Part shown: positions 1 through 64,000 of the stretch, piece after piece
Position numbering within the stretch: the first letter of the stretch is position 1
Layout of the letters: each line of letters begins with the position of its first letter
Assembly (NCBI GenBank): GCA_018902915.1
Contig: JAHIPS010000016.1
Location: 4,368 to 68,367, forward strand
Direction of reading: 5' to 3'
Length of the DNA stretch: 64,000 nt
Source: Candidatus Omnitrophota bacterium
GTDB taxonomy: Bacteria > Omnitrophota > Gorgyraeia > Gorgyraeales > Gorgyraeaceae
The notes under the pieces: generated by a model
Databases searched by the model: none
Seen by the model: the letters and a program-made list of their open reading frames with translations, nothing else
What the model was told of the DNA's origin: nothing
Made by a program: the position numbers and the translations under genes

Positions 1-1183
1 GAGGGCTGACTATACAGATATTCGCCAGCTTATAAAACGCCATGACCTCTGGATAATTTATATACCTCCTCACAAAGATTATAGGAGTCCATCCCTCGTG
101 CGAGTGTTTCCAGTTTATCTCCTCGACAAGAGCGTTTATCTCGTCATTAAGGTTTTTGTACGCGGGTATGTGCATCCTTGAAAGGCGGCCCATCTGTATA
201 AATACAAACTTGCCCCTGTACTCGGGATACTTTTCCACGAATCTATCCACCGCGCGCAGGCGTTCGAGTATGCCCTTTGTATAATCGATTCTGTCCAGAC
301 CCAGCATGATAAAATCATAATGCAGAAGAAACTCTTCCTTCAGGCTCTGCATATATTCTTTGACCTCTTTAGACTCTGCAAGCTCTTCAACATATTTATC
401 ATCAACCCCTATGGGAAAAGGCCTTATCATTGTCTCGTGACCGCCTTTTATAATAGAAAATCTTTCTCGGTCAACCCTTGCCTCTATCTCCTTTTCCACG
501 GTGGATATAAAATTCTCGCAATGATGCCTGAGATGGAATCCCAAAAGGTCATTTGCCAGAAGTCCTTCCAGTATCTCGTTCTTCTTGGGGCAGATCCTGA
601 ACACCTCTGGATTAGGCCATGGTATGTGCCAGAAATGAGCAGTGATGATCCTGTTCCCGGCAGCGTCCTTTAAAAACTTGGGGAGAAGCGACATATGATA
701 ATCCTGTATCCAGACGAATGCCTTCCTGTCTCCCACCTCTTCCAGGATCGCGTCTGCGAATTTCCTGTTGACCAGTTCGTACATCTTCCAGTCCGCTTCC
801 TCGAATTTCGGACGCGTGTATGATATGTGCGAGAGAGGCCAGAGCGCCTCATTTGAAAACCCATAGTAATATCCGTCTTCCTCTTCCTTTGTAAGCCAGA
901 CCCTTCGAAGCGTGTATTTTGCGTCATCAGGAGGGACCTTTACTCTGCTGTTGCTATCCACGGTTTTTTTGTCCGCGTCCCCGCTTCCGTGGGCGACCCA
1001 GAGCCCGCTGCATGCCTTCATAACAGGGTCAAGCGCTGTAATCACGCCGCCTGCAGCGCGCTGGCAGATGATCTTACCCTTTTTATGCATATGGATATAC
1101 GGTTCTCTATTGGAAACAACTATCAATAGATAATCGCCCAATTGTTTTTCTATGACTTCCTTAAGCGATTCCTTGGTCCACAT
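1..1183 (-). CDS. otsA: alpha,alpha-trehalose-phosphate synthase (GT20, OtsA-like); 3' end runs off the window
   Basis: Absent from the supplied ORF track because it is open to the window edge. Own translation from ATG (1183-1181, GGTGG SD ~7 nt upstream): MWTKESLKEVIEKQLGDYLLIVVSNREPY..AAGGVITALDPV..YYYGFSNEALWPLSH..FVWIQDYHMSLLPKFLK..LLGFHLRHHCENF..LGLDRIDYTKGI, the conserved GT20 blocks. Confidence 0.85.
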   Translation of the reverse strand, partial: MWTKESLKEVIEKQLGDYLLIVVSNREPYIHMHKKGKIICQRAAGGVITALDPVMKACSGLWVAHGSGDADKKTVDSNSRVKVPPDDAKYTLRRVWLTKEEEDGYYYGFSNEALWPLSHISYTRPKFEEADWKMYELVNRKFADAILEEVGDRKAFVWIQDYHMSLLPKFLKDAAGNRIITAHFWHIPWPNPEVFRICPKKNEILEGLLANDLLGFHLRHHCENFISTVEKEIEARVDRERFSIIKGGHETMIRPFPIGVDDKYVEELAESKEVKEYMQSLKEEFLLHYDFIMLGLDRIDYTKGILERLRAVDRFVEKYPEYRGKFVFIQMGRLSRMHIPAYKNLNDEINALVEEINWKHSHEGWTPIIFVRRYINYPEVMAFYKLANICIVSP

Positions 1184-1197
1184 ATTGTCACCACCTT

Positions 1198-1500
1198 TTA
1201 CCTTAATCTAAAACTGATATCCAGGAGTGTCTTTACTAAAAAACTTCTTAAAAATATAAGTATGAGAAAGGTGATTATCGGAGATATATCAATGCCGATC
1301 CCCATTTGGGGAGGAATCATTCTTCTTATGGGATAAAGAATAGGCTCTGTGGCCTTGTACAGGAATTGGACTATTCGGTTGTACGGGTCAGGGTTTACCC
1401 AGCTTATCAATACCCGTATAAGAATAAGCCAGTAAAAAATCGTAAGTATTACATTTAACAAATTTGCCAATGCTGCTAAAAAATTCGACAATACAAACAT
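1198..1500 (-). CDS. YggT family membrane protein
   Basis: 100 aa, hydrophobic; ..WLILIRVLISWVNPDPYN..EPILYPIRR.. matches the YGGT repeat signature. Confidence 0.75.
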   Translation of the reverse strand: MFVLSNFLAALANLLNVILTIFYWLILIRVLISWVNPDPYNRIVQFLYKATEPILYPIRRMIPPQMGIGIDISPIITFLILIFLRSFLVKTLLDISFRLR

Positions 1501-2561
1501 TACTTCTCCGCCTTCTCCTGCGCATAATTTATGGCCCGTATAGGATACGGGATTACAATGCCTTCTTTAGCGTATCGCTCGTGCAGTCGTTTTATAAATT
1601 CATGCTTGATTAAATAATTGTCCACGAATTCCTTTGCGCGCAATATCACTGTAAAATCTATACTAAAGTCATTAAAGGTATGGTATCGAATAAATGGATC
1701 AAACTCAGGTACGCCTCCCTTAACTGTCTTCATGATCTCTTTTCCAACCTCGCAGGTCACCTTTTCCACCTGCTTCAAGTCAGAGTCGTAATGGACCCCC
1801 ACCTGGACTAATACTGCCATTTCTGTCTCAGGATAGTAGTAATTCAGTACCTTGGAATCCACCAAGACCTTATTAGGTATTACCACCACGTTATTCTGGA
1901 GCATCCTCACCCATGTAGAGCGCCATCCTACCCGTTCCACATACCCTTCCTCGCCAGAATCAAGCTTTATAAACTGGCCCACCTTTACTGGTTTGTCTAT
2001 AACGATCTGTATGCCTGAGAAAAAATTCTCTAAAGTCGGCTGGAGCGCCAAGGCCACTGCCAGAGAGCCAATACCAAGAGAGGCAAGAATAGGTGTGATA
2101 GATACCCCAAAACTGTCCAGGAGTATCAATAAACCCAGCGCCATTACTATTATCCTTACGAAACCCCTTGCCACACCTCCTGATGTCTTTAATATATTGA
2201 CCTTGCGCGAATATACATGAATAAGGTTATTAAAAAGCCTGTCAAGGAAAAGGACTATAGCCAGGATCGCGGTCGTCTTAAGCGCTACTATTATAAGCCT
2301 TGAAAGGTCAGAATCTGTCAAAATAGGCGAGATCTTCTCTATTATAAACGCTCCGCTTACAAATATTAAAAGCACCAGCGGGAAATTCAGCGCACCTAAG
2401 AGTATATCATCCAGCTGCGAGCTAGTACGGCTCGCAAACTTCTCCACGCGGCCAAATATGATCTTTTTAATGAATAAAAGCAGGCTTACCCACACAAAAT
2501 ACACCACTGGCGCGTATATATAGGCAGGGATAGTTATATTAAACAATGTGATTTCTGTCAT
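1500..2561 (-). CDS. mscS: small-conductance mechanosensitive channel (MscS family)
   Basis: 353 aa; N-terminal TM helices then LGIGSLAVALALQPTLENFFSGIQIVIDKPVKVGQFI (MscS TM3/beta-domain signature). Confidence 0.85.
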   Translation of the reverse strand: MTEITLFNITIPAYIYAPVVYFVWVSLLLFIKKIIFGRVEKFASRTSSQLDDILLGALNFPLVLLIFVSGAFIIEKISPILTDSDLSRLIIVALKTTAILAIVLFLDRLFNNLIHVYSRKVNILKTSGGVARGFVRIIVMALGLLILLDSFGVSITPILASLGIGSLAVALALQPTLENFFSGIQIVIDKPVKVGQFIKLDSGEEGYVERVGWRSTWVRMLQNNVVVIPNKVLVDSKVLNYYYPETEMAVLVQVGVHYDSDLKQVEKVTCEVGKEIMKTVKGGVPEFDPFIRYHTFNDFSIDFTVILRAKEFVDNYLIKHEFIKRLHERYAKEGIVIPYPIRAINYAQEKAEK

Positions 2562-2610
2562 AATACATTAATTTTAAACGAGTTGTACCACTTTGTCAAG
2601 CACTTTCCCC

Positions 2611-3288
2611 TTAAGTTGAGGCGCCCTTTATAATAAGAGTGAATTCGCCGCGAGGGGAATGCTTGGTAAGGTGCTGAATGGCCATGGAGGCCTTTAAACG
2701 GAGAGTTTCCTCAAATATCTTTGTCAGTTCTCTGGCAATAGCAATCTCCCTATCGCCTAATATATCCAATATATCTGCCAGGGTCTTTAAAACCCTGTGG
2801 GGTGATTCATAAAGGATAATGGTCCTCTTCTCTTTCTTAAGCGCTAGTATCTGCTTGCGTCGTTTTGCGCCTTTATTTGATAAAAATCCCTGAAATATAA
2901 AGCTATCTGTAGGCATGCCAGACTCAACAAGCGCTGCTATAATCGCGCTTGGCCCAGGAATAACTGTAACTGGAATCTCGCTCTGAATAGCAAGGTTTAT
3001 AATCTTAAATCCTGGATCACTTATGCCAGGCGTACCGCTGTCAGAGACAAGGGCAATTGTCCTGCCTTCACTTAAAAGCCGCGTCAAATATTCGCCTTTC
3101 CTGACTTTATTATGCTCAAAGTAACTTGTGGTAGGCGTGGTTATCCCGTAATGCGAAAGAAGTTTTTTTGTATGGCGGGTATCCTCGCACGCGATCAGGT
3201 CGACCTCTTTAAGCGTCTCGACAGCCCTGAATGTTATGTCCTTGAGATTTCCTATAGGAGTGGCTACTATGAAAAGTTTTCCTGGCAT
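2611..3288 (-). CDS. rsmI: 16S rRNA (cytidine1402-2'-O)-methyltransferase
   Basis: 225 aa; GKLFIVATPIGNLKDITFRA..LIACEDTRHTKKLL..SDSGTPGISDPG: tetrapyrrole-methylase fold RsmI motifs. Confidence 0.9.
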   Translation of the reverse strand: MPGKLFIVATPIGNLKDITFRAVETLKEVDLIACEDTRHTKKLLSHYGITTPTTSYFEHNKVRKGEYLTRLLSEGRTIALVSDSGTPGISDPGFKIINLAIQSEIPVTVIPGPSAIIAALVESGMPTDSFIFQGFLSNKGAKRRKQILALKKEKRTIILYESPHRVLKTLADILDILGDREIAIARELTKIFEETLRLKASMAIQHLTKHSPRGEFTLIIKGAST

Positions 3289-3290
3289 GA

Positions 3291-6200
3291 TTATTCCACT
3301 GTCACGCTTTTCGCGAGATTCCTTGGCTGGTCCACATCGCAGCCCCTCTTGACTGCAATGTAATACGCTAAGAGCTGGAGCGGCAGGACGCTAGAAACAG
3401 GTGAAAACAGTTCATCTATTTTAGGAATATAAATAACATCCTTCGTGAAATGTTTTATCTCTGTATCGCCCTCGGTCGCGACTATGATCACCTTTCCTTT
3501 TCTCGCGCAAATCTCCTGTATATTGGAAACCATCTTATCGTATGTAAAAGAATCCGGCGCAATGCAGACAACTGCCCTGTATTCATCTATTAAAGCGATC
3601 GGCCCATGTTTCATCTCTCCAGCAGCATAGCCTTCGGCAGGGATATATGAGATCTCTTTTAATTTCAACGCGCCCTCAAGCGCTGTTGGAAAATTCAGGT
3701 TACGTCCCAGATACAGAAACGAACCAAAATGCGAATGTTTTTTTGCCAGCTTCTGGATCTCGTTTTTCTTTTTTAATATCACGTCCAATATCCTGGGCAA
3801 TTCCCTGAATTCTTTTATTAAAAATCTTTTAACCCTTTTTCTCAATGAACCCCTTTTCTCCGCAATATAAAATGCCAGTAAATATAGTATTGCCAGCTGA
3901 GCAGTATAGGCCTTTGTAGATGCCACGCCTATCTCTGGCCCGGCATAAGTATAAAGCACCCCGTCAGAGATCCTCACAAGGCTCGAGCCCACGACATTAC
4001 ATATAGACAGGATCCTCGCGCCTTTTTTCTTTGCCTCTTTTACGGCAGCGAGCGTATCCGCTGTCTCACCTGACTGGCTTATAGCTATTACAACAGTGTT
4101 CCCATTGACAATAGGGCTCCTGTATCTAAACTCTGACGAGAGATCCACCGTAACCGGGATATTCGCAAACTTCTCTATTAAATATTTTCCAACGCATCCC
4201 GCGTGATACGCGGTTCCGCAGGCCAATACTATGATATTTGATATATTTTTAATTTCCTTGTCCGAGAGATTTATACCGTCGAGCGATATCCCGCAAGCGC
4301 CTTTCAAACGCGAAGATATGATCTGTTTTAAAACCCTGGGCTGCTCGTGTATTTCCTTTAGCATAAAATGCGGGAATCCTGACTTTTGCGCGCTGGAGAC
4401 AGTCCACTTTATAGTGTCTATCTTTTTCCTCTTAACCTTCCCAGCTGAATCTAAAATCTTAACCTTGTCCTTTCTTAACGACACTACCTCGCCATCATCC
4501 AGGTATATTACCTTTTTCGTATACCTCAATATAGCCGGCACATCTGACGCAATAAAATTCTCGCCTCTCCCGACTCCGACGACGAGAGGGCTTTCCCTTC
4601 TCGCGCCAACCAGTTTATCCGGCTCATTAGAGGAAATAACGCCAAGCGCGAAGGAGCCCTTTAAATATTTAAGCGCTTTTAAAACCGCCTTTTCCAGATC
4701 CCCTCTATAATATTCCTCTATAAGATGCACCACTGTCTCTGTATCTGTCTCTGACTTAAACTTATGCCCTTTTCTAATGAGCTCTTCTTTTATCTCGTTA
4801 AAATTCTCTATGATCCCGTTATGCACCAGCGCGATGCCGCCTGAGCAATCTGTGTGAGGGTGCGCGTTTATATTTGTCGGAGTGCCATGGGTGGCCCATC
4901 TTGAATTATGAGAAATAAAACCGTTGGCTATAAAGTTAGAATCCGGATGATCCACTTCTAAATCAAAAAGAAATTTCTCTTCTGATTTAATTTTTTTAAT
5001 CTCTAAAATTGGCTGAAGCAAAATATTGGACTTTTTAAGTTTTTCATATTTGAGAGAAGATTTTCTTTTTAACAAAATATTCGATCGCTCTAATTTCTTT
5101 TTTGAGGAAAAGCCTATTTTTTTGGCAAAATTTTTAAAAGAATAGACGTTACTTATATGTAAAACATAACGATCATTCCAATTTTTTTCTTTCCGCTTCT
5201 CTTGATAGAGAAATGCCAGTATATTAAATCTTAGCAGAAACATCTGAACCATTTTAGCAATTCTTTCATCAGTAATAGCAAAACATATCTGTTGCCCTTT
5301 TAACCCTACATATCCTTCTGCATCAAAAATTCCTCTTAAAAAAGCGGCTATTTCATCTCTAGGAAGTTTGCCTATTTCACTTAAAAAATCTTCCTTCCGG
5401 GAAATTATATTTTTCTTTAACCACTGGCACAGGTAAAAGCTATTTGCTTCCAAAAGCCAGGCCCTAGTATCCTTCATAGAAACTATTCTTCCTTGAATCC
5501 CAAAGACCTCTGAAATTAAATCTTTATAAACAAATAAGAGATCTTTATCTAAATCTTTAAATCTTATTGTTCTCTTCTTTACTGTACCGTCTCCTAATAA
5601 ATAGCCAATTATTTGCATTAACTCAGGCGAGCTTTCTTTCGGCAAATTTATAAATTTCCCATGAATTGTATTTTGTGGGATAAAATAAGGTTCTTTAAAG
5701 CCGATGGACAAAGCAGGTAATAATTTTTGCAATTGATCTTCTCTGAAATTGCGGTCATTTCTTCTAATATGGTCCACATACCCTATGCTTATCCCGACCA
5801 AAGAAGAACAAGAGCTTTTGGTTAGTTGTAATTCTTTCAATCTATTCTTAATCAATAAATTTGCTTCTTCTGTAGCCTTAAAATATCTTTTAATAAAAAT
5901 TGACTCGAAATGCATCTTCTGTTCTTTAATTTCTATTGCCCGAGGAATAATCAATATATTTTTCTTATTAAGATTCTTGACTTTCTTTTCTATGATTCTG
6001 CCATCTGACATAACAAACATACGATGTTCACCTGTGCATTTTAGATAACCAAAAGAAGTTCTGATTTGATACAAAAATTCGGGCGAAGCATGGCATGCAA
6101 CTTCTAGTTGTGCAGATTCTAATTTGTTCGTCTTTAAATTGAAAGATAAAACATTGTCTCCTTTTTTTACTTTTGATATTGGGGTAATTCTGCCATCTGC

Positions 6201-6449
6201 TAATTGAACAAGCGTATCTTTTGACAAACAATGGCCTATGCCTAACCTGCTATCGTTTAAGTCGTTTCTCTCTTTTATAGCAAGAATTAAATCTTTGATC
6301 TTTCCTGAGCGTTTTGCAATCTTTATCTTATCATGGCTCAATATAGCTATGCCAGCTGAGTCATACCCGCGATACTCAAGCTGCTTCAGGCCGTCCAATA
6401 AAACCGGTAGCGCGTCCTTTTTACCTATATATCCCACTATCCCGCACAT
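3291..6449 (-). CDS. glmS: glutamine--fructose-6-phosphate aminotransferase, interrupted by an intein
   Basis: 1052 aa; MCGIVGY Ntn start, GIGH/[442-aa insert]/SRWATHG, two SIS domains, C-terminal DQPRNLAKSVTVE. 610 aa after removing the insert. Confidence 0.95.
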   Translation of the reverse strand: MCGIVGYIGKKDALPVLLDGLKQLEYRGYDSAGIAILSHDKIKIAKRSGKIKDLILAIKERNDLNDSRLGIGHCLSKDTLVQLADGRITPISKVKKGDNVLSFNLKTNKLESAQLEVACHASPEFLYQIRTSFGYLKCTGEHRMFVMSDGRIIEKKVKNLNKKNILIIPRAIEIKEQKMHFESIFIKRYFKATEEANLLIKNRLKELQLTKSSCSSLVGISIGYVDHIRRNDRNFREDQLQKLLPALSIGFKEPYFIPQNTIHGKFINLPKESSPELMQIIGYLLGDGTVKKRTIRFKDLDKDLLFVYKDLISEVFGIQGRIVSMKDTRAWLLEANSFYLCQWLKKNIISRKEDFLSEIGKLPRDEIAAFLRGIFDAEGYVGLKGQQICFAITDERIAKMVQMFLLRFNILAFLYQEKRKEKNWNDRYVLHISNVYSFKNFAKKIGFSSKKKLERSNILLKRKSSLKYEKLKKSNILLQPILEIKKIKSEEKFLFDLEVDHPDSNFIANGFISHNSRWATHGTPTNINAHPHTDCSGGIALVHNGIIENFNEIKEELIRKGHKFKSETDTETVVHLIEEYYRGDLEKAVLKALKYLKGSFALGVISSNEPDKLVGARRESPLVVGVGRGENFIASDVPAILRYTKKVIYLDDGEVVSLRKDKVKILDSAGKVKRKKIDTIKWTVSSAQKSGFPHFMLKEIHEQPRVLKQIISSRLKGACGISLDGINLSDKEIKNISNIIVLACGTAYHAGCVGKYLIEKFANIPVTVDLSSEFRYRSPIVNGNTVVIAISQSGETADTLAAVKEAKKKGARILSICNVVGSSLVRISDGVLYTYAGPEIGVASTKAYTAQLAILYLLAFYIAEKRGSLRKRVKRFLIKEFRELPRILDVILKKKNEIQKLAKKHSHFGSFLYLGRNLNFPTALEGALKLKEISYIPAEGYAAGEMKHGPIALIDEYRAVVCIAPDSFTYDKMVSNIQEICARKGKVIIVATEGDTEIKHFTKDVIYIPKIDELFSPVSSVLPLQLLAYYIAVKRGCDVDQPRNLAKSVTVE
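4905..6230 (-). mobile_element. GlmS intein with LAGLIDADG homing-endonuclease domain (442 aa)
   Basis: Begins CLSKDTLVQLADGR (Cys1 codon 6230-6228, preceded by His), ends FIANGFISHN (Asn codon 4907-4905) followed by Ser+1. Internal IIGYLLGDGTV and FLRGIFDAEGYV LAGLIDADG motifs. Splits the conserved GH-(T/S)RWATHG block. Confidence 0.9.
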
Positions 6450-7111
6450 AATTCCTCCGGAATGCCAATATCAGCTACTATAACCTCGCCAGTATATCTT
6501 GGACCCTCGCCTCTATAAAACCCGTTTTTTGCGATCTGCATTGTCACCGTCTTTGTCGCCTTTATTGCCTCGCCCAGCACTCTACCTGTATCTGCATCTA
6601 ATCCAGACGGCACATCAACTGAAATAACTGGAATAGATTTTGCATTTAAATCTTTAATTATAGTTCTTGCCGGCTCTTTAACCTCGCCCTTTAGCCCTAT
6701 ACCAAATATAGCATCTATAACCAGATCTACATCACCTCTCTCCCTAACCTTCTCCCCATCGCCTTCAGCGATGGGGAGAAGGAAGGGTGAGGGGATTATT
6801 TCAATGCCTATTTCCTGTAATCTCTCCAGATTAACCCTTGCATCACCTTTTATCCTCGCCATCTCGCCAACCACATATACTTCGACCTTAGTACCCTTCT
6901 TAGCTAGATACCTCGCAGCCACAAACCCGTCCCCACCATTATTGCCTGTGCCGCAGAATATTGCAACCTTTTTCCTAAATCCTGCCGCCTCAGCCACGCT
7001 TCTTCCGGCATTCTCCATAAGCACGATCGAAGGCATGCCAGCCTCCTCGATCGCCCTCCGGTCCATCTCCTGCATCTCGCGCACACTCATGCTCTTCACA
7101 GTGCCATACAT
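6437..7111 (-). CDS. nnrE: NAD(P)H-hydrate epimerase (YjeF N-terminal domain)
   Basis: MSVREMQEMDRRAIEEAGMPSIVLMENAG..IFCGTGNNGGDGFVAARYL..DLVIDAIFGIGL. Start moved to ATG 7111 (GGGAG SD); the track's longer N-terminus is hydrophobic read-through into the divergent promoter. Confidence 0.85.
   Translation of the reverse strand: MYGTVKSMSVREMQEMDRRAIEEAGMPSIVLMENAGRSVAEAAGFRKKVAIFCGTGNNGGDGFVAARYLAKKGTKVEVYVVGEMARIKGDARVNLERLQEIGIEIIPSPFLLPIAEGDGEKVRERGDVDLVIDAIFGIGLKGEVKEPARTIIKDLNAKSIPVISVDVPSGLDADTGRVLGEAIKATKTVTMQIAKNGFYRGEGPRYTGEVIVADIGIPEELCAG
6735..6794. repeat. 60-bp palindromic element, copy 1, in frame inside nnrE
   Basis: cctctctccctaaccttctccccatcgccttcagcgatggggagaaggaagggtgagggg. 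It is the reverse complement of copy 2 apart from a few substitutions. Read on the minus strand as PSPFLLPIAEGDGEKVRERG. Confidence 0.85.
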
Positions 7112-7163
7112 TATACCACTCCCAGCCCCGCCCTTCAACCTCCGCTTGCATAATAGACTGGAT

Positions 7164-9428
7164 ATGCTAAACTTATATGCGATGAATATTAAAAATAAAC
7201 TCAATATCAGCGCAATTATATTAGGCCTTACCTCAATGATAGGCCAGATAATTGTGATCCGCGAGCTCATCGTGGTATTTTACGGAAACGAGCTCTCGCT
7301 CGGAGCCATACTTGCCTCGTGGCTCTTCTGGACAGCAATCGGAAGCTCTGTATTCGGAAGACTGGTTGATAAAATCAGTTTTAAAACAACTCTTCTTGCC
7401 GCCATACAACTTGTCATCTCCATAATCCTTCCTTTAAACATATTATTAATACGCTATATTAAATCGCTTCTAAATATTTCAACTGGCGAGATAATCGGGC
7501 TCCAGCCCATGTTCATGGTTTCTTTTCTATCGCTGTCTTTGATATGCGTGCTGCTTGGCTTCACATTCACTCTTATATCAAAACTCGCTTCTGAAAATAG
7601 CTCCAGCTCGGCAGGATCAATAGGAAAAATATATTTACTGGAAGGGCTTGGCGCCTCAATGGGGGGCCTTTTATACAGCCTTTATCTAATAAAGGTCTTT
7701 TCCCAGTTTCATAATTCGCTCATTGTTTCATGTTTCAATATAATCATCTCCATCTTCTTCGCGAGAAATATAATCCAGCTTGTGCTTCTGGCAGCGCTCG
7801 GCGTAGCATTTATATTCAACTGGCCCCGTCATGTCGACGGATTTGTCAGATCCCTGCAGTTCAGGCCATTTAAGGTAGTGGAAAGCATCGATTCCATATA
7901 CGGAAATATCGCTGTAACAAAATCAGGCAATGACTACAGCTTCTATGAAAACGGGCTTTTGATGTTTACGACCAATGACTTTTTAACAAGCGAGGAATCT
8001 GTCCACTACGCGATGCTGGAGCATCCTGCGCCTAAAAAAGTGCTTCTTATAGGAGGCGGGGTAAGCGGCTCGCTCGAACAGATCCTGAAGCACGACGTGG
8101 ATAGAATAGACTATGTTGAGCTGGATCCTTTAATAATAGAACTCGCCCGCAAATATGTCCCTGTCCCTGCTGATAAAAAGATAAACTTCATCAACGCGGA
8201 CGGGCGGCTTTTTATAAAGTCAGCCCCCTCACCCTCCCTTCTCCCCATCGCCGAAGGCGATGGGGAGAAGGTTAGGGTGAGGGGTTACGACGTAATTATC
8301 GCAAACCTCCCGGACCCGTACACTGCCATGCTTAATCGTTTCTACTCGCTTGAATATTTCCGGGAGGCAAAGAAACTCCTGGCAGATGGAGGAATCCTTT
8401 CATTCTCGCTAAGCTCATCTGAGAATTATATAAACCCTGAAAACGCGGCTTACCTCGGGTGCATCTTTCATACGCTTGAAAAGGTATTCTCGGAAATAAA
8501 GCTGCTTCCGGGTGACAATGTCGTATTTCTGGCGTCAGATAAAAAGGACCTATTGACTCACGATACCGGCCTTTTGCTAAAAAGACTCGGCGACAGGAAA
8601 ATAAAAACCCAGTTTGTAAGAGAATACTACCTCCCGTTTAAGCTTTCGCCGCTCAGGATCAAATACGTGGAAAACACCTTAAAAGAATTCGGGGGCAGAA
8701 AGATCAACACTGATTTCAGGCCCATAGGGTATTTCTATCACATGCTTCTGTGGCTGACATTATTCAGCGCAGGCCGCGGGATCCTGCCGCACATAGGCAT
8801 ATTTAATATCTGGTTATTTATAGGGGTTGTAACAACGCTCTTTTTGATCATGTTTATGTTCCAGAAACTGCGAAGATCTTCTTTTAGGACGCCTGTCAGG
8901 ATATCCATCGGCGCTACCGGCATGAGCGAGATATGTTTTCAGATAATCGTTATACTGGCCTTCCAATTCCTGTACGGGTATGTATATTACAAGATAGGGC
9001 TTATCCTGACATCTTTCATGATAGGTCTTGTTTTGGGCAGCTTCTTTATAAACAGGCGGCTCGAGCGCATTCAGGATGAACGCTCGCTTTATCTAAAGAC
9101 CCAGGCCGCGATATGCCTCTACCCTCTGGTCCTTCCCCTGGCATTTAAAATACCTGATTTCCAGCTGGGTTTCGCGTTTCTTCCGATAATCGCCGGATTC
9201 TTAGGCGGGTTCCAATTCCCTCTTGCGAACAAAATCTGCCTCAAATCTTCATCTAATGTCGGGAAAACAACCGGCACTCTTTACGGTCTTGACCTCTTTG
9301 GCGCCTGTGTCGGTGGGTTATTGGTAGGTTTGCTACTCATCCCGCTACTCGGCATCACCCAGACCTGCTTAATCCTCTTTATCATAAACACTCTCGTATT
9401 AATACTACTTTTTTCCTCCAGTCGTTAA
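7164..9428 (+). CDS. spermidine-synthase-like (polyamine aminopropyltransferase family) polytopic membrane protein
   Basis: Start taken at ATG 7164 (or 7182); the track's 6771 start is antisense to nnrE. Multi-TM N- and C-terminal regions flank VLLIGGGVSGSLEQIL..VELDPLIIELARKY..YDVIIANLPDPYTAMLNRFYSLEYF..LADGGILSF. Confidence 0.75.
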   Translation: MLNLYAMNIKNKLNISAIILGLTSMIGQIIVIRELIVVFYGNELSLGAILASWLFWTAIGSSVFGRLVDKISFKTTLLAAIQLVISIILPLNILLIRYIKSLLNISTGEIIGLQPMFMVSFLSLSLICVLLGFTFTLISKLASENSSSSAGSIGKIYLLEGLGASMGGLLYSLYLIKVFSQFHNSLIVSCFNIIISIFFARNIIQLVLLAALGVAFIFNWPRHVDGFVRSLQFRPFKVVESIDSIYGNIAVTKSGNDYSFYENGLLMFTTNDFLTSEESVHYAMLEHPAPKKVLLIGGGVSGSLEQILKHDVDRIDYVELDPLIIELARKYVPVPADKKINFINADGRLFIKSAPSPSLLPIAEGDGEKVRVRGYDVIIANLPDPYTAMLNRFYSLEYFREAKKLLADGGILSFSLSSSENYINPENAAYLGCIFHTLEKVFSEIKLLPGDNVVFLASDKKDLLTHDTGLLLKRLGDRKIKTQFVREYYLPFKLSPLRIKYVENTLKEFGGRKINTDFRPIGYFYHMLLWLTLFSAGRGILPHIGIFNIWLFIGVVTTLFLIMFMFQKLRRSSFRTPVRISIGATGMSEICFQIIVILAFQFLYGYVYYKIGLILTSFMIGLVLGSFFINRRLERIQDERSLYLKTQAAICLYPLVLPLAFKIPDFQLGFAFLPIIAGFLGGFQFPLANKICLKSSSNVGKTTGTLYGLDLFGACVGGLLVGLLLIPLLGITQTCLILFIINTLVLILLFSSSR
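8225..8284. repeat. 60-bp palindromic element, copy 2, in frame inside the speE-like gene
   Basis: cccctcaccctcccttctccccatcgccgaaggcgatggggagaaggttagggtgagggg: 11-bp outer stem, 16-bp inner stem, GAA loop. Translated as PSPSLLPIAEGDGEKVRVRG between FIKSA and YDVII. Confidence 0.85.
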
Positions 9429-9524
9429 CTTGTTTTCTCAAAAAAATATGCTATACTTTTATATAGAAGAACACAACAGGAGGTGCAGGAGTAGCGCAAG
9501 CACAAAGGTTTATAGCCTATAAAA

Positions 9525-9547
9525 AGAGCCCTTTTCTAAAGGGCTCT
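9525..9547. terminator. bidirectional intrinsic terminator between convergent genes
   Basis: agagcccttt-tcta-aagggctct hairpin flanked by an A-run upstream and a T-run downstream (aaaaAGAGCCC..GGGCTCTttttt). Confidence 0.75.
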
Positions 9548-9549
9548 TT

Positions 9550-11049
9550 TTATTTTATATCATTTTCATTAAATACCTCTGCGGAATAGATGTAGATCTC
9601 GGTTGACTCGTCCTTCCATGCGTCTTTTGGCAGGCCTGCTTTCATGCAGGTGTGTTCAAGGAATGTCTGGCGATCCCAGCCGTATTCTGTCGCGACCTGG
9701 GGGAGGAGGATCCCTGAATAAAATCCTCTTTTCATATATATGCCGTGCTTTCCAACCTCTATCTCTCCTACATCAGTAATCCTTTTTAGAGGCGTAAGCG
9801 CTGATATCTCAAGCTCTATATCTTTAAGCTCCTCATCAGACACAGGCCTGAAACGATGGTCATTTATTGCAGCGGATTTCGCGACCTCTTTAACAGTCTC
9901 GTGAAGCGGCTTTACAGCTATTATATACCCTATGCACCCTCGCAGCTGGCCATGTTTTTTTATTGTAACAAACGCTCCTGTATTCTCTTTTAAGCGCTCC
10001 TCTGTCACCTCTGGCTGCTCCTCTCTCTTACCGGTAACCGCCTCTATTATCGAGGCCCTGGCAATCTGAAGCAGCTTCCCTTTCTCGTCCTTATTTAAAT
10101 ATTCATCCTTTATCATCGCCTCCCCCTTTTGTGCTAAATCGCTAGGGATGTACATCAAAAGAGCACCGTAACCCACTACCCTTGACTTGTCACCTATTGG
10201 CACATCACCACTATTTGCATACCTTAAAATTTCAAATTCTGCGCCTAAAATATTACTCATCTCTATAGCAGTCTTTACGCCGTCTATGCCGCAGCAAAGA
10301 GTTTGCTCTCCTGGAATATTTAAAGACATAACTCGTCTTATGTATTTTTCTAGCTTAAAAATATCCTTTTCTTTTATTACCTCTAATAGCTTCACGTCTA
10401 TCCTGTTTGCGTCTTCATATCCTGGATAATGCGACATGTCAGTGGAGACAACCACTAAATCATTCTTTCCTAAATTTACAGCCAAAAGCCGAGCTAATTC
10501 TTTATAGCTATCGTCGTAAGAATTTCCAAAAAGTATTGGCACTATCTTAAAATCGCCCTCCAGAACCGTCTGTAAAAATGGTATTTGCACTTCAAGCGTA
10601 TGGTCATTTGCATGCACGTTTTTATCATATTCGATTACATCTCCATCATTTACTAATTTATCCGCCAGTCTCTTATCTATCTTAACAATACCCAGCGGCG
10701 TCTTCCATGAATCACTCTCGTCAATTGCAATGCCCTGAAAATGAGCAGTATGTGAATTGCAAATTAAAACTACTGTATTGATCTTACGGCCCTGTATTTG
10801 TTTAAAGCTATACACAGCAACCTGACCTGAATATACATAGCCGGCATGAGGCACAACTATAGCTACAATCTCTCCCTTTACATCAACCTTCTCTACATTA
10901 TCCAGAAACCCCTCTATCGTCTCACTAATCCCTTGTTCATCCCCTGGATAAAACGCGCCTGCTACAGCTGGCCTTCGCACCTCTTCAGATGAGGAGCTGG
11001 TGCATGAGAACAAAAACATGACAAATACTAAAATAATTATCTTTTTCAT
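9550..11049 (-). CDS. fused AmmeMemoRadiSam system protein B (Memo-like) + protein A (AMMECR1 domain), with predicted lipoprotein signal
   Basis: Start at ATG 11049: MKKIIILVFVMFLFSC (lipobox-like). N-half RRPAVAGAFYPGD..VVPHAGYVYSG..DMSHY = Memo family. C-half GAFVTIKKHGQLRGCIGYI..GILLPQVATEYGWD = AMMECR1. Confidence 0.8.
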   Translation of the reverse strand: MKKIIILVFVMFLFSCTSSSSEEVRRPAVAGAFYPGDEQGISETIEGFLDNVEKVDVKGEIVAIVVPHAGYVYSGQVAVYSFKQIQGRKINTVVLICNSHTAHFQGIAIDESDSWKTPLGIVKIDKRLADKLVNDGDVIEYDKNVHANDHTLEVQIPFLQTVLEGDFKIVPILFGNSYDDSYKELARLLAVNLGKNDLVVVSTDMSHYPGYEDANRIDVKLLEVIKEKDIFKLEKYIRRVMSLNIPGEQTLCCGIDGVKTAIEMSNILGAEFEILRYANSGDVPIGDKSRVVGYGALLMYIPSDLAQKGEAMIKDEYLNKDEKGKLLQIARASIIEAVTGKREEQPEVTEERLKENTGAFVTIKKHGQLRGCIGYIIAVKPLHETVKEVAKSAAINDHRFRPVSDEELKDIELEISALTPLKRITDVGEIEVGKHGIYMKRGFYSGILLPQVATEYGWDRQTFLEHTCMKAGLPKDAWKDESTEIYIYSAEVFNENDIK

Positions 11050-11050
11050 A

Positions 11051-11203
11051 TCAACCTGCCAGATTTTTGTAATATCTCGCGTCTTTTTGCGAGACATTGC
11101 TCCTATTATTAAAAATCCTCAAAAGCGGCAAGGCCAGGAAAGCTAGTGCCCCCAGAAAACCTGTCTTCAAAAACTCTCCCCGTGTAATCTTCCTCTTTAA
11201 CAT
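11051..11203 (-). CDS. 50-aa ORF with Tat/Sec-like signal sequence only (hypothetical)
   Basis: AAGGAGG SD 5 nt before ATG 11203; MLKRKITRGEFLKTGFLGALAFLALPLL.. resembles a degenerate RRxFLK signal. Its stop TGA overlaps the next start (TGATATG). Confidence 0.35.
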   Translation of the reverse strand: MLKRKITRGEFLKTGFLGALAFLALPLLRIFNNRSNVSQKDARYYKNLAG

Positions 11204-11218
11204 CCCTGCCTCCTTACA

Positions 11219-11270
11219 TTGTTCAAGGCTAAGCCTTGGACAGGCCTGTCCAAGGCTTAGCCTTGAACAA
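11219..11270. repeat. perfect 52-bp palindrome with nested 15-nt mini-hairpins
   Basis: ttgttcaaggctaagccttggacagg|cctgtccaaggcttagccttgaacaa. The arms are exact reverse complements with no spacer, and each arm contains CAAGGCT(A/T)AGCCTTG. Confidence 0.9.
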
Positions 11271-11283
11271 TAGAATAATGACC

Positions 11284-12258
11284 TCATTGCCACTTGCCAG
11301 GTATAGTGTGGTTACAAAACTTGCACTTGTCTTCGACTATATTATACTCCAGGATCATATATCCGCGCCTTGCAATAACAATATTTTTACACATAGGGCA
11401 ATAGGTATTATTGCCTTTGTGGCCTGGCACATTGCCCACATACGTATAATGGATGCCTTTTGAGATCGCGATATCCCTTGCCAGCGTCAACGTCTCCTCT
11501 GGTGTCGGCGGAAGATTCTTTAACTGATACATGGGCCAGAACCTTGAAAAATGTAACGGCACCTCTACCCCTACGTTTTCAACTATCCAGTCGCAAAGCC
11601 TTAAAAAATCCTCCTTAGTGTCATTATATGTCGGCACCACAAGATTCGTAAGCTCTACCCACACGCCCTCTCTTTTCATCGTAACTATTGTATCCAGGAC
11701 TGGCTTGAGCGTGCCCTTTGGCACAGTCTCATAAAATTTCTCTGTGATGCCTTTTAAATCAATATTCGCAGCGTCGACAAAACTAACTGCCTCTTTTAAA
11801 GGTCCTGGGTTTATGTATCCGGCTGTCACCCACACATTTAAAAGATTATTTTTATGCGCCAATCTTCCGGTGTCAGCAGCGTATTCAAAAAATATAACTG
11901 GATCAGAATATGTATAAGCAATTGTCCTGCATTTAGCAGCTATTGCCTGGTTCACTACTTCTTGAGGCTGGAGGTCGATGTTGCGCGTATTCTCTGGCTC
12001 TCTCTGGGATATTTCCCAGTTCTGGCAATACATGCAATGGAGATTACACCCGGCAGTCGCAATAGAAAACGAACTGCTCGACGGTAAGTAATGAAAAAGC
12101 GGTTTTTTCTCAATGGGATCCACGTGCACTGCGCAGGGTTTTCCATATACGAGTGTCTGGAGCTTCCCGCCTACGTTCATACGAGCGAGGCAATCGCCTC
12201 TATCTCCGCTGCCGAGCTCGCATCCCCTCGGGCACAATAAACATTTAACCTTACTCAT
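11284..12258 (-). CDS. AmmeMemoRadiSam system radical SAM enzyme
   Basis: 324 aa; N-terminal Cys cluster CLLCPRGC, radical-SAM CNLHCMYCQNWEISQ, PflA-like core. Adjacent to the Memo/AMMECR1 fusion. Confidence 0.85.
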   Translation of the reverse strand: MSKVKCLLCPRGCELGSGDRGDCLARMNVGGKLQTLVYGKPCAVHVDPIEKKPLFHYLPSSSSFSIATAGCNLHCMYCQNWEISQREPENTRNIDLQPQEVVNQAIAAKCRTIAYTYSDPVIFFEYAADTGRLAHKNNLLNVWVTAGYINPGPLKEAVSFVDAANIDLKGITEKFYETVPKGTLKPVLDTIVTMKREGVWVELTNLVVPTYNDTKEDFLRLCDWIVENVGVEVPLHFSRFWPMYQLKNLPPTPEETLTLARDIAISKGIHYTYVGNVPGHKGNNTYCPMCKNIVIARRGYMILEYNIVEDKCKFCNHTIPGKWQ

Positions 12259-12478
12259 CCATCACCTGATAATAATCGGCTTCCCGCGGCTGTAATCCTG
12301 TTTGTTCTAGTTCGATTAGAATCCCTGAGGTGTCGTTCTCGACTCGCTTCGCTCGCTCGAACAATATTGTACCAGAATATTCTTCGAGCGAAGTCGAGAA
12401 GAGTATATTCTCTAATACACTCGCTACAAATAATACTACTAGTATTATAGTTATAAAAATAAATAATCTATCCTTCAT
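12251..12478 (-). CDS. hypothetical small membrane protein (one TM); its middle is encoded by a palindromic repeat
   Basis: ATGA overlap with the upstream stop; TM RLFIFITIILVVLFVASVL; residues ~25-48 derive from repeat copy A. May be read-through of intergenic DNA. Confidence 0.3.
   Translation of the reverse strand: MKDRLFIFITIILVVLFVASVLENILFSTSLEEYSGTILFERAKRVENDTSGILIELEQTGLQPREADYYQVMDE
12336..12400. repeat. nested-palindrome element family 2, copy A (inverted, with central duplication)
   Basis: ttctcgac..ctcgaacaatattgtaccagaatattcttcgag..gtcgagaa. Shares TTCTCGAC/GTCGAGAA outer arms and the CTCGAA-GAATATTG-TTCGAG core with copies at 24.8 and 25.3 kb. Confidence 0.8.
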
Positions 12479-13509
12479 CTTTTTCTAAAAACCCTCCTGC
12501 CGCATCCTGCCAATATATCCATAAACGCGCCTGCAGCGCAGAAATAATTACAGAATGGCCTGTGGTGGAATAAGGATAAAACCAGTATTATGGAAGCTAC
12601 TGACCACGCTATTATACTTCCGCGCCTTAAAAATACAGTTGAAAACGGCTCGTAATTTACAATATTTGGATTATTTAATAATAAAACCAAAACCACAAGC
12701 ACCCACAACAAGATATACCTGATCTTTCTAAATTTATTGGAAAGAGCTGGCGTTATTTCAATTTTAAATTTAAAGATCTTGTTCAAAAATATCTGCAAGC
12801 CCCCAAAAGGACACATATGCGAACAATAAAACCCGCCTAATAAAAATGTCAGCACGAGTCCACCAAAGATAAATACAAACCAGGCAATGTTTGGCCCAAC
12901 CACTGGCACCTGCCACAAAAATATCTTAGCGATCGTTGTCATTGAAATAAAATTCGCCTTTAAAAATCCAAAATATACAATTGAAGCCAATAACCCGATA
13001 TGCCTGAACCACGTCTTTTTAAGATAAAACGCGATTAAGAGAAATGTTATGATTAAAATCGTTATATAAAAATTTAAATCCAGGGCCAAAGGCGGTTTTT
13101 TCCTTGCCTTCACGCCTTTTAGTCTTTCCAGGGACGTCTTTAACGTCCTGGCAACTGCCTTACTGGATATAGTCGCGTGCGTTATAGCGTCTATATCGTC
13201 AAAATCATCTTCCGCCTTCTTTCCTTTAAATTGGGCTAAAAATTCCGGCCGCGCCATCATGTCAGCCACATATTCGCTTGTCTCGCTGTGCTCCAGGATT
13301 TCAATATCCTTGATGCTTTCATCTTTGTTCAGCTCTACCAGCATCTCTATGTGGCCTCCAAACCCTTTTACTTCTGGCGCAAGATCCTTTGTGTTAAAAA
13401 AATATCCTTCCCTGACCACGCTTTCCTTCTGAAACTGGCCCCTTCCATAGATATTCACGCCAATGGCTATCAGTAAAGCTATAGCGATAATTATATATTC
13501 TTTACGCAT
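12475..13509 (-). CDS. FMN-binding domain + polytopic 4Fe-4S membrane protein (NosR/NapH-like)
   Basis: 344 aa; signal anchor, periplasmic DAITHATISSKAV (FMN_bind motif), then TM region with CSHMCPFGGLQ and RPFCNYFCAAGA Cys motifs. Confidence 0.6.
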   Translation of the reverse strand: MRKEYIIIAIALLIAIGVNIYGRGQFQKESVVREGYFFNTKDLAPEVKGFGGHIEMLVELNKDESIKDIEILEHSETSEYVADMMARPEFLAQFKGKKAEDDFDDIDAITHATISSKAVARTLKTSLERLKGVKARKKPPLALDLNFYITILIITFLLIAFYLKKTWFRHIGLLASIVYFGFLKANFISMTTIAKIFLWQVPVVGPNIAWFVFIFGGLVLTFLLGGFYCSHMCPFGGLQIFLNKIFKFKIEITPALSNKFRKIRYILLWVLVVLVLLLNNPNIVNYEPFSTVFLRRGSIIAWSVASIILVLSLFHHRPFCNYFCAAGAFMDILAGCGRRVFRKR

Positions 13510-14242
13510 TCTTCTCTCTTTTCACAAAAAGGATTAACGCGATTATAAAAATCACACCGCTCAAAACCTGGGCTATCTTCAAACCAGTACCCCATATATA
13601 CAGACTATCCCAGCGCAGGCTTGATATAAAAACCCTTATAGAGTTATATATCATCAGATACGCGAGAAAAAGCCCGCCTTGAAATTTGATCTTTTTCCTC
13701 AAATTCCACAAAACAAAAAATCCAATGAGATTAAATATAAGCTCGTAAAGCTGCGTAGGATGAACTGTCACGCCTATCTCTGGAAATTTCACTCCAAATA
13801 TTGACTCTGTTGGCACGCCGTAACAGCATCCGTTTAAAAAACACCCGATTCTCCCAATTGCCTGGCCTAATAGTATTGAAGGCGCGATGAGATCAGCCAG
13901 CACCCAGAAAGAAACCTTGTGTCTTTTTGAAAATACAATACCTGTTACTATGCCCCCTATAATGCCTCCATGTATAGCAAGCCCTCCCTGCCATACCTTA
14001 AAGATCGAGAGAGGCGTTTTTATAAAAATCTCAGGGCTTGAAAATGCCAGGTAATAAAGCCTCGCGCCTATTATCGAACCAATGACAATATAAAGTCCAA
14101 GGTCATAGATCAGATCCGGCTTTATCTTCTTCCGCCTTGCCTCTATCCTTGCGACAAAAATACCCAATAAAAAAGCTATGGCAATCATCATGCCATAGCT
14201 ATAAATTGTAACAGGTCCGAATTCGGCTATTACAGGATACAT
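13502..14242 (-). CDS. lgt: prolipoprotein diacylglyceryl transferase
   Basis: 246 aa; FGPVTIYSYGMMIAIAF..GARLYY..WQGGLAIHGG..GRIGCFLNGCCYG..HPTQLYE. Confidence 0.9.
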   Translation of the reverse strand: MYPVIAEFGPVTIYSYGMMIAIAFLLGIFVARIEARRKKIKPDLIYDLGLYIVIGSIIGARLYYLAFSSPEIFIKTPLSIFKVWQGGLAIHGGIIGGIVTGIVFSKRHKVSFWVLADLIAPSILLGQAIGRIGCFLNGCCYGVPTESIFGVKFPEIGVTVHPTQLYELIFNLIGFFVLWNLRKKIKFQGGLFLAYLMIYNSIRVFISSLRWDSLYIWGTGLKIAQVLSGVIFIIALILFVKREKNA

Positions 14243-14248
14243 AATATT

Positions 14249-15013
14249 TTATTTTATCTCTATATTCAGCTTGTTGGTGCGCTGCTTTGCAAGGTCCCAG
14301 CTATAGTCATAGAGATGCAGTCCCTTGCTCGATGCAATGATCTCGCCGTTCTCAACGCCGATCTCTTCAGCCATGTACTGCTTCACCAGCTCGAGCCCCC
14401 CGAGATTTGACGGAAACCCGCCCCACAGATCCCATGACCTGAAATAAGGGAAGAAATGCAGCTTCCCGTATCTGATCCTCGTATCAATGAGCCTAAGACA
14501 TGGCGGATCATGAAGCTTTATATCAGAAGGCATGCCTATCTCCATTATTGCCTGATTCGTGCCATGGCCCTTGGTCTTGTACATCTTCATAACTTCTTCA
14601 ACCTGATTTACTTCAAGCGGCATCTCCTTTACCAATTCTTTGGCGTCCTTTATCTCCTTTATCCTGACCTTGGCGTCCACAAGCCGCTCGCCATAAGTAT
14701 AATCCTCTGTCTCTGTTTTCTGGCCAGTCAATAAATAAGAAAGATACCCGTTTATATACTCCATACTCGTAGGCGCTGGTATACTAGAGCCCTCGGGCAT
14801 TATAGGGATGATCTGATGGGCTGGATTCTTTACTCTTACTGTAACAAAATCAAATTCAAGCCTCCTCTGGCCTTCGTAACTCCCGCTAGTTATCTTATAG
14901 ACATGTCCGTGCTCTAAAATCTCTGAAAGACACTGAAACCACGCATTATCCAGATCAAATGCCTCTATGTAAACTGGCTTTAGCCCTTGTTTTGCCATTA
15001 CTTTAGCCCCCAA
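14249..15013 (-). CDS. divergent thymidylate-synthase-fold protein (archaeal ThyA-like)
   Basis: DPPCLRLIDTRIRYGKLHFFPYFRSWDLWGGFPSNLGGLELVKQYMAEEIG..LHLYDY parallels ThyA PCH..QFYV..YQRSxDxxLGxPFNIASYxLL..H.Y blocks, but the rest is diverged. The start may be ATG 14998. Confidence 0.5.
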   Translation of the reverse strand: MGAKVMAKQGLKPVYIEAFDLDNAWFQCLSEILEHGHVYKITSGSYEGQRRLEFDFVTVRVKNPAHQIIPIMPEGSSIPAPTSMEYINGYLSYLLTGQKTETEDYTYGERLVDAKVRIKEIKDAKELVKEMPLEVNQVEEVMKMYKTKGHGTNQAIMEIGMPSDIKLHDPPCLRLIDTRIRYGKLHFFPYFRSWDLWGGFPSNLGGLELVKQYMAEEIGVENGEIIASSKGLHLYDYSWDLAKQRTNKLNIEIK

Positions 15014-15495
15014 TGCTTCTTTAATTCCTCGTTTATATGCCTGAGCGTCTCGCCTTCCAAATGCTTTTCCTCTATTTTACTCCCAGTTCTTTTCTTCTTC
15101 AACATAATTATGTTTTTTAATTCGCTAATCGGCATGACCTCGCGCCCGTAGACCCTAGCGTGATTCCTGATAAAATTATCATCTGATGAAACTGTTATTC
15201 TTTCCGAGGATGAAGCGCCTCTTAATATGTCAACTATAACGCCATCCGCGTCCTTATCTCTAGTTGCAAACAATACTTCTACCCTTCCGTAAGAATCCTT
15301 AGTCACGCCAATATCCTTGTCTTTACTGTCAAACACTATAGAAATCTTGTCAAAACTCCGGTTCTGGGCCATAAAATCTACTAAGATCTTAATAAAATGC
15401 ATGCGGCTCGCCTCAAGGCTTATATCCTTTTTTGCCTCAAGCTCCCTGATCTTACCAATCGCATTATATCCGTCTATGATTAAATGCCTCGACAC
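14998..15495 (-). CDS. NYN-domain RNA-binding/RNase protein (YacP-like)
   Basis: MSRHLIIDGYNAIGKIRELE..VFDSKD..ADGVIVDIL..VSSDDNFI matches the YacP/NYN pattern. Confidence 0.75.
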   Translation of the reverse strand: MSRHLIIDGYNAIGKIRELEAKKDISLEASRMHFIKILVDFMAQNRSFDKISIVFDSKDKDIGVTKDSYGRVEVLFATRDKDADGVIVDILRGASSSERITVSSDDNFIRNHARVYGREVMPISELKNIIMLKKKRTGSKIEEKHLEGETLRHINEELKKHWGLK

Positions 15496-15890
15496 AATAT
15501 GCCCTCTCTTTTAAGAAGCGCTGCTGTAATGCCATCGCCATCGGCTAACTTACCTTTAAAACTCCCGTCATAGATCTTTCCAACCCCGCACGACGGGCTT
15601 TTTGACTTTAAAATCGCTTCTTTTATATTATATTTTTTTGCGATTTCTAGTGTTTTCTCAGCGCCTTTCAGGAGCTCAGCCGTAACATCAACGCCATTTT
15701 CATCAATAACTTTTGCTGTCGAGACCCTGATCTCTGTCTTTGTCCTTGGAATGCCTCTTCCGCCTAAAACTTCAGGGCATACTGCAATTGCTTCTTTTTT
15801 ATCCACCATCTCTTTTATCTTAGGGTCCAGGCGATTCTTCCCGTCCCACGCGCAATCAACCCCTGCTAAACACGCGCTAACCAATATCAC
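15480..15890 (-). CDS. DUF523 family protein (TudS-like 2-thiouracil desulfurase family)
   Basis: 136 aa; MILVSACLAGVDCAWDGKN..AVCPEVLGG..SPSCG. Confidence 0.7.
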   Translation of the reverse strand: MILVSACLAGVDCAWDGKNRLDPKIKEMVDKKEAIAVCPEVLGGRGIPRTKTEIRVSTAKVIDENGVDVTAELLKGAEKTLEIAKKYNIKEAILKSKSPSCGVGKIYDGSFKGKLADGDGITAALLKREGILCRGI

Positions 15891-16504
15891 TATATAAGCT
15901 CCTTTTTAACCCTCTCGAATGCAGCCTCACCATCAAAAACCATGCCTTTAATCCCCAGCTTTCCAGCTCCCTCGATTAAGTCTCGTCTATCGTCTATATA
16001 AAATGCCTTTTCCGGCCCGACCCTCGCAAAATCAAGGGCTACCTTATAGATCTCAGGCGCTGGTTTTCTGTACCCCACCTCGTAAGACAAAACGAGCTTG
16101 TCAAACTCGTTAAAAATCCTCATCCTTGGCTTTAAAAACTCAAAATGCGTCACATTCAGATTAGAAATCAGGACCAATTTATATTTTGACTTAACGCCTT
16201 TTAAAAAATCGCACATCTTAATATTAAGAGGCGTCTCAAAGAATATATCGTTCCATATAGGAAAAAACTTATCGCCTTCCATATCTAATTTAAGAAACTC
16301 CTTTACCCGACGATAAAACTCATTTGTATCGATCTTGCCCTCTTCATAAGCTTCAGTAAGCCCTGAATCAAAAAAGAGATCATAGACATCCTCTTCTTTC
16401 TTAGGCGTGCAGCACAGAATCTTCTTCACCGCGATCCTGTGGTCAAAGTCGATCAGCACATTCCCCAGATCACAGATTATCGCGTCGTACTTATTCTGTG
16501 TCAT
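15890..16504 (-). CDS. HAD-superfamily hydrolase
   Basis: AIICDLGNVLIDFD (motif I DxG/DxV), LISNLN, YRKPAPEIY, FYIDDR. Confidence 0.75.
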   Translation of the reverse strand: MTQNKYDAIICDLGNVLIDFDHRIAVKKILCCTPKKEEDVYDLFFDSGLTEAYEEGKIDTNEFYRRVKEFLKLDMEGDKFFPIWNDIFFETPLNIKMCDFLKGVKSKYKLVLISNLNVTHFEFLKPRMRIFNEFDKLVLSYEVGYRKPAPEIYKVALDFARVGPEKAFYIDDRRDLIEGAGKLGIKGMVFDGEAAFERVKKELI

Positions 16505-17115
16505 ATGTTACTACGCAGAAAGTAGGTGAGGCGTTCGAGTTCCATTGAGAGGTCTATGTTTAAGAGTTCAACGCCGCTAGGCACCTTGAGAGTTACAGGC
16601 GCGAAATTAAGGATGGCCTTAATGCCTGATGTAACCAGGTTGTCAACGACAGTTTGTGCTGATTCCTGCGATACTGCTAATATTGCCATGTCTATATGCC
16701 TTGAGCGTATAATAGATTTTAACTCTCTTGTGCTCCTTATTTTTATGCCCTGTTTTGTCTTTCCTATCTTTTTTATGTTATTGTCAAAGGCATATTTTAT
16801 GTTAAATCCCTGGCTTTTAAATCCTTTGTAGGCAAGGAGCGCTGAACCCAGGTTTCCGACGCCGACCAGCACTACATCCCAGTCCCTGTCTATACCCAGT
16901 ATCTTCTTTAACTCCAGCTTCAAGGTCTCAGTATCATAGCCTTTGCCAGGCCTGCCAAACTGGCCAAAATACGTGAGGTCTTTCCTGACCTGGGCAGCAT
17001 TACATTCTGTGAGATCAGCTAATTCCTGTGAAGAGATCACAGATGTGTCTTTTAATGATAGGAGAGCCCTGTAGTAAAGCGAGATCCTGGATATGCTGGA
17101 TGATGGGATTTTCAA
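16501..17115 (-). CDS. rex: redox-sensing transcriptional repressor Rex
   Basis: 204 aa; ISRISLYYRALLSL..SSQELA (wHTH) and VVLVGVGNLGSALLAY Rossmann NADH site. Confidence 0.9.
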   Translation of the reverse strand: MKIPSSSISRISLYYRALLSLKDTSVISSQELADLTECNAAQVRKDLTYFGQFGRPGKGYDTETLKLELKKILGIDRDWDVVLVGVGNLGSALLAYKGFKSQGFNIKYAFDNNIKKIGKTKQGIKIRSTRELKSIIRSRHIDMAILAVSQESAQTVVDNLVTSGIKAILNFAPVTLKVPSGVELLNIDLSMELERLTYFLRSNI

Positions 17116-17333
17116 TCCACTGCCTCTACGCTTTTAATCTCAGGAACGTCCTTTTTAATGGCCCTGCCAACGCCTTCCCGCATCGTAATCTGAGACATTG
17201 GGCACCCCATACACGCGCCCTTTAGTCTTACCTTTACCACGCCGTCTACTATATCCACCAGCTCAATATCTCCGCCGTCCCTTTGTAGAAACGGCCTTAT
17301 CTTCTCTATTGCCTTCTCGACTTTTTCACGCAT
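17112..17333 (-). CDS. NifU C-terminal-domain (Nfu-like) Fe-S scaffold protein
   Basis: 73 aa; IRPFLQRDGGDIELVDI..VKVRLKGACMGCPMSQITM. Confidence 0.85.
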   Translation of the reverse strand: MREKVEKAIEKIRPFLQRDGGDIELVDIVDGVVKVRLKGACMGCPMSQITMREGVGRAIKKDVPEIKSVEAVD

Positions 17334-17350
17334 AACAATCCTTTCTTGCT

Positions 17351-17397
17351 GGTTACAAAGGGTACAAAAATCTCATAATTTTGCACCCCTTGTAACC
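17351..17397 (-). promoter_or_regulatory. 19-bp-stem RNA hairpin between the COG1900 gene and the nifU-rex operon
   Basis: ggttacaaagggtacaaaa-tctcataat-tttgcaccccttgtaacc. The two arm differences are A.C on the plus strand but U.G wobble on the minus (coding) strand. Confidence 0.45.
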
Positions 17398-17425
17398 AAG
17401 TTATCCACACATTATTAACAAGCCT

Positions 17426-18631
17426 TTATTCCCAGGGCCTTTCTTTTAATGGCTTAAAAGTAAGACCGCTTTCAACTCCTGGTATAGGAGCTACTGGTTC
17501 TGTCAAAAGGAACTTACCTTCATTAATCCAGTCCTTTAAGGTCTCTGCTATCTCAACTGCCTTTGAATAGCTTGAGAGCGCGCCTGTGGGAACCTCTTTG
17601 CCTTTGACCTGGATCTTGCCGCTTTTGAGTTGAGCATAGTTTACCTCGCCCAGGCTGCCTGGTTTACAATTTGGATACGCATCACTATAATCAACTATCT
17701 GTGTCCAGATCTCCTCGTCCTTTACTGCTGTGAACTTACAGATCTCTTCATTCAATATAGGGATCGGCACTCCTACGCCAACAGTAAGCGTGACACCATA
17801 CCCCTGGAATGTCGTGCCAACCAATTGATCAGGCGACATGCCTTTTAAATCACCTATCAGGGCAAGCGTGCCTGCAGGCGCCTGCGGGATGCCGGTTGCC
17901 TTGCGTTTTACAGTTGGCGCATGTTGTGTTCCCTGCCATGCAATATAGCCTTCTCCGCCTCCCAGGAAAATCTTGGTGCCTATGCCCAGTGTCTTGTAAT
18001 GCGGGTCATTCAAAAGCGGCGAAAGCTGGCCTGCTGAGCAATAATACGCATTGCCAAGCTGCGGCCGCAACGCGCCCATGTAGGTATAGATCATCTTATC
18101 AGAAAGATTCACTGCGCAGTTGTAATTCTGATACACATTCCTCATGTTAAAAAGCACTGCTTCGTTCAGATCCTTTATATTGATCAATGTATCGAGTTTT
18201 TTACGAGGATAGCAATCCGTGCCATAGGCAGTTGCGGAAAGCTTCACGTCTTTTCCTGCAACAAGCTCCTGTATTACGTGCGCACCTCCGTATTTAAACT
18301 CACCTGGATAGACCTTGTTTTGAGGATCGCTTTCTGGCAGGGCAGTTGCACCCAAAAGTAAATCAACTGCTGCAAAGCCTGCATACACTGGCACGTCATT
18401 TAAAGTAATCTTTCCTCCTCCAAGCTTTATCCTTGGCTTTGAGTGACCTGTATTAAAATACGCGCCTGAAGAACACATTGGCCCGAATGTCCCAGTGGTT
18501 ACAACATCGACCCGTTCAGCTGTTTTTTGCAGGCCGTCATTTTCCACCAGACCTATTATCTCCTCTGCTGTGACAACCACTGCCTTGCCTTTTTTAATCT
18601 TTTCATTGATTTCCCTGATCGTCTTAGGCAT
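17426..18631 (-). CDS. COG1900/DUF39 homocysteine-biosynthesis enzyme (L-aspartate-semialdehyde sulfurtransferase type)
   Basis: 401 aa; MPKTIREINEKIKKGKAVVVTAEE..VDVVTTGTFGPMCSSGA..: the family characterised in methanogens (MA1821-like). Confidence 0.75.
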   Translation of the reverse strand: MPKTIREINEKIKKGKAVVVTAEEIIGLVENDGLQKTAERVDVVTTGTFGPMCSSGAYFNTGHSKPRIKLGGGKITLNDVPVYAGFAAVDLLLGATALPESDPQNKVYPGEFKYGGAHVIQELVAGKDVKLSATAYGTDCYPRKKLDTLINIKDLNEAVLFNMRNVYQNYNCAVNLSDKMIYTYMGALRPQLGNAYYCSAGQLSPLLNDPHYKTLGIGTKIFLGGGEGYIAWQGTQHAPTVKRKATGIPQAPAGTLALIGDLKGMSPDQLVGTTFQGYGVTLTVGVGVPIPILNEEICKFTAVKDEEIWTQIVDYSDAYPNCKPGSLGEVNYAQLKSGKIQVKGKEVPTGALSSYSKAVEIAETLKDWINEGKFLLTEPVAPIPGVESGLTFKPLKERPWE

Positions 18632-18667
18632 GTTAATTCTCCTTTTTGTTAATTAATTTCCTGTTTA

Positions 18668-19591
18668 TTATTTAAAGAGATCTGTACTAATGTACCGTTC
18701 TCCTGTATCAGGTAATATTGCTACTATAAGTTTGCCCTTGTTCTCTGGCCGCTTGGCTATTTCTATCGCTGCAAAAACTGCTGCGCCGCTTGATATGCCT
18801 GTGAGTATGCCTTCTTCTTTTGTCAATAGCCTTGCCGTCTGAAATGCATCCTCGTTTTTAACCTTTATAATCTCGTCTATCAGGCCCCTGTCCAGAACAT
18901 CTGGCACAAAACCAGCTCCTATGCCCTGGATCTTGTGCGGCCCTGACCCTCCGCCTGATAAAACCGGCGAATCAAATGGCTCTACAGCTATAACCTTAAA
19001 ATCCTTTTTCCTCTCCTTTAAAACCTTACCGACCCCTGTCAATGTTCCGCCTGTTCCCACGCCGCTCACCAGTATATCCACCCTCCCCGCAGTATCATTC
19101 CATATCTCCTCTGCTGTGGTCTCCCTGTGGATCTTTGGGTTTGCAGGATTTTTAAACTGCTGCGGCATAAAAGCGCCTTTTGTCTTTTTTACAAGTCCCT
19201 CTGCCTCTTCGCAAGCGCCCTTCATGCCTTTTTCACCAGGCGTCAAAACAATCTCAGCCCCGAATAATTTCAAAAGCTGGCGGCGCTCAACACTCATCGT
19301 GTCAGGCATTGTAATAATAAGCTTGTATCCTTTAGCTGCTGCAATAAACGCGAGGCCAATGCCGGTATTTCCGCTGGTAGGTTCGATTATTGTCCCCCCT
19401 GGCTTTAAAATACCTTTTTCCTCTGCGTCCTTGATCATTGAATAGCCGATCCTGTCCTTCACGCTGCCGCAGGGATTAAACGACTCCAGTTTCCCAAGGA
19501 CCTCAGCCCCAGCGCCCTTTACTATTTTATTCAATCGAACAAGGGGTGTATTCCCAATAGTCTCTGTTATATCACTGTAGATTCCTGGCAT
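18668..19591 (-). CDS. cysK: cysteine synthase A (O-acetylserine sulfhydrylase)
   Basis: 307 aa; [38 protein letters not shown]. Confidence 0.93.
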
Positions 19592-19603
19592 AAAAACCTC
19601 CCT

Positions 19604-20056
19604 TTAAATACTGTATGTATGAGGTATTTTTTCTCTTTGTCTTGTCTCGACCCTTCTTGCAAGCTCAGCAAATGTAACAGTGTCTATGACAAAAGATGTT
19701 GCTGTATAAACCTGGCCCCATATATCCCTGAATACGCAGGCCCTGAAATCCTTACACTCGTCATAGCTTTTTCTTCCCACGCAACTGATAGGTTCTATAG
19801 GGCCTTCTATAAACCTGATCACCTCTCCTATTGTAATCTTATCAGGCGCCTTGGCCAAACAATAACCTCCGTTTACGCCGCGCTTAGAATCTACAAATCC
19901 GCCTTTTTTTAACATCAATAAGACCTGCTCCAAAAATTTATCAGGTATGTCGCCTTTTTTAGCAAGCTCCTGTATTGAGAAAACTCCTTTATCATAACTC
20001 ACAGCTAACTCTAATAGTGTTTTAAGAGCATAATCTGTTTTATAACTAATCTTCAT
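19604..20056 (-). CDS. Rrf2-family transcriptional regulator
   Basis: 150 aa; MKISYKTDYALKTLLELA..IQELAKKGDIPDKFLEQVLLMLKKGGFVDSKRGVNGGY; three Cys (C..C..C) downstream. Confidence 0.85.
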   Translation of the reverse strand: MKISYKTDYALKTLLELAVSYDKGVFSIQELAKKGDIPDKFLEQVLLMLKKGGFVDSKRGVNGGYCLAKAPDKITIGEVIRFIEGPIEPISCVGRKSYDECKDFRACVFRDIWGQVYTATSFVIDTVTFAELARRVETRQREKIPHTYSI

Positions 20057-20146
20057 GTAATTCCTCCAATCTCTATAATCCCTATTAACTTAGTAGTCAT
20101 TATACCACACTATCAAAACCTGTCAAGCCTTTTTCTTATTTGACAA

Positions 20147-21145
20147 TTATAGTCGGAATGAAGCAATGATTGATTCTAGAGCAGGAGAGGATTGCATAAA
20201 TCTCAATTCTTCTGATGGAAGGATTTTATAAGAAACCTTTGCGCTCTGGGACTTTGCATCTGAATATCTGACCATTATAGAGGAAGATAATGATATATCT
20301 TTTTCAGTGACCTCCCCCCTGACCAAACCAATAGGGCTGGGTATATCTACAACGTCAAAAATATAATCGCCTGGCTGCGAAAATGAAAGAAGCTGTTCAT
20401 TTTCTCGTTCGTTGCGACCTATAAATAATTTTGCCTTTTTATTTATCCTAAATTGCCTGGCTGTCTTTAAAATATGGAGATCGCTAAGCTCGTACTCCGG
20501 CTTATGCTCGAGGAGGTCCTTTAATCTATTGGAAAACCCCTTATCTGTCAATAGACACCCCCCTGCAGGGCAAGGATAATCATTCACGCCCAGTTCTTCT
20601 GCTAGCGCGATCTGTCTGATGCGCTGGCGGCCCTGGATGTCTAAGAGTCTATCTCTATCCACAATACCTGCTTTCTCAGGCAAACTAGGTTCAAAGAATT
20701 TTGCAGAAAGCGGCCTGACAATAAGGCCCTTGAGACCTGATTCTTTTTCTATAATTTCAATCGCGTTCTTTCTCTGAGACATAGGCCTTTGGCCAAGCAC
20801 TTCTCCTGTTATAACAAAAGATGCTCCCATTTCTTTCATAAATTCCTTTGCCTTCTTAAAAGTAAATATCCTGCAATCAATGCACGGATTCATGCCTCGG
20901 CCGTGGCCATATTTAGGATTTTTCACAACCTCCATATATTCCTTTGTTATATTCATTACCTTTAAAGGCACGCCGAGCTCCTTTGCCGCCTTTGTTGCCT
21001 GGTGCATGCAACCCTTGGATGTGCAGGTGCAGAAAATTGTCAAAAAGTTCAATGCATGCACTTCGACCCCCTGCTCGAGCATGAGCTTTATTGCAAGCAT
21101 GCTATCCAACCCGCCAGAAAATAACGCTACTGCCTTCTTATTCAT
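20147..21145 (-). CDS. PP-loop ATP pyrophosphatase, ThiI/MnmA-like tRNA sulfurtransferase family
   Basis: MNKKAVALFSGGLDSMLA (SGGxDS PP-loop), NPCIDCRIF, CPAGGCLLTD Cys motifs. Confidence 0.65.
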   Translation of the reverse strand: MNKKAVALFSGGLDSMLAIKLMLEQGVEVHALNFLTIFCTCTSKGCMHQATKAAKELGVPLKVMNITKEYMEVVKNPKYGHGRGMNPCIDCRIFTFKKAKEFMKEMGASFVITGEVLGQRPMSQRKNAIEIIEKESGLKGLIVRPLSAKFFEPSLPEKAGIVDRDRLLDIQGRQRIRQIALAEELGVNDYPCPAGGCLLTDKGFSNRLKDLLEHKPEYELSDLHILKTARQFRINKKAKLFIGRNERENEQLLSFSQPGDYIFDVVDIPSPIGLVRGEVTEKDISLSSSIMVRYSDAKSQSAKVSYKILPSEELRFMQSSPALESIIASFRL

Positions 21146-22452
21146 TTCTTCCTCAGTTTATCTAAATATTCTCTTATCTTTTTTTCGTACCCGATGTCAG
21201 TCGGCTCGTAATATCTTTTCTCGTCAGGAATATATTCCTGCTCCACGTAATGGTCCTTATACTGGTGGGCGTATTTGTAGCCTTCTCCGTGGCCTAATTT
21301 TTTCGCGCCAGGATAGTTTGCGTCTTTGAGATGCGTCGGCACCTCCAGCGTCCTGTGTTTTTCCACGTCCTTCATTGCCTTTTCAATCCCAAGATACGCG
21401 GCATTGCTTTTTGGCGCGCAGGCAATATAGCACGTTGCCTGCGCCAGGGGAATCCTCGCTTCAGGCATACCCACAAACTCAGCCACCTGAAAAGCCGCAT
21501 TTGCCAAAACGAGCGCCTGCGGGTCAGCATTGCCCACATCCTCTGCCGCGCAGATAACAATACGACGCGCGATAAACCTCGGGTCCTCTCCTGCGTAAAG
21601 CATCTTTGCCAGCCAATAAAGTGCAGCATCAGGATCAGACCCGCGCATGCTTTTTATAAAAGCGGAGATCGTATCGTAATGGCCGTCCTCGTCCCTGTCA
21701 TACATCACTGCCTTTTTCTGTATAGACTCTTCCGCCACCTCTATATTAAAATTTACAGCGTTGTCTTTGCCTGGCCTCGTAGTCAGCGCCCCTACCTCCA
21801 GCGCATTAAGCGCCTTTCTCGCATCGCCATCTGAGGCCTCTGCTAAAAAAGACAATGCCTTCTCGTCCATCTTAACAGGAATATTGCCAAGCCCTCTCTC
21901 TGTATCCTTTAACGCGCTCCTTAATATCTCGGCTATGTCCTCTTTTGAAAGTCTTTTCAATTCAAATACGATCGAGCGCGATATAAGCGGCGAGACAAGA
22001 GAGAAAAACGGATTATGCGTTGTCGCGCCTATCAAAACAGGATTGCCTGATTCCACGTCTGGCATCAATACATCCTGCTGCGCCTTATTAAACCTGTGTA
22101 TCTCGTCTATAAAAAGTATTGTCCTTTTCCCGCTGGCTTGCGCGCGCTCCTTGCTGGATTTTATGGCGTCCCTTAATTCCTGCACGTTTGAAATAACAGC
22201 ATTTACTTCCTTAAAATGCGCCTTTGTGATATTCGCGATTACATGCGCAAGCGCTGTCTTTCCTGTCCCAGGCGGACCGTAGAGGATCAGAGAAGTAATC
22301 CTGTCAGCGTCTATTGCGCGTTTAAGAAGTTTTCCCTCGCCAAGAATATGTTTCTGTCCTACGAATTCATCCAAACTCCTTGGCCGCATGCGCATAGCTA
22401 AAGGAAGCTTGGTCTTTAAATTTTTTTTCTGAGATTCGAATAGATCAGACAT
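21142..22452 (-). CDS. rarA: replication-associated recombination protein A
   Basis: Start at ATG 22452 (MSDLFESQ..). LYGPPGTGKTALA Walker A, LFIDEIHRFNK, MgsA C-terminal helical domain (YWLAKML..GEDPRFIARR). Confidence 0.93.
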   Translation of the reverse strand: MSDLFESQKKNLKTKLPLAMRMRPRSLDEFVGQKHILGEGKLLKRAIDADRITSLILYGPPGTGKTALAHVIANITKAHFKEVNAVISNVQELRDAIKSSKERAQASGKRTILFIDEIHRFNKAQQDVLMPDVESGNPVLIGATTHNPFFSLVSPLISRSIVFELKRLSKEDIAEILRSALKDTERGLGNIPVKMDEKALSFLAEASDGDARKALNALEVGALTTRPGKDNAVNFNIEVAEESIQKKAVMYDRDEDGHYDTISAFIKSMRGSDPDAALYWLAKMLYAGEDPRFIARRIVICAAEDVGNADPQALVLANAAFQVAEFVGMPEARIPLAQATCYIACAPKSNAAYLGIEKAMKDVEKHRTLEVPTHLKDANYPGAKKLGHGEGYKYAHQYKDHYVEQEYIPDEKRYYEPTDIGYEKKIREYLDKLRKK

Positions 22453-22457
22453 GATTG

Positions 22458-22645
22458 AAATAAAAATCCCCACAGATGCCGTGTAAAAGGTCGCTTTTTG
22501 AACCCATTTGACAAGTGGGTGCCCTCTTAAGCGCTTGATGTTCCCTTGCCGCTAGCGACCAGGTATACAGCCGCGCCTAAAGTTAGGCTCCCTATATAAT
22601 GGTGTTAGCTCAAAAACTTCCTTTCACCACGCACATCGCAGGGAT
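22458..22645 (-). ncRNA. candidate structured RNA (~190 nt, rod-like; possibly 6S/SsrS) or long structured rarA leader
   Basis: ORF-free gap. The consensus promoter sits just upstream. The 5' CCCUGCGAUGUGCGUGGUGAAAGG pairs with 3' CCUUUUACACGGCAUCUGUGGGG. Inner helices are UUUUUGA/UCAAAAA, ACCAUU/AAUGGGU and UUAGGCGC/GCGCUUAA. It ends in AUUUUUAUUU. Confidence 0.4.
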
Positions 22646-22651
22646 ATGTAT

Positions 22652-22680
22652 ATTATAACACAAAGAGCTGGTTAAATCAA
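22652..22680 (-). promoter_or_regulatory. sigma70-type promoter (TTGATT-17 nt-TGtTATAAT)
   Basis: Minus strand: -35 TTGATT (22680-22675), 17-nt spacer, extended -10 TGTTATAAT (-10 hexamer 22657-22652). Confidence 0.6.
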
Positions 22681-22710
22681 CTCAGCGGATCTGGGCTCAG
22701 CGGATCTGGG
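22681..22710. repeat. 15-bp perfect tandem duplication spanning the pheT stop codon
   Basis: ctcagcggatctggg x2; on the coding strand it reads ..AQIR*AQIR*. Confidence 0.9.
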
Positions 22711-24757
22711 CGTTGAGTTTTTTTACGAGCGCGTCCTGTATGTTCTTGTGGATCCCGGTTACGTCCTCGTCCTTGAGCGTCTTCTGGTCCGAGCGATACT
22801 CTACCGTGTAGGCGAGACTCTTCTTTCCCTCGCCTACCTGCTGGCCTTTATATAGATCAAAGACATCGATTGACTTCACGAGATCTTTGCCGGTTTCTTT
22901 TATCAGATCGAATATGCTCGAGGATGCCACAGAATCACCTATGAGTATTGATATGTCTCTTTTTACAGAAGGATATCGAGGGATCGGGCTAAATCTTTTC
23001 TTTAGATCCGCGATGCCCAATAGATTCTCTATGTATATCTCCGCGACATAGACCTTTTGTTTTATATCAAACTTTTTAGCGATCTCCTTTTTTACTTCTC
23101 CTAAGACACCTATTGTCTCCTCGCCTATCTTTATGGAGCTCGACATCTTGTCCCTGAATATAAAGGAATCTTTGGCCTCAAGCGTATATTCCTTTATGCC
23201 GAGCTTGTTCAAAAGGACCTCCACGCTCCCCTTTAAATCAAAGAAATCTATATCCCTCGATTTTTCCTTCCAGTTGCCGGAGGTCGCGCCGCACATGCCC
23301 AGGCACAGGTTTTTATTTTCTCTCACACTATCTCCATCTCCTTTAAGATACACCTTGCTCAATTCAAAAAGCCTGAGAGAGGAACTACGCCTGTTAAGAT
23401 TCCAGCTCACTACTTCGAGCATCTCTGGTAAAAGGCTCGGCCTCATAAATTCCTGGTTGGAGCTCAAAGGATTTTCAAGCCGCACAAGATTATCAAAGCT
23501 GATGCCTAGCGATTCTACAGAAAACCTGCTTGTCAAACTATATGTAATGATCTCGTTCATGCCAAGGGATATAAGGACATCTTTTGCCTTCTTATCCAAA
23601 GAGACCTGTGCCTTTTTTTCCTCCTCATACGTCTTCTGCAGCGTAAACGTGGGTATCTTTGTAGGCACCTTGTCATAGCCATACAAACGCACTATCTCTT
23701 CTATTAAATCTATGTCCCTTTCAAGGTCCTGCCTGTAATTAGGCACCTTTACAACGATCTTATCCTTTGTCTTCTTAACAACCTTTATGTCCAGCTGCTT
23801 TAAAAAATCCGCTACCTTTGAAGGCAATATCTCTATCCCCAATACCCTTGAGATCTCGCCGAGCTCCAGCGAGACCTCTTTTTCCTTTATCAGTTTTCCG
23901 CCAACATCAGTACTGGTGCCTGAGACCCTGCCGCCAGCAATGTCGCGTATCATCTCCTGCGCCCTGGCGCTCGCGGCAAATACCATGCTAAAATCCACGC
24001 CTCTCTCAAACCTGTAGCTTGACTCTGACACCAGACCCAGCTTTCTCTGCGCCTTTCTTACGACGATAGGATCAAAATACGCGCTCTCTAAAAGCACTGT
24101 CTTTGTGTCGCCTGATATCTCTGTGTCTTTTCCGCCCATTATGCCTGCTATCGCGACCGGGCTCGCGGCATCTGCTATAACCAGTATATTAGGATCCAGC
24201 TCTCTTCTAATGCCATCGATAGTAGTAATGCCTTCGCCTTTTTTCGCCTTTCTGACAATAATCCTTTTACCCTCTAGTTTATCCAGATCAAATGCGTGAA
24301 GCGGCTGTCCTGTTTCAAAAAGGATATAGTTTGTTATGTCTGCCACGTTATTTATAGACCTGAGGCCCATGGCATTCAGCCTTTGAACCAGCCATTTGGG
24401 TGAAGGCCCTATCTTTACATTTTTTATAATACAGCCGACATACCTCGGGCATGCCTTTTTATCCTGCACCTCTATTTTAGCGCTGCCGCGGCCAGGCGCT
24501 TTTTTACCATAGGCCTTTTTAATCGATAGAGGCACCTCCAGCGACTTGTTCGTGGCTGCTGCCAGCTCTCTTGCCACACCTATAATAGACAGGCAATCCG
24601 GCCTGTTAGGTGTTATCTCTATATCCATGATCTTGTCGTCTTCCACGTCAACAATAGAGCCGACCTCAAGACCTGTCATGGTAAGAGCCTGTGGTACCTT
24701 TTCCAGGTCGGCCTTTAAGTCAACAAAATCCTTTAACCAGTTTAAACTAACCCGCAT
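22697..24757 (-). CDS. pheT: phenylalanine--tRNA ligase beta subunit (short form, no OB-fold tRNA-binding insert)
   Basis: 686 aa; MRVSLNWLKDFVDL.., B3/4, B5 and FDX-ACB regions (..VFDLYKGQQVGEGKKSLAYTV..). Confidence 0.93.
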   Translation of the reverse strand: MRVSLNWLKDFVDLKADLEKVPQALTMTGLEVGSIVDVEDDKIMDIEITPNRPDCLSIIGVARELAAATNKSLEVPLSIKKAYGKKAPGRGSAKIEVQDKKACPRYVGCIIKNVKIGPSPKWLVQRLNAMGLRSINNVADITNYILFETGQPLHAFDLDKLEGKRIIVRKAKKGEGITTIDGIRRELDPNILVIADAASPVAIAGIMGGKDTEISGDTKTVLLESAYFDPIVVRKAQRKLGLVSESSYRFERGVDFSMVFAASARAQEMIRDIAGGRVSGTSTDVGGKLIKEKEVSLELGEISRVLGIEILPSKVADFLKQLDIKVVKKTKDKIVVKVPNYRQDLERDIDLIEEIVRLYGYDKVPTKIPTFTLQKTYEEEKKAQVSLDKKAKDVLISLGMNEIITYSLTSRFSVESLGISFDNLVRLENPLSSNQEFMRPSLLPEMLEVVSWNLNRRSSSLRLFELSKVYLKGDGDSVRENKNLCLGMCGATSGNWKEKSRDIDFFDLKGSVEVLLNKLGIKEYTLEAKDSFIFRDKMSSSIKIGEETIGVLGEVKKEIAKKFDIKQKVYVAEIYIENLLGIADLKKRFSPIPRYPSVKRDISILIGDSVASSSIFDLIKETGKDLVKSIDVFDLYKGQQVGEGKKSLAYTVEYRSDQKTLKDEDVTGIHKNIQDALVKKLNAQIR

Positions 24758-24785
24758 AAACTAACCCGCCTCTCTATAAATATTC

Positions 24786-24828
24786 TTCTCGACAAGCTCG
24801 AAGAATATTGTTCGAGCAAAGTCGAGAA
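24786..24828. repeat. nested-palindrome element family 2, copy B
   Basis: ttctcgacaagctcgaagaatattgttcgagcaaagtcgagaa, intergenic between pheT and the inserted ORF. Confidence 0.85.
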
Positions 24829-24833
24829 CAAAA

Positions 24834-25226
24834 CTATATTATGCTCGTAATAATTCCATTTGTAACTATAATTGTAATAGGCGTTACTCCATCGGAAGAT
24901 AAAACTTTTATTTCGCCATCGTAACTTGTCCCGCCAACTGAAAAACCTGTTGCGTTTACCGTACCGTTTACATCTAATTCTGTTGCAGGATTCGTTGTGC
25001 CAATGCCCACATTACCTTCCACAATCAAATTATCATCACTAATGCTTACTGTCGAACTATCTGAGTAATTAGTCCCTACCCCTAGCTTTTTTGCCCTCAG
25101 GTCAACATAATCCCCGTTCGGCGCAGGATAGTATGTCGTGAGAGTGATCTCCTCTGCAATGCTAGCTGTGCCAAAACAAAATGCGATAAACAAAAACACC
25201 ACAAAAAACCTACTCATTCTATCCAT
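24834..25226 (-). CDS. hypothetical secreted protein inserted between pheS and pheT
   Basis: AGGAGG SD 6 nt before the ATG. Signal peptide MDRMSRFFVVFLFIAFCFGTASIA. TTYYPAPNGDYVDL and GNVGIGTTNPATELDVNG motifs (the latter recalls tail-fibre-like repeat proteins). Confidence 0.6.
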   Translation of the reverse strand: MDRMSRFFVVFLFIAFCFGTASIAEEITLTTYYPAPNGDYVDLRAKKLGVGTNYSDSSTVSISDDNLIVEGNVGIGTTNPATELDVNGTVNATGFSVGGTSYDGEIKVLSSDGVTPITIIVTNGIITSII

Positions 25227-25242
25227 AACCCCTCCTTTTTAC

Positions 25243-25306
25243 TTCTCGACTCGTCCTTCGGCCTCGCTCGAAGAATATTGTTCGAGCGAGCAAAGCGAGT
25301 CGAGAA
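25243..25306. repeat. nested-palindrome element family 2, copy C
   Basis: ttctcgactcgtccttcggcctcgctcgaagaatattgttcgagcgagcaaagcgagtcgagaa, abutting the pheS stop codon. Confidence 0.85.
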
Positions 25307-25307
25307 C

Positions 25308-26324
25308 CTAAAACTGTTTCAAAAACCTCACGTCGTTTTCGTAAAGTAACCTTATATCGTCTATGCCGTGCTTCAGCATGCATATCCTGTCCACTCCCAT
25401 GCCAAATGCAAAACCAGTGTATTTTGAAGTGTCGTATTTCACGCATTCAAACACCCTCGGGTTTATCATGCCCGCGCCCAGCACCTCGAGCCAGCCCTTG
25501 TAAGAACACACCCTGCAGCCCTTGCCTCCGCATATAAAACACGATATGTCCGCTTCAGCTGACGGCTCTGTAAAAGGAAAATAATGCGGCCTGAACCTCA
25601 TCTTTACGCTTTCGCCAAAATACTCTTTTGCAAAATGCTCTAGCACGCCTTTTAAATCAGAAAACACAATACCCTCATCGACCATAAACCCCTCTATCTG
25701 GTAAAACATAAACGAGTGGCTCGCGTCCACTGCGTCCGGCCTGTAGACTTTACCTGCGTGCACCACCTGTATAGGCGGCTTTTCCTTTTCCATCATCCTT
25801 ATCTGAGCGGTTGATGTCTGGCTGCGTAAAAGCCTTCCGCCATCAACATAAAATGTATGAAAGGTCTCCCTTGAGGGATGATTCTTCGGGATGTTCAGCC
25901 CCTCAAAATTATAAAACTCTGTCTCGACCTCTGGCGTCACCACAGACTTAAACCCCATCCTGACAAATATGTCTATGATATCCTGCATGGTCTGCATCAG
26001 AGGGTGCCTGTGACCGATATCTATATTTATGCCGGGAAGCGTCATGTCATTATTTTCAAACATCGACTGTTCCTGCTCCCTGAACACATCCTCTTTTTCC
26101 TTTAATAAAGAGTCTATCTTTGTCTTTAATTCATTGATATATTTGCCGACCTTTGGCTTGTCTTTTTTCGCGACATTCTTCATGCCTTTTATCGCAGTAG
26201 TGACAACGCCTTTTCGGCCAAGATACTGCACCCTGAGCTTTTCCAGATCATCCAGGCTGGACGCCTCCACAGCTTCTTTTATCGCAGCCTTTTCCATGCC
26301 CCCTAACTTCTCTAATAACTTCAT
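25308..26324 (-). CDS. pheS: phenylalanine--tRNA ligase alpha subunit
   Basis: 338 aa; HPSRETFHTFY, LLRSQTSTAQIR, class-II motifs FRPHYFPFTEPSAE and GFAFGMGVDR. Confidence 0.95.
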   Translation of the reverse strand: MKLLEKLGGMEKAAIKEAVEASSLDDLEKLRVQYLGRKGVVTTAIKGMKNVAKKDKPKVGKYINELKTKIDSLLKEKEDVFREQEQSMFENNDMTLPGINIDIGHRHPLMQTMQDIIDIFVRMGFKSVVTPEVETEFYNFEGLNIPKNHPSRETFHTFYVDGGRLLRSQTSTAQIRMMEKEKPPIQVVHAGKVYRPDAVDASHSFMFYQIEGFMVDEGIVFSDLKGVLEHFAKEYFGESVKMRFRPHYFPFTEPSAEADISCFICGGKGCRVCSYKGWLEVLGAGMINPRVFECVKYDTSKYTGFAFGMGVDRICMLKHGIDDIRLLYENDVRFLKQF

Positions 26325-26342
26325 CTATTCCTCCCGCTCCCC

Positions 26343-27026
26343 TTATTTCTCGATGTGATACGTCTTTTTAAATTTGTCTAAATTTTCATTTGAGCCAACG
26401 ATTATAAAAACATCTTTCTGTTTAACGATATAGTCTGCCTTTGGCGCTACATTCAGCTCGCCCTCGCCTTCACTAGAGGAGTCTTTGTTGCGTACCGCAA
26501 TAATATTTAGCCCGTGTTTTGCCCTTATGCCCAGATCCCTTATGGATTTTCCTGTAAACTCTTTTGGCGGCACTGTCTCCATTATGCCAAATTCCGGAGA
26601 GAGCTCTATGTGTTCCAAAATTGACGGAGAAACAAGCGAGTTCGCGACCCTTGAACCCATGTCCCTCTCCAAAAATACCACCTTTTCCACGCCAATCCTC
26701 TGCAGCACCTTGCCGTGCTCGTCTGTAACCGCGCGCGCCACAACATGCTGCACGCCAAGCTCCTTCAGGATCAATGCAGTGAGAATAGACGCTTCCAGAT
26801 TCGTACCTATACCCACAATAGCCAGGTCCACATTCATTATGCCCACTGCCTTTAGCGCCTTTTCATCCGTGGCATCGACCTGCACTGCCTCTGTCACAAA
26901 CTCAGACGCCTCCTGCACGAGCTCCTCGTCCTTGTCAATCCCCAATACCTGATGCCCTTTCTCGCTCAATGTCTTTGCCACGCTCATCCCGAATTCACCC
27001 AAACCAATTACCGCGAATTGTCTCAT
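26343..27026 (-). CDS. trkA: Trk/Ktr potassium-uptake NAD-binding subunit
   Basis: Start at ATG 27026: MRQFAVIGLGEFGMSVAKTL (GxGxxG), TrkA-N + TrkA-C domains. Confidence 0.88.
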   Translation of the reverse strand: MRQFAVIGLGEFGMSVAKTLSEKGHQVLGIDKDEELVQEASEFVTEAVQVDATDEKALKAVGIMNVDLAIVGIGTNLEASILTALILKELGVQHVVARAVTDEHGKVLQRIGVEKVVFLERDMGSRVANSLVSPSILEHIELSPEFGIMETVPPKEFTGKSIRDLGIRAKHGLNIIAVRNKDSSSEGEGELNVAPKADYIVKQKDVFIIVGSNENLDKFKKTYHIEK

Positions 27027-27042
27027 ATATCGTCTCCTTTTT

Positions 27043-28401
27043 TTATCCCACCATGACCTTTTCTTCTGGATATTTGTAAACAACCTGCTGCTCGCGCATC
27101 GCAACTGCCAGGGCCAGCGTCAAAGGCCCGACCCTGCCAACAAACATCGTGATCATGATAAGAAGTTTTCCTAACGGGCTCAAAATCGGAGTAATGCCTG
27201 TTGATAAACCAACGGTGCCGAATGCAGACGTCACCTCGAACAGTATCCTTAAAAAATAGTTCGGCATTGCCTCGTGAGCATGCTCGATGAAACTTAAGAG
27301 CATTGTAAAAACCACTATCCACGCAACAGCCAACCCGCCTATCATAACCGCTTTTCTAAATACTGGTTTCGGTATGGTCCTTTTAAATACATGGATATTG
27401 TTTCTGTTCTTCATCATGCTCCACGCGCCTGCCAAAAGCACCCCCAGGGTGCAGGTCTTTATGCCTCCGCCTGTAGAACCGGGTGAGGCGCCTATAAACA
27501 TCAGTATTATGAGAAAAAATAATGTCGGGCTTGCGAGGTTTATGATCGGCAATGTATTAAACCCTGCTGTCCTCGCGGTAGTGGACTGGAAAAATGACGC
27601 GAGGAGCTTATCCTTTAGAGTAAAACCGTACAATATCTTGTGATTTTCCAACAAGAAAAACACGACCGTGCCCAGAACCAAAAGCGCAATACTGACACTG
27701 ACAGCGATCTTTGTTTGAAGGCTTATCCTTGAAAAAAGATGCCTTATGTCTTCGTTGCTCCTTAAAAACAATCTTCTGAAACACCATTTGAATATCTTGG
27801 GGATGTCTATAAGCACTATAAATCCTATGCCGCCCAGGATAATCAAGCTCGTCATGACAAGATTTACGTACGCGTCATTAGAATAATTTGCAAAGCTTTG
27901 TGAATTGAGCGAAAAACCAGCGTTGCAAAAAGCTGAGATCGAATGAAATATCGAATAAAAGATATCACCGAACCTGTTGTGTAAAAGGAGAGCACCTATA
28001 AGTTCTATACAAAATGTTATGCCAAGTATGTATAAGATCAATGTCTTTACGCCCTGCACGCCTTGATGGCCCAGCGCGCCTTTTATAACAATATTTTCCC
28101 TGAGCGTGAGTTTTCTTCCTAAAAGTATTGCAAAGAAAGTAGAGAGAGTCATTATGCCCAGGCCGCCGATCTGTATCAGGAATAGTATGATCAGCCGGCC
28201 CATCCCTGAAAAGTCAGCGCCTGTGTCTTTTACAATAAGCCCTGTGACGCATGTGGCGCTTGTTGAAGTAAAAAACGCGTCCACTATACCTATCGAGGCG
28301 CCGCTGGCAGAGCATTGGGGCAGAGATAAAAGGCTCGCGCCTATGACAATCGTTATAAGAAAGCTAAATATTACCACCTGCGGCGGTTTTAGTCTTCGCA
28401 T
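27043..28401 (-). CDS. trkH: TrkH/KtrB family potassium transporter
   Basis: 452 aa polytopic; repeated selectivity-filter-like segments TCVTGL, NAGFS, RTAGFN, GTVGLS. Confidence 0.9.
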   Translation of the reverse strand: MRRLKPPQVVIFSFLITIVIGASLLSLPQCSASGASIGIVDAFFTSTSATCVTGLIVKDTGADFSGMGRLIILFLIQIGGLGIMTLSTFFAILLGRKLTLRENIVIKGALGHQGVQGVKTLILYILGITFCIELIGALLLHNRFGDIFYSIFHSISAFCNAGFSLNSQSFANYSNDAYVNLVMTSLIILGGIGFIVLIDIPKIFKWCFRRLFLRSNEDIRHLFSRISLQTKIAVSVSIALLVLGTVVFFLLENHKILYGFTLKDKLLASFFQSTTARTAGFNTLPIINLASPTLFFLIILMFIGASPGSTGGGIKTCTLGVLLAGAWSMMKNRNNIHVFKRTIPKPVFRKAVMIGGLAVAWIVVFTMLLSFIEHAHEAMPNYFLRILFEVTSAFGTVGLSTGITPILSPLGKLLIMITMFVGRVGPLTLALAVAMREQQVVYKYPEEKVMVG

Positions 28402-28411
28402 ATAAGCTTTC

Positions 28412-28467
28412 AGCTTTCAGCTGTCAGCTTTCAGCATCTGATGGCTGAAGGCTGATGGCTGATAGCT
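28412..28467 (+). terminator. 24-bp hairpin with heptad-repeat arms + T-run, best formed on the plus strand (antisense to neighbours)
   Basis: Arms (cagcttt/cagctgt)n vs (gctgaag/gctgatg)n. 20 Watson-Crick pairs plus 3 G.U as plus-strand RNA (A.C on minus), followed by cattttttc. Confidence 0.4.
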
Positions 28468-28823
28468 CATTTTTTCTTCGAACTGACGTCCTCAACCAAC
28501 TTTTTAAATGCAGGCCTGTCATTAACTGCAATATCTGCGAGTATTTTTCTATTAAGCGTTATTTTTGAATCTCGCAGGGCCTTCATGAATTTACTATAAG
28601 ATATCCCGAGTTCCTTACAGGCATTGGAAATCCTCAAGATCCAGAGCTGCCTAAAATCTCTTTTCTTAACGCGCCTGTCCCGCGTGCTATAGGCCATGGC
28701 CTTGTTCACAGACTCCATTGTGATCCTGTGCCACTTGCTGCGGCCTGCGCGCTGGCCCTTTGCCATTTTAGAGACCTTTTTTCTGCGAGCCCTTGATGCT
28801 GGTCCATATTTTACTCGTGTCAT
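28467..28823 (-). CDS. rplT: 50S ribosomal protein L20
   Basis: MTRVKYGPASRARRKKV..QRAGRSK..QLWILRISNA. Confidence 0.97.
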   Translation of the reverse strand: MTRVKYGPASRARRKKVSKMAKGQRAGRSKWHRITMESVNKAMAYSTRDRRVKKRDFRQLWILRISNACKELGISYSKFMKALRDSKITLNRKILADIAVNDRPAFKKLVEDVSSKKK

Positions 28824-28836
28824 TTTTTTCTCCTTT

Positions 28837-29034
28837 TTAGCCGTAGGGTAGAAGTTTTTTTGTCCTCTTTGCTACTTTGCCTACAATAATAGAACTTCTT
28901 CTTAAGCCACGCTTTCTATCAGAAGACTTTGATGTCAAAAGGTGACGTCTCCCCGGTTTCCACCCTTTGAGCTTGCCTTTCTTTGTTAATTTAAACCTCT
29001 TCCTTGCGCTCTTGTTAGTTTTTAACTTTGACAT
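28837..29034 (-). CDS. rpmI: 50S ribosomal protein L35
   Basis: MSKLKTNKSARKRFKLTKKGKLK..RRHLLTSKS. Confidence 0.97.
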   Translation of the reverse strand: MSKLKTNKSARKRFKLTKKGKLKGWKPGRRHLLTSKSSDRKRGLRRSSIIVGKVAKRTKKLLPYG

Positions 29035-29057
29035 GACACTCTCCTTTATTACAATGT

Positions 29058-29585
29058 TTATTTTTTTGTTTTGCTAACGGCACGGGGCATAAAGTACACC
29101 TGGATACTTCTGCCTTCGCGGGTAGGGCCCTTTTCAACCTCTGCGACATCTGCAAGATCAGAAACAACCCTATCCAAAATCTTTCTCCCTATCTCCTGAT
29201 GACTCATCTCCCTGCCCCTGAAAACCATTGTGATCTTTGCCTTGTCTCCTCTTGATAAAAACCGCTTTAGATGTTGCAGTTTGACCTGGTAATCATGCTC
29301 TTCTATGTGCGGTTTTATCTTTATCTCCTTTAGATGCACGATCTTTTGGTGCTTGCGAGCCTCTCTCGCCTGTTTCTCCTGCTCGTATTTAAACTTGCTG
29401 TAATCCATGATACGACAAACAGGCGGATTCGCGCCCGCGGCCACCTCTACCAGATCCAGGCTGACATCCTGCGCCTTTTGCAATGCATCGCGCGTGGCAA
29501 CTACTCCCATCTGCTCGCCGTCCGGCCCTATAAGTCTGACCTCTTTTATTCTAATCCTTTGATTTATTCTAAGCGGTCGTGAAAT
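29058..29585 (-). CDS. infC: translation initiation factor IF-3 (probable AUU start)
   Basis: ..INQRIRIKEVRLIGPDGEQMGVV..IF-3 N and C domains. The track's GTG (29594) overlaps the GGAGG SD, while the in-frame ATT at 29585 lies 8 nt after the SD. Confidence 0.9.
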   Translation of the reverse strand: MSRPLRINQRIRIKEVRLIGPDGEQMGVVATRDALQKAQDVSLDLVEVAAGANPPVCRIMDYSKFKYEQEKQAREARKHQKIVHLKEIKIKPHIEEHDYQVKLQHLKRFLSRGDKAKITMVFRGREMSHQEIGRKILDRVVSDLADVAEVEKGPTREGRSIQVYFMPRAVSKTKK

Positions 29586-29601
29586 AAAAATCACCTCCTG
29601 G

Positions 29602-31320
29602 TTAAATTTTCTCTTTGATCTCTTTTTTTATCCTCACTATAAACTCGTCAATTTTTACACTACCCACGTTACCCTCTTTTTTCGCGCGAAGCGACACTGT
29701 GCCCGCTTCTTTTTCCTTGTCACCCACCACCAGCATGTACGGGATCTTTGCTAACTCTGCTTCTCTTATCTTATACTGGAGCTTCTCGCTTCTTTTATCA
29801 ACCTCGACCCTAACATCTTCATTTTGCAATCTATTAAAAATCTCGTCTGCATAATCATACGAGCGGTCAGTAATAGGAATGACCTTTGCCTGCACAGGAC
29901 TCAGCCACACAGGAAACACCCCGCCATAATGCTCTATGAGCGTGCCAATAAACCGCTCTATACTCCCGAGAATAACCCTGTGTAGTATCACGGGCCGTTC
30001 CTTTTTACCCTCTGGCGAAATATATGTTAAGTCAAATCTTTCAGGAAGCGCGAAATCACACTGTACTGTCGCGCATTGCCATGGCCGGCCCAGCGCGTCC
30101 TTTACCATGATGTCTATCTTTGGCCCATAAAACGCTCCCTCGCCTTCATTGATCTCAAACTCCATACCTTTTGATGAGAGCGCTTCTTTAAGCGCTCCTG
30201 TTGCTCTGTCCCACGCTTCGGGCGTGCCAATATATTTTGGCGGCCGCGTTGAAAGATCGATCTTGTAATCCTTAAAACCAAACACCCTCATTGTATCCAG
30301 CACAAAATCTATAACGCCTTTGATCTCGCTCTCGACCTGCGACGCGAGACAAAATATATGCGCATCATCCTGTGTAAAACCTCTCACGCGCAAAAGCCCG
30401 TGCAAGACCCCTGATTTCTCGCGGCGGTGCACATTGCCTAATTCAAAAAATCTTATTGGAAGATCCCTGTAGCTCCGGATCTTTGATTTATAAATAAGCA
30501 TGTGCGCCGGGCAATTCATGGGTTTTATCACGTATTCCTCGCCTTCGGTCTTAAAGATATACATGTTTTCTTTATAATATTCATAATGGCCTGATGTAAC
30601 CCATAAATCCTTCTTTAAAATATGCGGCCCCATTACCAGTTCGTATCCGCGCTTTAGATGTTCCTTCTTTACATAGTCTTCTATGGTCATCCTTAATATT
30701 GCGCCCCTTGGGTGATAAAACACAAGCCCTGGCCCGACATCATCGTGGATACTGAATAGCTCGAGTTCCTTGCCTATTTTTCTATGGTCGCGCTTTTTTG
30801 CTTCTTCTCTTAAGTTAAGGAATTTCTCAAGCTCTAGCTTGCTCTCAAAACAGGTGCCGTAGATACGCTGGAGCATTGGATTTGTCTCAATGCCATGCCA
30901 GTACGCGCCTGCCAGATTCAAAAGCTTGAATGCCTTGACTTCACCTGTGGATTTAACATGCGGGCCCCTGCAAAGGTCGACAAATTTCCCGTGCTTGTAA
31001 AGCGAAACAGTATCGCCTTCTAAATTATTTATTAGCTCTGTCTTGTAAGGTTCTTTCTTAAATAATTTCAGCGCCTCTTTTTTGGAAATCTCGCTATATT
31101 TAAATTCCTGATCCGCTTTGATGATCCCCTGCATCTCTTTTTCTATTCTGACGAGGTCCTCTGGCGCAAACCCGTCCTTTTTATCAAAATCATAGTAGAA
31201 CCCGTCCTCAATAGCAGGTCCTATGCCAAGCTTCACTTTTGGGAAAAGCCGCTTCACAGCATCTGCCATCACGTGCGAACAACTATGTCTTAACGCGTCT
31301 AGATTTTTTGTCATATTCAA
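29602..31320 (-). CDS. thrS: threonine--tRNA ligase (lacks N-terminal TGS domain)
   Basis: 572 aa; starts in the editing/second additional domain ([12 protein letters not shown]), then class-II core (FRRE-like [17 protein letters not shown]) and anticodon-binding domain. Confidence 0.95.
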
Positions 31321-31335
31321 TCCTTATTTAACATT

Positions 31336-31929
31336 TTAGAACTTGCCTAAATAACTTGCTGATTCTTTATCTATCCAATTTTTCAACTTATAATTATGGA
31401 CCTGAATCCTAGCAATGCCAAATTTTGATACCTGCCCCTCCATTTTGCTTCTTTTATCGGTGTGAGGATAAACAACTATTTGGGGCTTGGGTATTCTTAA
31501 AACTTTTGACCAATAATCTCTCGCCTCGTTTTGATTAAATTGCTTGTATAGCTGAACATATAGACCAATCTTCTTCTTATGTATTCCACAAATTTTTCTT
31601 AAAAATTCGACGAATACTTTCAGGATTCTATGGTCTAAATTTGCAAGCTGAACCGAATGCCGATTAGTTCGATGGCCCTCCGCGCAATATAACATCAGAC
31701 CGCTTATTAGTAATTCTCTCTCTTTGTTATCAAGTTTCTTTTTTATTCTAAACGGGTCTCCGTTTGGATTTTGTTTTACGTAAGAACTTTCACTCCTTGA
31801 CCTTCTAGCTATTCCATATCTTTTAAGCCAGTAATAAACTTTTGCTTGGGTAGTCTTTAATTGCTTTGCAATATCTACCATGGAAAGTTTTTTAACATCA
31901 TATAAATAACTTGGTTCTCTTTTGTTCAT
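31336..31929 (-). CDS. free-standing LAGLIDADG-like homing-endonuclease-type protein with N-terminal HTH
   Basis: 197 aa; HTH LSMVDIAKQLKTTQAKVYYWLKRYGI, then LLISGLMLYCAEGHRT..VQLANLDHRILKVFVEFL, which resembles the LYWAEG-type single-motif HENs seen in rRNA introns of uncultivated bacteria (recalled from memory). Confidence 0.45.
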   Translation of the reverse strand: MNKREPSYLYDVKKLSMVDIAKQLKTTQAKVYYWLKRYGIARRSRSESSYVKQNPNGDPFRIKKKLDNKERELLISGLMLYCAEGHRTNRHSVQLANLDHRILKVFVEFLRKICGIHKKKIGLYVQLYKQFNQNEARDYWSKVLRIPKPQIVVYPHTDKRSKMEGQVSKFGIARIQVHNYKLKNWIDKESASYLGKF

Positions 31930-31938
31930 ATCTTTATA

Positions 31939-32015
31939 TGGTGGGCGGTACTGGACTCGAACCAGTGACCTTCACGATGTCAACGTGACGCGCTAACCAA
32001 CTGCGCCAACCGCCC
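31939..32015 (-). tRNA. tRNA-Val (GAC), CCA encoded
   Basis: GGGCGGTTGGCGCAGTTGGTTAGCGCGTCACGTTGACATCGTGAAGGTCACTGGTTCGAGTCCAGTACCGCCCACCA; cloverleaf folds by hand, anticodon loop TTGACAT. Confidence 0.95.
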
Positions 32016-32016
32016 A

Positions 32017-32104
32017 TGGTGCCGAGAGTGGGATTCGAACCCACACGGGCTTTTGGCCCAATGGATTTTAAGTCCATATTGTCTGCCAGTTCCAACATCT
32101 CGGC
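32017..32104 (-). tRNA. tRNA-Leu (UAA), long variable arm, CCA encoded
   Basis: GCCGAGATGTTGGAACTGGCAGACAATATGGACTTAAAATCCAT..GGGTTCGAATCCCACTCTCGGCACCA; anticodon loop CTTAAAA. Confidence 0.95.
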
Positions 32105-32124
32105 TAAATTTACCTCATAAATTC

Positions 32125-32199
32125 TGGAGGCGGCGACCGGAATCGAACCGGTGTATAGTTGTTTTGCAGACAACTGCCTTGCCCCTTGGCTACGCCGCC
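32125..32199 (-). tRNA. tRNA-Cys (GCA), CCA encoded
   Basis: GGCGGCGTAGCCAAGGGGCAAGGCAGTTGTCTGCAAAACAACTATACACCGGTTCGATTCCGGTCGCCGCCTCCA; U73 discriminator. Confidence 0.95.
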
Positions 32200-32200
32200 T

Positions 32201-32246
32201 TAGAAAACAAAAACGTGTAACCTTAAAGGAAACACGGCTACACGTT
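32201..32246 (-). terminator. intrinsic terminator of the pilin-like gene
   Basis: Minus strand AACGUGUAGCC..GGUUACACGUU stem (one U.G that would be A.C on plus) followed by UUUGUUUUC. Confidence 0.7.
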
Positions 32247-32267
32247 GTTAAAAAACCTCTCTATCCA

Positions 32268-32726
32268 TTAAAACGGCTGGGTCCAGCTGCCGCCAGAGGC
32301 AGAACTCCATCTTATGTGCCCGCCGACATACAACACATTGCCACCCTTGGACTTATGATTCTCTGGCTTATCAGTAACTATCGGTGTGTCAGAATCAGCT
32401 GACTCTGTAAGGCCTGACTGATACACATAATCTCCGCTATCAGCGTTTGAAGGAATGCTGCTCGCGCTCGAAGGGCACTTAAAGATCTCTAATGTATCAA
32501 TATAATCCCCGTCCACCAACTCCTGCAGGTTCTCAGGGAACCTCTCCATATTATCCGTGGCATACATATGAAGCGCTATCCCTATCTGCTTCAGGTTATT
32601 CATGCAGCTCGCGCGCCTTGCCCTCTCGCGCGCCTGGCCAATAGCCGGGAGAAGCATGCCAGCGAGTATGCCTATAATCGCGATTACAACCAATAATTCA
32701 ATTAATGTAAATCCGCGCTTTTTCAT
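32268..32726 (-). CDS. prepilin-type N-terminal cleavage/methylation domain protein (DUF1559-like pseudopilin)
   Basis: [43 protein letters not shown]-terminal [13 protein letters not shown]. Confidence 0.85.
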
Positions 32727-32727
32727 A

Positions 32728-33390
32728 TTAACCTTCCTTCCTTAAATACCACAGCTCCTGGATTTTGTCAAGCAAAACCTGCGCTATGTATGACTTAGAT
32801 TCATTACTAATATATATGCTATTGCCCCTTGCGTCTATTATAGATACTCCTAACCTATTGTTACCAAATGGGTTATGTCGATTTGTCAGCCTATTGGCCA
32901 CTATCAGGTCTAATTTTTTGGGCCTTAATTTTTTCCTTGAATTTTTAACCAGGTCCTCTGTTTCTAAGCTAAATCCCACAAATAGCTTATCTCTTTTATG
33001 CTTGGCCAATTCTTTCAATATGTCCTTAGTTGGAACGAGTTTAAGCAGCAAACTCTCTTTTCTTTTTATCTTTCTCCTCGCAGCGCTCGCTACCCTAAAA
33101 TCCCCTACTGCAGCACACATCACCAGACAATCTGCTTTCTTAATCTCTTTCTTAAGCACTCTCAACAAATCATCCGCTGTTTCAATTGAAATGAACTTTT
33201 TAACCCTGGGAGGTTTTAGTTTGGTAGGTCCGCTTACGAGCGTAACAGCATGCCTCTTTCTCGACGCAACCTCTGCAACCTTATATCCCATGACCCCAGT
33301 GGATCTATTTGAAATAAACCTCACAGGATCGATCCGCTCTATTGTTGGCCCAGCAGTTACTATGATTTTAATGGCGCACCGCCCTTTCAA
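32728..33390 (-). CDS. coaB: phosphopantothenate--cysteine ligase (stand-alone CoaB)
   Basis: 220 aa; [44 protein letters not shown]. Confidence 0.88.
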
Positions 33391-34414
33391 TCATAAACTG
33401 CACGTTAGTATTGGCATTCAACGGGATAATTTTAACATCCGGGCAGTTCTGCTTCCACACCCTGAAAATCTCGTCTGCAAATCCCTGCCCTATAGTCTCT
33501 ACGCCATCGAAATCCAATATAATCGTTTTAAATTTACCCAAGCCGCTCAATATTCTCCTTGCCTGGGAACGCGAAACATACTCAGAACCTGGTTTGTAAA
33601 GCTTGACTTTTACCTCTGTCTTATTAAACTCGACTGATTCATCTGTATATTCCTTAAATACTGCACTCAATTCCCTTATCGAATCAATGCTGATAGAAAA
33701 GAAAACCTTTGTGCCAATAACATTCTTTCTAACGCCCTTGATAAAAATGTCATTTATAAGATTATCGAATATCAGTTTCTTTCGTGCGCCCTGCAATACC
33801 AGCTTATCCGCTACCTTTGATGTAAAAAAAATACCTTCCCCGCTATGAGATTCGGAAGCTGTTGTCAATTTGCCTTTCATGAGATCCTGTATTGCCTCCA
33901 TATCATCATTAAAGCCTTTCTTGCTTCTTATATTGTCAAAAATCCCTACGCCTTTATCTATTACCTCAAAACGTATGTGCCCTTTATCCCTTTCCATGGT
34001 TACTTCTATCATCTCCGAGCCCGAATGTTCAATCGCATTATTAAGCATCTCTGTAAACGCATAGGATACAATACGCGTGATGTTTTCAGGAAGCTCCATC
34101 AATACGCCTGTCTCGTTTTTTATTCTGTCCAGGACCAGATCTTCGGAAAGTTCTTTATTCTGCATAATGCGATGAATGCGCCTTATATCCTTTTTAGCCT
34201 GCATAAGCGCCTTTTTAGTCGCAGGGATATAACGGGCCCTGTTAGCTTTCCCTATTAATATAACCTTGCCTTGATCTTTCAACTTCTGAAAAAATCTATT
34301 TATATAGGCGCGTGAAAATCCTGTCTTTTCCACTATCTCAGAGGTCTTCACTTCGCCTTTTTCATCCAGCAACACGAGGATAAGTTTAGTTATAGAATCC
34401 ATAATACCCCACAC
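33368..34414 (-). CDS. wHTH + histidine-kinase-like ATPase + STAS-like (DUF4325-type) protein
   Basis: 348 aa; N-terminal wHTH (TSEIVEKTGFSRAYINRFFQKL), N-box FTEMLNNAIEHS, G1 DKGVGI, G2 SGEGIF, C-terminal ILDFDGVETIGQGFADEIF. Confidence 0.7.
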   Translation of the reverse strand: MWGIMDSITKLILVLLDEKGEVKTSEIVEKTGFSRAYINRFFQKLKDQGKVILIGKANRARYIPATKKALMQAKKDIRRIHRIMQNKELSEDLVLDRIKNETGVLMELPENITRIVSYAFTEMLNNAIEHSGSEMIEVTMERDKGHIRFEVIDKGVGIFDNIRSKKGFNDDMEAIQDLMKGKLTTASESHSGEGIFFTSKVADKLVLQGARKKLIFDNLINDIFIKGVRKNVIGTKVFFSISIDSIRELSAVFKEYTDESVEFNKTEVKVKLYKPGSEYVSRSQARRILSGLGKFKTIILDFDGVETIGQGFADEIFRVWKQNCPDVKIIPLNANTNVQFMIERAVRH

Positions 34415-34423
34415 CCTGCTTTA

Positions 34424-34537
34424 GTTTACAACTATAGTATATATTATAAAATGAAAGTTGTCAACAAGATGTTAATTCAGATATGGTTTATGACTTGTTT
34501 ACAACTTTAAAATTTAATATGCTCTAAAGTTGTAAAC
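34424..34537. promoter_or_regulatory. four GTTTACAACT-type half-sites as two inverted-repeat pairs (putative operators)
   Basis: gtttacaact 34424-33 / agttgtcaac 34456-65; TTGTTTACAACTTTA (34497-) / TAAAGTTGTAAACAA (-34537), a perfect 15-bp IR. Confidence 0.5.
34436..34464 (-). promoter_or_regulatory. promoter of the HTH-ATPase-STAS gene (TTGACA-17-TATACT)
   Basis: Minus strand: -35 TTGACA (34464-34459), 17-nt spacer, -10 TATACT (34441-34436). One half-site overlaps -35 and one overlaps the predicted TSS. Confidence 0.55.
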
Positions 34538-34589
34538 AACATCGGGCCGAAAGTCTGATGTGCCGATGAAGATATCGGATTGTAACCAA

Positions 34590-35132
34590 TTATTTTAAGA
34601 GCTTTTTTGCTTCTTTTATGATTATATCGATGTCCTGGATATGCCCCACGCCTTCACTGCCGCAGGCGAGCTTGCCTTTGATAGGACCGGTGAAGTGATA
34701 GTCGAGTTTTCTGAGTTTCTGGATATTTTGCTGCACGATTTTATTATTATACATCCCGGAATTCATTGCCGGAGCAAAAAGAACAGGTGCTTTTGTGGCG
34801 CAAATAGCGCATGTTAGTATGTCGTCGCATATGCCATTAGCAACTTTTCCAATAATGTTTGCTGTGGCTGGCGCAACCAGCACAAGATCTGCTTTTTCAG
34901 CTAAAGATATATGAGCGGCGTCCCACTCCTCAGGCAGCGCAAATAAATCCGATGTTACGACTTTGTTCCCGGATATCGCCTGGAAAAGAATCGGCCTTAT
35001 AAACTCCTCTGCCTCTTTTGTGAGAACTACTCCTGTAGACACACCGAGACGCTGAAGGCCCCGTATTATATCCAGGGCCTTGTAACACGCGATGCTACCC
35101 GTGACACCGACTATGATATATTTGGCTTTCAT
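34590..35132 (-). CDS. coaC: phosphopantothenoylcysteine decarboxylase flavoprotein (stand-alone CoaC)
   Basis: 180 aa; IIVGVTGSIACYKALD..VLTKEAEEFI..HISLAEKADLVLVAPATANIIGKVANGICDD..PAMN. Confidence 0.88.
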   Translation of the reverse strand: MKAKYIIVGVTGSIACYKALDIIRGLQRLGVSTGVVLTKEAEEFIRPILFQAISGNKVVTSDLFALPEEWDAAHISLAEKADLVLVAPATANIIGKVANGICDDILTCAICATKAPVLFAPAMNSGMYNNKIVQQNIQKLRKLDYHFTGPIKGKLACGSEGVGHIQDIDIIIKEAKKLLK

Positions 35133-35137
35133 AAATT

Positions 35138-35245
35138 AAAAACTCTAAACACTAAATCCTAAACAAGCTCAAAAATTCAAATGTTCAAAACCGTAATGTT
35201 TTGGGTTTAGGGTTTGTTTAGAGTTTAGGATTTCGGATTTAGTGT
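35138..35245 (-). terminator. long imperfect hairpin with CTAAA/TTTAG-repeat arms after rpoZ (terminator-like)
   Basis: aaactctaaacactaaatcctaaac ... gtttagagtttaggatttcggatttagtgttta. The minus-strand hairpin is followed by UUUUUAAUUU, which abuts the coaC start. Confidence 0.4.
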
Positions 35246-35449
35246 TTATGCCTTTTTGTCTTTTATCTTGTATCTCACCTTGCCCTGGCCTATTTCTTCC
35301 AGCGCAATGGTTGAAAACTTCTTCGTGGTTGTCTCTATTAATTTCTGCGCGCCATCATTGAGCTCTATTGCGCGTCTTGCAGCAAGTAACGTTACCTTGA
35401 AAATACTGTCACCGTTTTTAAAAACACTTTCTCGCGGAACATAAGACAT
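35246..35449 (-). CDS. rpoZ: DNA-directed RNA polymerase omega subunit
   Basis: 67 aa; SIFKVTLLAARRAIELNDGA. Confidence 0.85.
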   Translation of the reverse strand: MSYVPRESVFKNGDSIFKVTLLAARRAIELNDGAQKLIETTTKKFSTIALEEIGQGKVRYKIKDKKA

Positions 35450-35450
35450 A

Positions 35451-36029
35451 TTACTTCCTCCTTATTCTACATCTCTCGGCAATAACGATAGAACGCAGGC
35501 TCTCTAGCGCTGATTCCAGCATATTATTGACGACAACATAGTCATATTTTGAAAAATGCGCTAATTCTTCTTTCGCGACCTTTAACCTTTTTGAGATCTC
35601 TCTTTTGGAATCTGTTGAGCGACCGACAAGCCTTTCTTTTAACATGCCCATGGAAGGCGGCGCGACAAATATATAGACCGAGCGCATCTTGAGCCTTTTT
35701 ATCTTCATGGCGCCCTGCACGTCTATATTTAAAATAGCGTCCTGGCCTTTTTCAACGATGTGCTTTATGTATTTTTTAGGCGTCCCGTAATATTCCTCAA
35801 AGACCTTTGCCCATTCCAGGAATTCATCTTTCTTTTTGCGCCTTAAAAACTCGTCCTTCTCCATAAAGATATACTCCATGCCGTCTCTTTCGCCGGAACG
35901 AGGCGGACGCGTAGTCATGGAGATAGACCGGCTCAATCCTCCCAGAGAATCTATCAATTTATTTATCAGCGTGGTCTTGCCTGACCCTGACGGCGCTGAG
36001 ATTATAAATAATATGCCTTTTCGTTTCAT
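35451..36029 (-). CDS. gmk: guanylate kinase
   Basis: ISAPSGSGKTTL P-loop, SMTTRPPRSGERDGMEYIF, VQGA. Confidence 0.95.
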   Translation of the reverse strand: MKRKGILFIISAPSGSGKTTLINKLIDSLGGLSRSISMTTRPPRSGERDGMEYIFMEKDEFLRRKKKDEFLEWAKVFEEYYGTPKKYIKHIVEKGQDAILNIDVQGAMKIKRLKMRSVYIFVAPPSMGMLKERLVGRSTDSKREISKRLKVAKEELAHFSKYDYVVVNNMLESALESLRSIVIAERCRIRRK

Positions 36030-36031
36030 GT

Positions 36032-36916
36032 CTATTCCACGTTCTGCGCCTGCTCGCGCATCTTGTCGATCTCACTTTTTACGTCCACTACTAAACCGGA
36101 GATCTTTACAGCGCCTGCCTTTGAGCCCAGCGTGTTTATCTCACGCTGCAATTCCTGTAGGATAAAATCCAGGCGCCTGCCAGCCTCTGTATTCGACTCG
36201 AGCGTCTCTTTCATCGCCCCCAGATGACTCTTGGCGCGCGTTATTTCCTCAGAGACATCGCACTGCTTTGCAAATATGGCGAGTTCTGTTTCTACCCTTG
36301 CCTTGTCTATATCATAATCGTCTCTTTTTAAGATCTCTTTTATCCTCGTATGCAATATATTGCGGTATTCTAAAATAAGCATCGGTGCGAGCTTTGAGAT
36401 TTTATCAATAGAGTCCGCTACTTTCTTGATCCTCCCCGACAAATCCTTGTAAAGCGCCTTTCCTTCTTTTTTCCTCATGCTGTCGCAATCCAGTACTGCC
36501 TTTTTCAATGCAGGCTCGATGGCCGACCATATTGAACTCGCATCATGAGCCTGCTGTTCCTGTATAATCACGTCTGGAAAAGAAAGTATGTGCGAGAGGC
36601 TTACCTCGTCGCTCAGCCTTAATCTCTTTTTTAATTTATTCAGCATCTTGTAATATTTTTCTATTGCCTCGTCGTTAAGTTTTGCTGACCCGAGATCCTT
36701 GTCGCCCTTTTTATGCAAAAGCGAGAGATTGACCTTGCCGCGTTTCACGTATTTATTTATGAAATGTTTTGCCTTATCTTCTAATGTGCCGAGACTATTA
36801 GGCATTCTAGACGAGACATCAAAATATCTGTGGTTCACTGTGCGCACCTCGACAGTAAATCTCCCGAACCTGCCTTTTGCCTCGCCTTTTCCAAACCCTG
36901 TCATGCTTTTTATCAT
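36032..36916 (-). CDS. YicC family stress-induced protein
   Basis: MIKSMTGFGKGE..TVEVRTVNHRYFD..; C-terminal REINTLGSKA..KSEIDKMREQAQNVE. Confidence 0.88.
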   Translation of the reverse strand: MIKSMTGFGKGEAKGRFGRFTVEVRTVNHRYFDVSSRMPNSLGTLEDKAKHFINKYVKRGKVNLSLLHKKGDKDLGSAKLNDEAIEKYYKMLNKLKKRLRLSDEVSLSHILSFPDVIIQEQQAHDASSIWSAIEPALKKAVLDCDSMRKKEGKALYKDLSGRIKKVADSIDKISKLAPMLILEYRNILHTRIKEILKRDDYDIDKARVETELAIFAKQCDVSEEITRAKSHLGAMKETLESNTEAGRRLDFILQELQREINTLGSKAGAVKISGLVVDVKSEIDKMREQAQNVE

Positions 36917-37416
36917 GCCCAGACCCGTTTCTTTTGCGTTTCCATGCTAACAGTCTTTGTCGGATACAGATCCACGATTATCTCGTCTGGTTCAAACCAG
37001 AGTTTTATCTCGCGCTCTGCTTCTTTGGCATCTGAAGACGTGTGAAGCACGTTTTCATAGATGCCTTTTGTAGTGATCCTGCCAAAAGAACCTCTTATGC
37101 TCGTTACATCTGCTTCTTCTGGATTGGTCGAGCCAGCTAGCTCGCGGACCTTTGTTAGAGCGTCTTCGCCCCAGTAAACCATTGCCATGACCTTACGCCT
37201 GCCATGAAGCTCGCCCTGGATATATCTGATAAGCTCTTTAAAAAATGGCTTGTCTTCCATATGTTTATAGTGTTCTTCAGCAAGCTCTTTATTAACCCTG
37301 AGTATTTTAGCCGCAACTATTTCCAGCTTTGACTCTGAGAGACGCATAAGTATATTTCCTGTTAGCGACTTTACCAATCCATCTGGCTTAATCAAAACTA
37401 AGGTTTTCTGGTTCAT
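36913..37416 (-). CDS. ndk: nucleoside-diphosphate kinase (extended C-terminus)
   Basis: QKTLVLIKPDGL..HYKHMEDKPFF..TNPEEADVTSIRGSFG..NVLHTSSD (catalytic His). Confidence 0.8.
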   Translation of the reverse strand: MNQKTLVLIKPDGLVKSLTGNILMRLSESKLEIVAAKILRVNKELAEEHYKHMEDKPFFKELIRYIQGELHGRRKVMAMVYWGEDALTKVRELAGSTNPEEADVTSIRGSFGRITTKGIYENVLHTSSDAKEAEREIKLWFEPDEIIVDLYPTKTVSMETQKKRVWA

Positions 37417-37427
37417 GTCCTACCTCT

Positions 37428-38294
37428 TTAACTCTTTGATTTTAAACGAGTTATGACTTTTTCTAAATCCTTGTCCGAGTAAAATTCTATTTCTATTTTA
37501 CCGCCTTTTTTGCCTTTTAAAATCTTGACCTTTGTTCCCAATGCATAACTTAGCTCTTCTTCAATAGCCCTGAGATTAGGATCTTTATCTATCTTCTTTG
37601 TCTTTGTCCCACCTGAAAACTTTTTTGCGTATCTCTCTGTATCTCTTACAGATAGGTCATTTTTTATAACCCTGGTGCAGAGCCTGAGCTGTTCTGATTC
37701 TTTGTCAAGTCCCAGTATTGCCTTTGCATGGCCCATTGAGATTGTTCCACGTGAAACAAAGGCCTGGATCTTCTCAGGCAGTCTTAATAACCTGAGGATA
37801 TTTGCAATAGTTGCCCTGTCCTTACCAATAGTGGCTGAAATAGCCTCCTGAGTCATGCTAAACTCGTCTAAGAGCCTCTTAAATGCCTTTGCCTGGTCAA
37901 TTGGATTAAGGTCTTCTCTCTGCACATTCTCTATAATAGAAAGCTCTAATGAATCAATATCAGAAACATCCTTTACAATAGCTGGCACCTCGCTTAGCTT
38001 AAGCATCTTGGCAGCCATGAATCGCCTTTCCCCAGCTATTAACTCATATTCGTCCTGCTGGGGCCTGACAATAACTGGCTGTATAAAGCCTTTTTCCTTT
38101 ATAGAAGCAGCAAGATCATCCAGGGCCTGTTTATCAAAACCTCCCCTTGGCTGAAACTTATTAGCCTTGACCTTTTCAACAGGTATATTAGTGATTATCT
38201 GGCCCTTTCCAGCCTTTAACAATGCTGAATCTTCCCTTGAGCCCTTCTCAGGTATTAATGCTCCTAGACCCCTTCCGAGACCTCTTTTTTCCAT
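37428..38294 (-). CDS. parB: chromosome partitioning protein ParB/Spo0J
   Basis: GLGRGLGALI, IQPVIVRP..YELIAGERRFMAAK, HTH FSMTQEAISATIGKDRATIAN. Confidence 0.95.
   Translation of the reverse strand: MEKRGLGRGLGALIPEKGSREDSALLKAGKGQIITNIPVEKVKANKFQPRGGFDKQALDDLAASIKEKGFIQPVIVRPQQDEYELIAGERRFMAAKMLKLSEVPAIVKDVSDIDSLELSIIENVQREDLNPIDQAKAFKRLLDEFSMTQEAISATIGKDRATIANILRLLRLPEKIQAFVSRGTISMGHAKAILGLDKESEQLRLCTRVIKNDLSVRDTERYAKKFSGGTKTKKIDKDPNLRAIEEELSYALGTKVKILKGKKGGKIEIEFYSDKDLEKVITRLKSKS
37743..37758. promoter_or_regulatory. parS site inside parB
   Basis: tgttccacgtgaaaca, 15/16 to the consensus TGTTTCACGTGAAACA. Confidence 0.8.
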
Positions 38295-39073
38295 TCTTTC
38301 ACACCCTCCCCTGCTAACCCTCTTAAGAGCTCGCCTGCCAGAGCTTCATAGGTTTTGGCTCCTGTTGAATGTTTATCATATAGGTGTACTGGCCTTCCAA
38401 ACCCAGGTGCTTCGCTCAACCTTATGCTCCTGGGTATGATTGTCTTAAACACCTTTTCCTTAAAGAATTTCCTGGCCTCCGCTATTACTTCAGAAGTAAG
38501 ATTAGTCCTATAATCAGCCATTGTCAGAAGCACGCCTTCTATCTCTAGTTCAGCATTGAGATTGTCGCGCACAAGATTTATAGTGTTCAAAAGCTGGCTC
38601 AGGCCTTCCAACGCATAATATTCACACTGGATAGGTATCAACACTGAATCAGCTGCTGTTAGAGCATTGATTGTCAAAAGCCCTAATGACGGCGGCGAGT
38701 CAATAAGAATAAAATCATAATTACTGGTCAGGTCTTTTATGCTAGACTTGAGCTTATACTCCCGATTCATCATGCTGATTAATTCTATTTCAGCTCCTGT
38801 AAGATTTATGCTTGAAGGGATTAATTGAAACTCTGGCGTGTAAAGCTCCTGTATAATATCCTGGGCAAGGATTTTATTTACCAATACATCGTAGATATTA
38901 TGCTCGATCTTTGTCTTGTCAACCCCGAGCCCACTTGTCGCATTTGCCTGCGGATCAAAATCAATCAGCAAAACTCTCTTTTTTTTATGGGAAAGATAGT
39001 AGCCTAAATTAATGGCTGTGGTGGTTTTTCCAACCCCGCCTTTCTGATTACAGATTGCTATTACTTTTCCCAT
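38264..39073 (-). CDS. parA: chromosome partitioning ATPase ParA/Soj
   Basis: MGKVIAICNQKGGVGKTTTAINL deviant Walker A, LIDFDPQANAT, ILIDSPPSLG. Confidence 0.95.
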   Translation of the reverse strand: MGKVIAICNQKGGVGKTTTAINLGYYLSHKKKRVLLIDFDPQANATSGLGVDKTKIEHNIYDVLVNKILAQDIIQELYTPEFQLIPSSINLTGAEIELISMMNREYKLKSSIKDLTSNYDFILIDSPPSLGLLTINALTAADSVLIPIQCEYYALEGLSQLLNTINLVRDNLNAELEIEGVLLTMADYRTNLTSEVIAEARKFFKEKVFKTIIPRSIRLSEAPGFGRPVHLYDKHSTGAKTYEALAGELLRGLAGEGVKEWKKEVSEGV

Positions 39074-39076
39074 AAT

Positions 39077-39109
39077 AACCGTATCACAACCGTATCACAA
39101 CCGTATCAT
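39077..39109. repeat. three tandem 11-bp repeats immediately upstream of the parA start codon
   Basis: aaccgtatcac x2 + aaccgtatcat (minus strand TGATACGGTTG x3 then TT-ATG). The third unit contains the stop codon of the upstream Jag-N ORF. Confidence 0.85.
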
Positions 39110-39312
39110 TTTTTATGTAACTTCTTTATTACCTTGACTTTAGCTAACTTTGACCCTTGCATGCGAAAAAGGCCTTTGTTCTCTTCCCGCAACACCTTTA
39201 CATCAACTTCAGATTTAGTAGCGCCTAATTTTGACAGGGCGATTTTTATTGCTTCCTGGGCTGTCTTTGCTTCTACTTCTATCTCTTTTAAGACCTGTTT
39301 TTTAGGGCTCAT
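39106..39312 (-). CDS. Jag/KhpB N-terminal-domain-only protein
   Basis: 68 aa; IEVEAKTAQEAIKIALSKLGATKSEVDVKVLREENKGLF; no KH/R3H part. Canonical position after yidC. Confidence 0.7.
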   Translation of the reverse strand: MSPKKQVLKEIEVEAKTAQEAIKIALSKLGATKSEVDVKVLREENKGLFRMQGSKLAKVKVIKKLHKK

Positions 39313-40892
39313 GACTTTCTTAAGAAAAAGAACTGTAAAGAACTTGTAAGAACGGTATTAGTCAGCCAGTATAGGACCAGGCCTGACGGCAGACTGTAAA
39401 ATATAAACCCAAACATGACTGGCATTATAGTAGCCATCATCTTTTGCTGGTCTGTCTGGGCTGCAGTGGTCTTTGCCTGCGACAGCTTCTGTTGTACTAT
39501 CATAGCACCTATCATCAAGATTGGCAATAGATTTATTGCATTGCCTAAGAAAGGCATGGTAAATGGCAGATGAAACGCGGCATCTGGCATGGATAGGTCC
39601 TTTATCCACAGAAAATGCGCGCCCTTTAGCTCCACAGACCTCATGAGCGTCTGGTAGAGCGCGATAAATATCGGCATCTGTAAAAGCATCGGAAAACACC
39701 CGCCCATTGGATTTACATTATACCGTCGATAAAGTTCCATCATTTCCTTGTTTAATTTTTGCGGGTTGTCCTTGTGTTCCTGGCGCACCTTTTCAATGTG
39801 CGGTTGTATCTCCTGCATCCTTCTCATTGATTTCAGGCTCTTGAATGACAGCGGGAACAGTAAAAAGCTCACGCAGCATGTAAGTAAAAGTATCGCGACT
39901 CCATAATTATGAAAAAGGCCATAGAAAAATCTCAGGACGCTTAAGAGAACGAGTATTATGCTCGTTAGTCTCCCAAAATACAATGCCTTGCCAAATGACT
40001 GGTCTACATCTTCCAGCTCGCCTCTCTCTGTCGGACCTATATAGTAAAGAATGTCGTAAGATCTTGTCTCCCCAGGAATGATTCTTTCATCTTCAAGCAT
40101 AAAACCTGTAACAGGGGCGTTCTTAATATTTTTTGTAAAAATACCTACGGGTTTGAATTCAGGCTTGGCAATGATTGAATAATATTTATTTCTTAACGCG
40201 AGCCATTCGATATCGGAATGATATAACTTATTGTATTTCTTGGAATTACCGCTTGTTATCCTTTTTACTGTTCCATCTTTGGACAAAAGATCCACGCCCA
40301 CAAACCTTGCTTCGAATTTTTCCTTGCTGGCAATCTTTGAAGCAGCTGTAAGTTCGAATGATAAGTTTTTTGTTGAGGAGGAGAGATTTGTTATTTTGAT
40401 GCTTGAGCGCAGCGCATATTTATCCCTTAAAAATTTTACAGACTTTTCTATGCCAAGACCTTGTTTTTCAACATAGAGAGAGTTCGTATCCTCTCTGATT
40501 GCAAAGAGTTGCGACGACAAACCAGATAGCTCGCCGCTTCCCTCTATTGACAGCATACCCTGCTGGAACAGGGCGTTTTCCACAAGATCAATATCAAAAC
40601 GCTTGCCGTCCTTTATTTTGATTCTCTGAATGCTGCCGCCTATATTAGAAAAATCTATCTCGTATTTAGCATTGGCGAGCATAGTTGATATTGCGCCATC
40701 CGGCAGCACAGCCTCTTCGATTTCCTCAGGCTTGCTCTCGCGGCGCGTTTCTACAACTTCTTTTTTTTCAACGAATTGCATAGGCTGTTCCAGACCGCTG
40801 GAAGACGGCGGGTTTATTTTTTTAAGAAAAATCGGGTACACCAGCATCACGATTATCGATAATGCAACTGCAGCTAAAAGTCGTCTCTCCAT
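39309..40892 (-). CDS. yidC: membrane protein insertase YidC
   Basis: 527 aa; periplasmic P1 domain then NYGVAILLLT..KMQEIQP..GCFPMLLQMPIFIALY..PSGLVLYW. Confidence 0.95.
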   Translation of the reverse strand: MERRLLAAVALSIIVMLVYPIFLKKINPPSSSGLEQPMQFVEKKEVVETRRESKPEEIEEAVLPDGAISTMLANAKYEIDFSNIGGSIQRIKIKDGKRFDIDLVENALFQQGMLSIEGSGELSGLSSQLFAIREDTNSLYVEKQGLGIEKSVKFLRDKYALRSSIKITNLSSSTKNLSFELTAASKIASKEKFEARFVGVDLLSKDGTVKRITSGNSKKYNKLYHSDIEWLALRNKYYSIIAKPEFKPVGIFTKNIKNAPVTGFMLEDERIIPGETRSYDILYYIGPTERGELEDVDQSFGKALYFGRLTSIILVLLSVLRFFYGLFHNYGVAILLLTCCVSFLLFPLSFKSLKSMRRMQEIQPHIEKVRQEHKDNPQKLNKEMMELYRRYNVNPMGGCFPMLLQMPIFIALYQTLMRSVELKGAHFLWIKDLSMPDAAFHLPFTMPFLGNAINLLPILMIGAMIVQQKLSQAKTTAAQTDQQKMMATIMPVMFGFIFYSLPSGLVLYWLTNTVLTSSLQFFFLRKS

Positions 40893-40921
40893 ATCCTCTT
40901 CCTTAATCCGCCTCAGGCGGA

Positions 40922-41140
40922 TTATTTTTTATACGGATCAAAGCCGCCTGGAAACAATGGATTACATCGTAATATGCGGCCAACACCCTTGATTAATCCC
41001 AAAAACGCGCCCCTGTGATTAATTGCATCAAGCGTATATTGCGAGCACGAAGGATAATATCTGCATTTACATAACATAAATGACGATATATAGTTATGAT
41101 AAAATTTTATACTATTTTTTAACACGTTTTTTAAAAACAT
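40922..41140 (-). CDS. yidD: membrane protein insertion efficiency factor YidD
   Basis: 72 aa; IKFYHNYIS..CRYYPSCSQYTLDAI..GAFLG. Confidence 0.92.
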   Translation of the reverse strand: MFLKNVLKNSIKFYHNYISSFMLCKCRYYPSCSQYTLDAINHRGAFLGLIKGVGRILRCNPLFPGGFDPYKK

Positions 41141-41471
41141 ATGCCAATTCTTTTTGTATCTCGCTGGATTTTGTGTCTTTCTTAAGATTTGAACCCAGAA
41201 TCACAATGTCATGGCCAGCTGGTAGTAATCCTTTTGTCTTAACGTAGGCCTGCCTTAAGATCCTTCTGAATCTGTTGCGCAAAACAAGCTTTTTATTATA
41301 GAGGCTTTTTCTGACTACAAAAGCAGCCCTGTTTACACCAGAGGCATAGTCTCTTTTTAATAAAAATACCGTGATTAGCCTGGCTCTGAAGGGAGCGCCT
41401 TTGTCAAAAACCTTTTTTATCAAGGCGTTGTTCTTCAGGCGCTCGTTCCTGCTAAAGGAATTGCCTGTCAT
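41112..41471 (-). CDS. rnpA: ribonuclease P protein component
   Basis: 119 aa basic; RLKNNALIKKVF..VVRKSLYNKKLVLRNRFRRILRQAY. Confidence 0.9.
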   Translation of the reverse strand: MTGNSFSRNERLKNNALIKKVFDKGAPFRARLITVFLLKRDYASGVNRAAFVVRKSLYNKKLVLRNRFRRILRQAYVKTKGLLPAGHDIVILGSNLKKDTKSSEIQKELAYVFKKRVKK

Positions 41472-41608
41472 TAAACAGTGAGGCGTTTTTTGCCTTTTTG
41501 CCGTCGGCGCCTCAGTACAGCACGGCCCTTGGCAGTGCGCATCCTGTGCCTGAAGCCATGTTTACGTTTCCGTTTTAAAAGGCTCTTTCTGGTAAGATGT
41601 TTTTTCAC
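41471..41608 (-). CDS. rpmH: 50S ribosomal protein L34
   Basis: Below the ORF-track size cut-off. Own translation from GTG 41608 (GAGGAGG SD): [45 protein letters not shown]. Its stop overlaps the rnpA ATG. Confidence 0.93.
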
Positions 41609-41631
41609 TATAGCCTCCTCATAGGCGTTTT

Positions 41632-41659
41632 ATTATAACATATAACTCCATATCGTCAA
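41632..41659 (-). promoter_or_regulatory. rpmH promoter (TTGACG-16-TGtTATAAT)
   Basis: Minus strand: -35 TTGACG (41659-41654), -10 TATAAT (41637-41632) preceded by TGT. Confidence 0.6.
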
Positions 41660-41680
41660 GGGGAAAAATGTGTATTGCCC

Positions 41681-41832
41681 AAATCTTATCTGACAGAACG
41701 TACGTGCCCCGTTCCAAATTCTAATTGATACTCGATTTATTGTTTGTAGCTGATTGTGTACAATTCTGATAAACTATTTGTTAATATTTAAGAATTTGGA
41801 ACGGGGCGTGTCGGATTTGTCAGATAAGATTT
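41681..41832. repeat. 152-bp inverted-repeat cassette in the rpmH-dnaA spacer (candidate oriC/DUE element or MITE)
   Basis: 41-nt arms aaatcttatctgaca-N10-gccccgttccaaattc and their reverse complement (outer 15 bp and inner 16 bp perfect, middle 10 nt diverged), flanking ~70 bp of AT-rich DNA. Confidence 0.6.
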
Positions 41833-41835
41833 TGC

Positions 41836-41864
41836 TTGATATGAAAATACTTGGCTGTTATAAT
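41836..41864 (+). promoter_or_regulatory. dnaA promoter (TTGATA-17-TGtTATAAT), 10 nt from the ATG
   Basis: -35 41836-41841, -10 41859-41864, dnaA ATG at 41875, no SD in between. Confidence 0.55.
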
Positions 41865-41874
41865 ACTCTGACCT

Positions 41875-43209
41875 ATGAGTGTTGACCTATCTAATATCTG
41901 GGATAAAATCCTTGATTACACAAAACAGGAAATAGGAGAGAGGGCGTTCGAAAACTGGTTCACCCAGGCCAAGCTCTCGTCTATTACAGAAGACGGCTTC
42001 GTCATAGAAGTGCCGTCTAGTTTTTTCAAGGATTGGATCTATGACCATTACCGGGATATATTGAATATTGCGATATTAAAAACTATTGGCAAGGTGATGC
42101 CGGTGACCTTTGAAATAAAAACGCCTCTTGCTGCAAAAAAATCTCAAGACGCACGGCCAGCCGCAACTGGTAAGCCTCTCCAGAAAAAACCTTTTTATTT
42201 AAACCCGCGATATACATTTGAGGGTTTTGTAGTGGGCTCGTCCAATAGATTCGCCCACGCGGCAACAATGGCTATCGCAGAATCTCCTGCAAAGGCGTAC
42301 AACCCGCTTTTTATATACGGGGGCGTGGGGCTGGGGAAGACCCACCTGATGCAGGCAGCGTGCCACTATGTGTCCGAAATGCACAATGGCCTGAAATTGT
42401 TCTACACGTCCAGTGAAAGATTCACAAACGAACTCATAAGCGCGATACAGAACAGGACCACGGCCAAGTTCAGGGAAAAATATAGGTCTATGGATGTACT
42501 CTTGATAGATGACGTGCATTTTATCGCGGGCAAGGAATCCACGCAGGAGGAATTCTTCCACACGTTCAACACGCTCTATGACGCGCATAAACAGATCGTG
42601 TTATCGAGCGACCGCCCGCCCAAGACCATACCAGGGCTCGAGGAACGGCTCGTCTCCAGGTTTGAGTGGGGGCTGGTGACAGATGTACAGCCGCCAGACC
42701 TTGAGACACGCATCGCGATACTTAAAAAGAAGGCCGAGAGAAACGCCGCGAATCTCCCGGAGGACGTCTTGTATTTCATCGCCGAAAGAATCAAGACAAA
42801 TATACGGGAGCTTGAGGGCGCGCTCATAAAGGTAATAGCATACGCGTCGCTCGAAAACACAACGATCTCGCTCGCCCTTACAAAGGACGTGTTAAAGGAC
42901 GTTCTTTTGGAAGGCGAGAAAAAGATATCCATGGACCTCATCCAGAAAAAGGTGGCCAGTTATTTTGATGTAAAGACATCTGATCTAAAAGCGAAAAAAC
43001 GAAACAGGCAGATCTCATACCCCAGGCAAATAGCAATGTATCTGGCGAGGGAGCTCACAAACATGACGCTCCCCGACATAGGCGAGCACTTCGGGGGCAG
43101 GGACCACTCCACGGTCATACACGCTTACGAAAAGATACAGAAGGAATCAAAGAAGAACCAAAATGTGAAGAACCTGCTGAACCGCTTGATGTTGGAGATA
43201 AATAGTTAA
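41875..43209 (+). CDS. dnaA: chromosomal replication initiator protein DnaA
   Basis: 444 aa; NPLFIYGGVGLGKTHLM Walker A, LLIDDVHF, box VII/VIII, C-terminal DNA-binding IGEHFGGRDHSTVIHA. Confidence 0.97.
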   Translation: MSVDLSNIWDKILDYTKQEIGERAFENWFTQAKLSSITEDGFVIEVPSSFFKDWIYDHYRDILNIAILKTIGKVMPVTFEIKTPLAAKKSQDARPAATGKPLQKKPFYLNPRYTFEGFVVGSSNRFAHAATMAIAESPAKAYNPLFIYGGVGLGKTHLMQAACHYVSEMHNGLKLFYTSSERFTNELISAIQNRTTAKFREKYRSMDVLLIDDVHFIAGKESTQEEFFHTFNTLYDAHKQIVLSSDRPPKTIPGLEERLVSRFEWGLVTDVQPPDLETRIAILKKKAERNAANLPEDVLYFIAERIKTNIRELEGALIKVIAYASLENTTISLALTKDVLKDVLLEGEKKISMDLIQKKVASYFDVKTSDLKAKKRNRQISYPRQIAMYLARELTNMTLPDIGEHFGGRDHSTVIHAYEKIQKESKKNQNVKNLLNRLMLEINS

Positions 43210-43372
43210 CAGTGTGAATAATTAGTATTTTTTTGTGGATTATTTTTGTTTCATAACTATAATTGAATAAGCGGGTTTTAAGGTTACTAACATACCAACA
43301 CCGTATTCTACTAATACTACTAATTTTTCAATTAGATATGGATAGTAAACAGTAAACACTTGGGGGATGTGG

Positions 43373-44464
43373 ATGAAGATAAAAATACTAAAAGACGAGC
43401 TAATAAGAAACATACAGAACGTGCAGAATATTATATCAAGTAAAAGCAGCCTGCCGATCTTATCAAACGTATTGATCGAATCAGAGCAAGGTAGTGTAAA
43501 ACTCACAAGCACAGATCTTGATATAGGCATATCATCCGTATTTGCATCAGAAGTAGAGGAAAGCGGCGCTATTACAGTACCGGCAAAAAGATTTAGCGAG
43601 ATAGTGAAGGAGTTGCCAGACGAGGACATTATAATAAACACAATGAAAAATAACTCCATGACGATCAAATGCGGGAAATGTTTTTTTAAGATACTGGGCC
43701 TCCCAAAGGAGGATTTTCCAAAACTGCCAGAGTTTAAGAAAGATCCGCATGTTACAATAGAGCAGAGTGTTTTAAAAAAAATGCTCACCATGACGCATTT
43801 TTCGATGTCGCGTGACGAGGCAAGGTATGTCTTGAACGGCGCGCTATTTTTATTTAAAGGAAACAAGCTTACAATAGTAACAACGGATGGAAAAAGGCTG
43901 AGTCTTGTTGAAAAAGAAGCAGGCAGGGAAGTGCCGGACATGTCCATTATAGTGCCGTCAAAGACAATACATGAGCTCAACAGGGTGTTGGAAGATGGGG
44001 GAGAGGTCAAGATCACATTCAGCGAGAACCAGGTAAAATTCGAGTCAGGAAACATCACGATCATCTCGCGTCTTATAGAGGGCGAGTTCCCAAACTACGA
44101 ACAGGTCATACCAAAAGAGGCAAAGGAAAAGATAATTGTTAACAGGGAGCAGTTTTTGTTAGGCGTGAGAAGGGCAGGGCTTTTAACAACACAGGATTCC
44201 CAGTCCATAAAGATAGACATATTGAAGAACAGGCTCATAATCTCAAAGTCAAACCCGACTGTTGGCGAGGCAAAAGAAGAGATCGATATCGCGTATAAGG
44301 GCCCTGAGATGGTAGTGGGGTTTAACCCGGGTTATTTGATAGACGCGCTAAAAGTAATACCAAAGGATGAATTAGAGATAGAGATTATGGGACCTGATAA
44401 GCCAGCAGTGATGCGGGTAGAGGGTTTTTATGTTTACCTCGTGCTTCCTATGCAGCTGGCATAG
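43373..44464 (+). CDS. dnaN: DNA polymerase III beta sliding clamp
   Basis: MKIKILKDELIRNIQNVQNIISSKSSLPILSNVLIE.. (ATG 43373 with GGGGGA SD; 43367 is an alternative); three-domain clamp length. Confidence 0.95.
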   Translation: MKIKILKDELIRNIQNVQNIISSKSSLPILSNVLIESEQGSVKLTSTDLDIGISSVFASEVEESGAITVPAKRFSEIVKELPDEDIIINTMKNNSMTIKCGKCFFKILGLPKEDFPKLPEFKKDPHVTIEQSVLKKMLTMTHFSMSRDEARYVLNGALFLFKGNKLTIVTTDGKRLSLVEKEAGREVPDMSIIVPSKTIHELNRVLEDGGEVKITFSENQVKFESGNITIISRLIEGEFPNYEQVIPKEAKEKIIVNREQFLLGVRRAGLLTTQDSQSIKIDILKNRLIISKSNPTVGEAKEEIDIAYKGPEMVVGFNPGYLIDALKVIPKDELEIEIMGPDKPAVMRVEGFYVYLVLPMQLA

Positions 44465-44473
44465 GTAACTATT

Positions 44474-44785
44474 GTGAGACGCAAGGCAAAGAAGCCAGAA
44501 GACATAAGGGATGTAGTCAGTAAGGTAATAGGCAAGATCGAAAAGCAGGGCCCTGGCAAGAAAGAAAAGATAGTAGCTGGCTGGAAAAAGGCAGCAGGGG
44601 AAAAGGCGGCCAGTCATTCGCGGCCAGTAAGCATACGGCAAAAGGTTTTGACAATAGAGGTAGATTCATCTACCTGGTTCTACGCGCTCAATTTAAAAAG
44701 GGCCAGCATATTAAAGGACATAAGGAAGGAATTAAGCGAGTACAGGGTAGAAGATATTCGCTTCCGCATGGGCGAGGCTGCTTAA
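44474..44785 (+). CDS. DUF721 (DciA-like) protein
   Basis: 103 aa, GTG start. ..WKKAAGEKAASHSRPVSIRQKVLTIEVDSSTWFYALNLKRASIL.. in the canonical position between dnaN and gyrB. Confidence 0.75.
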   Translation: MRRKAKKPEDIRDVVSKVIGKIEKQGPGKKEKIVAGWKKAAGEKAASHSRPVSIRQKVLTIEVDSSTWFYALNLKRASILKDIRKELSEYRVEDIRFRMGEAA

Positions 44786-48814
<4,029 letters not shown>

Positions 48815-48816
48815 TT

Positions 48817-51800
48817 ATGTACACGCAGAACGAAAAACTGATCCCGGTTTACATCGAAGACGAGATGAAGAATTCCTACCTCACTTACGCCATGAGCGTA
48901 ATCGTAGGAAGGGCCCTGCCTGATATCCGCGACGGTCTGAAGCCGGTCCACAGGCGCATTCTTTACGCGATGATGGATCTGGGCCTGGAGCACAATAAGC
49001 CGTATAAGAAAAGTGCTCGCATAGTTGGAGAATGTTTTGTTAGAGACACGCTTGTGTTAACCGAAAAGGGTTTGATTCCTATCCAAAATATTAGACGAGG
49101 AGACAGGGTGTTTACGCAACATAGCTTAAACCCTGTTACGCAGTTATATGAGATGCCAAAGAGAGAGCTTTTAAAAATTAGGCTTGACAATGGAACTCAC
49201 AATACAGTTACGCCTTCACAGAAATTTAAGGTGCTAGATAAAAATTTAGAATTTATTTGGAAAGAGGCAAAAGAATTAACCAGAGAAGATTATATTGTTA
49301 CAAGAGCTCATTATCCTGAAATTAAGGGTCCAGCGAAGCTGAACAAAAGCGTTGATATAAAAAAGCACCCTACTTATCTTAATGAAAATATAGCGTATGT
49401 GTTAGGTTTTTTGTTGTCAGATGGATCTGTGGAAAAATCTAACGGAAGACAGCGCAACAGGATGCGTTTTGATTCTTGCAGCGAAAGTATTTTAGAAAAA
49501 GTACGTTCAATTTTCAAACAAGAGTTTGATTATGAACCAAAGATTGAGGTGAAAGCATCTAGAGGCGTCACAAAGCACGGGAAGCCACTTAAAAAGATGT
49601 ATTCTATAAGGATCAACAGGAATCATATCAACAATTTCTTTATGTTAAATTTTAATCTCGAAGGCTGCAAAGCAAAGACTAAAGAAATCCCGCAGCAGCT
49701 ATATGTGTCCCCAAAGGAAGTAATATTTGCTTTTGTTTCCGGGTTAGTCGAAGGCGATGGTTCTATCCATCGCAGGAGAAACGTCATACATTATGGTTCG
49801 ATTTCCGAACAACTTATAGATGGGTTGCTAATACTTTTACAACATCAGGGTATTTTTGGTAGGAAATATAAGGCGAAGAAGACAAATTCTAGTTTTGTTT
49901 TAGGAAGGAAGGTCAAAGGCAAGGAAACATTTTATTCTTTAGAATTTAAAGGGTCTAACGCACTGTTGTTGGTCTCCAAAATTAACTGTGTTCAGGCGCT
50001 GAAACAGAGCAGGTTATTTGGTATATCTCTTAAACGGACGATTCCTTCAAGGCATGACCTTATTCCTTATGCAGGGGCTAATGTTTTTGCTGAATTGAGC
50101 ACAAGGCATATTGGGAGTGGCTGGTATCAAGATCTAAGCGGTGATAAATTCGGAAAGATAGGCCCGCCTCTTTCTACTTTTGTTGATGGCATAGTGGAGA
50201 ATAAAATTTATTTTTCAAAAATCGCTTCTATAGAAAAAGCTACGTCGCAGGAGACTTTCGACATACAAGTCGAAGGCGAGCACGAGTTTATTGCTAATGG
50301 CATGGTCTCTCATAATTGTCTTGGCAAATATCATCCGCACGGCGATACCGCTGTCTATGATTCGCTTGTCAGGATGGTGCAGAATTTTTCATTGAGGTAC
50401 CCTCTTATCGACGGTCAAGGCAATTTTGGCAGCGTCGACGGAGACGCTGCGGCTGCCATGAGATACTGCGTCGGCGGCGACTCTTTGATTGTGACAGAAA
50501 AAGGACTGCAAAGAATAGAGAAAATTCCGCATTATTCGAAAGTTTCTTTTAAGGCATTGTCAGCAAACAATAAAATAAATCATGTCTCAGAATGGTTTGA
50601 TTCGGGGGAACATCCGACAAAAACAATCAATACCTATAGAGGGTTTAGTTTATGCGGAAGCCTTAATCACCCTGTGCTGATTTGGCAAAAAGGGGGCGGC
50701 ACGAAGCCGCAGTTTAAATGGAAGTTACTGGACAAGATCAAAAAGGGTGATTATGCTGTAATTAGTAGAAATACTTCGCTGTTCCCTAAAAAAGAACCTT
50801 TTTTAATACCGTATCATCCGGAACTCAAAGGGGCTAGAAGAAACCACAGGCTTCCCGCCTTCATGAGCAAAGACCTTGCTTTTATTTTAGGAGCGGTGGT
50901 TTCAGAGGGTAATATTGATAAAAAGAAAATCGGTTTTTGTAATAACGACGATGTTTTTCTCAGAAAATTTAAAGAGAGTTTTAGAAAAGTATTCCCGGAT
51001 TGCAGGCTTCACGAATTTGTTAGAAAGCCGGTAGGGTATACAAAGAAGAATTATACTTCTTTAGAGATTCATTCACGCCATATTGTAGAATTCCTGAGCA
51101 ATCTTGGCCTTAAAGCAGGCACGGCAAAAGATAGAGCCGTGCCAGAAATTATATTTTCCTCGTCAAAGACATCAATAGCTTCTTTTCTGAGAGGATATGC
51201 GGAGGGGGATGGCAGCGTATACATGTCTTCTTCCTTGAAGAATATAGAAATTGTTTTTATATCGGTCAGCAAAAGGTTAATGCAAGAACTACAGATTTTA
51301 TTATTGAGGTTCGGGATAGATTCTTCCTATAGATGGCAAAGGACAAGAAATATTTTTAAATTATTTATACACGGACACAACAATCTCAATTTATTCAAAG
51401 ATCAGATAGGTTTTCTTACAAAACGAAAGCGTAATAAGCTAAGAGAAATTTGCGGTAGAAACAAAAGCGGCTGGGTTATGTCAAAGACAGATTTTGTGCC
51501 GTATGTTTCCGATTATATTAGAAGCAATGGTTACACAGGACACAGAGAGTGGCTTAGAAAACATAATATTGATAGATATACAAAGATAGAGAAATGCTGG
51601 GGAACTTTGAAGAAAATACTAAACAAAGAAGATAGGCAGTTGTATCAAATGTTAAAGAAAAATAAATATATTTTTGATCCCGTTATGTCTATAGAAGATA
51701 CAGGGCTGCAAAGGGTTTATTCCATAAAAGTAGATAGCCCCTGTCATTCATTTATATCGAACGGATTTATAAGTCACAATACAGAAGCGCGCATGGCTGC

Positions 51801-53844
51801 CATAGCAGATGAACTGCTCGAGGATATAGACAAGGATACAGTAGATTTTGTACCGAACTTTGACGAGTCTTTAGAAGAACCCAGCGTTTTACCGGCAAGA
51901 CTCCCTAATCTTTTAGTAAACGGCTCGAGCGGCATAGCAGTGGGCATGGCGACAAACATCCCGCCCCACAATCTTACCGAGATAGTGGACGCAGTAGTAA
52001 AGGTGATCTCTGAGCCAGATGTGTCCATAAAGGATCTGATGAAGATAGTAAAGGGCCCGGATTTCCCAACAGGCGGGATCATCTGCGGCAGGGACGGTAT
52101 AAAATCAGCGCATGAAACAGGAAGGGGCAAGCTAAGGCTTCACGCAAAGGCGGCTATAGAGCAGCAAAAAGGCAATAAAGAATCCATTGTCATAACAGAA
52201 ATCCCCTACCAGGTAAATAAATCAAAGCTCATAGAAAATATTGCTGACCTTGTGCAGGATAAAAAACTCGAGGGCATCTCTGACATAAGGGACGAGTCTG
52301 ACAAAGAAGGTATGAGGGTTGTCATAGACTTAAAGCGCGACCAGAACGCCCAGATCATCCTGAACCAGCTCTACAAGCGCACGCAGATGGAGACAACGTT
52401 TGGCGTGATCATGCTCGCGCTCGTCGACGGCAAACCAAGAGTTTTAAACCTAAAAGAGATTCTCGAAGAATATATAAAACATCGTCAGATCATAGTAAGG
52501 CGAAGGACCCAGTTTGAATTAAACAAGGCAGAAAAACGCGCGCATATCTTAGAAGGCCTTAAGATAGCCGTAGACCAGATAAACAAGATCATAAAGACGA
52601 TCAGAGAGTCAAAGGATGCCAAGGTCGCAAAAGACAGGTTAATGGAAAACTTTGACCTCTCGGATGTTCAGGCGCAGGCGATCTTAGAGATGCAGCTGCA
52701 GCGCCTGACAGCGCTTGAGAGGGACAAGATCGAAAAGGAATACCTGGAGCTTATAAAAAAGATCGAGATGTTAAATGCGATTTTAAAAAGCGAGAAAAAG
52801 ATTTTGGAGATCGTGAAAAACGAGGCGCTGGAATTAAAAAAAGTTTACGGCGACGAGCGAAAGACAGAGATAGTGGCAAAGGTCGAGGACATAGATATAG
52901 AGGACCTAATAGCAGAAGAAGACATGGTAATCACAATAAGCCACGCCGGTTACATAAAGAGGCTGCCCATAGGTTCTTATCGTAGCCAAAAAAGAGGGGG
53001 CGTGGGCGTAACAGGCATTGACATGAAGGACGAGGATTTTGTGGAGCACTTGTTTGTCGCATCCACGCACGAGCACATACTTGTTTTTACAAACACAGGC
53101 AAGGTCTTCTGGTTAAAAGTCTACGAGATACCTCAGGCGAGCCGCGCAGCCAGGGGTAAAGCGATAGTGAATCTTTTGCAGCTTGGCCAGGGCGAGCAGG
53201 TCTCTGCGTGCGTGAGGGTAAAGGAGTTTGAGGAAGGAAAATTTCTCGTGATGGCGACCAAGAACGGTTTGATCAAAAAGACAGATCTTATGGCGTATTC
53301 AAACCCGAGAAAAGGCGGCATAATCGGCATAACAATAGAAAAAGGCGACGAGCTTATAGAAGTAAAGTGGACTGACGGAAAGCAGGAGATGATCCTTGCG
53401 ACAAACCAGGGCAAGGCCATTAGATTTGCGGAGTCACAGGTAAGGAATATGGGAAGAGGCGCAAAAGGTGTAAAAGGAATCCGCCTTGGCAAAAAGGATC
53501 TGGTAATCGCGATGGAGCTCGCGAGAAAAGACGCCACGATCCTCACAGTTACATCACAGGGCTTTGCGAAGCGCACGCTTGTTGAACAATATAGAAAACA
53601 ATCCCGCGGCGGTAAAGGTATAAAGAACGTAAGTGTTACAAATAAGAACGGCGAGGCAGTGGGCCTGAGGATAGTAAATGACAAAGATGAACTCATGGTC
53701 ATGACAGAAAAAGGCATGGTCGTCCGCTGCCCGGTAAAAGATATACGCGCCACTGGAAGAGCAGCCCAGGGCGTCCGCATCATAAAACTCGACTCAGGCG
53801 ACAAGGTCTCTGCGATCGCCCGCGTCATACCTGAGGAAGAATAG
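48817..53844 (+). CDS. gyrA: DNA gyrase subunit A, interrupted by two inteins
   Basis: 1675 aa; ..[10 protein letters not shown]/[428 aa]/[29 protein letters not shown]/[438 aa]/TEARMAAIA.. then tower, coiled-coil and beta-pinwheel CTD. 809 aa spliced. Confidence 0.96.
49033..50316 (+). mobile_element. GyrA intein 1 (428 aa, LAGLIDADG) inserted in the QRDR-equivalent segment
   Basis: [13 protein letters not shown] (TGT 49033) ... [10 protein letters not shown] (AAT 50314-16) + Cys+1. [14 protein letters not shown] and [14 protein letters not shown]. Insertion after the residue equivalent to E. coli D72. Confidence 0.9.
50467..51780 (+). mobile_element. GyrA intein 2 (438 aa, LAGLIDADG) at the classic post-catalytic-Tyr site
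   Basis: [16 protein letters not shown] (TGC 50467) ... [11 protein letters not shown] (AAT 51778-80)/[18 protein letters not shown] and [14 protein letters not shown]. Blocks FDSGEHP.., [10 protein letters not shown] and [19 protein letters not shown] resemble the Mxe GyrA mini-intein as I recall it. Confidence 0.9.
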
Positions 53845-53850
53845 CCACAC

Positions 53851-53928
53851 GTCCCCATCGTCTAGTCTGGCCTAGGACATCAGATTTTCGATCTGACGAC
53901 ACCGGTTCGAATCCGGTTGGGGACGCCA
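53851..53928 (+). tRNA. tRNA-Glu (UUC), CCA encoded
   Basis: GTCCCCATCGTCTAGTCTGGCCTAGGACATCAGATTTTCGATCTGACGACACCGGTTCGAATCCGGTTGGGGACGCCA; anticodon loop TTTTCGA. Confidence 0.95.
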
Positions 53929-53986
53929 TCAATTCGGACACACCTGGACAGCGCTTCTTTATCATCTTATCTTCAATGATTATATA

Positions 53987-54184
53987 TGGACAGAAGTTAC
54001 GCTTCTAAAAGAGACTTCAAAAGCCATTTTAATAGAGTTTGATTATAGAAGAGCATGGTTGCCGAAGGCATGGATTTTGAGAATTAAGCGAGGCAAAGAC
54101 AAATCTTGTCATCGCGAGCCCCAAAAGGGTGAAGCAACCTCTATTAAAATATCCGAATATTACTGGACCAAGAAATTCCAATAA
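53987..54184 (+). pseudogene. small phage-like ORF lacking an in-frame canonical start
   Basis: Frame reads WTEVTLLKETSKAILIEFDYRRAWLPKAWILRIKRG..YYWTKKFQ*. The only nearby ATG (53986) is offset by one base (ATGG), suggesting a 1-nt indel or a non-canonical start. Confidence 0.35.
54107..54141. repeat. short hairpin element family 3, copy 1
   Basis: tGTCATcGCGAG-ccccaaaaggg-tGAAGCAAcc; same flanks as the copy at 60168. Confidence 0.6.
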
Positions 54185-54333
54185 AACCCTCTACAATCTA
54201 CAAGTGGGCCCATTATCATTATATGCCATGTGTTAAAATCGGCAATCGCATAAGATTCAAGGAGCAAAAGGTAGAAGAATGGCTCAAAAAGAGAGAAAGA
54301 AAAGGAAGAAATGCCTATAAAATGTCCCCATGA
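54148..54333 (+). pseudogene. excisionase/AlpA-type HTH remnant
   Basis: ..IPIKPSTIYKWAHYHYMPCVKIGNRIRFKEQKVEEWLKKRE.. resembles HTH_17 excisionase-family proteins. There is no ATG/GTG/TTG before the helix-turn-helix, and the first ATG (54223) would remove it. Confidence 0.4.
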
Positions 54334-54556
54334 AAACTCTTCCAGAACCCCCTATTCTGTGATATACTATATATAGAATATACATGTCTGCCAAATTAGG
54401 CCTTAGGGATTAAGGAGAGGTTGTTTTTTTACGTGCATTTTTGCTGGCATTAAAAAAGTATTAAGTTTCTTTTTATTGCCGCTATTTCTTTTTATTGATC
54501 TAATCTACTCCGCAAGGTAACTAGTTGAGTCAAAAAACCTGTTGCCTAGTCAAATT

Positions 54557-57500
54557 ATGTTAAAGTTCAAAAAGCATAATAAATTTAAAATCGCATCTCT
54601 GTCTTTTATAGCAAGCGCTAGCTTGTTATTTACCAATGCGTTATGCTCCTATCCTGCTCCTGAAGATCTTTTAAGAATGCCCGCAGGAGACGAGGAGACT
54701 TATCAACGTCTCCTGCATGGACAAATGAACAATCCTCATTTGTCAGCTAATAAATCTAAAGATTTAACTCGGGAATCAGAAACTATTAGAAAGATTGGGT
54801 TAGATCTTGCGCTTATCCAGCGTATGAAAAGCAAACAACGCAATTCCTTAATAGCTGCTTTTGAAAAAGCTGAAAGAGCAAGTAAGGATTCCTCGGACAA
54901 CGAACTAACCGAAGAGGATATAGAGTTTTTCAAGGTTTATGGTGAATTATTCAATGAGGAATATTTCGAGAAAGGAACTATTTCTTCGTACAAGAATTAT
55001 GGTACATTTCCTGGACTTATTGAGCCTCGCATCGAGACAATCATCAAGGAGCTAGGACTTAAAGCTGGGGATAGAGTTCTAGATGTTGGCTGCGGTAATG
55101 GAGACTATGTAAAACTGTTAAGATTGAGTGGAATTGACGCTAAAGGAATAGAGATCTCAACTTACGTCTTAGGAAAAGCAGATAAAGATACCAGAAAACA
55201 TTTATTTCTATTAGATCAATTGGATTTGTTCGATGAGTTCGAATCAAAAAGCTTTGATTTGATCCTGTTAAAAGATATATTAGAACATATACCAGAAGAA
55301 GTTCTTCCACGTTTTTTGTCTACCATAAAGAAGCTGGGAAAAAAAGCACTTATTACTGTGCCTCTTGCAGATAATGAGGGCAGATTCTTAAACCCGGATG
55401 ACAACCAGGACTTAACGCATGTAGTTAGGAGAGGAAGGAACTGGTGGCTTGAGTCTTTAAATTCAGATTGCGAAGATACGGATAATATAAATTTAGCATT
55501 TAAGAAAGAGAAGGCCGATGGAACACTTTGCGTAATTGCGTCTTTGGAAAGCAAGGAATCTATTGACAGAGGCGCAGATAGTACGTTATTCAACACTACC
55601 GGACCTATAAAAATAGCTTTAATGGGAACTGCAATGATAAGAGCAGAACCCATAAAGAAAAGCGACTATTATAAAAGCAAGATCCAGAAAAAGTTTTTGG
55701 AACCACCGATTGGCGTATATAGATTGCAACATTTTCTGCAGGAAATGTTTGCAGATCAAATAGAAGAAGGCAAACTAATCATAGATGTGTTTGATCCCAG
55801 TTTTCTCTCTGCAACAGATAGCCTCCCATCATTTTTTTCTAAAGTGCGGTCCGAAGGATATCATGTTATCGGATTCAGTCCGATAAGGGTCCTTTTAGGA
55901 GAAGACCTCTTTTTTATGAGCAGAGTTTATAAAGAAGCTCTTGGCTCTGGTGTCCGCCCTTTATTTATTTCTGGAGGAAACGAAGCCTCAATTAATAGTC
56001 AGGTTTTATTCGATACGATGCCATGGATGGATTTTTGCATATACGGCCTTGGAGAGCCTGTTTTACAGAACATTCTCAACGAAGTATTTAGTAGTCCTGC
56101 GAAACAGTTTACAAGGAAAAATTTTTATAATGTGCCAGGACTTATCTATTATAAAGACTCCAAATTATTTCGGAATCCTTACAAGGCTTCTCATGAAGAA
56201 ATTAAACACCTTTCAAACTACACCCCATTAAACATACCTTACCAGGATTATTGGGCTCTTGCCAACACTAGTGTTGGCAAGATAAAAGGACTCAGGCATA
56301 CTAACGTGATAAGAATATTTATGAGTAACTATTGTCCTTATAACTGCGCCTTTTGTAGTGACCATGCTATTGGTAGGGCAGTTTTTGGTAGAGATATAGC
56401 TCCTGTAACTGCAGCGGAGTTTGGGACCATTATCAAAACGCTCTATCAAAAAAAAGGGGTGGAAGGCATATATTTCAATGATGATGACATGTTTGTTGAT
56501 AGAAAAAGGGCTCGTGAGACTCTAAAAGAAATTATCAGAATGAAAGAAAATGGAGAAATCCCTGCTAATATGAAATTTTATGGTCAAACGCGAGTAGACA
56601 GAATTACCGAAGAATTATTAGATTTGGCGAGAAAAGCGAGATTTGTTTATCTGGGTTTTGGCGTTGAATCTTTTTCTGACGAAAGCTTGTCTGCTCCAGA
56701 TATGAACAAAGGATACAAGGCTAAGATAGCTTTTGATAATGTAAAGCGTTCCCTAGAAAAAAGAATCCCTATTACTAATATTAATTTACTATTGTTTCAC
56801 CCTACTATATCAAGAGCATCTTTTATTACAACAACTGAAAAAACAGTAGAACTATTGCATGAATCATCGAAGCATCGGGCGAAACTGTCGGTAAACAGTT
56901 TTCCTGTTATTGAATCATATGTAGGCGCTCCAATAAATGAACTAGCAAAAGCTAAGGGTTGGCCACTAGAAAAAGAAAGCATAACCCATAATGGGAAAAC
57001 ATGGGAATATACTGTAAATTATCTCCCTGTCGATAAAGAAATGCGAAGTGTGGTTGAAAATCAAAGACTGCTAAAAGAGTTCCAGGGTGTAATGAAAAGA
57101 CTTGCCGAAGACAAAAGATGGCCGGGGACAACTGTATCTAGGAGCATAGGAGTAAATGGCTTGGCAATGTTTATGGCTGCTTATAGGATTCTAGGCATCA
57201 ATAACAGAGAATCATCTGTATCTATAGAGGATATGGAAGAGTTGATATGGAAATTAATCGAGACATTCCACTATGTAGAAGAAACTGCTAAGATTCTTTC
57301 AACTCAGAATGCAAACATTGTATTTACACAGTATAACCAAAAATTTATCTTCCGCAGAGGTTCAATGCCTTTGTCAGAAATCCCTTCTTTTGTAACTGCA
57401 GCTCTAGGTGAAAAATGCCCCAGAGAAACATTGATTTCTTTTAGGAATGCAAATTATTTAGATATCGAGCAAGCCTTACAGGGGGTTCTTTCTGGAGAGG

Positions 57501-59986
57501 TAAATAGTTTACAAGAGGCGTTTTCAAAATACGGTATGCCTGCTTATGAATACCCTAACTTTAAAAAAGTGTTGTTAATTGCTCCGTGCGGAAACTACGA
57601 TGGAACACCATTAAAAACAGTCGTTCCACACCTAGGCCTGGAAAGAATAGCACATTATGTTTTGAGAAGCGCTCCTGATGTAGACTGTAGGGTGTTTAAT
57701 CCTAATATAGTTGGGCGCGATAGGTTAAAAAAAGTGATTGAAGATGAATTTTTTGACGTAGTGGGGTTTAGTTTTCTTCCAGTTACGCTTAAAAACGATT
57801 CCCCTATGATCGATCTTGTAGCCAAGGAGTCACCAAACTCTATCTTAATAGCTGGCGGGATTAATATCAGAAAATTGCCTCACCAAGAAATCTTTGGAAT
57901 AATTCCGCTTGATGTCTTTATAGCTGGTCCTGGAGAGGCGACCTTTTGTAAAATTTTGGAGCAATTGCCACCCTCTGCTTCTGGCAAAAAAAAGAGCGTA
58001 AAAATCAAAAAACTTGAAGAAATTGCCAATCTTTATATTTATAATGAAAATCGGCTCAGCGCTACTAAACAACATCCCTTCCATTTTGTACAAATAGAAG
58101 AAAGCGAGCTACGAAGAGATATTGCTTACACAACCCCTGATCTGATTCATGGAGTAACATACGAAGTTGCAACCCAAGACACTCACAGCGAAATTTTACC
58201 TTTTGATATGGTAGGAACTAGGCGTTTATATCTTAAGAGCACAGATAGATGCAAAGCAAATTGCATTTTTTGCTCTGCGCCTAAAGAAAAAAACGAATCT
58301 GAGAGCATGGATACTTTGATAGAAGCTATGAGGAATGTCAGAGGAGAATATGATAGTGTGCATTTTTCTGACAATGACTTTCTGGTTGACCACGCAACAG
58401 TAAGAGACCTTTGCTATAAGATTATCGAGGCGGGATTAGAAAAGATTCCCAAAGTATGCAAATCACGCACTGATGAAGTAAATCCAGAAATATTAACACT
58501 CTTAGCGAAGTCTGGCTTTAGAATAGTGACCTATGGAGTAGAATCATTTGATAATAGCGTCCTTCGCAGGATGAGAAAAGGAACGACGCAGGAGCAAAAC
58601 GAAAAAGCTTTAAATATGACTCTAATGGCCGGGATTAAGCCTGGGATGGACATGATTTTCTTTTCTCCTTGGGAGACCAAAGAGACGCTTCTTCATTCGG
58701 TTGAGAAAGCTGTAGAATATATAGAGAAAGGAGCTTATCTTAATTGCACAACCGCCATGCACACTCAACTTGGCGATAAATTTAGTTCTGAAGGAAAAAA
58801 ACAGCAAATTCGCTACCAAGAGATTGATTTTACAAGCACAGGAAAAACTTTTCTTAATCCGGAGCGCATAATTCTATCCGCAGATATGGAAGATTTGAGA
58901 AAAAGAGTTTTGGATAGGCGTGCAATACTTGAAGAGTTAGCTAAGAAGAAATATGCAGCTACACACGGAAAATATGTCTCCTTTTCAACTTTATCGCTAC
59001 TTTTTTGCAAGGCTTTTTACGAAGTTCTCTTAGACGAGGATGTTGAAAAAAAAATAGAGAAAGAGTATAAAGTAAAGATAGACCAAATTAATACATTAAT
59101 AGACAGGACAATTACATTAGAAAGCCAAAGAATAGTAATCTTGCCCAAAGCCTCTTCCGGTGCTTCTACTTCTGCAATAATTCACAACATTTCAATAAAT
59201 TCTCAAGAAATACCGAATATTGATAGCAGAAAAGATGCTTATAATGCGTGGCGTAGAAAAGTCCGTGATCGTGAAATGTTTAGCGAAGCTGAGCTTAAAA
59301 GAAAGAAGGTTTTTTATCGTTATGGAAAAAAAGCCAGTGATAGATTACCCTCGGGAGAGGGGCATTATGGTATGGCTGCTGCCCTTTTTTTAAAGCCTGC
59401 TGGAGCATTAAAAGATAACATTAATATTATTTACGACGCCTTTAGAGGAACGCAAGCATATAGAAATAATAAATTGAGACTGTACAATTACGATAGTATT
59501 CATCACTCCTTAAATATATACGCCAGATTTGAAGACAAGCCGATTGCAGAAGACTTACAGCTTAAACATATGTTGAATTTGCAAGAATCTATCAAAGGCA
59601 CCTCGAGCTTCTTAATATATTTCGAAGGGGTTAACTGGAATAGCAATGACCATAAATTTGCCTTGCAGGCTTATCCTGGAAAACAGTTTTTGGATATAGA
59701 AAGTAAACTAAGAAGAGAAAATTATGATCGTATTGAATTTTCATTTGCTACAATTGTTGGAGAGTTAACACAACAAGAGCTGGATGAATTATTATCTTTA
59801 GTTAATATGTATGCTGAATTACCCATTGGTCTTAAAGCAGTAAAAGAAGTGAGTTTAGTACATGCCAAGGATGAGATGCTTGCAGATTCTATCTTTGTTA
59901 AAGATGTTGCTTTGCAACATACCGAAGCAATTAAAGTTATAGATATAGATCGGATGAACCGAATTATTATAGAAACTGGATTGTAA
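54557..59986 (+). CDS. 1,809-aa multidomain protein: N-terminal signal/anchor, class-I SAM methyltransferase, two tandem B12-binding-type radical SAM modules, unassigned C-terminal region
   Basis: VLDVGCGNGDY (55076-55108). HVIGFS..ISGGNEAS..YGLGEPVL then CPYNCAFC (56333-56356). DVVGFS..IAGGIN..AGPGEATF then CKANCIFC (58250-58273). I recognise no motif in the last ~330-400 aa. Confidence 0.75.
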   Translation: MLKFKKHNKFKIASLSFIASASLLFTNALCSYPAPEDLLRMPAGDEETYQRLLHGQMNNPHLSANKSKDLTRESETIRKIGLDLALIQRMKSKQRNSLIAAFEKAERASKDSSDNELTEEDIEFFKVYGELFNEEYFEKGTISSYKNYGTFPGLIEPRIETIIKELGLKAGDRVLDVGCGNGDYVKLLRLSGIDAKGIEISTYVLGKADKDTRKHLFLLDQLDLFDEFESKSFDLILLKDILEHIPEEVLPRFLSTIKKLGKKALITVPLADNEGRFLNPDDNQDLTHVVRRGRNWWLESLNSDCEDTDNINLAFKKEKADGTLCVIASLESKESIDRGADSTLFNTTGPIKIALMGTAMIRAEPIKKSDYYKSKIQKKFLEPPIGVYRLQHFLQEMFADQIEEGKLIIDVFDPSFLSATDSLPSFFSKVRSEGYHVIGFSPIRVLLGEDLFFMSRVYKEALGSGVRPLFISGGNEASINSQVLFDTMPWMDFCIYGLGEPVLQNILNEVFSSPAKQFTRKNFYNVPGLIYYKDSKLFRNPYKASHEEIKHLSNYTPLNIPYQDYWALANTSVGKIKGLRHTNVIRIFMSNYCPYNCAFCSDHAIGRAVFGRDIAPVTAAEFGTIIKTLYQKKGVEGIYFNDDDMFVDRKRARETLKEIIRMKENGEIPANMKFYGQTRVDRITEELLDLARKARFVYLGFGVESFSDESLSAPDMNKGYKAKIAFDNVKRSLEKRIPITNINLLLFHPTISRASFITTTEKTVELLHESSKHRAKLSVNSFPVIESYVGAPINELAKAKGWPLEKESITHNGKTWEYTVNYLPVDKEMRSVVENQRLLKEFQGVMKRLAEDKRWPGTTVSRSIGVNGLAMFMAAYRILGINNRESSVSIEDMEELIWKLIETFHYVEETAKILSTQNANIVFTQYNQKFIFRRGSMPLSEIPSFVTAALGEKCPRETLISFRNANYLDIEQALQGVLSGEVNSLQEAFSKYGMPAYEYPNFKKVLLIAPCGNYDGTPLKTVVPHLGLERIAHYVLRSAPDVDCRVFNPNIVGRDRLKKVIEDEFFDVVGFSFLPVTLKNDSPMIDLVAKESPNSILIAGGINIRKLPHQEIFGIIPLDVFIAGPGEATFCKILEQLPPSASGKKKSVKIKKLEEIANLYIYNENRLSATKQHPFHFVQIEESELRRDIAYTTPDLIHGVTYEVATQDTHSEILPFDMVGTRRLYLKSTDRCKANCIFCSAPKEKNESESMDTLIEAMRNVRGEYDSVHFSDNDFLVDHATVRDLCYKIIEAGLEKIPKVCKSRTDEVNPEILTLLAKSGFRIVTYGVESFDNSVLRRMRKGTTQEQNEKALNMTLMAGIKPGMDMIFFSPWETKETLLHSVEKAVEYIEKGAYLNCTTAMHTQLGDKFSSEGKKQQIRYQEIDFTSTGKTFLNPERIILSADMEDLRKRVLDRRAILEELAKKKYAATHGKYVSFSTLSLLFCKAFYEVLLDEDVEKKIEKEYKVKIDQINTLIDRTITLESQRIVILPKASSGASTSAIIHNISINSQEIPNIDSRKDAYNAWRRKVRDREMFSEAELKRKKVFYRYGKKASDRLPSGEGHYGMAAALFLKPAGALKDNINIIYDAFRGTQAYRNNKLRLYNYDSIHHSLNIYARFEDKPIAEDLQLKHMLNLQESIKGTSSFLIYFEGVNWNSNDHKFALQAYPGKQFLDIESKLRRENYDRIEFSFATIVGELTQQELDELLSLVNMYAELPIGLKAVKEVSLVHAKDEMLADSIFVKDVALQHTEAIKVIDIDRMNRIIIETGL

Positions 59987-60167
59987 CTAATCTTCTGGTG
60001 CCCAAACAGGTGCCCAACCAAAGAGAATATAGAGTCAACAAAAGTAAACAAAAGTGAACTATATAGAAAGTCTAACCCCTTATCAAATATAGACTTAACT
60101 CCATAACTCCTTAAATCCCAATAAGTTATAAAAATCCCCTTAAAAGAATCCATCCCTCTCCGCCACG

Positions 60168-60203
60168 TGTCATTACGAGGGCATGAAATGCCCGAAGCAA
60201 TCC
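60168..60203. repeat. short hairpin element family 3, copy 2
   Basis: tGTCATtaCGAG-ggcatgaaatgccc-GAAGCAAtccc. Confidence 0.6.
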
Positions 60204-60305
60204 CACACCTGCCCCTAAAACTTAGAATAAAACTTACTATGTTACCCTACCAACTGGTAGATTATCGAACCTAACAATTTAACAACAAATAAGCTGTTAA
60301 AATAC

Positions 60306-60334
60306 TTGACAGCTGTAAATCTTTACAGTATACT
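60306..60334 (+). promoter_or_regulatory. lexA promoter with embedded SOS box
   Basis: TTGACA (60306-11), 17-nt spacer containing CTGTaaatctttACAG (60313-60328, CTGT-N8-ACAG), -10 TATACT (60329-34). The ATG lies 7 nt downstream. Confidence 0.7.
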
Positions 60335-60341
60335 TAAGGGT

Positions 60342-60977
60342 ATGCAAAGCAGGGTTCTTACAAAGCGCCAGACTCAGATATTCGACTTTATTTTATCCAA
60401 TATAGATAAATTTGGATACCCGCCTTCTATCCCAGAGGTCCAGAAAAGATTTTCTTTTAAATCTCCAAATGCTGTTCAATCTCACTTTGATGCCCTTGAG
60501 CGCAAAGGTTATGTTTCCCGCAGGCCCCATAAATCAAGAGGCATCGAGGTATTAGTTCACACTACACAAAAAGAAAATAATAATAGTACTACAATACCAA
60601 TACTAGGAAATATATCGGCAGGAAATCCTATCCTTGCACAGGAGAATATTGAAGGAGAGCTTGTTGTTGACAAGTCTTTAGCAAAGAACCCCGCAGGAGT
60701 TTTTGTATTAAAAGTCAAAGGGGACAGCATGATCGAAGCCGGCATATTGGAGGGAGATCATGTGGTGGTCAGGCAACAGCAAAGCGCAGAAGAAGGAGAT
60801 ATAATAGCCGCACTTATTGAAGATGAGGCAACTGTTAAAAAATTCTATAAAGATAAAAGCGCCAATAGAATAGTTTTACAGCCGGCAAATAAAAATATGG
60901 AGCCAATATATGTTGACTTATCGTATAATAATTTTATGATATTAGGAAAGGTAACAGGAGTTATTAGAAAAATATAG
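60342..60977 (+). CDS. lexA: LexA repressor (S24 peptidase)
   Basis: MQSRVLTKRQTQIFDFI..GYPPSIPEV wHTH. Ala-Gly cleavage site in GNISAGNPILAQENIEG. KGDSMIEAGI (Ser) and ATVKKF (Lys) catalytic dyad. Confidence 0.9.
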   Translation: MQSRVLTKRQTQIFDFILSNIDKFGYPPSIPEVQKRFSFKSPNAVQSHFDALERKGYVSRRPHKSRGIEVLVHTTQKENNNSTTIPILGNISAGNPILAQENIEGELVVDKSLAKNPAGVFVLKVKGDSMIEAGILEGDHVVVRQQQSAEEGDIIAALIEDEATVKKFYKDKSANRIVLQPANKNMEPIYVDLSYNNFMILGKVTGVIRKI

Positions 60978-60988
60978 GAGAATTAAAT

Positions 60989-62188
60989 ATGCCAGTTTCA
61001 GTTTATCAAATAATCAAAGAGCGGTTAAAGAATGATTGTCTATTAAAAGAGGGACAGGAGCAGTTAACCCTTTTTGATATTTTTAATTTGCCTACACTAG
61101 AACGCCCCCCGGTTATTTATCCCATAACTATATTAAAAAGGCAATCTCTTAGAAAAGCTGGTGATAGGCAAGAGTTACTGCAAATCCAGAGCAGAAGATA
61201 CATGGGCAATAAATTTAAATTATCAAGCTTTATAAGGGAAATCATTGACAGGGAATGCGAAGAATCCAGCAGTATTTGTGACATATTTGCTGGGACCGGT
61301 GTGGTGGGGAATGGATTCAATAAAAATGGCAGAAAAATAATAAGCAATGAGCTACTCTATAGCAATTATGTTTCTCTTTATGCATGGCTTTCTCCTGAGC
61401 AGTTTGATATGGGGAAGATAGCAGACTATATCCGGATGTTAAACGAAATCAATTCTGTTAAGGAAAATTATGTCTCACAGAATTTTGGAGGCACGTATTT
61501 TACGATTGAGAATGCGAAAAAGATAGGGGCTATAAGGGAAAAGATAGAAGAATTGGAAGTAAATTTTAAAGAAAAATGCATTCTTTTAACTTCTTTACTT
61601 TACGCAATGGATAAGGTTGCTAATACATGCGGTCACTACGATGCATTTAGGAGAACCTTAGATACAGTTACGCCAATAAAATTATTGATTCCGGATGTAC
61701 AACAGGACAAAAACAGCCAAAATGAGATATATAACGAAGATGCAAATCAGCTTGTACGTAAGATAAAGATGGATGTGCTTTATATAGATCCTCCTTATAA
61801 TTCCAGGCATTATTGTGACAGCTATCATTTATTAGAGAATATTATAACATGGAAAAAACCAGAGGCATTCGGAGTAGCCAAGAAGATGGTGCGCAGCGAC
61901 TTGAAGAGTCAATATTGCCTGAAAACAGCACCGAGGGTTTTTGACGATCTAATAAGAAATGCTAACTGCAGGTATATACTAGTTTCCTATAATAACATGG
62001 CAGGCAAGGGAAACAATCGTTCGAATGCCCGAATAAAAGATGAGGCAATGATCAGCAGTCTTTCCAAAAGAGGCAGGGTTAAAATCTTTGAAACTGGGTT
62101 CAAAAGTTTTACAACAGGAAAAAGCAAAATAGAAAACCATACAGAAAGAATATTTTTCTGTGAAGTATTAAGAAGTATTAAAGGGTGA
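60989..62188 (+). CDS. D12-class N6-adenine DNA methyltransferase (R-M modification subunit)
   Basis: 399 aa; RRYMGNKFKL, FAGTGVVG (motif I), LYIDPPYNSRHY (motif IV DPPY). AGGAG SD overlaps the lexA stop, with an 11-nt gap. Confidence 0.85.
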   Translation: MPVSVYQIIKERLKNDCLLKEGQEQLTLFDIFNLPTLERPPVIYPITILKRQSLRKAGDRQELLQIQSRRYMGNKFKLSSFIREIIDRECEESSSICDIFAGTGVVGNGFNKNGRKIISNELLYSNYVSLYAWLSPEQFDMGKIADYIRMLNEINSVKENYVSQNFGGTYFTIENAKKIGAIREKIEELEVNFKEKCILLTSLLYAMDKVANTCGHYDAFRRTLDTVTPIKLLIPDVQQDKNSQNEIYNEDANQLVRKIKMDVLYIDPPYNSRHYCDSYHLLENIITWKKPEAFGVAKKMVRSDLKSQYCLKTAPRVFDDLIRNANCRYILVSYNNMAGKGNNRSNARIKDEAMISSLSKRGRVKIFETGFKSFTTGKSKIENHTERIFFCEVLRSIKG

Positions 62189-62194
62189 AGTTTA

Positions 62195-64000
62195 ATGGCG
62201 CACGTTCAATGGTGTGTAGGCAATACTACATTAAGAGAAGCAGCGCGGCTTAAAGACGGCTTAAAGGTTCTTAAAGAACATTTTGATGGCGAACCCTGGA
62301 CATATGAAAATCAAAAGAGATTTTTGGAACTCTTACAGCAAGAAGGTATCTATGGACCAGCAGAAGCAAAAAGCAGTAAACAAATAGAACAACACGGAAG
62401 GATTTGGAGTTCGGCTTTTAATGAATTAGGATTTGCCACTTGTTATAAGAAAGGAAATAAATATGTACCAAGTGGTGCAAGGATCACCAAGGCAGGAGAG
62501 GCATTACTTTCTGATAATTATGTAGAAGAAGATGTATGGCTGCGCCAGCTTTTAAAAGTTCAATTTCCCAATTCTCTCCCTCAGAAATCAGAGAATCAAT
62601 ATCCCGGATTTAATTTATTGCCATTTCAGGCGGCACTTAGAATTATTAAACAATGTGATGGTGTTTCAAAAGATGAAGGGTTTATTGTAAATACTTTAAA
62701 GGCGATGGGTGATGTTAATAAAGCAGTCGGGTCTATTCAAAGATATAGAAAAGGATTAGATTTGGCGCGCGAAGAAGGTAGGGATGCTATTAGAAAATAT
62801 GTTATTCAGCAACAGTGTGATATGGCAAAGGGTCTTTATAGGGATGAAGTCGATGAACGCCTAAAATACATAAGAAGCTATTATAAAAGCAAGAGCCGCG
62901 CTAAAGATGGAAGATTGCTGTATGCGATAGTTAAAGGCGGCAAAGGATCAAGAACTTCTGAAGCAATTAGATTGGCAGGCGACCTCAAAGATTTAAAGAA
63001 AAAAGGTGCTCCTTCAAAAGAAATGGAAGGGCGCTTCCTTTCTTATTTTCTTATCTTGAAGTCCAACGCGTGGCGAGATTATATTGATGCGACTGCAAGA
63101 TATTTCAGGATGGGCGGCATATTGACGATTCGCCGTTCAAGGATAAATATAGCCGAGACTCATAGAGATATAGCGGATTGGATACTTTCGCAAGATTGGG
63201 TAATAAAGAAAAATGGCGACTATCTTGAGTATTTACACGATCATGCTTTACCAGTACTTCCTCAAGATAAAATAGACTACCTTAGGGGTAAAACAGATAG
63301 AGTTCTTGATGAGGTAATGCAACTTTCAAAATCGACCGCAATAAAAGTGGAACCAAAAATAGTAAAAATAGATAAAGAAATTGCGGATCCTCTGCTATTA
63401 AGAAAACAACTGCTCAACTTAACTGAAACAAAACGAGAATTAAAAGAATATGAATACATGTTATCGTTGCATCGGGGAAAAGATACCGTAGATAAGATCG
63501 TAGATTATTTCGATTCTATCAATCGCAAGGATATTTTAGGTTATAGGCCTACACATTTTGAATGGAATGTATGGCGTGGTTTTCTAGCTATAGATAAACT
63601 GCTAAAGTTACCACACGAATGCAGAAATTTCGACATCGATGATGATCTTCAGCCAAGAAATTTTGCGCCAGGCGGCAAACCCGATATGGTATTTTACTAT
63701 AAAGATTATGTGTTGGTGGTTGAAGTTACGCTTTCAGTGGGAGAGACACAATATAATACCGAACATGAACCTGTACCTCGACATGTTGTAAGGGTTATAG
63801 AGCAAGAGAAAAGTAAAGATGTCTATTCTTTATTCATCGCCCCTAAAATACACATCAATACGGCTATTCATTTCTACGCAAAGATGACATCAGCCCCACA
63901 TGTTAACTCGAACGGCGAAAAACTTTATCCTAAAATCATCCCTTTAACCTTAGATGATTATATATTACTGCTTAAGATATTTCAGGAGAAGAGATATTTA
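62195..64000 (+). CDS. AlwI-family (Type IIS/nicking-type) restriction endonuclease; 3' end runs off the window
   Basis: Not in the ORF track (open to the edge). Own translation: MAHVQWCVGNTTLREAARLKDGLKVL..ATARYFRMGGILTIRR..FEWNVWRGFLAI..DLQPRNFAPGGKPDMVFYYKDYVLVVEVTLSVGETQYNTEHEPVPRHV..YSLFIAPKI. This closely parallels N.BstNBI/AlwI-family blocks as I recall them. Confidence 0.8.
   Translation, partial: MAHVQWCVGNTTLREAARLKDGLKVLKEHFDGEPWTYENQKRFLELLQQEGIYGPAEAKSSKQIEQHGRIWSSAFNELGFATCYKKGNKYVPSGARITKAGEALLSDNYVEEDVWLRQLLKVQFPNSLPQKSENQYPGFNLLPFQAALRIIKQCDGVSKDEGFIVNTLKAMGDVNKAVGSIQRYRKGLDLAREEGRDAIRKYVIQQQCDMAKGLYRDEVDERLKYIRSYYKSKSRAKDGRLLYAIVKGGKGSRTSEAIRLAGDLKDLKKKGAPSKEMEGRFLSYFLILKSNAWRDYIDATARYFRMGGILTIRRSRINIAETHRDIADWILSQDWVIKKNGDYLEYLHDHALPVLPQDKIDYLRGKTDRVLDEVMQLSKSTAIKVEPKIVKIDKEIADPLLLRKQLLNLTETKRELKEYEYMLSLHRGKDTVDKIVDYFDSINRKDILGYRPTHFEWNVWRGFLAIDKLLKLPHECRNFDIDDDLQPRNFAPGGKPDMVFYYKDYVLVVEVTLSVGETQYNTEHEPVPRHVVRVIEQEKSKDVYSLFIAPKIHINTAIHFYAKMTSAPHVNSNGEKLYPKIIPLTLDDYILLLKIFQEKRYL

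Follow-up and report, generated by a model that had tools for sequence, protein, structure and literature searches.

Palindromic elements resembling the BoxC/PIT/TMECO family lie in frame within two neighbouring genes of an Omnitrophota bacterium

The window, by which we mean the whole 64-kb stretch of Omnitrophota DNA analysed here, contains two adjacent and divergently transcribed genes, each of which carries one copy of a palindromic element (Table 1). A repeat search finds the copies as a 61-nt inverted repeat (6734-6794 / 8225-8285) that is 93 % complementary, and in addition two inner hairpins, one of 16 bp (8237-8252 / 8256-8271) and one of 15 bp (6748-6762 / 6768-6782). The two copies mismatch at 4 of 60 positions, namely 12, 28, 54, and 58. 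In the predicted folds, copy 2 forms stems of 11 and 16 bp (dG -56.8 kcal/mol, z = -9.3), while copy 1 reaches dG -43.9 to -47 kcal/mol. This confirms the description given by an initial sequence-only reading of the DNA, which had noted two 60-nt palindromes with 11- and 16-bp stems, copy 1 being the reverse complement of copy 2 with a few substitutions.

Table 1. Positions in the window of the palindromic copies, their parts and the genes that carry them
Feature	Position	Strand	Description	Remarks
Host gene 1	6437..7111	-	NAD(P)H-hydrate epimerase (YjeF_N), nnrE, 224 aa	Pfam E = 2e-48
Copy 1	6735..6794	-	Reverse complement of copy 2	56/60 identical (57/60 in sister strain)
Copy 1 inner hairpin	6748..6782		15-bp stem, 5-nt loop	
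Segment between the inverted copies	6795..8224		1430 nt	5' parts of both genes and divergent promoter region
Host gene 2	7182..9428	+	Fused MFS/spermidine-synthase-like (SpeE-like) membrane protein, 748 aa	Spermine_synth E = 3e-20
Copy 2	8225..8284	+	60-nt nested palindrome	BoxC/TM family, palindromic double form
Copy 2 inner hairpin	8237..8271		CCTTCTCCCCATCGCC-GAA-GGCGATGGGGAGAAGG	
Copy 2 G-block 2	8274..8284	+	AGGGTGAGGGG	Potential third strand; preceded by type-A 'TTA' loop

All 27 stem base pairs are intact in copy 2, which is the nearer to the inferred ancestor of both copies. Stem-breaking changes are confined to copy 1, where three of the four differences break stem pairs, one of them being strain-specific. 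The inner hairpin of copy 2 consists of the C-block and G-block 1 with an expanded loop 1 between them, which itself lengthens the stem by 6 bp. In place of the canonical CCCTCTCCCC/GGGGAGAGGG pair this copy has CCTTCTCCCC/GGGGAGAAGG, in which the change is compensated. The elements have a GC content of 62-67 %, against 42 % for the window. The 22-nt arm matches twice in the window, where shuffled sequences give an expectation of 0.00, and no third copy was found in the 64 kb. Four more assemblies, made independently from a strain with 99.5 % identity, show both copies in the identical arrangement, which excludes an assembly artefact.

Several other readings of the structure were considered. 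The Rfam matches are to eukaryotic miRNA precursor models, at 24-33 bits against gathering thresholds of 72-230, and are generic hairpin noise. A CRISPR repeat was rejected, and so was a terminator, given that the element lies within open reading frames and has no T-run. Both promoters lie between the 60-nt inverted repeats, as in an invertible segment; this idea is unsupported, as the five assemblies show a single orientation and the inverted form of the segment was seen in none of them.

Translation and domain matches agree that the element is in frame in both genes, as first proposed: copy 1 is read as PSPFLLPIAEGDGEKVRERG in nnrE, and copy 2 as (A)PSPSLLPIAEGDGEKVRVRG in the fused MFS/spermidine-synthase gene. 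The two peptides are in the same register relative to the element. This part of the sequence-only reading stands as an observation, and is weak as evidence: only two of the six frames of copy 2 are free of stops (TAG and TGA occur within the TTAGGGTGA segment), so that the shared register is mostly a matter of survivorship.

In nnrE the insert falls between the strand at E104-108 and that at E130-134 (DLVID), and in the SpeE-like protein between the helix at 347-353 and the strand at 375-381 (YDVIIAN; numbering of the 754-aa model). AlphaFold predicts both inserts to be unstructured (pLDDT < 50) and directly before conserved β-strands, and no other internal segment of either model falls below a pLDDT of 50. 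Homologues are short at these sites, in line with the earlier suggestion that insertion had occurred just before a conserved strand: there is a 10-residue gap in T. maritima Nnr opposite the nnrE insert, and distant homologues have loops of 4-5 residues at the SpeE-like site, nearly uniformly 5 residues in those of 36-49 % identity. Among orthologues, the SpeE-like loop ranges from 27 to 56 residues. The phmmer alignment with solved spermidine synthases placed a fortuitous 'GDG' of the insert on the catalytic GDG motif, and was re-read by eye. The structure predictions support the view, already put forward from the sequence, that the inserts are tolerated as surface loops.

The closest MAG, GCA_964489855.1, lacks both inserts (P0122, P0003); its DNA is 91.5 % identical to the window across the SpeE-like gene, and 92-96 % in the flanks. 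Close relatives without the inserts, and distant homologues without the same residues, indicate that the peptides are not ancestral, and a conserved ancestral loop was rejected. Both inserts were acquired recently. At each site, an ancestral loop of 18-21 nt (6-7 codons) has been swapped for about 63-66 nt (21-22 codons), and this replacement leaves a net gain of about 15 codons relative to the closest orthologues without an insert, instead of the 20 that had been counted from the sequence.

An independent filled/empty pair is provided by the L002 and L373 loci of related genomes, which are 95.5 % identical, with more than 40 nt identical on either side of the element. Relatives at 94-96 % identity lack the element. 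No target-site duplication was present in the comparisons of the window with L001, of the window with L371/L372, or of L002 with L373; instead, 15-21 nt were replaced. The SpeE-like junctions of the window and L002 are nucleotide-identical (AAR TCN GCC CCC TCA ... GTG AGG GGN TAY GAY), despite the fact that the replaced ancestral loops differ. Identical junctions in two independent gains hint at either site specificity or cassette exchange, and are something that passenger status alone leaves unexplained.

Across 135 kb of Omnitrophota DNA, five copies are intact; they are distributed over three genes, each is read in frame, and none of the five is intergenic. In these compact genomes, as far as the DNA was sampled, the family resides only inside coding loops. 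The third gene with an in-frame copy is found in relatives; in L373 the copy is in the Memo/AMMECR1 linker, in a gene that neighbours the SpeE-like site. Across the orthologues compared, the SpeE-like loop has gained such elements independently at least three times. Degraded copies are seen in sister lineages: L368 retains only an arm, L369 and L370 are decayed, and the linker copy of L002 is interrupted.

The element-bearing SpeE-like orthologues share only about 62-67 % DNA identity. Conservation of the element copies far exceeds that of synonymous sites in the genes that carry them: at the orthologous site, L002 and L003 have elements that are identical at 46 of 51 positions and match at 15 of 17 third positions, compared with 41 % identity at third positions for the host genes (P about 8e-5 for the excess in the element). 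Such a match is unexpected for a passive, vertically inherited passenger.

In-frame copies also occur in other phyla, in Radical_SAM, DNA_pol_B, and NirB-Rieske proteins. The peptide itself is rare: a search of 5.8 billion proteins gave only five word-sharing candidate clusters, none of which scored. The CCTTCTCCCC-variant arm is widespread in metagenomes (at least 120 loci); the ATCGCC-GAA-GGCGAT core is present in 0 of the 120 metagenome matches listed, and none of those listed is from a close relative. When the genome collection was searched with the inner-stem signature CTCCCCATCGC-N3-7-GCGATGGGGAG, no Omnitrophota loci were among the matches listed. The matches belong to an unrelated alphaproteobacterial repeat that has only the short hairpin in common, and were set aside.

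The family to which the element most closely corresponds is that of the BoxC, PIT, or triplex motifs, which became known from E. coli in the 1990s (work by Bachellier et al. and by Hoyne/Maher et al., as cited in Holder et al. 2015, NAR, PMC4666352) and have no established function or mechanism of spread (PMC4666352). Both the published Table 1 and the published pattern (PMC4666352) agree with the block order and sequence of the element, and GGGGAGAAGGTTAGGGTGAGGGG in the window is one base away from the type-A rows of that table. A relaxed three-block pattern matches on both strands of both copies. Pairing of the blocks was counted as 10/10 for Watson-Crick pairs and 9/10 for purine-motif triads (8/10 for copy 1 of the window strain), by which count of compatible triads the triplex is a putative structure.

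When 8225-8284 was compared by blastn with 5,426 E. coli genomes, 5,400 of them gave matches, at a median of 11 places, and the family consensus matches a median of 34 places per E. coli genome. Positions 37-60 of the 60-mer (8261-8284) are identical at 24/24 to copies in some E. coli genomes. The arm CCCCTCACCCT-N-CC(C/T)TCTCCCC is abundant in collections of viral and metagenome sequences, its environmental copies numbering at least in the thousands.

In its strict form as published, CCCTCNCCC-N3-6-GGGNGAGGG-N3-GGGNGAGGG (PMC4666352), the TMECO pattern has no match in the window by regular expression, because the stem there reads GGGAGAAGG and loop 1 has 15-17 nt rather than 3-6. The window copies are therefore a variant and not canonical members. 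The strict pattern does match elsewhere: in L003 at the SpeE-like site orthologous to that of the window, and in L373 within the Memo/AMMECR1 linker. The location also departs from the family as described, because motif copies in E. coli K-12 are reported to be always intergenic (PMC4666352), whereas every intact Omnitrophota copy found, those of the window included, lies in frame within an open reading frame. Taken on its sequence, the element is best identified as a palindromic variant of the BoxC/PIT/TMECO triplex-motif family, with an extended inner stem.

We consider it probable that the two copies are recent palindromes of the BoxC/PIT/TMECO family, which have replaced loops in two housekeeping genes and been kept as passengers. 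They persist because only two frames of the element lack stops and the host gene reads one of these, and also because the peptide, a disordered loop hanging between a secondary-structure element on one side and a conserved β-strand on the other, leaves the fold intact. As passengers they would be selfish, or a by-product of repair, and not functional segments of the protein. No known sequence is closer to either copy than the other copy, and they lie 1.4 kb apart in opposite orientation; most likely one served as the template for the other, or an unseen master copy was the template for both. The second copy may be a local copy of the first, since the peptide search gave only unscored, word-sharing candidates. 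Copying was most likely associated with replication or repair, for example by template switching or short-patch conversion at microhomology. A cut-and-paste transposase is disfavoured by the replacement of host nucleotides, by the lack of a target-site duplication, and by the lack of a transposase nearby: none (including Y1), and no recombinase, was found among the approximately 45 open reading frames of the window.

A more far-reaching but on balance doubtful reading is that BoxC/triplex repeats, far from being inert intergenic debris, are actively propagating by a structure-driven, transposase-independent copying, in replication or repair, into preferred sites, and that in compact genomes they live mainly inside coding loops. 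If this were true, the repeated independent gains with identical junctions in the SpeE-like loop, the synonymous conservation, and the 24-nt identity with E. coli would point to a site-directed mechanism or to selection on nucleic-acid structure, and the filled/empty pairs at 91.5 % and 95.5 % would be natural snapshots of the mechanism.

It is unlikely that the element is a functional structure, in other words a GC-rich hairpin or triplex under selection in DNA or mRNA (as a translational pause, for mRNA stability, or as a signal for replication or recombination), with the peptide being incidental. The third codon positions kept between L002 and L003, the compensated stem substitution in the window, the occupation of the same loop in several lineages, and the very stable fold (-57 kcal/mol) would all suit such a role, but the similarity of recent independent copies from a conserved family requires no local selection. 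In addition, the 94-96 % identical relatives manage without the element, sister lineages have let it decay or lost it, copy 1 has accumulated its three stem-breaking changes, and in vivo tests in E. coli found no effect on promoter, terminator, or polymerase (earlier work, as quoted in PMC4666352).

The sequence-only reading had proposed an independently evolved analogue of the Rickettsia palindromic elements (RPEs). Its description of the behaviour holds, in that a palindrome sits in frame in loops of two unrelated genes, was recently gained relative to close relatives, and has in-frame copies in a third gene in relatives. An organism-specific, multi-copy selfish family entering reading frames across the genome is nevertheless quite unlikely. 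Independence is refuted by the blocks and the up to 24 consecutive nucleotides common to E. coli BoxC/TMECO and environmental copies, which make the element a variant of a cross-phylum family; also against it are the presence of two copies only in 64 kb, a peptide essentially unique among 5.8e9 proteins, and the lack of both target-site duplication and nearby transposase.

We regard it as very unlikely that the SpeE-like copy arrived as a loop cassette, through short-patch homologous recombination with another Omnitrophota lineage in which this site was already occupied by the element, with the nnrE copy being secondary and local. The identical junctions around differing ancestral loops and the conserved codons that flank the loop would fit an import, and foreign alleles have entered the region, since the neighbouring GlmS gene has a homing intein that is missing from the closest MAG; the greater local divergence of nnrE beside its insert would fit as well. 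A test for recombination patches found no divergent tract around the SpeE-like insert, and only a modest local dip in identity in nnrE and near the GlmS intein. The flanks are 92-96 % identical between the window and L001, and retain their identical stretches of more than 40 nt between L002 and L373; the element-bearing orthologues are too divergent for efficient homologous exchange; and the window's inner stem (ATCGCC-GAA-GGCGAT) is not seen in other orthologues. That nothing was inserted, and that the sequence is an ordinary ancestral loop or an artefact of assembly, is hardly credible, having in its favour only that both loops vary in length in their families, and against it the missing insert in the nearest relatives and all distant homologues, the high GC content, the 93 % identity of copies in unrelated genes, and the concordance of five independent assemblies.

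The in-frame copies extend the host range of the BoxC family to a distant uncultured phylum, and its lifestyle to that of the RPE type. The clean, recent filled/empty pairs constrain the copying mechanism, in that loops are replaced without target-site duplication, and the repeated colonisation of one protein loop is relevant to how loops gain length. For annotation, such elements account for a class of GC-rich, low-complexity inserts rich in Pro, Gly, and Arg (PSP...GE.VRVRG, PLTL...GEG) in proteins predicted from metagenomes.

The element resembles REP/BIME repeats (RAYT, IS200/IS605-like) and MITEs in being short, structured, non-autonomous, and repeated, with occasional in-frame fusions. 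Unlike REP/RAYT, it has no GTAG/CGTC head, its ends being CCCC.../...GGGG, and the window has no RAYT or IS gene; unlike a MITE, it has no terminal inverted repeats flanked by target-site duplications, and it replaces host nucleotides. Similar in behaviour are the RPEs (Ogata et al. 2000, 2002), which, as summarised in PMC10969869, are also palindromic repeats in frame in unrelated housekeeping genes, add a surface-located peptide compatible with fold and function, and encode nothing for their own mobility. In-frame, surface-exposed insertion in unrelated protein-coding genes is what the window copies share with them. By the description in that summary, RPEs form Rickettsia-specific families of about 100-150 bp, which sets apart an element of 48-60 nt (60 nt in the window) whose BoxC/TM sequence places it in a cross-phylum family. 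RPEs number tens of copies per genome; the 64 kb of this genome show two copies of the variant.

Compared with BoxC/PIT/TMECO, the differences are that the Omnitrophota copies are within coding sequence and translated, unlike those of E. coli K-12; that loop 1 of the window element is itself base-paired, which gives the 16-bp inner stem; that the compensated stem substitution leaves one mismatched triad; that the host phylum is outside the published survey; and that a perfect two-sided palindrome is contained in one 60-nt unit, as against two motifs roughly 15-100 nt apart. The likenesses are the block order (C-block, loop, G-block, 3-nt loop, G-block), the 'type A' form GGGGAGA(G/A)GG-TTA-GGGTGAGGGG, the occurrence as GC-rich islands within AT-richer DNA, the absence of target-site duplication and of an associated transposase, the link to local sequence instability, with small deletions that leave a hairpin-capable remnant, and the palindromic configuration, which is found in E. 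coli too.

The two 60-nt copies of the palindromic element are listed in the table below, together with other features of the window. The sequence-only reading had placed them in two unrelated genes on opposite strands, and its coordinates, stems and host genes were confirmed by sequence and fold analysis. The copies differ at element positions 12, 28, 54, and 58. As a single strand, copy 2 is predicted to fold into an outer stem of 11 bp and an inner stem of 16 bp, with an energy of -56.8 kcal/mol (z = -9.3 against shuffles), and copy 1 has a weaker predicted fold (-44 to -47 kcal/mol). Two occurrences of the element arm were found in the window, where chance would give 0.00, and no other full or partial copy of the 60-mer was found in the 64 kb. 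The elements have 62-67% GC, compared to 42% for the window. Both copies are also present, in the same arrangement, in four further independent assemblies of a strain that is 99.5% identical in this region, with one strain-specific SNP inside copy 1 at position 6737. It follows that the elements are genuine and have become fixed in that population.

Positions of the elements and of other features in the window
Feature	Position	Strand	Description
Copy 1	6735-6794	-	Reverse complement of copy 2 with four substitutions; in YjeF_N / NAD(P)H-hydrate epimerase gene (nnrE)
Copy 2	8225-8284	+	CCCCTCACCCTCCCTTCTCCCCATCGCCGAAGGCGATGGGGAGAAGGTTAGGGTGAGGGG; in fused MFS/spermidine-synthase (SpeE-like) gene
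GlmS	3291-6449	-	1052 aa; Intein_splicing + LAGLIDADG_3; relatives' GlmS about 610 aa
Perfect 54-nt palindrome	11218-11271		ATTGTTCAAGGCTAAGCCTTGGACAGGCCTGTCCAAGGCTTAGCCTTGAACAAT; gap between two minus-strand genes
Smaller palindromes	16947-16959, 28504-28525		Contain CAGGCCTG, the core of the 54-nt palindrome
CoaB/CoaC-like region	32728-35132	-	CoaB-like (DFP, 32728-33390); CoaC-like (Flavoprotein, 34590-35132)
348-aa ORF	33368-34414		HATPase_c_2 + DUF4325 (STAS-like)
Origin region	about 37400-44500		parB, parA, yidC (-); dnaA 41875-43209 (+); dnaN 43367-44464 (+)
GyrB	44798-48814	+	1338 aa; intein about residues 542-1039
GyrA	48817-53844	+	1675 aa; two Intein_splicing + three LAGLIDADG_3 stretches
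1814-aa ORF	54542-59986	+	SAM-dependent methyltransferase + B12-binding domains + two radical-SAM stretches
lexA	60306-60977
Dam-like N6-adenine methyltransferase	60989-62188

Both copies are read in one register, giving the peptides PSPFLLPIAEGDGEKVRERG and PSPSLLPIAEGDGEKVRVRG, words of which are shared with only 5 protein clusters among 5.8 billion proteins. The shared register noted earlier was thus seen, but it is not evidence of a register-aware mechanism, since other frames hold stops: the only stop-free frames of copy 2 are gene-sense frame 2 and antisense frame 1, with TAG and TGA within the TTAGGGTGA segment and TAA on the opposite strand. It is a survivorship effect, with a chance of roughly one in two given surviving host genes.

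In the AlphaFold model of NnrE (mean pLDDT 80), the single internal segment with pLDDT below 50 is residues 109-124, an unstructured stretch with strand 104-108 before it and strand 130-134 after it. In that of the SpeE-like protein (mean pLDDT 85), the single internal low-confidence segment is 358-370, between helix 347-353 and strand 375-381. Both inserts are thus predicted to be disordered surface loops directly before conserved strands, as had been suggested.

Nearly all homologues of the two host proteins come from Candidatus Omnitrophota. The nearest NnrE orthologues (75-84% identity) read ...EIDSPVEF-DADL..., compared to ...EIIPSPFLLPIAEGDGEKVRERG-DVDL... in the window. The SpeE-like orthologue P0122 reads KENSENKT-YDVII, compared to KSAPSPSLLPIAEGDGEKVRVRG-YDVII in the window protein, with which it shares 94% identity when the loop is left aside. 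The MAG GCA_964489855.1 is the source of P0122 and also of P0003, an NnrE orthologue, so that the closest sequenced relative has neither insert. At the DNA level, 66 nt are found in place of 21 nt (GAAAACTCTGAAAATAAGACT) in the SpeE-like gene, and about 63-66 nt in place of 18 nt (GATTCGCCAGTCGAATTT) in nnrE, with no target-site duplication at either site when the window is compared with empty-site orthologues. The 20-codon element is read in frame, as described earlier, but the net gain is about 15 codons rather than 20, because it replaced short ancestral loops. DNA identity to the same MAG is 91.5% over the SpeE-like gene and 92-96% immediately beside the insert, a comparison that gives no indication of an imported patch there. 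A short loop in homologues, also claimed from the sequence alone, is evident in these orthologues and well beyond them: SpeE-like homologues of 36-49% identity have a loop of almost uniformly 5 residues, in solved spermidine synthases the insert point is a turn of 4 residues (GDGVKFIEENSG-FDVII, placed by eye, as phmmer had mis-aligned the insert), and T. maritima Nnr has a gap of 10 residues opposite the nnrE insert. The alignments indicate that both inserts are recent and substitute for short loops.

The proposal that the element evolved independently was not borne out. The sequence has been described as BoxC, PIT element or 'TMECO' triplex motif (Holder et al. 2015, PMC4666352), with the pattern CCCTCNCCC-N3-6-GGGNGAGGG-N3-GGGNGAGGG. 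The same authors reported 23 copies in E. coli K-12, always intergenic and sometimes in inverted pairs, 3,610 copies across 262 genomes of proteobacteria, and numerous copies in cyanobacteria. The single strand forms a stable triplex in vitro, and local genomic instability is associated with the motif; neither a function nor a transposon link was found (PMC4666352). In block order and in the type-A TTA loop the window copies agree with the published motif, and the last 24 nt of copy 2 are 100% identical in some E. coli copies. The window copies differ in a compensated stem substitution (CCTTCTCCCC/GGGGAGAAGG), in the expansion of loop 1 to a 6-bp stem extension (ATCGCC-GAA-GGCGAT), and in a second arm, which makes the whole unit palindromic and places the motif on both strands. 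They fail the strict published pattern but pass a version with one mismatch and a long loop, and by a triad-compatibility count they retain 9 of 10 purine-motif triads. E. coli genomes match the family consensus at a median of 34 places, and the actual window 60-mer at a median of 11. The arm CCCTCACCCT-NN-CCYTCTCCCC is widespread even in viral contigs, and the matches listed span contigs of 36-71% GC. Judged by sequence, the window elements are best regarded as a variant of BoxC/PIT/TMECO, neither a canonical member nor a new family.

Several other repeats were seen. An abundant alphaproteobacterial repeat, with the hairpin CCTCCCCATCGC-N3-7-GCGATGGGGAGG, was rejected as a relative of the window element, the two having only a short stem in common. 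Among the genome matches listed, it is represented by loci L128-L207, its hosts are mostly Sphingomonadales, Reyranella, and Caulobacterales, and a second hairpin (GGGGACCACC...GGTGGTCCCC) often adjoins it. Locus L173 has a BoxC-like version in three copies, at a spacing of 278-279 nt. The 54-nt palindrome of the window is unrelated in sequence to the BoxC-type element. Within nnrE, identity to the closest MAG is 0.64-0.79 beside the insert (6714-6921), compared to about 0.85-0.9 elsewhere in the gene; this apparent local divergence is reminiscent of the flanking variability reported around E. coli BoxC motifs.

Related 48-nt palindromes occupy the same SpeE-like loop in the Omnitrophota orthologues P0151 (locus L002) and P0141 (locus L003), with identical codon junction and register, and the L003 copy satisfies the strict TMECO pattern. 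At locus L368 only the left arm is left (GCC CCT TCG CCT, read APSP), which is exactly what an L002-like copy would become if slippage caused a deletion between its two TAC repeats. Decayed copies are found at L369 and, in a different register and read PLTLPSP, at L370. P0166, which is 96% identical to P0151, has a 5-residue loop, as does its whole subclade, and P0161 has a 94% relative with a different loop. Since the nearest neighbours of P0151, P0161, and the window have no matching element, this is not one ancient insertion. Between L002 and L373 (95.5% DNA identity), 54 nt stand in place of 15 nt (AACACGGGCTCTCTT), the two sequences agree on either side as far as the Lys and Tyr codons, and filled and empty sites show no duplication. 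By these comparisons, a single loop recently gained such elements at least three times, each time independently.

The elements of L002 and L003 agree at 46/51 positions (P about 4e-5) and at 15/17 third codon positions (P about 8e-5), whereas identity between the genes that carry them is 65% over all positions and 41% at third positions. This likeness is explained, with no need for a local function, if both elements were acquired recently and independently from a conserved family pool. Selection on structure, or a site-directed mechanism, may instead be responsible. The window and L002 acquired their elements independently; the junctions nevertheless agree to the nucleotide, while the replaced loops differ. 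Different long Arg/Ser/Pro-rich insertions occur in the SpeE-like loop of other Omnitrophota (P0155, P0158, P0178, P0212, P0156, P0149, and P0124) and in the NnrE loop (P0013, P0016, and P0007), examples being DYSSRLRSKNTNIVRASEASREPSG and RSPRPPRRTGFAQDGPFIQRKNSQRGH. Known from protein sequences, these may derive from other repeat families.

A third host gene was found at L373, where a strict-pattern motif in the Memo/AMMECR1 interdomain linker (5968-6002) is read as IPSPQQGEGKGEGA. L002 has the same linker copy (about 3690-3770, minus strand), interrupted and still in frame. The interruption is a nested 36-nt insertion with its own GC-rich hairpin (CCCCGTACT...AGTACGGGG), read in frame as IPSPQQGKGKLAPYSNAVSSTGGEEAM, and may represent a further type of small structured insert carried by these genomes. 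In 135 kb of non-redundant Omnitrophota DNA there are five intact copies, with 0 expected by chance; each of the five is an in-frame part of a gene, and no intergenic copy was found. In this clade, to judge from the 135 kb, residence in coding sequence characterises the family. Elsewhere, most copies among the matches listed look intergenic, and a few are in frame inside real domains: in the Radical_SAM domain of a MiaB-like enzyme, between DNA_pol_B segments, and, as three segments, in the NirB-Rieske linker of L293 (metagenome contig Ga0114966_10000526). The BoxC-derived segments of this nitrite reductase, PSPPSSGERARVRG, PPHPHLLPPKAGGEG, and PLTLALSPQSRGEG, are in different registers between the NIR_SIR and Rieske_2 domains, and account for much of the interdomain linker. 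No report of in-frame coding copies of the BoxC family was found in the literature searched.

The inner-stem extension common to copies 1 and 2 was found in no other orthologue, and in none of the 120 metagenome loci listed with the window-type arm. Three of the four differences between the copies break the stem, all in copy 1, and so the common ancestor resembled copy 2. Most simply, one copy would have served as the template for the other, or an unseen master copy as the template for both, around or after the divergence from the GCA_964489855.1 lineage. The gains show host loop nucleotides replaced without target-site duplication, sister lineages show decay and deletion of the element, and no transposase or recombinase was found among the about 45 ORFs of the window. 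We infer replication- or repair-associated copying, for example by template switching or short-patch conversion, with strong selection afterwards for copies that keep the reading frame open and lie in a permissive loop. The ancestral Memo/AMMECR1 linker starts with ATCCCT and ends with GGGGGAGGCGATG, like the motif ends, and the ancestral nnrE loop has TCGCCA, compared to TCACCC in the arm. Such possible microhomology at the junctions weakly supports copying of this kind.

Core chromosomal DNA surrounding the replication origin makes up the window (parAB, yidC, dnaA, dnaN, gyrB, and gyrA), with gene orientation and GC skew changing sign at about 41-42 kb; the origin region is about 34 kb from the two elements. 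Three housekeeping genes within the 64 kb bear inteins, namely GlmS, GyrB, and GyrA. The GlmS intein is absent from the closest MAG, and the exteins adjoining it are unusually diverged (0.51-0.59 identity). CoaBC is usually one fused gene; here the CoaB-like and CoaC-like genes are apart, with the 348-aa ORF between them. The 1814-aa ORF is followed by lexA and the Dam-like methyltransferase.

Both the BoxC class of element and the RPE-like phenomenon are already known. The novelty lies in finding the two combined, in the repeated colonisation of a single loop, and in the clean pairs of filled and empty sites; together these make the long-open question of how BoxC-type elements spread more tractable. 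The likeness to Rickettsia palindromic elements drawn by the sequence-only reading holds, in that palindromes are carried in frame in unrelated genes. As far as the summary in PMC10969869 describes those elements, the match is one of behaviour, while by family the window elements belong with BoxC/PIT/TMECO, as a variant.

Follow-up and report, generated by a model that had tools for sequence, protein, structure and literature searches.

The gyrA Gene and Its Spliced Product

The window, which is the whole 64-kb stretch of DNA analyzed here, carries a gyrA gene interrupted by two inteins. It comes from an uncultured bacterium, and the genome is probably a MAG of Omnitrophota or of another PVC-group lineage. 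The gene lies directly 3' of dnaA, dnaN, and gyrB, with the end of gyrB 2 nt upstream. The boundaries of the open reading frame and of both inteins in an earlier note on this DNA were right to the base. The features of the gene, all on the plus strand, are as follows:

48817–53844, plus strand: gyrA precursor ORF, 1675 aa plus stop (ORF list; Pfam DNA_topoisoIV and DNA_gyraseA_C)
48817–49032, plus strand: N-extein, GyrA residues 1–72, ending ..KKSARIVGE with Glu at -1
49033–50316, plus strand: intein 1, 428 aa, precursor residues 73–500, with Cys1, a HINT splicing domain, and a nested LAGLIDADG endonuclease
49210–49221, plus strand: block B of intein 1, T-P-S-Q, with Gln63 at the His (B:10) position (hhalign, 99% probability)
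49390–49431, plus strand: LAGLIDADG motif 1 of intein 1, acidic Asp kept
49723–49767, plus strand: LAGLIDADG motif 2 of intein 1, acidic Asp kept
50143–50163, plus strand: scar of a 37-aa (about 114-nt) in-frame deletion in intein 1, junction after nt 50151 (..DKF/GKIG..)
50254–50316, plus strand: blocks F and G of intein 1, with the F-block Asp and His, penultimate His, and terminal Asn
50317–50466, plus strand: middle extein, GyrA residues 73–122, starting with the +1 Cys73 and ending with the codon of the catalytic Tyr122 (50464–50466)
50467–51780, plus strand: intein 2, 438 aa, precursor residues 551–988, with Cys1 and +1 Thr, at the classic GyrA site 122/123
50659–50670, plus strand: block B of intein 2, S-L-N-H
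50875–50916 and 51175–51219, plus strand: LAGLIDADG motifs of intein 2 (..VVSEGN.. and ..AEGDGS..), acidic residue kept
51781–53844, plus strand: C-extein, GyrA residues 123–809 plus stop

Removal of both inteins leaves an 809-aa protein, which scored 1260 bits on NF004043 (cut-off of 902) and 1225 bits on TIGR01063 (cut-off of 877). With these NCBIfam equivalog cut-offs passed, Tyr122 present, and gyrB adjoining, the product was identified as DNA gyrase subunit A, which agrees with the normal GyrA described in the earlier note. The C-extein contains a GyrA-box-like QKRGGVG at 52987–53007. The spliced protein was aligned one to one with E. coli GyrA over residues 7 to about 250, and the insertion sites were numbered by this alignment as E72/C73 and Y122/T123.

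The nominal quinolone-resistance-determining region (QRDR) comprises residues 67–106. Intein 1 lies inside it, as had been claimed, and residue 83, which is Thr here, is found 10 residues past the +1 Cys in a middle extein that includes HPHGD-T83-AVYD87. The QRDR location of intein 1 has no functional consequence; after splicing, the QRDR would be a normal one, carrying Thr83 and Asp87. From the E. coli GyrA59 structure, we take both inteins to be in the winged-helix domain of GyrA and site 72/73 to be in helix alpha-3 of its helix-turn-helix.

Splicing and Endonuclease Motifs of Intein 1

Both inteins were full-length with two LAGLIDADG motifs each, as the earlier note had read them; Pfam Intein_splicing and LAGLIDADG_3 matched both (1.9e-17 and 1.7e-19, respectively, for intein 1), and the acidic residues were kept. 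Intein 1 begins with Cys1 (CFVRDT), the class 1 nucleophile, carries ..LLSDGS.. and ..VEGDGS.. as its LAGLIDADG motifs with both catalytic acids, and has complete blocks F and G followed by the +1 Cys. Its AlphaFold2 model (pLDDT of 86 and pTM of 0.87) was matched by Foldseek to the TliVMA and PhoVMA inteins, PI-PfuI, Pyrococcus kodakaraensis intein endonuclease II (2cw7), and PI-SceI as the best PDB entries (E = 4e-24 to 1e-14, TM up to 0.65), and also to the hedgehog Hint domain. The model and its matches to solved inteins place intein 1 in the HINT fold, predicted to be split by a two-lobed LAGLIDADG endonuclease. The solved endonuclease inteins differ from intein 1 in sequence (12–20% identity) and host gene, and in a small accessory segment after the endonuclease core that is truncated in the window's copy.

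The block-B His (B:10) was present in intein 2 (S-L-N-H) and replaced by Gln in intein 1. In the hhalign alignment (99% probability), VTPSQKFKV of intein 1 was paired with GSLNHPVLI of intein 2, the block-B His of which aligns with the TANH His of the Mxe GyrA intein. This His is essential in many inteins (PMC6333167), and only two inteins without it were known as of a 2014 review (PMC4031507), but a few natural inteins lacking it do splice (PMC6333167, PMC4031507). The Tko CDC21-1 intein and its orthologues resemble intein 1 as class-1 inteins with no His at B:10 and a large side chain at -1, which is Glu in intein 1 (PMC6333167, PMC4031507); they differ in host protein, insertion site, and the replacing residue, which is Gln in intein 1. 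Lys58 of Tko CDC21-1 is an example of a compensating residue.

The 37-aa segment lost from intein 1 (R-x-G-I-K-Y..K-I-R-Y-S..Q-I-x-E-W-G-I..K-L) is conserved across the 72/73 family. Only the window's copy lacked it among the 13 family members covering the region in the alignment and the intein of the nearest relative, L090, in a pairwise comparison. In L090, two imperfect direct repeats, GGTGATAAATTC and GGAGACAAATTA, bound the corresponding stretch. As modeled by AlphaFold2 in the homologue P0001, the segment consists of one strand, one loop, and two short helices and connects the core of the endonuclease to the C-terminal HINT strands. The deletion leaves blocks A, B, F, and G untouched and keeps the reading frame; as a loss next to the endonuclease, it may weaken the homing of intein 1, but probably not its splicing. 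Since intein 1 lacks the block-B His and carries a deletion, it is solely from conservation and from gyrA being essential that we infer its splicing competence.

Intein 2 at the Classic GyrA Site

Intein 2 also begins with the class 1 nucleophile Cys1 (CVGGDS), and its blocks F and G contain the F-block Asp and His, penultimate His, and terminal Asn, with Thr at +1. It matched Pfam Intein_splicing at 2e-08 (34.6 bits, just below the family cut-off of 35.8 bits) and LAGLIDADG_3 at 3.2e-17. Its homology to the Mxe GyrA intein 1AM2 (E = 1.3e-20) covers residues 27–103 and 395–438, i.e., both splicing lobes, which assigns it to the HINT fold with the endonuclease inserted between the lobes. This homology and the insertion at Tyr122/Thr123 identify the classic mycobacterial GyrA allele, and both the site after the catalytic Tyr and the kinship to the Mxe mini-intein with a retained endonuclease had been recognized in the earlier note.

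The Mxe GyrA mini-intein (1AM2; NF038098, "intein-containing DNA gyrase subunit A") shares ..MRY/C...HN/TEAR.., Cys1, and the +1 Thr with intein 2. It differs in that intein 2 has a full LAGLIDADG endonuclease (438 aa vs 198 aa), a block B beginning with Ser rather than Thr, and a host that is not an actinobacterium. Among the homologues of intein 2, 34 of 35 matches were GyrA-bearing, and all 34 had the same site where the junction was present; they were from Omnitrophota, CPR bacteria, Nanoarchaeota, Acidobacteriota, and Actinomycetota. No near-identical donor of intein 2 was found among these homologues, the best being P0022 (66% amino-acid identity over the full length), with partial fragments reaching at most 75%.

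Distribution of the 72/73 Site

The 72/73 allele is defined by the site ..K-S-A-R-x-V-G-[ED]/C-F..H-N/C-x-G-K-[YF]-H-P-H-G-D, a T-x-x-Q block B, a block F, and two LAGLIDADG motifs, all shared by intein 1; the insertion falls between residue 72, which is Glu or Asp in the allele and Glu in the window, and a +1 Cys preceding x-G-K-[YF]-H-P-H-G-D. A DNA probe for the junction HN/C-x-G-K-[YF]-H-P-H-G-D was run against species-representative genomes, and an intein at 72/73 was found in at least 120 of them and in one viral contig. Among the matches listed, GyrA-like genes accounted for about 70, in Omnitrophota, archaea, CPR bacteria, and other phyla. Another 50 or so were in a ParC-like paralogue of cultured actinomycetes, which scores under the GyrA equivalog cut-offs and is thus not true GyrA, unlike the gene of the window. 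At the protein level, the site was occupied in 20 of 21 word-index matches and, by exhaustive search, in more than 45 proteins. Gln at the block-B His position was found in 48 of 51 protein matches and in about 98 of 103 genome loci among the matches listed. Hosts included Amycolatopsis jejuensis NRRL B-24427, Kutzneria sp. 744, and Saccharothrix algeriensis DSM 44581, as well as Omnitrophota MAGs, Woesearchaeota, and Methanomassiliicoccales.

The earlier note had taken the first site to be unusual; this was rejected, as a site with an intein in at least 120 species-representative genomes is well populated and not rare, and a well-populated known allele is the very result that the earlier note had named as refuting its view. 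No published name for the 72/73 allele was found in the literature. The family lacks the block-B His, and the 2014 review knew two such inteins (PMC4031507), which suggests that it was then still missing from the curated catalogue. The earlier note may therefore have been right about the old InBase lacking the 72/73 allele.

The double architecture with inteins at both 72/73 and 122/123 was found at 13 loci among the matches listed, including those of the cultured Umezawaea tangerina DSM 44720 and Kutzneria viridogrisea DSM 43850, and, among proteins, in P0083, P0123, P0153, and P0068. Inteins recur at both gyrA sites, which are established intein alleles in A subunits of type IIA topoisomerases. 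The haloarchaeal MCM gene (sites a–d) is likewise multi-intein (PMC10643990); here, 150 nt separate two endonuclease-bearing inteins within an essential replication gene, and relatives of the window have just one of the two. The present case differs in its bacterial host and in the gene, gyrA.

Shortened or mini 72/73 inteins were also seen elsewhere (232 aa in P0153 and P0168; 130–174 aa in L049, L069, and L072).

Inheritance and Base Composition of the Inteins

The nearest relative, L090, has the same dnaA-dnaN-gyrB-gyrA synteny. Its nucleotide identity to the window was about 87–90% for the gyrA and gyrB exteins and 81% for intein 1, the orthologue of which showed 82% amino-acid identity. 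In L090, intein 1 was present, 122/123 was empty, and gyrB was uninterrupted; its intein-less allele, ..GCTATGCGGTAC/ACCGAGGCGAGA.., is an example of an empty target allele. Intein 1 and a precise empty site at 122/123 were also found in L086, L056, and L028. The gyrB intein was absent in L090, L086, and L028, while L056 does not cover the gyrB site. As intein 1 is orthologous and syntenic in all four relatives, it would have been inherited within the clade. Between the window and L090, dN/dS was 0.12 for intein 1 and 0.03 for the exteins; the value for the endonuclease part (0.09) is rough, as dS was saturated there (1.8).

These comparisons indicate that intein 1 has been in place for longer and that intein 2 is the one that varies, because intein 1 is common to the nearest relatives and intein 2 is missing there. 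Intein 1 would be a long-term resident of the clade under purifying selection, whereas intein 2 and the gyrB intein may have entered an empty allele through endonuclease-driven homing or, alternatively, may have been lost from the relatives in a precise manner.

Two further inteins of the window were confirmed as real:

46322–47914: gyrB intein
4905–6230, minus strand: glmS intein

The count of four inteins in 64 kb in the earlier note was thus correct; in ten further ORFs of the window, of roughly 300–450 aa, no intein or Hint domain was found. The observation that the gyrA inteins are AT-richer than the exteins was reproduced, with GC contents of 0.377 (intein 1), 0.368 (intein 2), and 0.479 (exteins) and GC3 values of 0.36, 0.365, and 0.566, respectively. 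The reading of this AT-richness as a sign of horizontal acquisition held in part: intein 2 and the gyrB intein are indeed missing from the nearest relatives, but intein 1 is equally AT-rich and yet orthologous there. Since the gyrB intein is missing from the relatives and yet, with a GC3 of 0.465, is less AT-rich than any other intein in the window, composition does not track the recency of intein acquisition.

Alternative Explanations

A new or rare GyrA site, with intein 1 recently acquired horizontally as judged from its AT-richness, is hardly credible. The GC3 gap between intein 1 and the exteins (0.36 vs 0.57), the fact that no paper naming the site was found, and the two inteins without a block-B His counted in 2014 (PMC4031507) fit it; the occurrence of the site in many phyla, with at least 120 species-representative genomes occupied, the orthologous and syntenic copies in L090, L086, L056, and L028, and the composition of the gyrB intein contradict it. 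We also consider it very unlikely that intein 1 is splicing-dead, with this gyrA copy dead or dying and gyrase supplied by another gene. The importance of the block-B His in many inteins (PMC6333167, PMC4031507) and a 37-aa loss peculiar to the window's copy would favor this, and a second, uninterrupted gyrA could lie outside the 64 kb of genome visible. However, Gln is the norm of the family, also where its members interrupt intact GyrA-like genes in many lineages, the deletion keeps the frame and spares the splicing blocks, the ORF is unbroken over 5 kb, the dN/dS values are low in exteins and intein (0.03 and 0.12), and the gene occupies the canonical dnaA-dnaN-gyrB-gyrA cluster.

That the double-intein gene is an assembly chimera of co-assembled strains carrying either intein 1 or intein 2 appears highly improbable. 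The window is apparently metagenome-assembled, intein content differs among close relatives, and no record matches the protein exactly; however, both inserts are exactly in frame with 150 nt of coherent extein between them, and the double architecture recurs in isolate genomes (L035 and L118) and independent metagenomic proteins (e.g., P0083 and P0123). Retention of the inteins as conditional post-translational switches, responding to redox, temperature, or DNA damage and tuning the gyrase supply rather than being purely selfish, is unlikely. It would suit a precursor expected to be inactive from the position of its inteins, a possible redox-sensitive disulfide between Cys1 and the +1 Cys of intein 1, and the persistence of intein 1 under purifying selection, and a regulatory function of the inteins that cluster in replication proteins is discussed in the literature (PMC4760082; PMC11409957). 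However, retention is accounted for just as well by endonuclease-driven reinvasion and by how hard it is to lose an intein precisely from an essential active-site region, and close relatives live without intein 2.

Proposed Maturation of the gyrA Precursor

The reading that we prefer is very probably correct as a whole: a 1675-aa precursor with two class-1 inteins, both with LAGLIDADG endonucleases and at established alleles, that yields a normal GyrA after splicing. Judging from the motifs, each intein would excise itself post-translationally; Cys1 would carry out the N-S acyl shift, the thioester would move to the +1 nucleophile (Cys73 for intein 1 and Thr123 for intein 2), and the terminal Asn would cyclize, giving the 809-aa GyrA. 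Both inteins lie in the DNA-binding and cleavage core, site 2 directly after the catalytic Tyr, and the gyrA precursor is therefore expected to be inactive. The gyrA double intein is real but an ordinary case of a known kind, and both of its sites are occupied in many microbes.

Structure of the gyrA precursor

The gyrA gene was found to be an intact open reading frame (ORF) interrupted by two full-length inteins.

Coding features of gyrA
48817-53844, + strand: gyrA precursor, intact, 1675 aa (from the ORF list)
49033-50316, + strand: intein 1, residues 73-500 of the precursor, 428 aa
50467-51780, + strand: intein 2, residues 551-988 of the precursor, 438 aa

The coordinates and junctions proposed in the earlier note matched this ORF exactly, and the two LAGLIDADG motifs that it described were found in each intein. 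Intein_splicing and LAGLIDADG_3 domains were retrieved from Pfam for both inserts (E-values of 2e-08 to 1.7e-19); the weakest match, Intein_splicing in intein 2, scored 34.6 bits, slightly below the gathering score of 35.8 bits. The exteins contained DNA_topoisoIV and six gyrase C-terminal repeats. Removal of both inteins in silico left a product of 809 aa, the length already given for a normal GyrA, which exceeded the NCBIfam GyrA equivalog cut-offs (NF004043, 1260 vs 902 bits; TIGR01063, 1225 vs 877 bits). The gene order at the locus was dnaA-dnaN-gyrB-gyrA. Two minus-strand ORFs (51774-52130 and 53133-53858) lie inside gyrA, itself well supported, and were treated as shadow ORFs. An exact-protein look-up retrieved no copy of the 1675-aa precursor on record.

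The spliced protein aligned with E. coli GyrA without gaps from residue 7 to approximately 250, and the insertion sites are thus E72/C73 and Y122/T123 (72/73 and 122/123 in E. coli numbering). The quinolone-resistance-determining region (QRDR) is usually defined as residues 67-106. The first site lies numerically within it, as had been proposed, and residue 83, a Thr, follows 10 residues past the +1 Cys of intein 1. Both inserts interrupt the DNA-binding and cleavage core, the first in what we take from the E. coli GyrA59 structure to be helix alpha-3 of the helix-turn-helix, and the second directly after the catalytic Tyr. As this core is broken by both inserts, only the spliced protein should be active. 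After splicing, the QRDR is ordinary except for Cys73; splicing would restore a normal QRDR, and thus, the location of intein 1 in this region should have no functional consequence and no bearing on quinolone resistance.

The motifs, fold, and homology described here allow the established chemistry of class-1 inteins to be applied to both inserts. Cys1 would perform an N-S acyl shift, and the +1 residue (Cys for intein 1, Thr for intein 2) would then accept the thioester. The terminal Asn would next cyclize, and the ligated exteins would rearrange into a peptide bond.

Intein 2 is the classic GyrA allele

Residues 27-103 and 395-438 of intein 2 matched the solved Mxe GyrA mini-intein (1AM2; E = 1.3e-20). 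These two regions correspond to the splicing lobes at the N and C termini, and the approximately 290 residues that separate them contain two LAGLIDADG motifs. No catalytic element of intein 2 is missing (Cys1, block B S-L-N-H, and FISHN followed by the +1 Thr). Of its 35 database relatives, 34 carried a GyrA domain, and the junction MRY/C...HN/TE was found in every fragment that included it. Judged by sequence, intein 2 is the classic GyrA intein allele, for which a dedicated NCBIfam model exists (NF038098). The earlier assignment of an Mxe-like intein with a retained endonuclease after the catalytic Tyr is thereby upheld.

Distribution of inteins at site 72/73

The earlier note did not place the first site among the catalogued GyrA insertion sites and gave a well-populated allele as the result that would refute its reading, and this is what we found. 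A word-index protein search retrieved 21 matches, 20 of which were GyrA fragments with an intein at the same junction. An exhaustive search of 1.84 billion representatives yielded 40 clusters at E <= 1e-30, and mapping of the top matches onto the spliced GyrA identified more than 45 proteins with an insertion at 72/73. For genomes, we used a probe of the DNA encoding the C-terminal junction (H-N/C-x-G-K-[YF]-H-P-H-G-D), which is by nature absent from intein-less genes. It matched at least 120 species-representative genomes; when these loci were translated in frame, about 100 also showed the N-terminal junction (K-S-[AS]-R-x-V-G-[ED]/C-F).

The bacterial hosts listed included Omnitrophota, Planctomycetes-labelled metagenome-assembled genomes (MAGs), Acidobacteriota, Bacteroidota, CPR lineages, Methylococcaceae, Desulfurobacteriaceae, and Bipolaricaulota, and the archaeal hosts were Woesearchaeota, Methanomassiliicoccales, Thermoplasmatota, and Asgard and DPANN archaea. 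Many hosts were cultured actinomycetes, including Amycolatopsis, Lentzea, Actinosynnema, Saccharothrix, Kutzneria, Umezawaea, and Micromonospora. We considered assigning all these matches to gyrA and rejected it for the actinomycetes. Their host genes had no GyrA box and no adjoining gyrB, scored below the GyrA equivalog cut-offs, and satisfied no model more specific than 'DNA topoisomerase (ATP-hydrolyzing)'; they are therefore the ParC-like paralogue. Of the 121 loci listed, about 70 were GyrA-like and about 50 ParC-like.

Inteins occupied both 72/73 and 122/123 in at least 13 loci, including those of Umezawaea tangerina DSM 44720 and Kutzneria viridogrisea DSM 43850, and 72/73 was combined with a third site, 110/111, in at least six. 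The third site (GQGNFG/C) was seen in three proteins (P0002, P0018, and P0058) and six genome loci (L004, L012, L017, L076, L103, and L111), always alongside an intein at 72/73. A metagenomic GyrA of 1351 aa (P0068) carried three inteins, at 72/73, HPHGD/S83, and 122/123, of which the second is a mini-intein exactly at the Ser83 codon. Our search of the literature on GyrA, topoisomerase IV subunit A, and Omnitrophica inteins found no published name for the 72/73 site; in the main text of Novikova et al. (2016), GyrA inteins of bacteria number 50, with their sites unnamed. The two gyrA inteins of the window are real and add a further example to intein alleles already known.

Intein 1 has Gln in place of the block B His

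Intein 1 has Cys1, MVSHN followed by the +1 Cys, and two LAGLIDADG motifs with the Asp kept. Its AlphaFold2 model was confident (pLDDT 86, pTM 0.87), and the best PDB matches of the model were endonuclease-containing inteins (E = 4e-24 to 1e-14), namely, TliVMA, PhoVMA, PI-PfuI, Pyrococcus kodakaraensis intein endonuclease II (2cw7), and PI-SceI. In a profile alignment (hhalign probability 99%), Gln63 of intein 1 was aligned with the block B His of intein 2, which itself aligned with the TANH His of Mxe GyrA. The same T-x-x-Q block B was present in 48 of the 51 proteins of the 72/73 family and, among the matches listed, in approximately 98 of 103 genome loci, and T-N-G-H was found instead in a small subgroup from actinomycetes.

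The block B His is described as the most conserved intein residue, and in 2014 it was reported to be missing from only two catalogued inteins, a pseudogene and Tko CDC21-1 (PMC4031507; PMC6333167). The latter has a compensating Lys (PMC4031507; PMC6333167). Because the family is conserved in intact genes for an essential enzyme, we infer from these sequences that it splices. If splicing is efficient, the family would form a large natural group of inteins in which the N-terminal scissile bond is activated in the absence of the block B His, and we tentatively suggest that the Gln amide and the conserved acidic -1 residue could serve in its place, although we hold this reading to be somewhat improbable. 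Were it true, intein 1 of the window would be one family member with an additional natural deletion.

This deletion comprises 37 residues that are present in L090, the nearest relative in the fetched set, and in all other members spanning the region in the family alignment. As seen in L090, the lost 114 nt are flanked by the imperfect direct repeats GGTGATAAATTC and GGAGACAAATTA, which fits a slippage deletion. In the AlphaFold2 model of a homologue (P0001), the deleted segment connects the endonuclease core with the C-terminal HINT strands and consists of one strand, a loop, and a pair of short helices. The loss would be expected to affect how the endonuclease recognizes its DNA and not to affect splicing; once an intein is fixed, decay of its endonuclease is expected to begin in this way.

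Inheritance of intein 1 and variation of intein 2 and the gyrB intein

L090 is a MAG labelled Planctomycetia; the other close matches and the best protein matches were labelled Omnitrophota. It shares the dnaA-dnaN-gyrB-gyrA order and has exteins of approximately 87-90% nucleotide identity to those of the window. An orthologous intein 1 (82% amino-acid identity) is present, gyrB is uninterrupted, and the position of intein 2 is a precise empty site at which GCTATGCGGTAC is directly followed by ACCGAGGCG. Three Omnitrophota loci (L086, L056, and L028) also had intein 1 and lacked intein 2; gyrB was uninterrupted in L086 and L028, and the L056 locus ends short of the gyrB site. Being common to these four relatives, intein 1 is a shared, inherited element, and intein 2 and the gyrB intein vary among close relatives, as expected under homing or precise loss. 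P0022, an Omnitrophota protein, presented the reverse arrangement, with a relative of intein 2 (66% identity) and an empty 72/73 site at which Cys73 is kept. The same empty site (VGDC[LI]GKYHP) was seen in P0032 from Acidobacteriota, and this Cys73 could either have been left behind when an intein was precisely lost or mark a target already suited to insertion.

By the Nei-Gojobori method, comparison of the window with L090 gave a dN/dS of approximately 0.03 for the exteins and 0.12 for the whole intein 1, which indicates purifying selection on the intein; the value for its endonuclease part was 0.09, with dS saturated at 1.8. This dS of the endonuclease segment (49330-50050) was larger by a factor of three to four than the values for the flanking splicing lobes (approximately 0.43-0.51) and the C-extein (0.54), possibly owing to saturation in AT-rich codons or to a separate history of the endonuclease module.

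A tblastn search of cultured phage genomes with intein 1 retrieved only distant inteins in terminase and DNA polymerase genes (at most 24% identity among the matches listed), and thus did not point to phages as vectors. The junction probe also matched an IMG/VR contig (L121; IMGVR_UViG_3300037067_017034) with genes for Pol III alpha, a Dam methyltransferase, GyrB, and GyrA. Its gyrB is divided into two ORFs, with a Hint domain where they separate, and its gyrA is interrupted by inteins at 72/73 and at 122/123. Despite the label, this gene content does not prove a viral origin.

Composition and other inteins of the window

The count of four inteins in 64 kb was correct, as the gyrB and glmS inteins are real. 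The former (46322-47914, + strand, 531 aa) lies within gyrB (44798-48814) in the Toprim D-x-D motif, apparently with Ser1 and a +1 Ser. The latter (4905-6230, - strand, 442 aa) lies within glmS (3291-6449), with the junctions GIGH/CLSKDT and FISHN/SRWATHG. No further inteins were found in ten other ORFs examined.

At third codon positions, all four inteins were AT-richer than their own exteins, in agreement with the observation from which horizontal acquisition had been proposed. The GC content at these positions (GC3) was 0.36 for the inherited intein 1, 0.365 for the variable intein 2, and 0.465 for the gyrB intein, which is variable and the least AT-rich of the four, compared with a mean of 0.47 (SD 0.065) over 26 other ORFs of the window. 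The glmS intein was the most AT-rich (GC 0.31, GC3 0.27). Since GC3 does not follow presence or absence among relatives, it is weak evidence for recent transfer; the inherited intein 1 is equally AT-rich, and we rejected dating the acquisition by composition. Immediately downstream of gyrA is an AT-rich block comprising an 1814-aa fusion of SAM methyltransferase, B12-binding, and radical-SAM domains (54542-59986, + strand, GC3 0.32) and a Dam-type N6-adenine methyltransferase (60989-62188, + strand, GC3 0.35), which had the lowest GC3 among the 26 non-intein ORFs profiled.

Implications

The direct consequences are small, and the 1675-aa precursor is the form of GyrA that gene callers and annotation pipelines need to recognize. 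The close relatives, which differ in whether they carry intein 2 and the gyrB intein, form a natural series together with alleles of the P0022 type; this series could be useful for studying how inteins are gained, are lost, and coexist within a single essential gene. With more than 100 members lacking the block B His, some of them in culturable actinomycetes, the 72/73 family makes a question of splicing mechanism accessible to ordinary cloning.

What the first reader, a model, noticed from the sequence alone, without database searches (positions are those of the whole stretch)
54557..59986. Giant single-chain enzyme: class-I methyltransferase + two tandem B12-type radical-SAM modules + unassigned C-terminus, with an N-terminal signal/anchor
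Seen in sequence: one uninterrupted 5.4-kb ORF (ATG 54557; TTG 54542 is an alternative).
- N-terminal hydrophobic segment: KIASLSFIASASLLFTNALC.
- Class-I SAM-MTase motif I VLDVGCGNGDY (55076-55108), followed by FDLILLKDILEHI.
- A Rossmann/B12-binding-like module (~55607-56090: HVIGFS..ISGGNEAS..YGLGEPVL), followed by the radical-SAM cluster motif CPYNCAFC (Cys codons 56333/56345/56354).
- A second copy of the same pair (~57567-57965: DVVGFS..IAGGIN..AGPGEATF; CKANCIFC at 58250-58273).
- A final ~330-400 aa (about 59000-59983) with no motif I can name.

Established: class-B (cobalamin-dependent) radical SAM enzymes normally occur as single B12+rSAM units. They carry out methylation or C-C chemistry on unactivated carbons in lipids, RiPPs, antibiotics and cofactors.

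Inference: I know of no described family that combines MTase + 2x(B12-rSAM) + an extra domain on one apparently membrane-tethered chain. The gene is visibly AT-richer than the adjacent gyrA exteins. It sits in accessory DNA next to tRNA-Glu and an R-M system.

Possible roles, all speculative: iterative C-methylation or C-C coupling of membrane lipids or an envelope polymer; tailoring of a peptide; or hypermodification of nucleic acid linked to the neighbouring R-M.
Basis: partly seen in the sequence, partly recalled or inferred. Interest (0 to 1): 0.85.

Follow-up and report, generated by a model that had tools for sequence, protein, structure and literature searches.

The report
Rare mobile triple SAM-enzyme fusion protein
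A 1,809-residue protein of an uncultured Omnitrophota bacterium really does fuse an ordinary methyltransferase to two different vitamin-B12-type radical enzymes; this rare, uncharacterised three-enzyme set also turns up in a phage-like element and in anaerobic amoebae and flagellates, so it is probably a self-contained, horizontally travelling piece of chemistry whose substrate is still unknown.

Summary
The ORF at 54557-59986 is intact, and three independent assemblies encode the identical protein. It contains:
- a class-I SAM methyltransferase (aa 120-335);
- two paralogous class-B-type radical-SAM modules, M1 (aa 341-899) and M2 (aa 1001-1489), each with an invariant CxxxCxxC;
- a ~95-aa LK domain between the modules;
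- a 320-aa C-terminus with no detectable relative;
- a signal-peptide-like N-terminus.

The window comes from a divergent Omnitrophota chromosome. The gene lies in an AT-rich tract between tRNA-Glu, an excisionase remnant, lexA and an AlwI-type R-M system.

The architecture is rare. Five 50%-identity clusters among 1.84 billion hold both modules. None was found in 185,579 species genomes.

Each module type also occurs alone and inside many 1-5 kAA signal-peptide-bearing mosaic enzymes. This is the multi-enzyme long-protein phenomenon recently described in Omnitrophota.

The tandem modules, with the methyltransferase moved to the C-terminus in two of the three, also occur in Pelomyxa, Mastigella and Paratrimastix. 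A further copy lies beside the integrase of a phage-like contig.

No named subfamily, defence model or literature report fits. Fusion and neighbourhood partners weakly favour a nucleoside or nucleotide-sugar substrate over lipids or peptides. Partners include nucleoside phosphorylase, NUDIX, cytidylate kinase, RmlD and WbqC.

I rate it a new variant of a known kind.

The parts
53851..53928 (+). tRNA-Glu(UUC). Left border of the AT-rich tract. Two independent contigs carrying the gene begin inside it.
   Evidence: ARAGORN; Rfam tRNA, 60.5 bits; L001 and L002 start at 53912 and 53881.
54148..54333 (+). Excisionase-type HTH (HTH_17) reading frame with no ATG/GTG/TTG start before residue 26. Probably a remnant of an integrative element.
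   Evidence: Pfam HTH_17, E 1.5e-8, 35 bits; sequence read; the ORF listing reports only the 36-aa tail.
54557..59986 (+). Whole gene, 1809 codons plus stop (alternative TTG start at 54542).
   Evidence: The identical protein is found on 3 contigs.
54557..54661 (+). Signal-peptide-like N-terminus, MLKFKKHNKFK-IASLSFIASASLLFTNALC-SYPAP (aa 1-35).
   Evidence: Sequence; hydropathy maximum 1.69 at residue 12; the same kind of N-terminus occurs in most bacterial mosaic relatives and in none of the three protist sequences, at least two of which appear N-terminally incomplete. No predictor was run.
54914..55561 (+). Class-I SAM-dependent methyltransferase domain (aa 120-335), including the conserved lead-in ELTEEDxxF..Y..LF..EYF. 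Motif I is VLDVGCGNGDY.
   Evidence: Pfam Methyltransf_23/31/11/25 above cutoffs; PHROG 27380, E 3.8e-25 over aa 127-310; invariant motif residues in alignment A1.
55577..57253 (+). Module 1 (M1, aa 341-899): a Rossmann-like cobalamin-type domain, a radical-SAM barrel and a C-terminal helical/beta subdomain.
   Evidence: HMM mapping; AF2 model pLDDT 87.6; Foldseek top 14 hits are TsrM, OxsB, MgmA, AprD4 and TokK, TM 0.53-0.64; profile hits to TokK and TsrM.
56333..56356 (+). [4Fe-4S] motif of M1: C593-x3-C597-x2-C600 (CPYNCAFC).
   Evidence: Invariant in A1 and in 16 M1-type proteins (A2); kept in all full-length tandem members.
57272..57553 (+). LK domain (aa 906-999). About 95 aa, previously read as linker. 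It is a recurrent separable domain that precedes M2-type modules in about 30 proteins, and once follows M1 without M2 (P0006).
   Evidence: Local HMM mapping of 155 relatives.
57557..59023 (+). Module 2 (M2, aa 1001-1489): B12-binding domain, radical-SAM barrel and C-terminal subdomain. It is a paralogue of M1.
   Evidence: Pfam B12-binding at 1020-1133 (36.3 bits, above cutoff) and Radical_SAM at 1228-1383; M1 vs M2 23% identity over 457 aa, E 5e-18; profile hits MgmA (6e-19) and OxsB (6.5e-16) across both domains.
58250..58273 (+). [4Fe-4S] motif of M2: C1232-x3-C1236-x2-C1239 (CKANCIFC).
   Evidence: Invariant in A1 and A3; kept in all tandem members.
59024..59983 (+). Orphan C-terminal region (aa 1490-1809). 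A short helical stretch is shared with relatives, followed by a Ser-rich linker and about 250 aa with no detectable homologue.
   Evidence: Only itself among 5.8 billion clusters; no Pfam hit; no PDB hit; no similarity to the C-termini of P0001/P0002; single-sequence AF2 unusable, pLDDT 35.6.
60306..60977 (+). lexA-type repressor (context only).
   Evidence: Pfam LexA_DNA_bind and Peptidase_S24.
60989..64000 (+). Type II R-M pair (context only): D12-class N6-adenine methylase at 60989-62188, and an AlwI-family endonuclease from 62195 running off the window.
   Evidence: Pfam MethyltransfD12 (1.8e-30) and RE_AlwI (1.7e-57); PADLOC MTase_II and REase_II.

Best explanation
**What is shown**
- The gene encodes a single chain with three SAM-using catalytic units.
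- The first is a class-I methyltransferase.
- The other two are anciently diverged paralogous radical-SAM modules of the class-B (cobalamin-type) fold. Each has its own CxxxCxxC [4Fe-4S] site and its own Rossmann-like N-domain.
- All three units are held together across bacteria and a phage-like element, and the two radical-SAM modules also in three anaerobic protists. This holds even where the methyltransferase has moved to the other end of the chain (seen in two of the protist proteins). The set therefore behaves as one functional unit.
- The window copy sits in low-GC, probably acquired DNA at a tRNA gene of an Omnitrophota chromosome.

**What is inferred**
- The three units act in sequence on one substrate. 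The two radical modules would carry out two different reactions at unactivated positions. Candidates are C-methylation via methylcobalamin, or a rearrangement or dehydration as in OxsB and AprD4. The class-I domain would add a conventional O-, N- or S-methyl group.
- The substrate is most likely a soluble nucleoside, nucleotide or nucleotide-sugar-derived metabolite, not a lipid or a peptide.
- The variable N- and C-terminal parts (here a signal-like peptide and an orphan 320-aa domain) would set location or partner, not chemistry.
- All three domains need SAM, Fe-S loading and a low-potential reductant, so catalysis must occur in a cytoplasm. That is either the producer's own, if the N-terminus is only a tether, or another cell's, if the protein is exported as proposed for Omnitrophota long proteins.
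For: **Architecture and integrity**
-.

**Both modules are class-B type**
- Pfam B12-binding is above cutoff for M2.
- M1 aligns with M2 over 457 aa.
- Profile hits reach MgmA, OxsB, TokK, TsrM and AprD4.
- The M1 model has pLDDT 87.6, and its 14 best PDB matches are all of that class.

**Both cores are conserved**
- The Cys triads and the GxES-type strands are invariant in A1.
- They are retained in every full-length tandem member down to 36% identity.

**The set is one functional unit despite permutation**
- P0009 (Pelomyxa) and P0013 (Mastigella) have the order M1-M2-Cys-rich-MTase.
- P0006 has M1-LK-Zn-ribbon-MTase.

**Mobility**
- The gene's GC is 4-6 points below its flanks in three loci.
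- The window copy lies beside tRNA-Glu and an excisionase remnant.
- P0002 lies between lambda-like tail genes and a serine recombinase.
- L002 diverges from the window 267 nt after the stop codon.

**Substrate lead**
- Partners and neighbours of M2-type units are PNP_UDP_1 (6e-24), cytidylate kinase (9e-34), RmlD/epimerase (1e-18) and a DprA/SLOG-like domain (1.6e-24). Sub-threshold DeoC, PNP and uridine-kinase signals also appear.
- Partners and neighbours of M1-type units are NUDIX (3.8e-21), WbqC (5e-35) and PIG-L.
- OxsB, a nucleotide-modifying enzyme, is the best match spanning both domains of M2.
- The nearest annotated relative of the methyltransferase lies in a phage sugar-nucleotide cluster.
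- The 2026 preprint groups radical SAM with sugar-metabolism domains in Omnitrophota long proteins.
Against: - The substrate inference rests on relatives that are only 30-35% identical to the window's modules. Several of those domain hits are below Pfam cutoffs.
- The best PDB sequence match for both modules is MgmA, which methylates a protein.
- AprD4 shares the fold but is described as a diol-dehydratase, not a methylase. The fold therefore does not prove cobalamin use.
- No named class-B subfamily is reached: 40-87 bits against cutoffs of 250-775.
- Nothing in the window next to the gene is nucleotide or sugar metabolism.
- A Sec-type signal peptide is hard to reconcile with Fe-S, cobalamin and SAM dependence.
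- The C-terminal third of the variable region is wholly unassigned.
Confidence: 0.4

Rival explanations
1. Protein or peptide modifier. The two radical modules C-methylate or cross-link residues of a protein or a ribosomal peptide, as MgmA, Mmp10 and the RiPP C-methyltransferases do. The class-I domain adds a further methyl group.
For: - MgmA (9ccb) is the best PDB sequence match of both module profiles, at 5.8e-11 and 5.9e-19.
- NCBIfam lists MJ_0865 (MCR glutamine methylase), rSAM_ocin_1 and ApyD among the weak hits.
Against: - All those hits are far below family cutoffs.
- No precursor-peptide-like ORF, protease or transporter lies beside any family member.
- No RiPP recognition element was detected by Pfam.
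- Fusion partners of both module types are nucleotide and sugar enzymes, not peptide-pathway enzymes.
Confidence: 0.12
2. Membrane-lipid or envelope-polymer tailoring enzyme anchored in the inner membrane. It would perform iterative C-methylation or C-C coupling of isoprenoid or acyl chains, as HpnP/HpnR, HpnJ, the ladderane enzymes or the tetraether synthases do.
For: - There is an N-terminal hydrophobic segment.
- Weak NCBIfam hits include HpnJ, HpnR and rSAM_ladder_B12. CMAS (cyclopropane synthase) appears among the methyltransferase hits.
- WbqC and PIG-L partners of M1-type units are envelope-glycan enzymes.
Against: - The hits are generic class-B similarity, far below cutoffs.
- There is only one hydrophobic segment, and it looks like a cleavable signal.
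- The three protist homologue sequences show no such segment, although at least two of them appear N-terminally incomplete.
- No lipid-pathway gene lies beside or is fused to any relative examined.
Confidence: 0.1
3. Conflict system. The enzyme makes a modified nucleotide or modifies nucleic acid, acting as an anti-phage defence, as a phage counter-defence or superinfection-exclusion factor, or as a toxin. It would be functionally allied to the flanking R-M or defence genes.
For: - The window copy lies in an islet beside a Type II R-M system and lexA.
- The P0002 copy lies in the moron position of a temperate phage-like contig, next to a KAP NTPase, a DUF4062-HATPase_c_4 protein and the recombinase.
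- The nucleoside-related associations and the OxsB similarity recall antiviral nucleoside analogues.
Against: - PADLOC has no specific model hit. It gives only generic methyltransferase and radical-SAM similarity at about 25 bits.
- Neighbours are not conserved between loci.
- Retention in free-living protists argues for a housekeeping-type metabolic benefit.
- No nucleic-acid-binding domain was detected.
Confidence: 0.12
4. Artefact. The long ORF would be a misassembly or a frameshift-joined string of separate genes, or a decaying pseudogene in which only one radical-SAM core still works.
For: - The source is metagenome-type.
- The contigs that carry the gene are short and break at both ends of the unit.
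Against: - Three assemblies from different samples give the identical 1809-aa product, with 100% nucleotide identity over 6.4-6.5 kb.
- Colinear homologues at 44-51% identity cover all domain junctions.
- Both Cys triads and core strands are invariant.
Confidence: 0.02

Closest known systems
Class-B (cobalamin-dependent) radical SAM enzymes with solved structures: MgmA (9ccb), OxsB (5ul2-4), TsrM (6wte), TokK (7kdx), plus the fold relative AprD4 (6fd2)
   Same: - Each of the two modules has the same two-part plan: an N-terminal Rossmann-like cobalamin-type domain and a CxxxCxxC radical-SAM barrel.
- The M1 model superposes with TM 0.53-0.64.
- The module profiles hit these sequences at E values from 1e-4 to 6e-19.
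   Different: - The known enzymes are single units. Here two diverged units (23% identical) are fused in tandem with a class-I methyltransferase, an extra ~95-aa LK domain and an orphan C-terminus.
- Sequence identity to any solved enzyme is 12-17%.
- No curated subfamily model is reached.
- Cobalamin binding is untested.
FO synthase FbiC (CofG-CofH fusion)
   Same: - It is a single polypeptide with two radical-SAM domains that use two separate 5'-deoxyadenosyl radicals on one pathway (PMC11917521).
- It is the established precedent that tandem radical-SAM fusions work as one enzyme.
   Different: - By my own knowledge (not tested here), FbiC's domains are not of the B12-type class and carry no Rossmann N-domain.
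- FbiC has no methyltransferase.
- CofG/CofH models were not among the 25 best NCBIfam matches shown.
Omnitrophota multi-enzyme long ('giant') proteins (West-Roberts et al. 2023, bioRxiv 10.1101/2023.11.21.568195; 2026 preprint 10.64898/2026.06.07.730766)
   Same: - They come from the same phylum (DnaA best hits).
- They share the signal-peptide/TM-bearing N-terminus and the tiling of cytoplasm-type enzyme domains, including methyltransferase, Radical_SAM and HEAT_2.
- Relatives of both modules sit inside 1-5 kAA mosaics, one of them annotated as Omnitrophica.
- One of the preprint's open hypotheses is that these are integrative-element passengers.
   Different: - Those surveys cover proteins of 10 kAA and above. 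They list radical SAM only as a Pfam count.
- They do not describe this MTase + M1 + LK + M2 cassette, its two module types or its occurrence outside bacteria.
- The window protein is only 1.8 kAA and has one hydrophobic segment.
Protist homologues: KAH3743680.1 (Pelomyxa schiedti, 'B12-binding radical SAM domain protein'), KAJ4460428.1 / PAPYR_3461 (Paratrimastix pyriformis), and a Mastigella eilhardi transcript
   Same: - They have the same M1-M2 tandem with both Cys triads. They are 36-38% identical to the window protein over 891 aligned columns.
- Two of them carry a class-I methyltransferase.
   Different: - The methyltransferase is C-terminal, after a Cys-rich segment.
- None of the three sequences shows a signal peptide, though at least two appear N-terminally incomplete.
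- The Paratrimastix protein has low-complexity inserts.
- It is listed only as 'radical SAM?' with an Elusimicrobia best hit in the Fe-S protein table of PMC10703272. No function is assigned.

Membership tests
Radical SAM superfamily (PF04055) | CxxxCxxC motif ligating the SAM-binding [4Fe-4S] cluster, within a partial TIM barrel | tested here: met
   - There are two motifs, at C593/597/600 and C1232/1236/1239.
- Pfam Radical_SAM scores 112 bits in two stretches, covering 3-164 of 166 model positions for M2.
- The motifs are invariant in A1, A2 and A3.
Class-B (cobalamin-dependent) radical SAM enzymes | N-terminal Rossmann-like cobalamin-binding domain preceding the radical-SAM barrel | tested here: met
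   - M2: Pfam B12-binding scores 36.3 bits against a cutoff of 32.1. The profile hit to OxsB spans both domains.
- M1: it is below the Pfam cutoff, but it aligns with M2's domain. It hits the cobalamin domains of TokK and TsrM. The AF2 model's top 14 matches are all of this class.
Class-B (cobalamin-dependent) radical SAM enzymes | Actual binding and catalytic use of cobalamin | not testable with these tools
   Class-B enzymes have no universal sequence motif for this. AprD4, a fold relative among the matches, is annotated as a diol-dehydratase. The fold alone therefore does not decide the question.
Named class-B subfamilies (BchE, PhpK/Sden_1168 P-methylases, HpnJ, HpnR, MJ_0865/MgmA, ladderane rSAM, RiPP C-methylases, KedN5, AprD4, BzaD) | Score at or above NCBIfam's curated cutoff for the family | tested here: not met
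   - The best scores are 87 bits (BchE, cutoff 481), 86 (PhpK, cutoff 600) and 82 (Sden_1168, cutoff 575).
- The same holds for 30 stand-alone relatives of the two module types.
Class-I SAM-dependent methyltransferases | Rossmann-fold methyltransferase domain with glycine-rich motif I and an acidic residue after strand 2 | tested here: met
   - Pfam gives Methyltransf_23 at 50 bits, _31 at 40, _11 at 38 and _25 at 35, all above cutoff.
- VLDVGCGxG is invariant in A1.
- PHROG 27380 matches at 3.8e-25.
Omnitrophota multi-enzyme long proteins | Encoded by Omnitrophota | tested here: met
   The four best DnaA matches with a phylum-consistent label (54-57% identity) are Candidatus Omnitrophota/Omnitrophica MAGs. 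No closer genome exists among 185,579 species representatives.
Omnitrophota multi-enzyme long proteins | N-terminal signal peptide and/or TM helices preceding tiled enzyme domains | tested here: inconclusive
   The sequence features fit: a basic n-region, a 19-aa hydrophobic core and an ALC/SY c-region. The same pattern occurs in relatives. No SignalP or DeepTMHMM run was available.
Omnitrophota multi-enzyme long proteins | Length of 10,000 aa or more, the threshold used in the published surveys | tested here: not met
   The protein is 1809 aa. It is at most a small relative of that class.
FbiC-type double radical-SAM fusion | Two radical-SAM domains homologous to CofG and CofH | tested here: not met
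   Two radical-SAM domains are present. The NCBIfam matches shown are all B12-type families. CofG/CofH are not among the 25 best of 54 matches.
Known anti-phage defence systems (PADLOC-DB v2) | Significant match to a system-specific protein model | tested here: not met
   Only generic hits were found: mad2 methyltransferase region at 25 bits and PDC-M51A radical-SAM region at 23 bits.

The most novel reading that the evidence does not exclude
The MTase + M1 + LK + M2 cassette would be a portable synthase for a doubly radical-modified, methylated nucleoside or nucleotide-sugar analogue.
- Host-dependent Omnitrophota and their phages would export it (hence the signal peptide and the swappable N- and C-terminal delivery modules) to act inside another cell's cytoplasm.
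- Its product would be useful enough under anoxia that unrelated anaerobic eukaryotes (Archamoebae and Preaxostyla) captured the gene by lateral transfer.
- This would be the first exported radical-SAM effector and the first tandem class-B enzyme.
Probability: 0.12. Interest if true: 0.85.

Novelty: new variant of a known kind. Interest (0 to 1): 0.6.

Why it matters
- **Enzymology.** Class-B radical SAM enzymes perform some of the hardest reactions in biology and are notoriously under-characterised. A natural chain that couples two different ones to a conventional methyltransferase would be a compact three-step pathway that can be expressed as one gene.
- **Experimental access.** Its presence in culturable anaerobic protists gives a route to a gene family that otherwise exists only in uncultured Omnitrophota and metagenomic fragments.
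- **A concrete paradox.** Enzymes dependent on Fe-S, cobalamin and SAM sit behind Sec-type signal peptides. This bears directly on the open question of what Omnitrophota's multi-enzyme long proteins do and where they act.
- **Lateral transfer.** The distribution across bacterium, phage-like element and two eukaryotic supergroups is a clean candidate case of inter-domain gene transfer in anoxic habitats.

Tried and rejected
1. **C-terminal domain.** None of these gave anything:
   - the word-indexed search of 5.8 billion clusters;
   - Pfam at E up to 5;
   - PDB phmmer;
   - BLASTP against the C-termini of P0001/P0002;
   - phmmer against the 155 collected relatives.

   Single-sequence AF2 gave pLDDT 35.6, which is unusable, so no fold search was run on it.
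2. **RNA-end-processing idea.** By eye I saw HxT/S pairs (2H phosphoesterase-like) and a 'GGAVRRLL..DLDL' nucleotidyltransferase-like motif in the C-termini of P0001/P0002. That would have pointed to RNA-end chemistry. Pfam gave only MdcG at E 0.038 and DUF218 at 1.5e-5. PDB gave only HEAT-like alphaRep noise. The idea was dropped as unsupported.
3. **Defence-system reading.** PADLOC was negative.
4. **Island borders.**
   - No second copy of the tRNA-Glu 3' end exists in the window.
   - No direct repeat of 9 nt or more links the two junction regions.
   - The only border hint is L002's 52-nt divergent tail.
5. **Regulation.** No riboswitch or other Rfam element lies near the gene. The promoter/terminator scan was uninformative.
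6. **Widening the family.**
   - Species genomes: none.
   - IMG/VR: one methyltransferase-only hit.
   - JGI metagenomes: only the already known contig.
   - GenBank phages and PLSDB plasmids: no record covers more than 20% of the protein.
7. **Literature.**
   - No paper with 'tandem', 'dual' or 'two radical SAM domains' concerns this type.
   - The protist genome papers do not discuss the gene in their main text.
   - The LOPIT paper's supplements are not held.

Full report
**1. The observation**

- A single + strand ORF runs from 54542 (TTG) or 54557 (ATG) to 59986.
- Gene callers on two other assemblies use the ATG, giving 1809 aa.
  - motif I, VLDVGCGNGDY, begins at residue 174;
  - the two CxxxCxxC motifs are C593/C597/C600 and C1232/C1236/C1239.
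- Pfam finds a class-I methyltransferase at aa 159-301 (Methyltransf_23, 50 bits).
- It finds Radical_SAM in two stretches (112 bits).
- It finds a B12-binding domain above cutoff at aa 1020-1133. In front of the first radical-SAM core it finds only a weak Radical_SAM_N2 hit.
- NCBIfam returns only class-B families such as BchE, PhpK, Sden_1168 and HpnJ. Each matches in two stretches, and all are far below their cutoffs.

**2. Is the ORF real?**

- The identical protein is encoded on three contigs from different samples.
- L001 (SRR11548473) is 100% identical to the window over 53912-60428.
- L002 (ERZ24794672) is 100% identical over 53881-60253.
- Four homologues at 44-51% identity are colinear across every domain junction.
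- A chimeric or frameshift-joined ORF is therefore very unlikely.

**3. Anatomy**

Aligning the window protein with P0001-P0004 (A1) gives a conserved core at residues ~120-1490. The ends are variable. Domain HMMs built from A1 and run on 155 collected relatives define the parts:
- MT, aa 120-335;
- M1, aa 341-899;
- LK, a ~95-aa domain at aa 906-999;
- M2, aa 1001-1489.

Relationship between M1 and M2:
- They are paralogues, 23% identical over 457 residues including the Rossmann part (E 5e-18).
- This is an old duplication or a fusion of two diverged subfamilies, not a recent repeat.

The LK domain:
- It is not a mere linker. It precedes M2-type modules in about 30 proteins.
- It follows M1 without any M2 in P0006.

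Evidence for the class-B fold:
- A 16-sequence alignment of M1-type proteins gave an AF2 model with pLDDT 87.6 and pTM 0.87.
- Its 14 best PDB matches are TsrM, OxsB, MgmA (9ccb), AprD4 and TokK, with TM 0.53-0.64.
- Sequence profiles agree. The M2 type hits MgmA (6e-19) and OxsB across both domains (6.5e-16). The M1 type hits MgmA, AprD4 and the cobalamin domains of TokK and TsrM.
- Both modules are therefore class-B type by fold.

Whether they bind cobalamin cannot be decided here. AprD4, a diol-dehydratase with the same fold, is a warning against assuming methylation.

Both Cys triads and the core strands (YFNDDDMF / GVESFSDES in M1; HFSDNDF / GVESFD in M2) are invariant. They persist in every full-length tandem member down to 36% identity. 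Both cores are therefore under selection.

**4. The ends**

N-terminus:
- The sequence is MLKFKKHNKFK-IASLSFIASASLLFTNALC-SYPAP. It has the n/h/c organisation of a Sec signal peptide.
- Nearly all bacterial mosaic relatives have the same kind of N-terminus, often with clear AXA sites.
- None of the three protist sequences shows one, although at least two of them appear N-terminally incomplete.
- No predictor was available.

C-terminus:
- The last 320 residues have no relative among 5.8 billion clusters.
- They have no Pfam or PDB match and no similarity to the C-termini of P0001/P0002.
- The single-sequence AF2 model was unusable.
- In the relatives the corresponding position holds other, unrelated cassettes.

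A recurrent frame in relatives:
- P0001-3, P0016, P0045 and P0080 share a ~330-aa N-terminal domain after the signal peptide.
- They also share a C-terminal 'GGID...GFxPVIIxIxP' motif.
- Neither is known to Pfam or the PDB.
- The window protein has neither.

**5. Organism and locus**

- The best DnaA matches (54-57%) are Candidatus Omnitrophota MAGs.
- No genome among 185,579 species representatives carries a relative of the gene.
- The window is chromosomal. It reads yidC-rnpA | dnaA-dnaN-gyrB-gyrA with a GC-skew switch at ~41-42 kb, followed by tRNA-Glu.
- The rest of the window is core genes.
- From 53929 to the end of the window the GC content drops from 0.432 to 0.371.
- That tract holds, in order:
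  - an HTH_17 excisionase frame without a start codon;
  - the giant gene;
  - lexA;
  - a D12 methylase with an AlwI-family endonuclease.
- Both short contigs begin inside the tRNA. L002 departs from the window 267 nt after the stop codon. This suggests a discrete ~6.3-kb unit, but no att-like repeat was found.

**6. Distribution**

Word-indexed search:
- It found four relatives.

Exhaustive phmmer of the tandem core against 1.84 billion representatives:
- It found 12,935 hits at E of 1e-3 or better, which is the class-B superfamily.
- It found 98 hits at 1e-30 or better.
- Only five clusters carry both modules: P0003, P0007, P0009, P0010 and P0013.
- Many proteins carry M1 or LK-M2 alone. 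Some are ordinary 520-640-aa enzymes. Others are 1-5.2 kAA mosaics.

Sources:
- P0008 is annotated as Candidatus Omnitrophica.
- P0009 is KAH3743680.1 from Pelomyxa schiedti.
- P0010 is PAPYR_3461 of Paratrimastix pyriformis, on a 769-kb contig.
- P0013 is a Mastigella eilhardi transcript.
- In the Pelomyxa and Mastigella proteins the methyltransferase follows the two radical modules, after a Cys-rich segment.
- The Preaxostyla genome paper lists PAPYR_3461 only as 'radical SAM?' with an Elusimicrobia best hit (PMC10703272, supplementary file 6).

Phylogeny and contexts:
- A distance tree gives three clades: the protists; P0004 with P0007; and the window with P0001-3.
- P0002 lies between lambda-type tail genes (gpM/L/K/J-like) and a serine recombinase. 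A KAP NTPase and a DUF4062-HATPase_c_4 protein lie alongside.
- P0003 lies beside a gene of more than 5,400 aa.
- P0154 lies among ankyrin, CAF1 and actin-fragmin-kinase-like ORFs, in DNA of lower coding density.
- In the window, L003 and L006 the gene's GC is 4-6 points below its flanks.

Other collections:
- JGI metagenomes (241 M records) hold only the P0002 contig.
- IMG/VR holds none.
- No GenBank phage or PLSDB plasmid record covers more than 20% of the protein.

**7. Function**

- No curated family is reached, either by the window modules or by 30 stand-alone relatives.
- PADLOC is negative.
- The only functional leads come from association.

Associations of LK-M2-type units:
- a neighbouring PNP_UDP_1 nucleoside phosphorylase (6e-24);
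- fused cytidylate kinase (9e-34);
- fused RmlD/epimerase (1e-18);
- a fused DprA/SLOG-like domain (1.6e-24);
- sub-threshold DeoC, PNP and uridine-kinase signals.

Associations of M1-type units:
- a NUDIX neighbour and an overlapping second radical-SAM gene;
- fused WbqC and PIG-L domains.

Other leads:
- The nearest annotated relative of the methyltransferase domain (36% identity) lies in a Pelagibacter-phage cluster with a carbamoyltransferase and a UDP-glucose/GDP-mannose dehydrogenase.
- OxsB, which rearranges a deoxyadenosine phosphate, is the best match spanning both domains of M2.
- The 2026 Omnitrophota preprint places radical SAM in its sugar-metabolism co-occurrence module.

Together these favour a nucleoside, nucleotide or nucleotide-sugar-derived substrate. 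The evidence is indirect: it rests on 30-35% identity and partly on sub-threshold hits. MgmA, a protein methylase, is the best sequence match in the PDB.

**8. Mechanistic reading**

Shown:
- There are three SAM-dependent catalytic units.
- Two of them have their own [4Fe-4S] site and a cobalamin-type domain.
- The units are kept together across large evolutionary distances and despite a change in domain order.

Inferred:
- They carry out successive steps on one substrate. FbiC, the CofG-CofH fusion, is the precedent for two radical-SAM domains cooperating in one chain (PMC11917521).

The location problem:
- SAM, Fe-S assembly and low-potential reductants are cytoplasmic. A Sec-exported location in the producer is therefore biochemically implausible.
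- Either the segment is only a tether, or the enzyme works in another cell.
- The second possibility is the effector idea under discussion for Omnitrophota long proteins. In that survey 94% of the proteins carry a signal peptide or TM helices, and function is unresolved.
- The homologues recovered from the three protists fit 'works in any anoxic cytoplasm', provided their true N-termini also lack a signal peptide.

**9. Comparison and novelty**

- The parts belong to known kinds: class-I methyltransferases and class-B-type radical SAM enzymes.
- The wider phenomenon, signal-peptide-bearing multi-enzyme proteins in Omnitrophota, is already described in preprints.
- New here are:
  - the specific MT + M1 + LK + M2 cassette;
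  - the recognition of two distinct, separately shuffled module types;
  - the cassette's rarity;
  - its occurrence in a phage-like element and in two unrelated lineages of anaerobic eukaryotes.
- I file it as a new variant of a known kind.

Noticed in passing
window 44798-48814 (gyrB), 48817-53844 (gyrA), 3294-6449 minus strand (glmS): There are four inteins in 64 kb. GyrB (1338 aa) carries one, and GyrA (1675 aa) carries two with C...HN|C and C...HN|T junctions. GlmS carries one, with an Intein_splicing plus LAGLIDADG_3 hit. This is an unusually intein-rich core region.
   Followed up: partly
P0009 / P0010 / P0013: Tandem-module homologues occur in the anaerobic protists Pelomyxa schiedti, Paratrimastix pyriformis (on a 769-kb nuclear-size contig) and Mastigella eilhardi. 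In the Pelomyxa and Mastigella proteins the methyltransferase is moved to the C-terminus. This is probably bacterium-to-eukaryote lateral transfer, and it is not discussed in the main text of the genome papers.
   Followed up: partly
P0001-3, P0016, P0045, P0080, P0101, P0044, P0071: A recurrent 'frame' surrounds varied enzyme cargo. It consists of a signal peptide, a ~330-aa N-terminal domain (..LKGMTIHPxxPFRFDFIVDSGN..) and an extreme C-terminal motif (GGID(M/F)..GVDGFxPVIIxIxPI). Neither part is known to Pfam or the PDB. It could be a sorting or secretion signal pair.
   Followed up: partly
L002 6374-6425 vs window 60254 onward: An independent assembly is identical to the window up to 60253 and then continues with 52 nt that occur nowhere in the window. 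Both short contigs start inside tRNA-Glu. This hints that ~53.9-60.25 kb is a discrete insertion with an alternative right-hand neighbour.
   Followed up: partly
window 54148-54333 +: This is an HTH_17 excisionase-type frame. It lacks a canonical start codon until residue 26. It is likely a decayed remnant of the element that brought the gene.
   Followed up: yes
window 60306-64000 +: lexA (LexA_DNA_bind + Peptidase_S24) is followed directly by a D12-class Dam methylase and an AlwI-family endonuclease. All lie within the same low-GC tract as the giant gene. It is unclear whether lexA is the chromosomal copy or element-borne.
   Followed up: partly
L003 / L005 (P0002 contig, 44-48 kb): A 3081-aa family member (with HEAT repeats and a kinase-like stretch) lies in the moron position of a lambda-like temperate phage-type contig. 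It sits between the gpJ-like tail fibre/RadC genes and a KAP NTPase, a DUF4062-HATPase_c_4 protein and a serine recombinase. The host is unknown.
   Followed up: partly
L091 (P0154 contig): The neighbours of this family member are an ankyrin-repeat protein, split CAF1 deadenylase ORFs, an actin-fragmin-kinase-like protein and a 2OG-Fe(II) oxygenase. Coding density is lower (0.79). The context looks eukaryotic or giant-virus-like, not bacterial.
   Followed up: no
L093 672-3537: The closest stand-alone M1-type gene overlaps a second radical-SAM gene of 418 aa with a weak UPF0004/MiaB-type N-terminus. A NUDIX gene precedes it. This may be an unfused two-radical-SAM counterpart of the tandem.
   Followed up: no
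window 22463-22647 minus strand: This is a 6S RNA (Rfam RF00013, 93.6 bits, full length).
   Followed up: no
window 9553-12258 minus strand: A Memo-AMMECR1 fusion protein lies next to a 324-aa radical-SAM protein. Together they form an AmmeMemoRadiSam-type trio. The same system is listed as an LGT candidate in Preaxostyla in the supplement that mentions PAPYR_3461.
   Followed up: no
window ~40000-42000: GC skew changes sign here (cumulative minimum at 40-42 kb) next to rnpA/yidC and dnaA. This is consistent with the chromosomal replication origin lying in the window.
   Followed up: no
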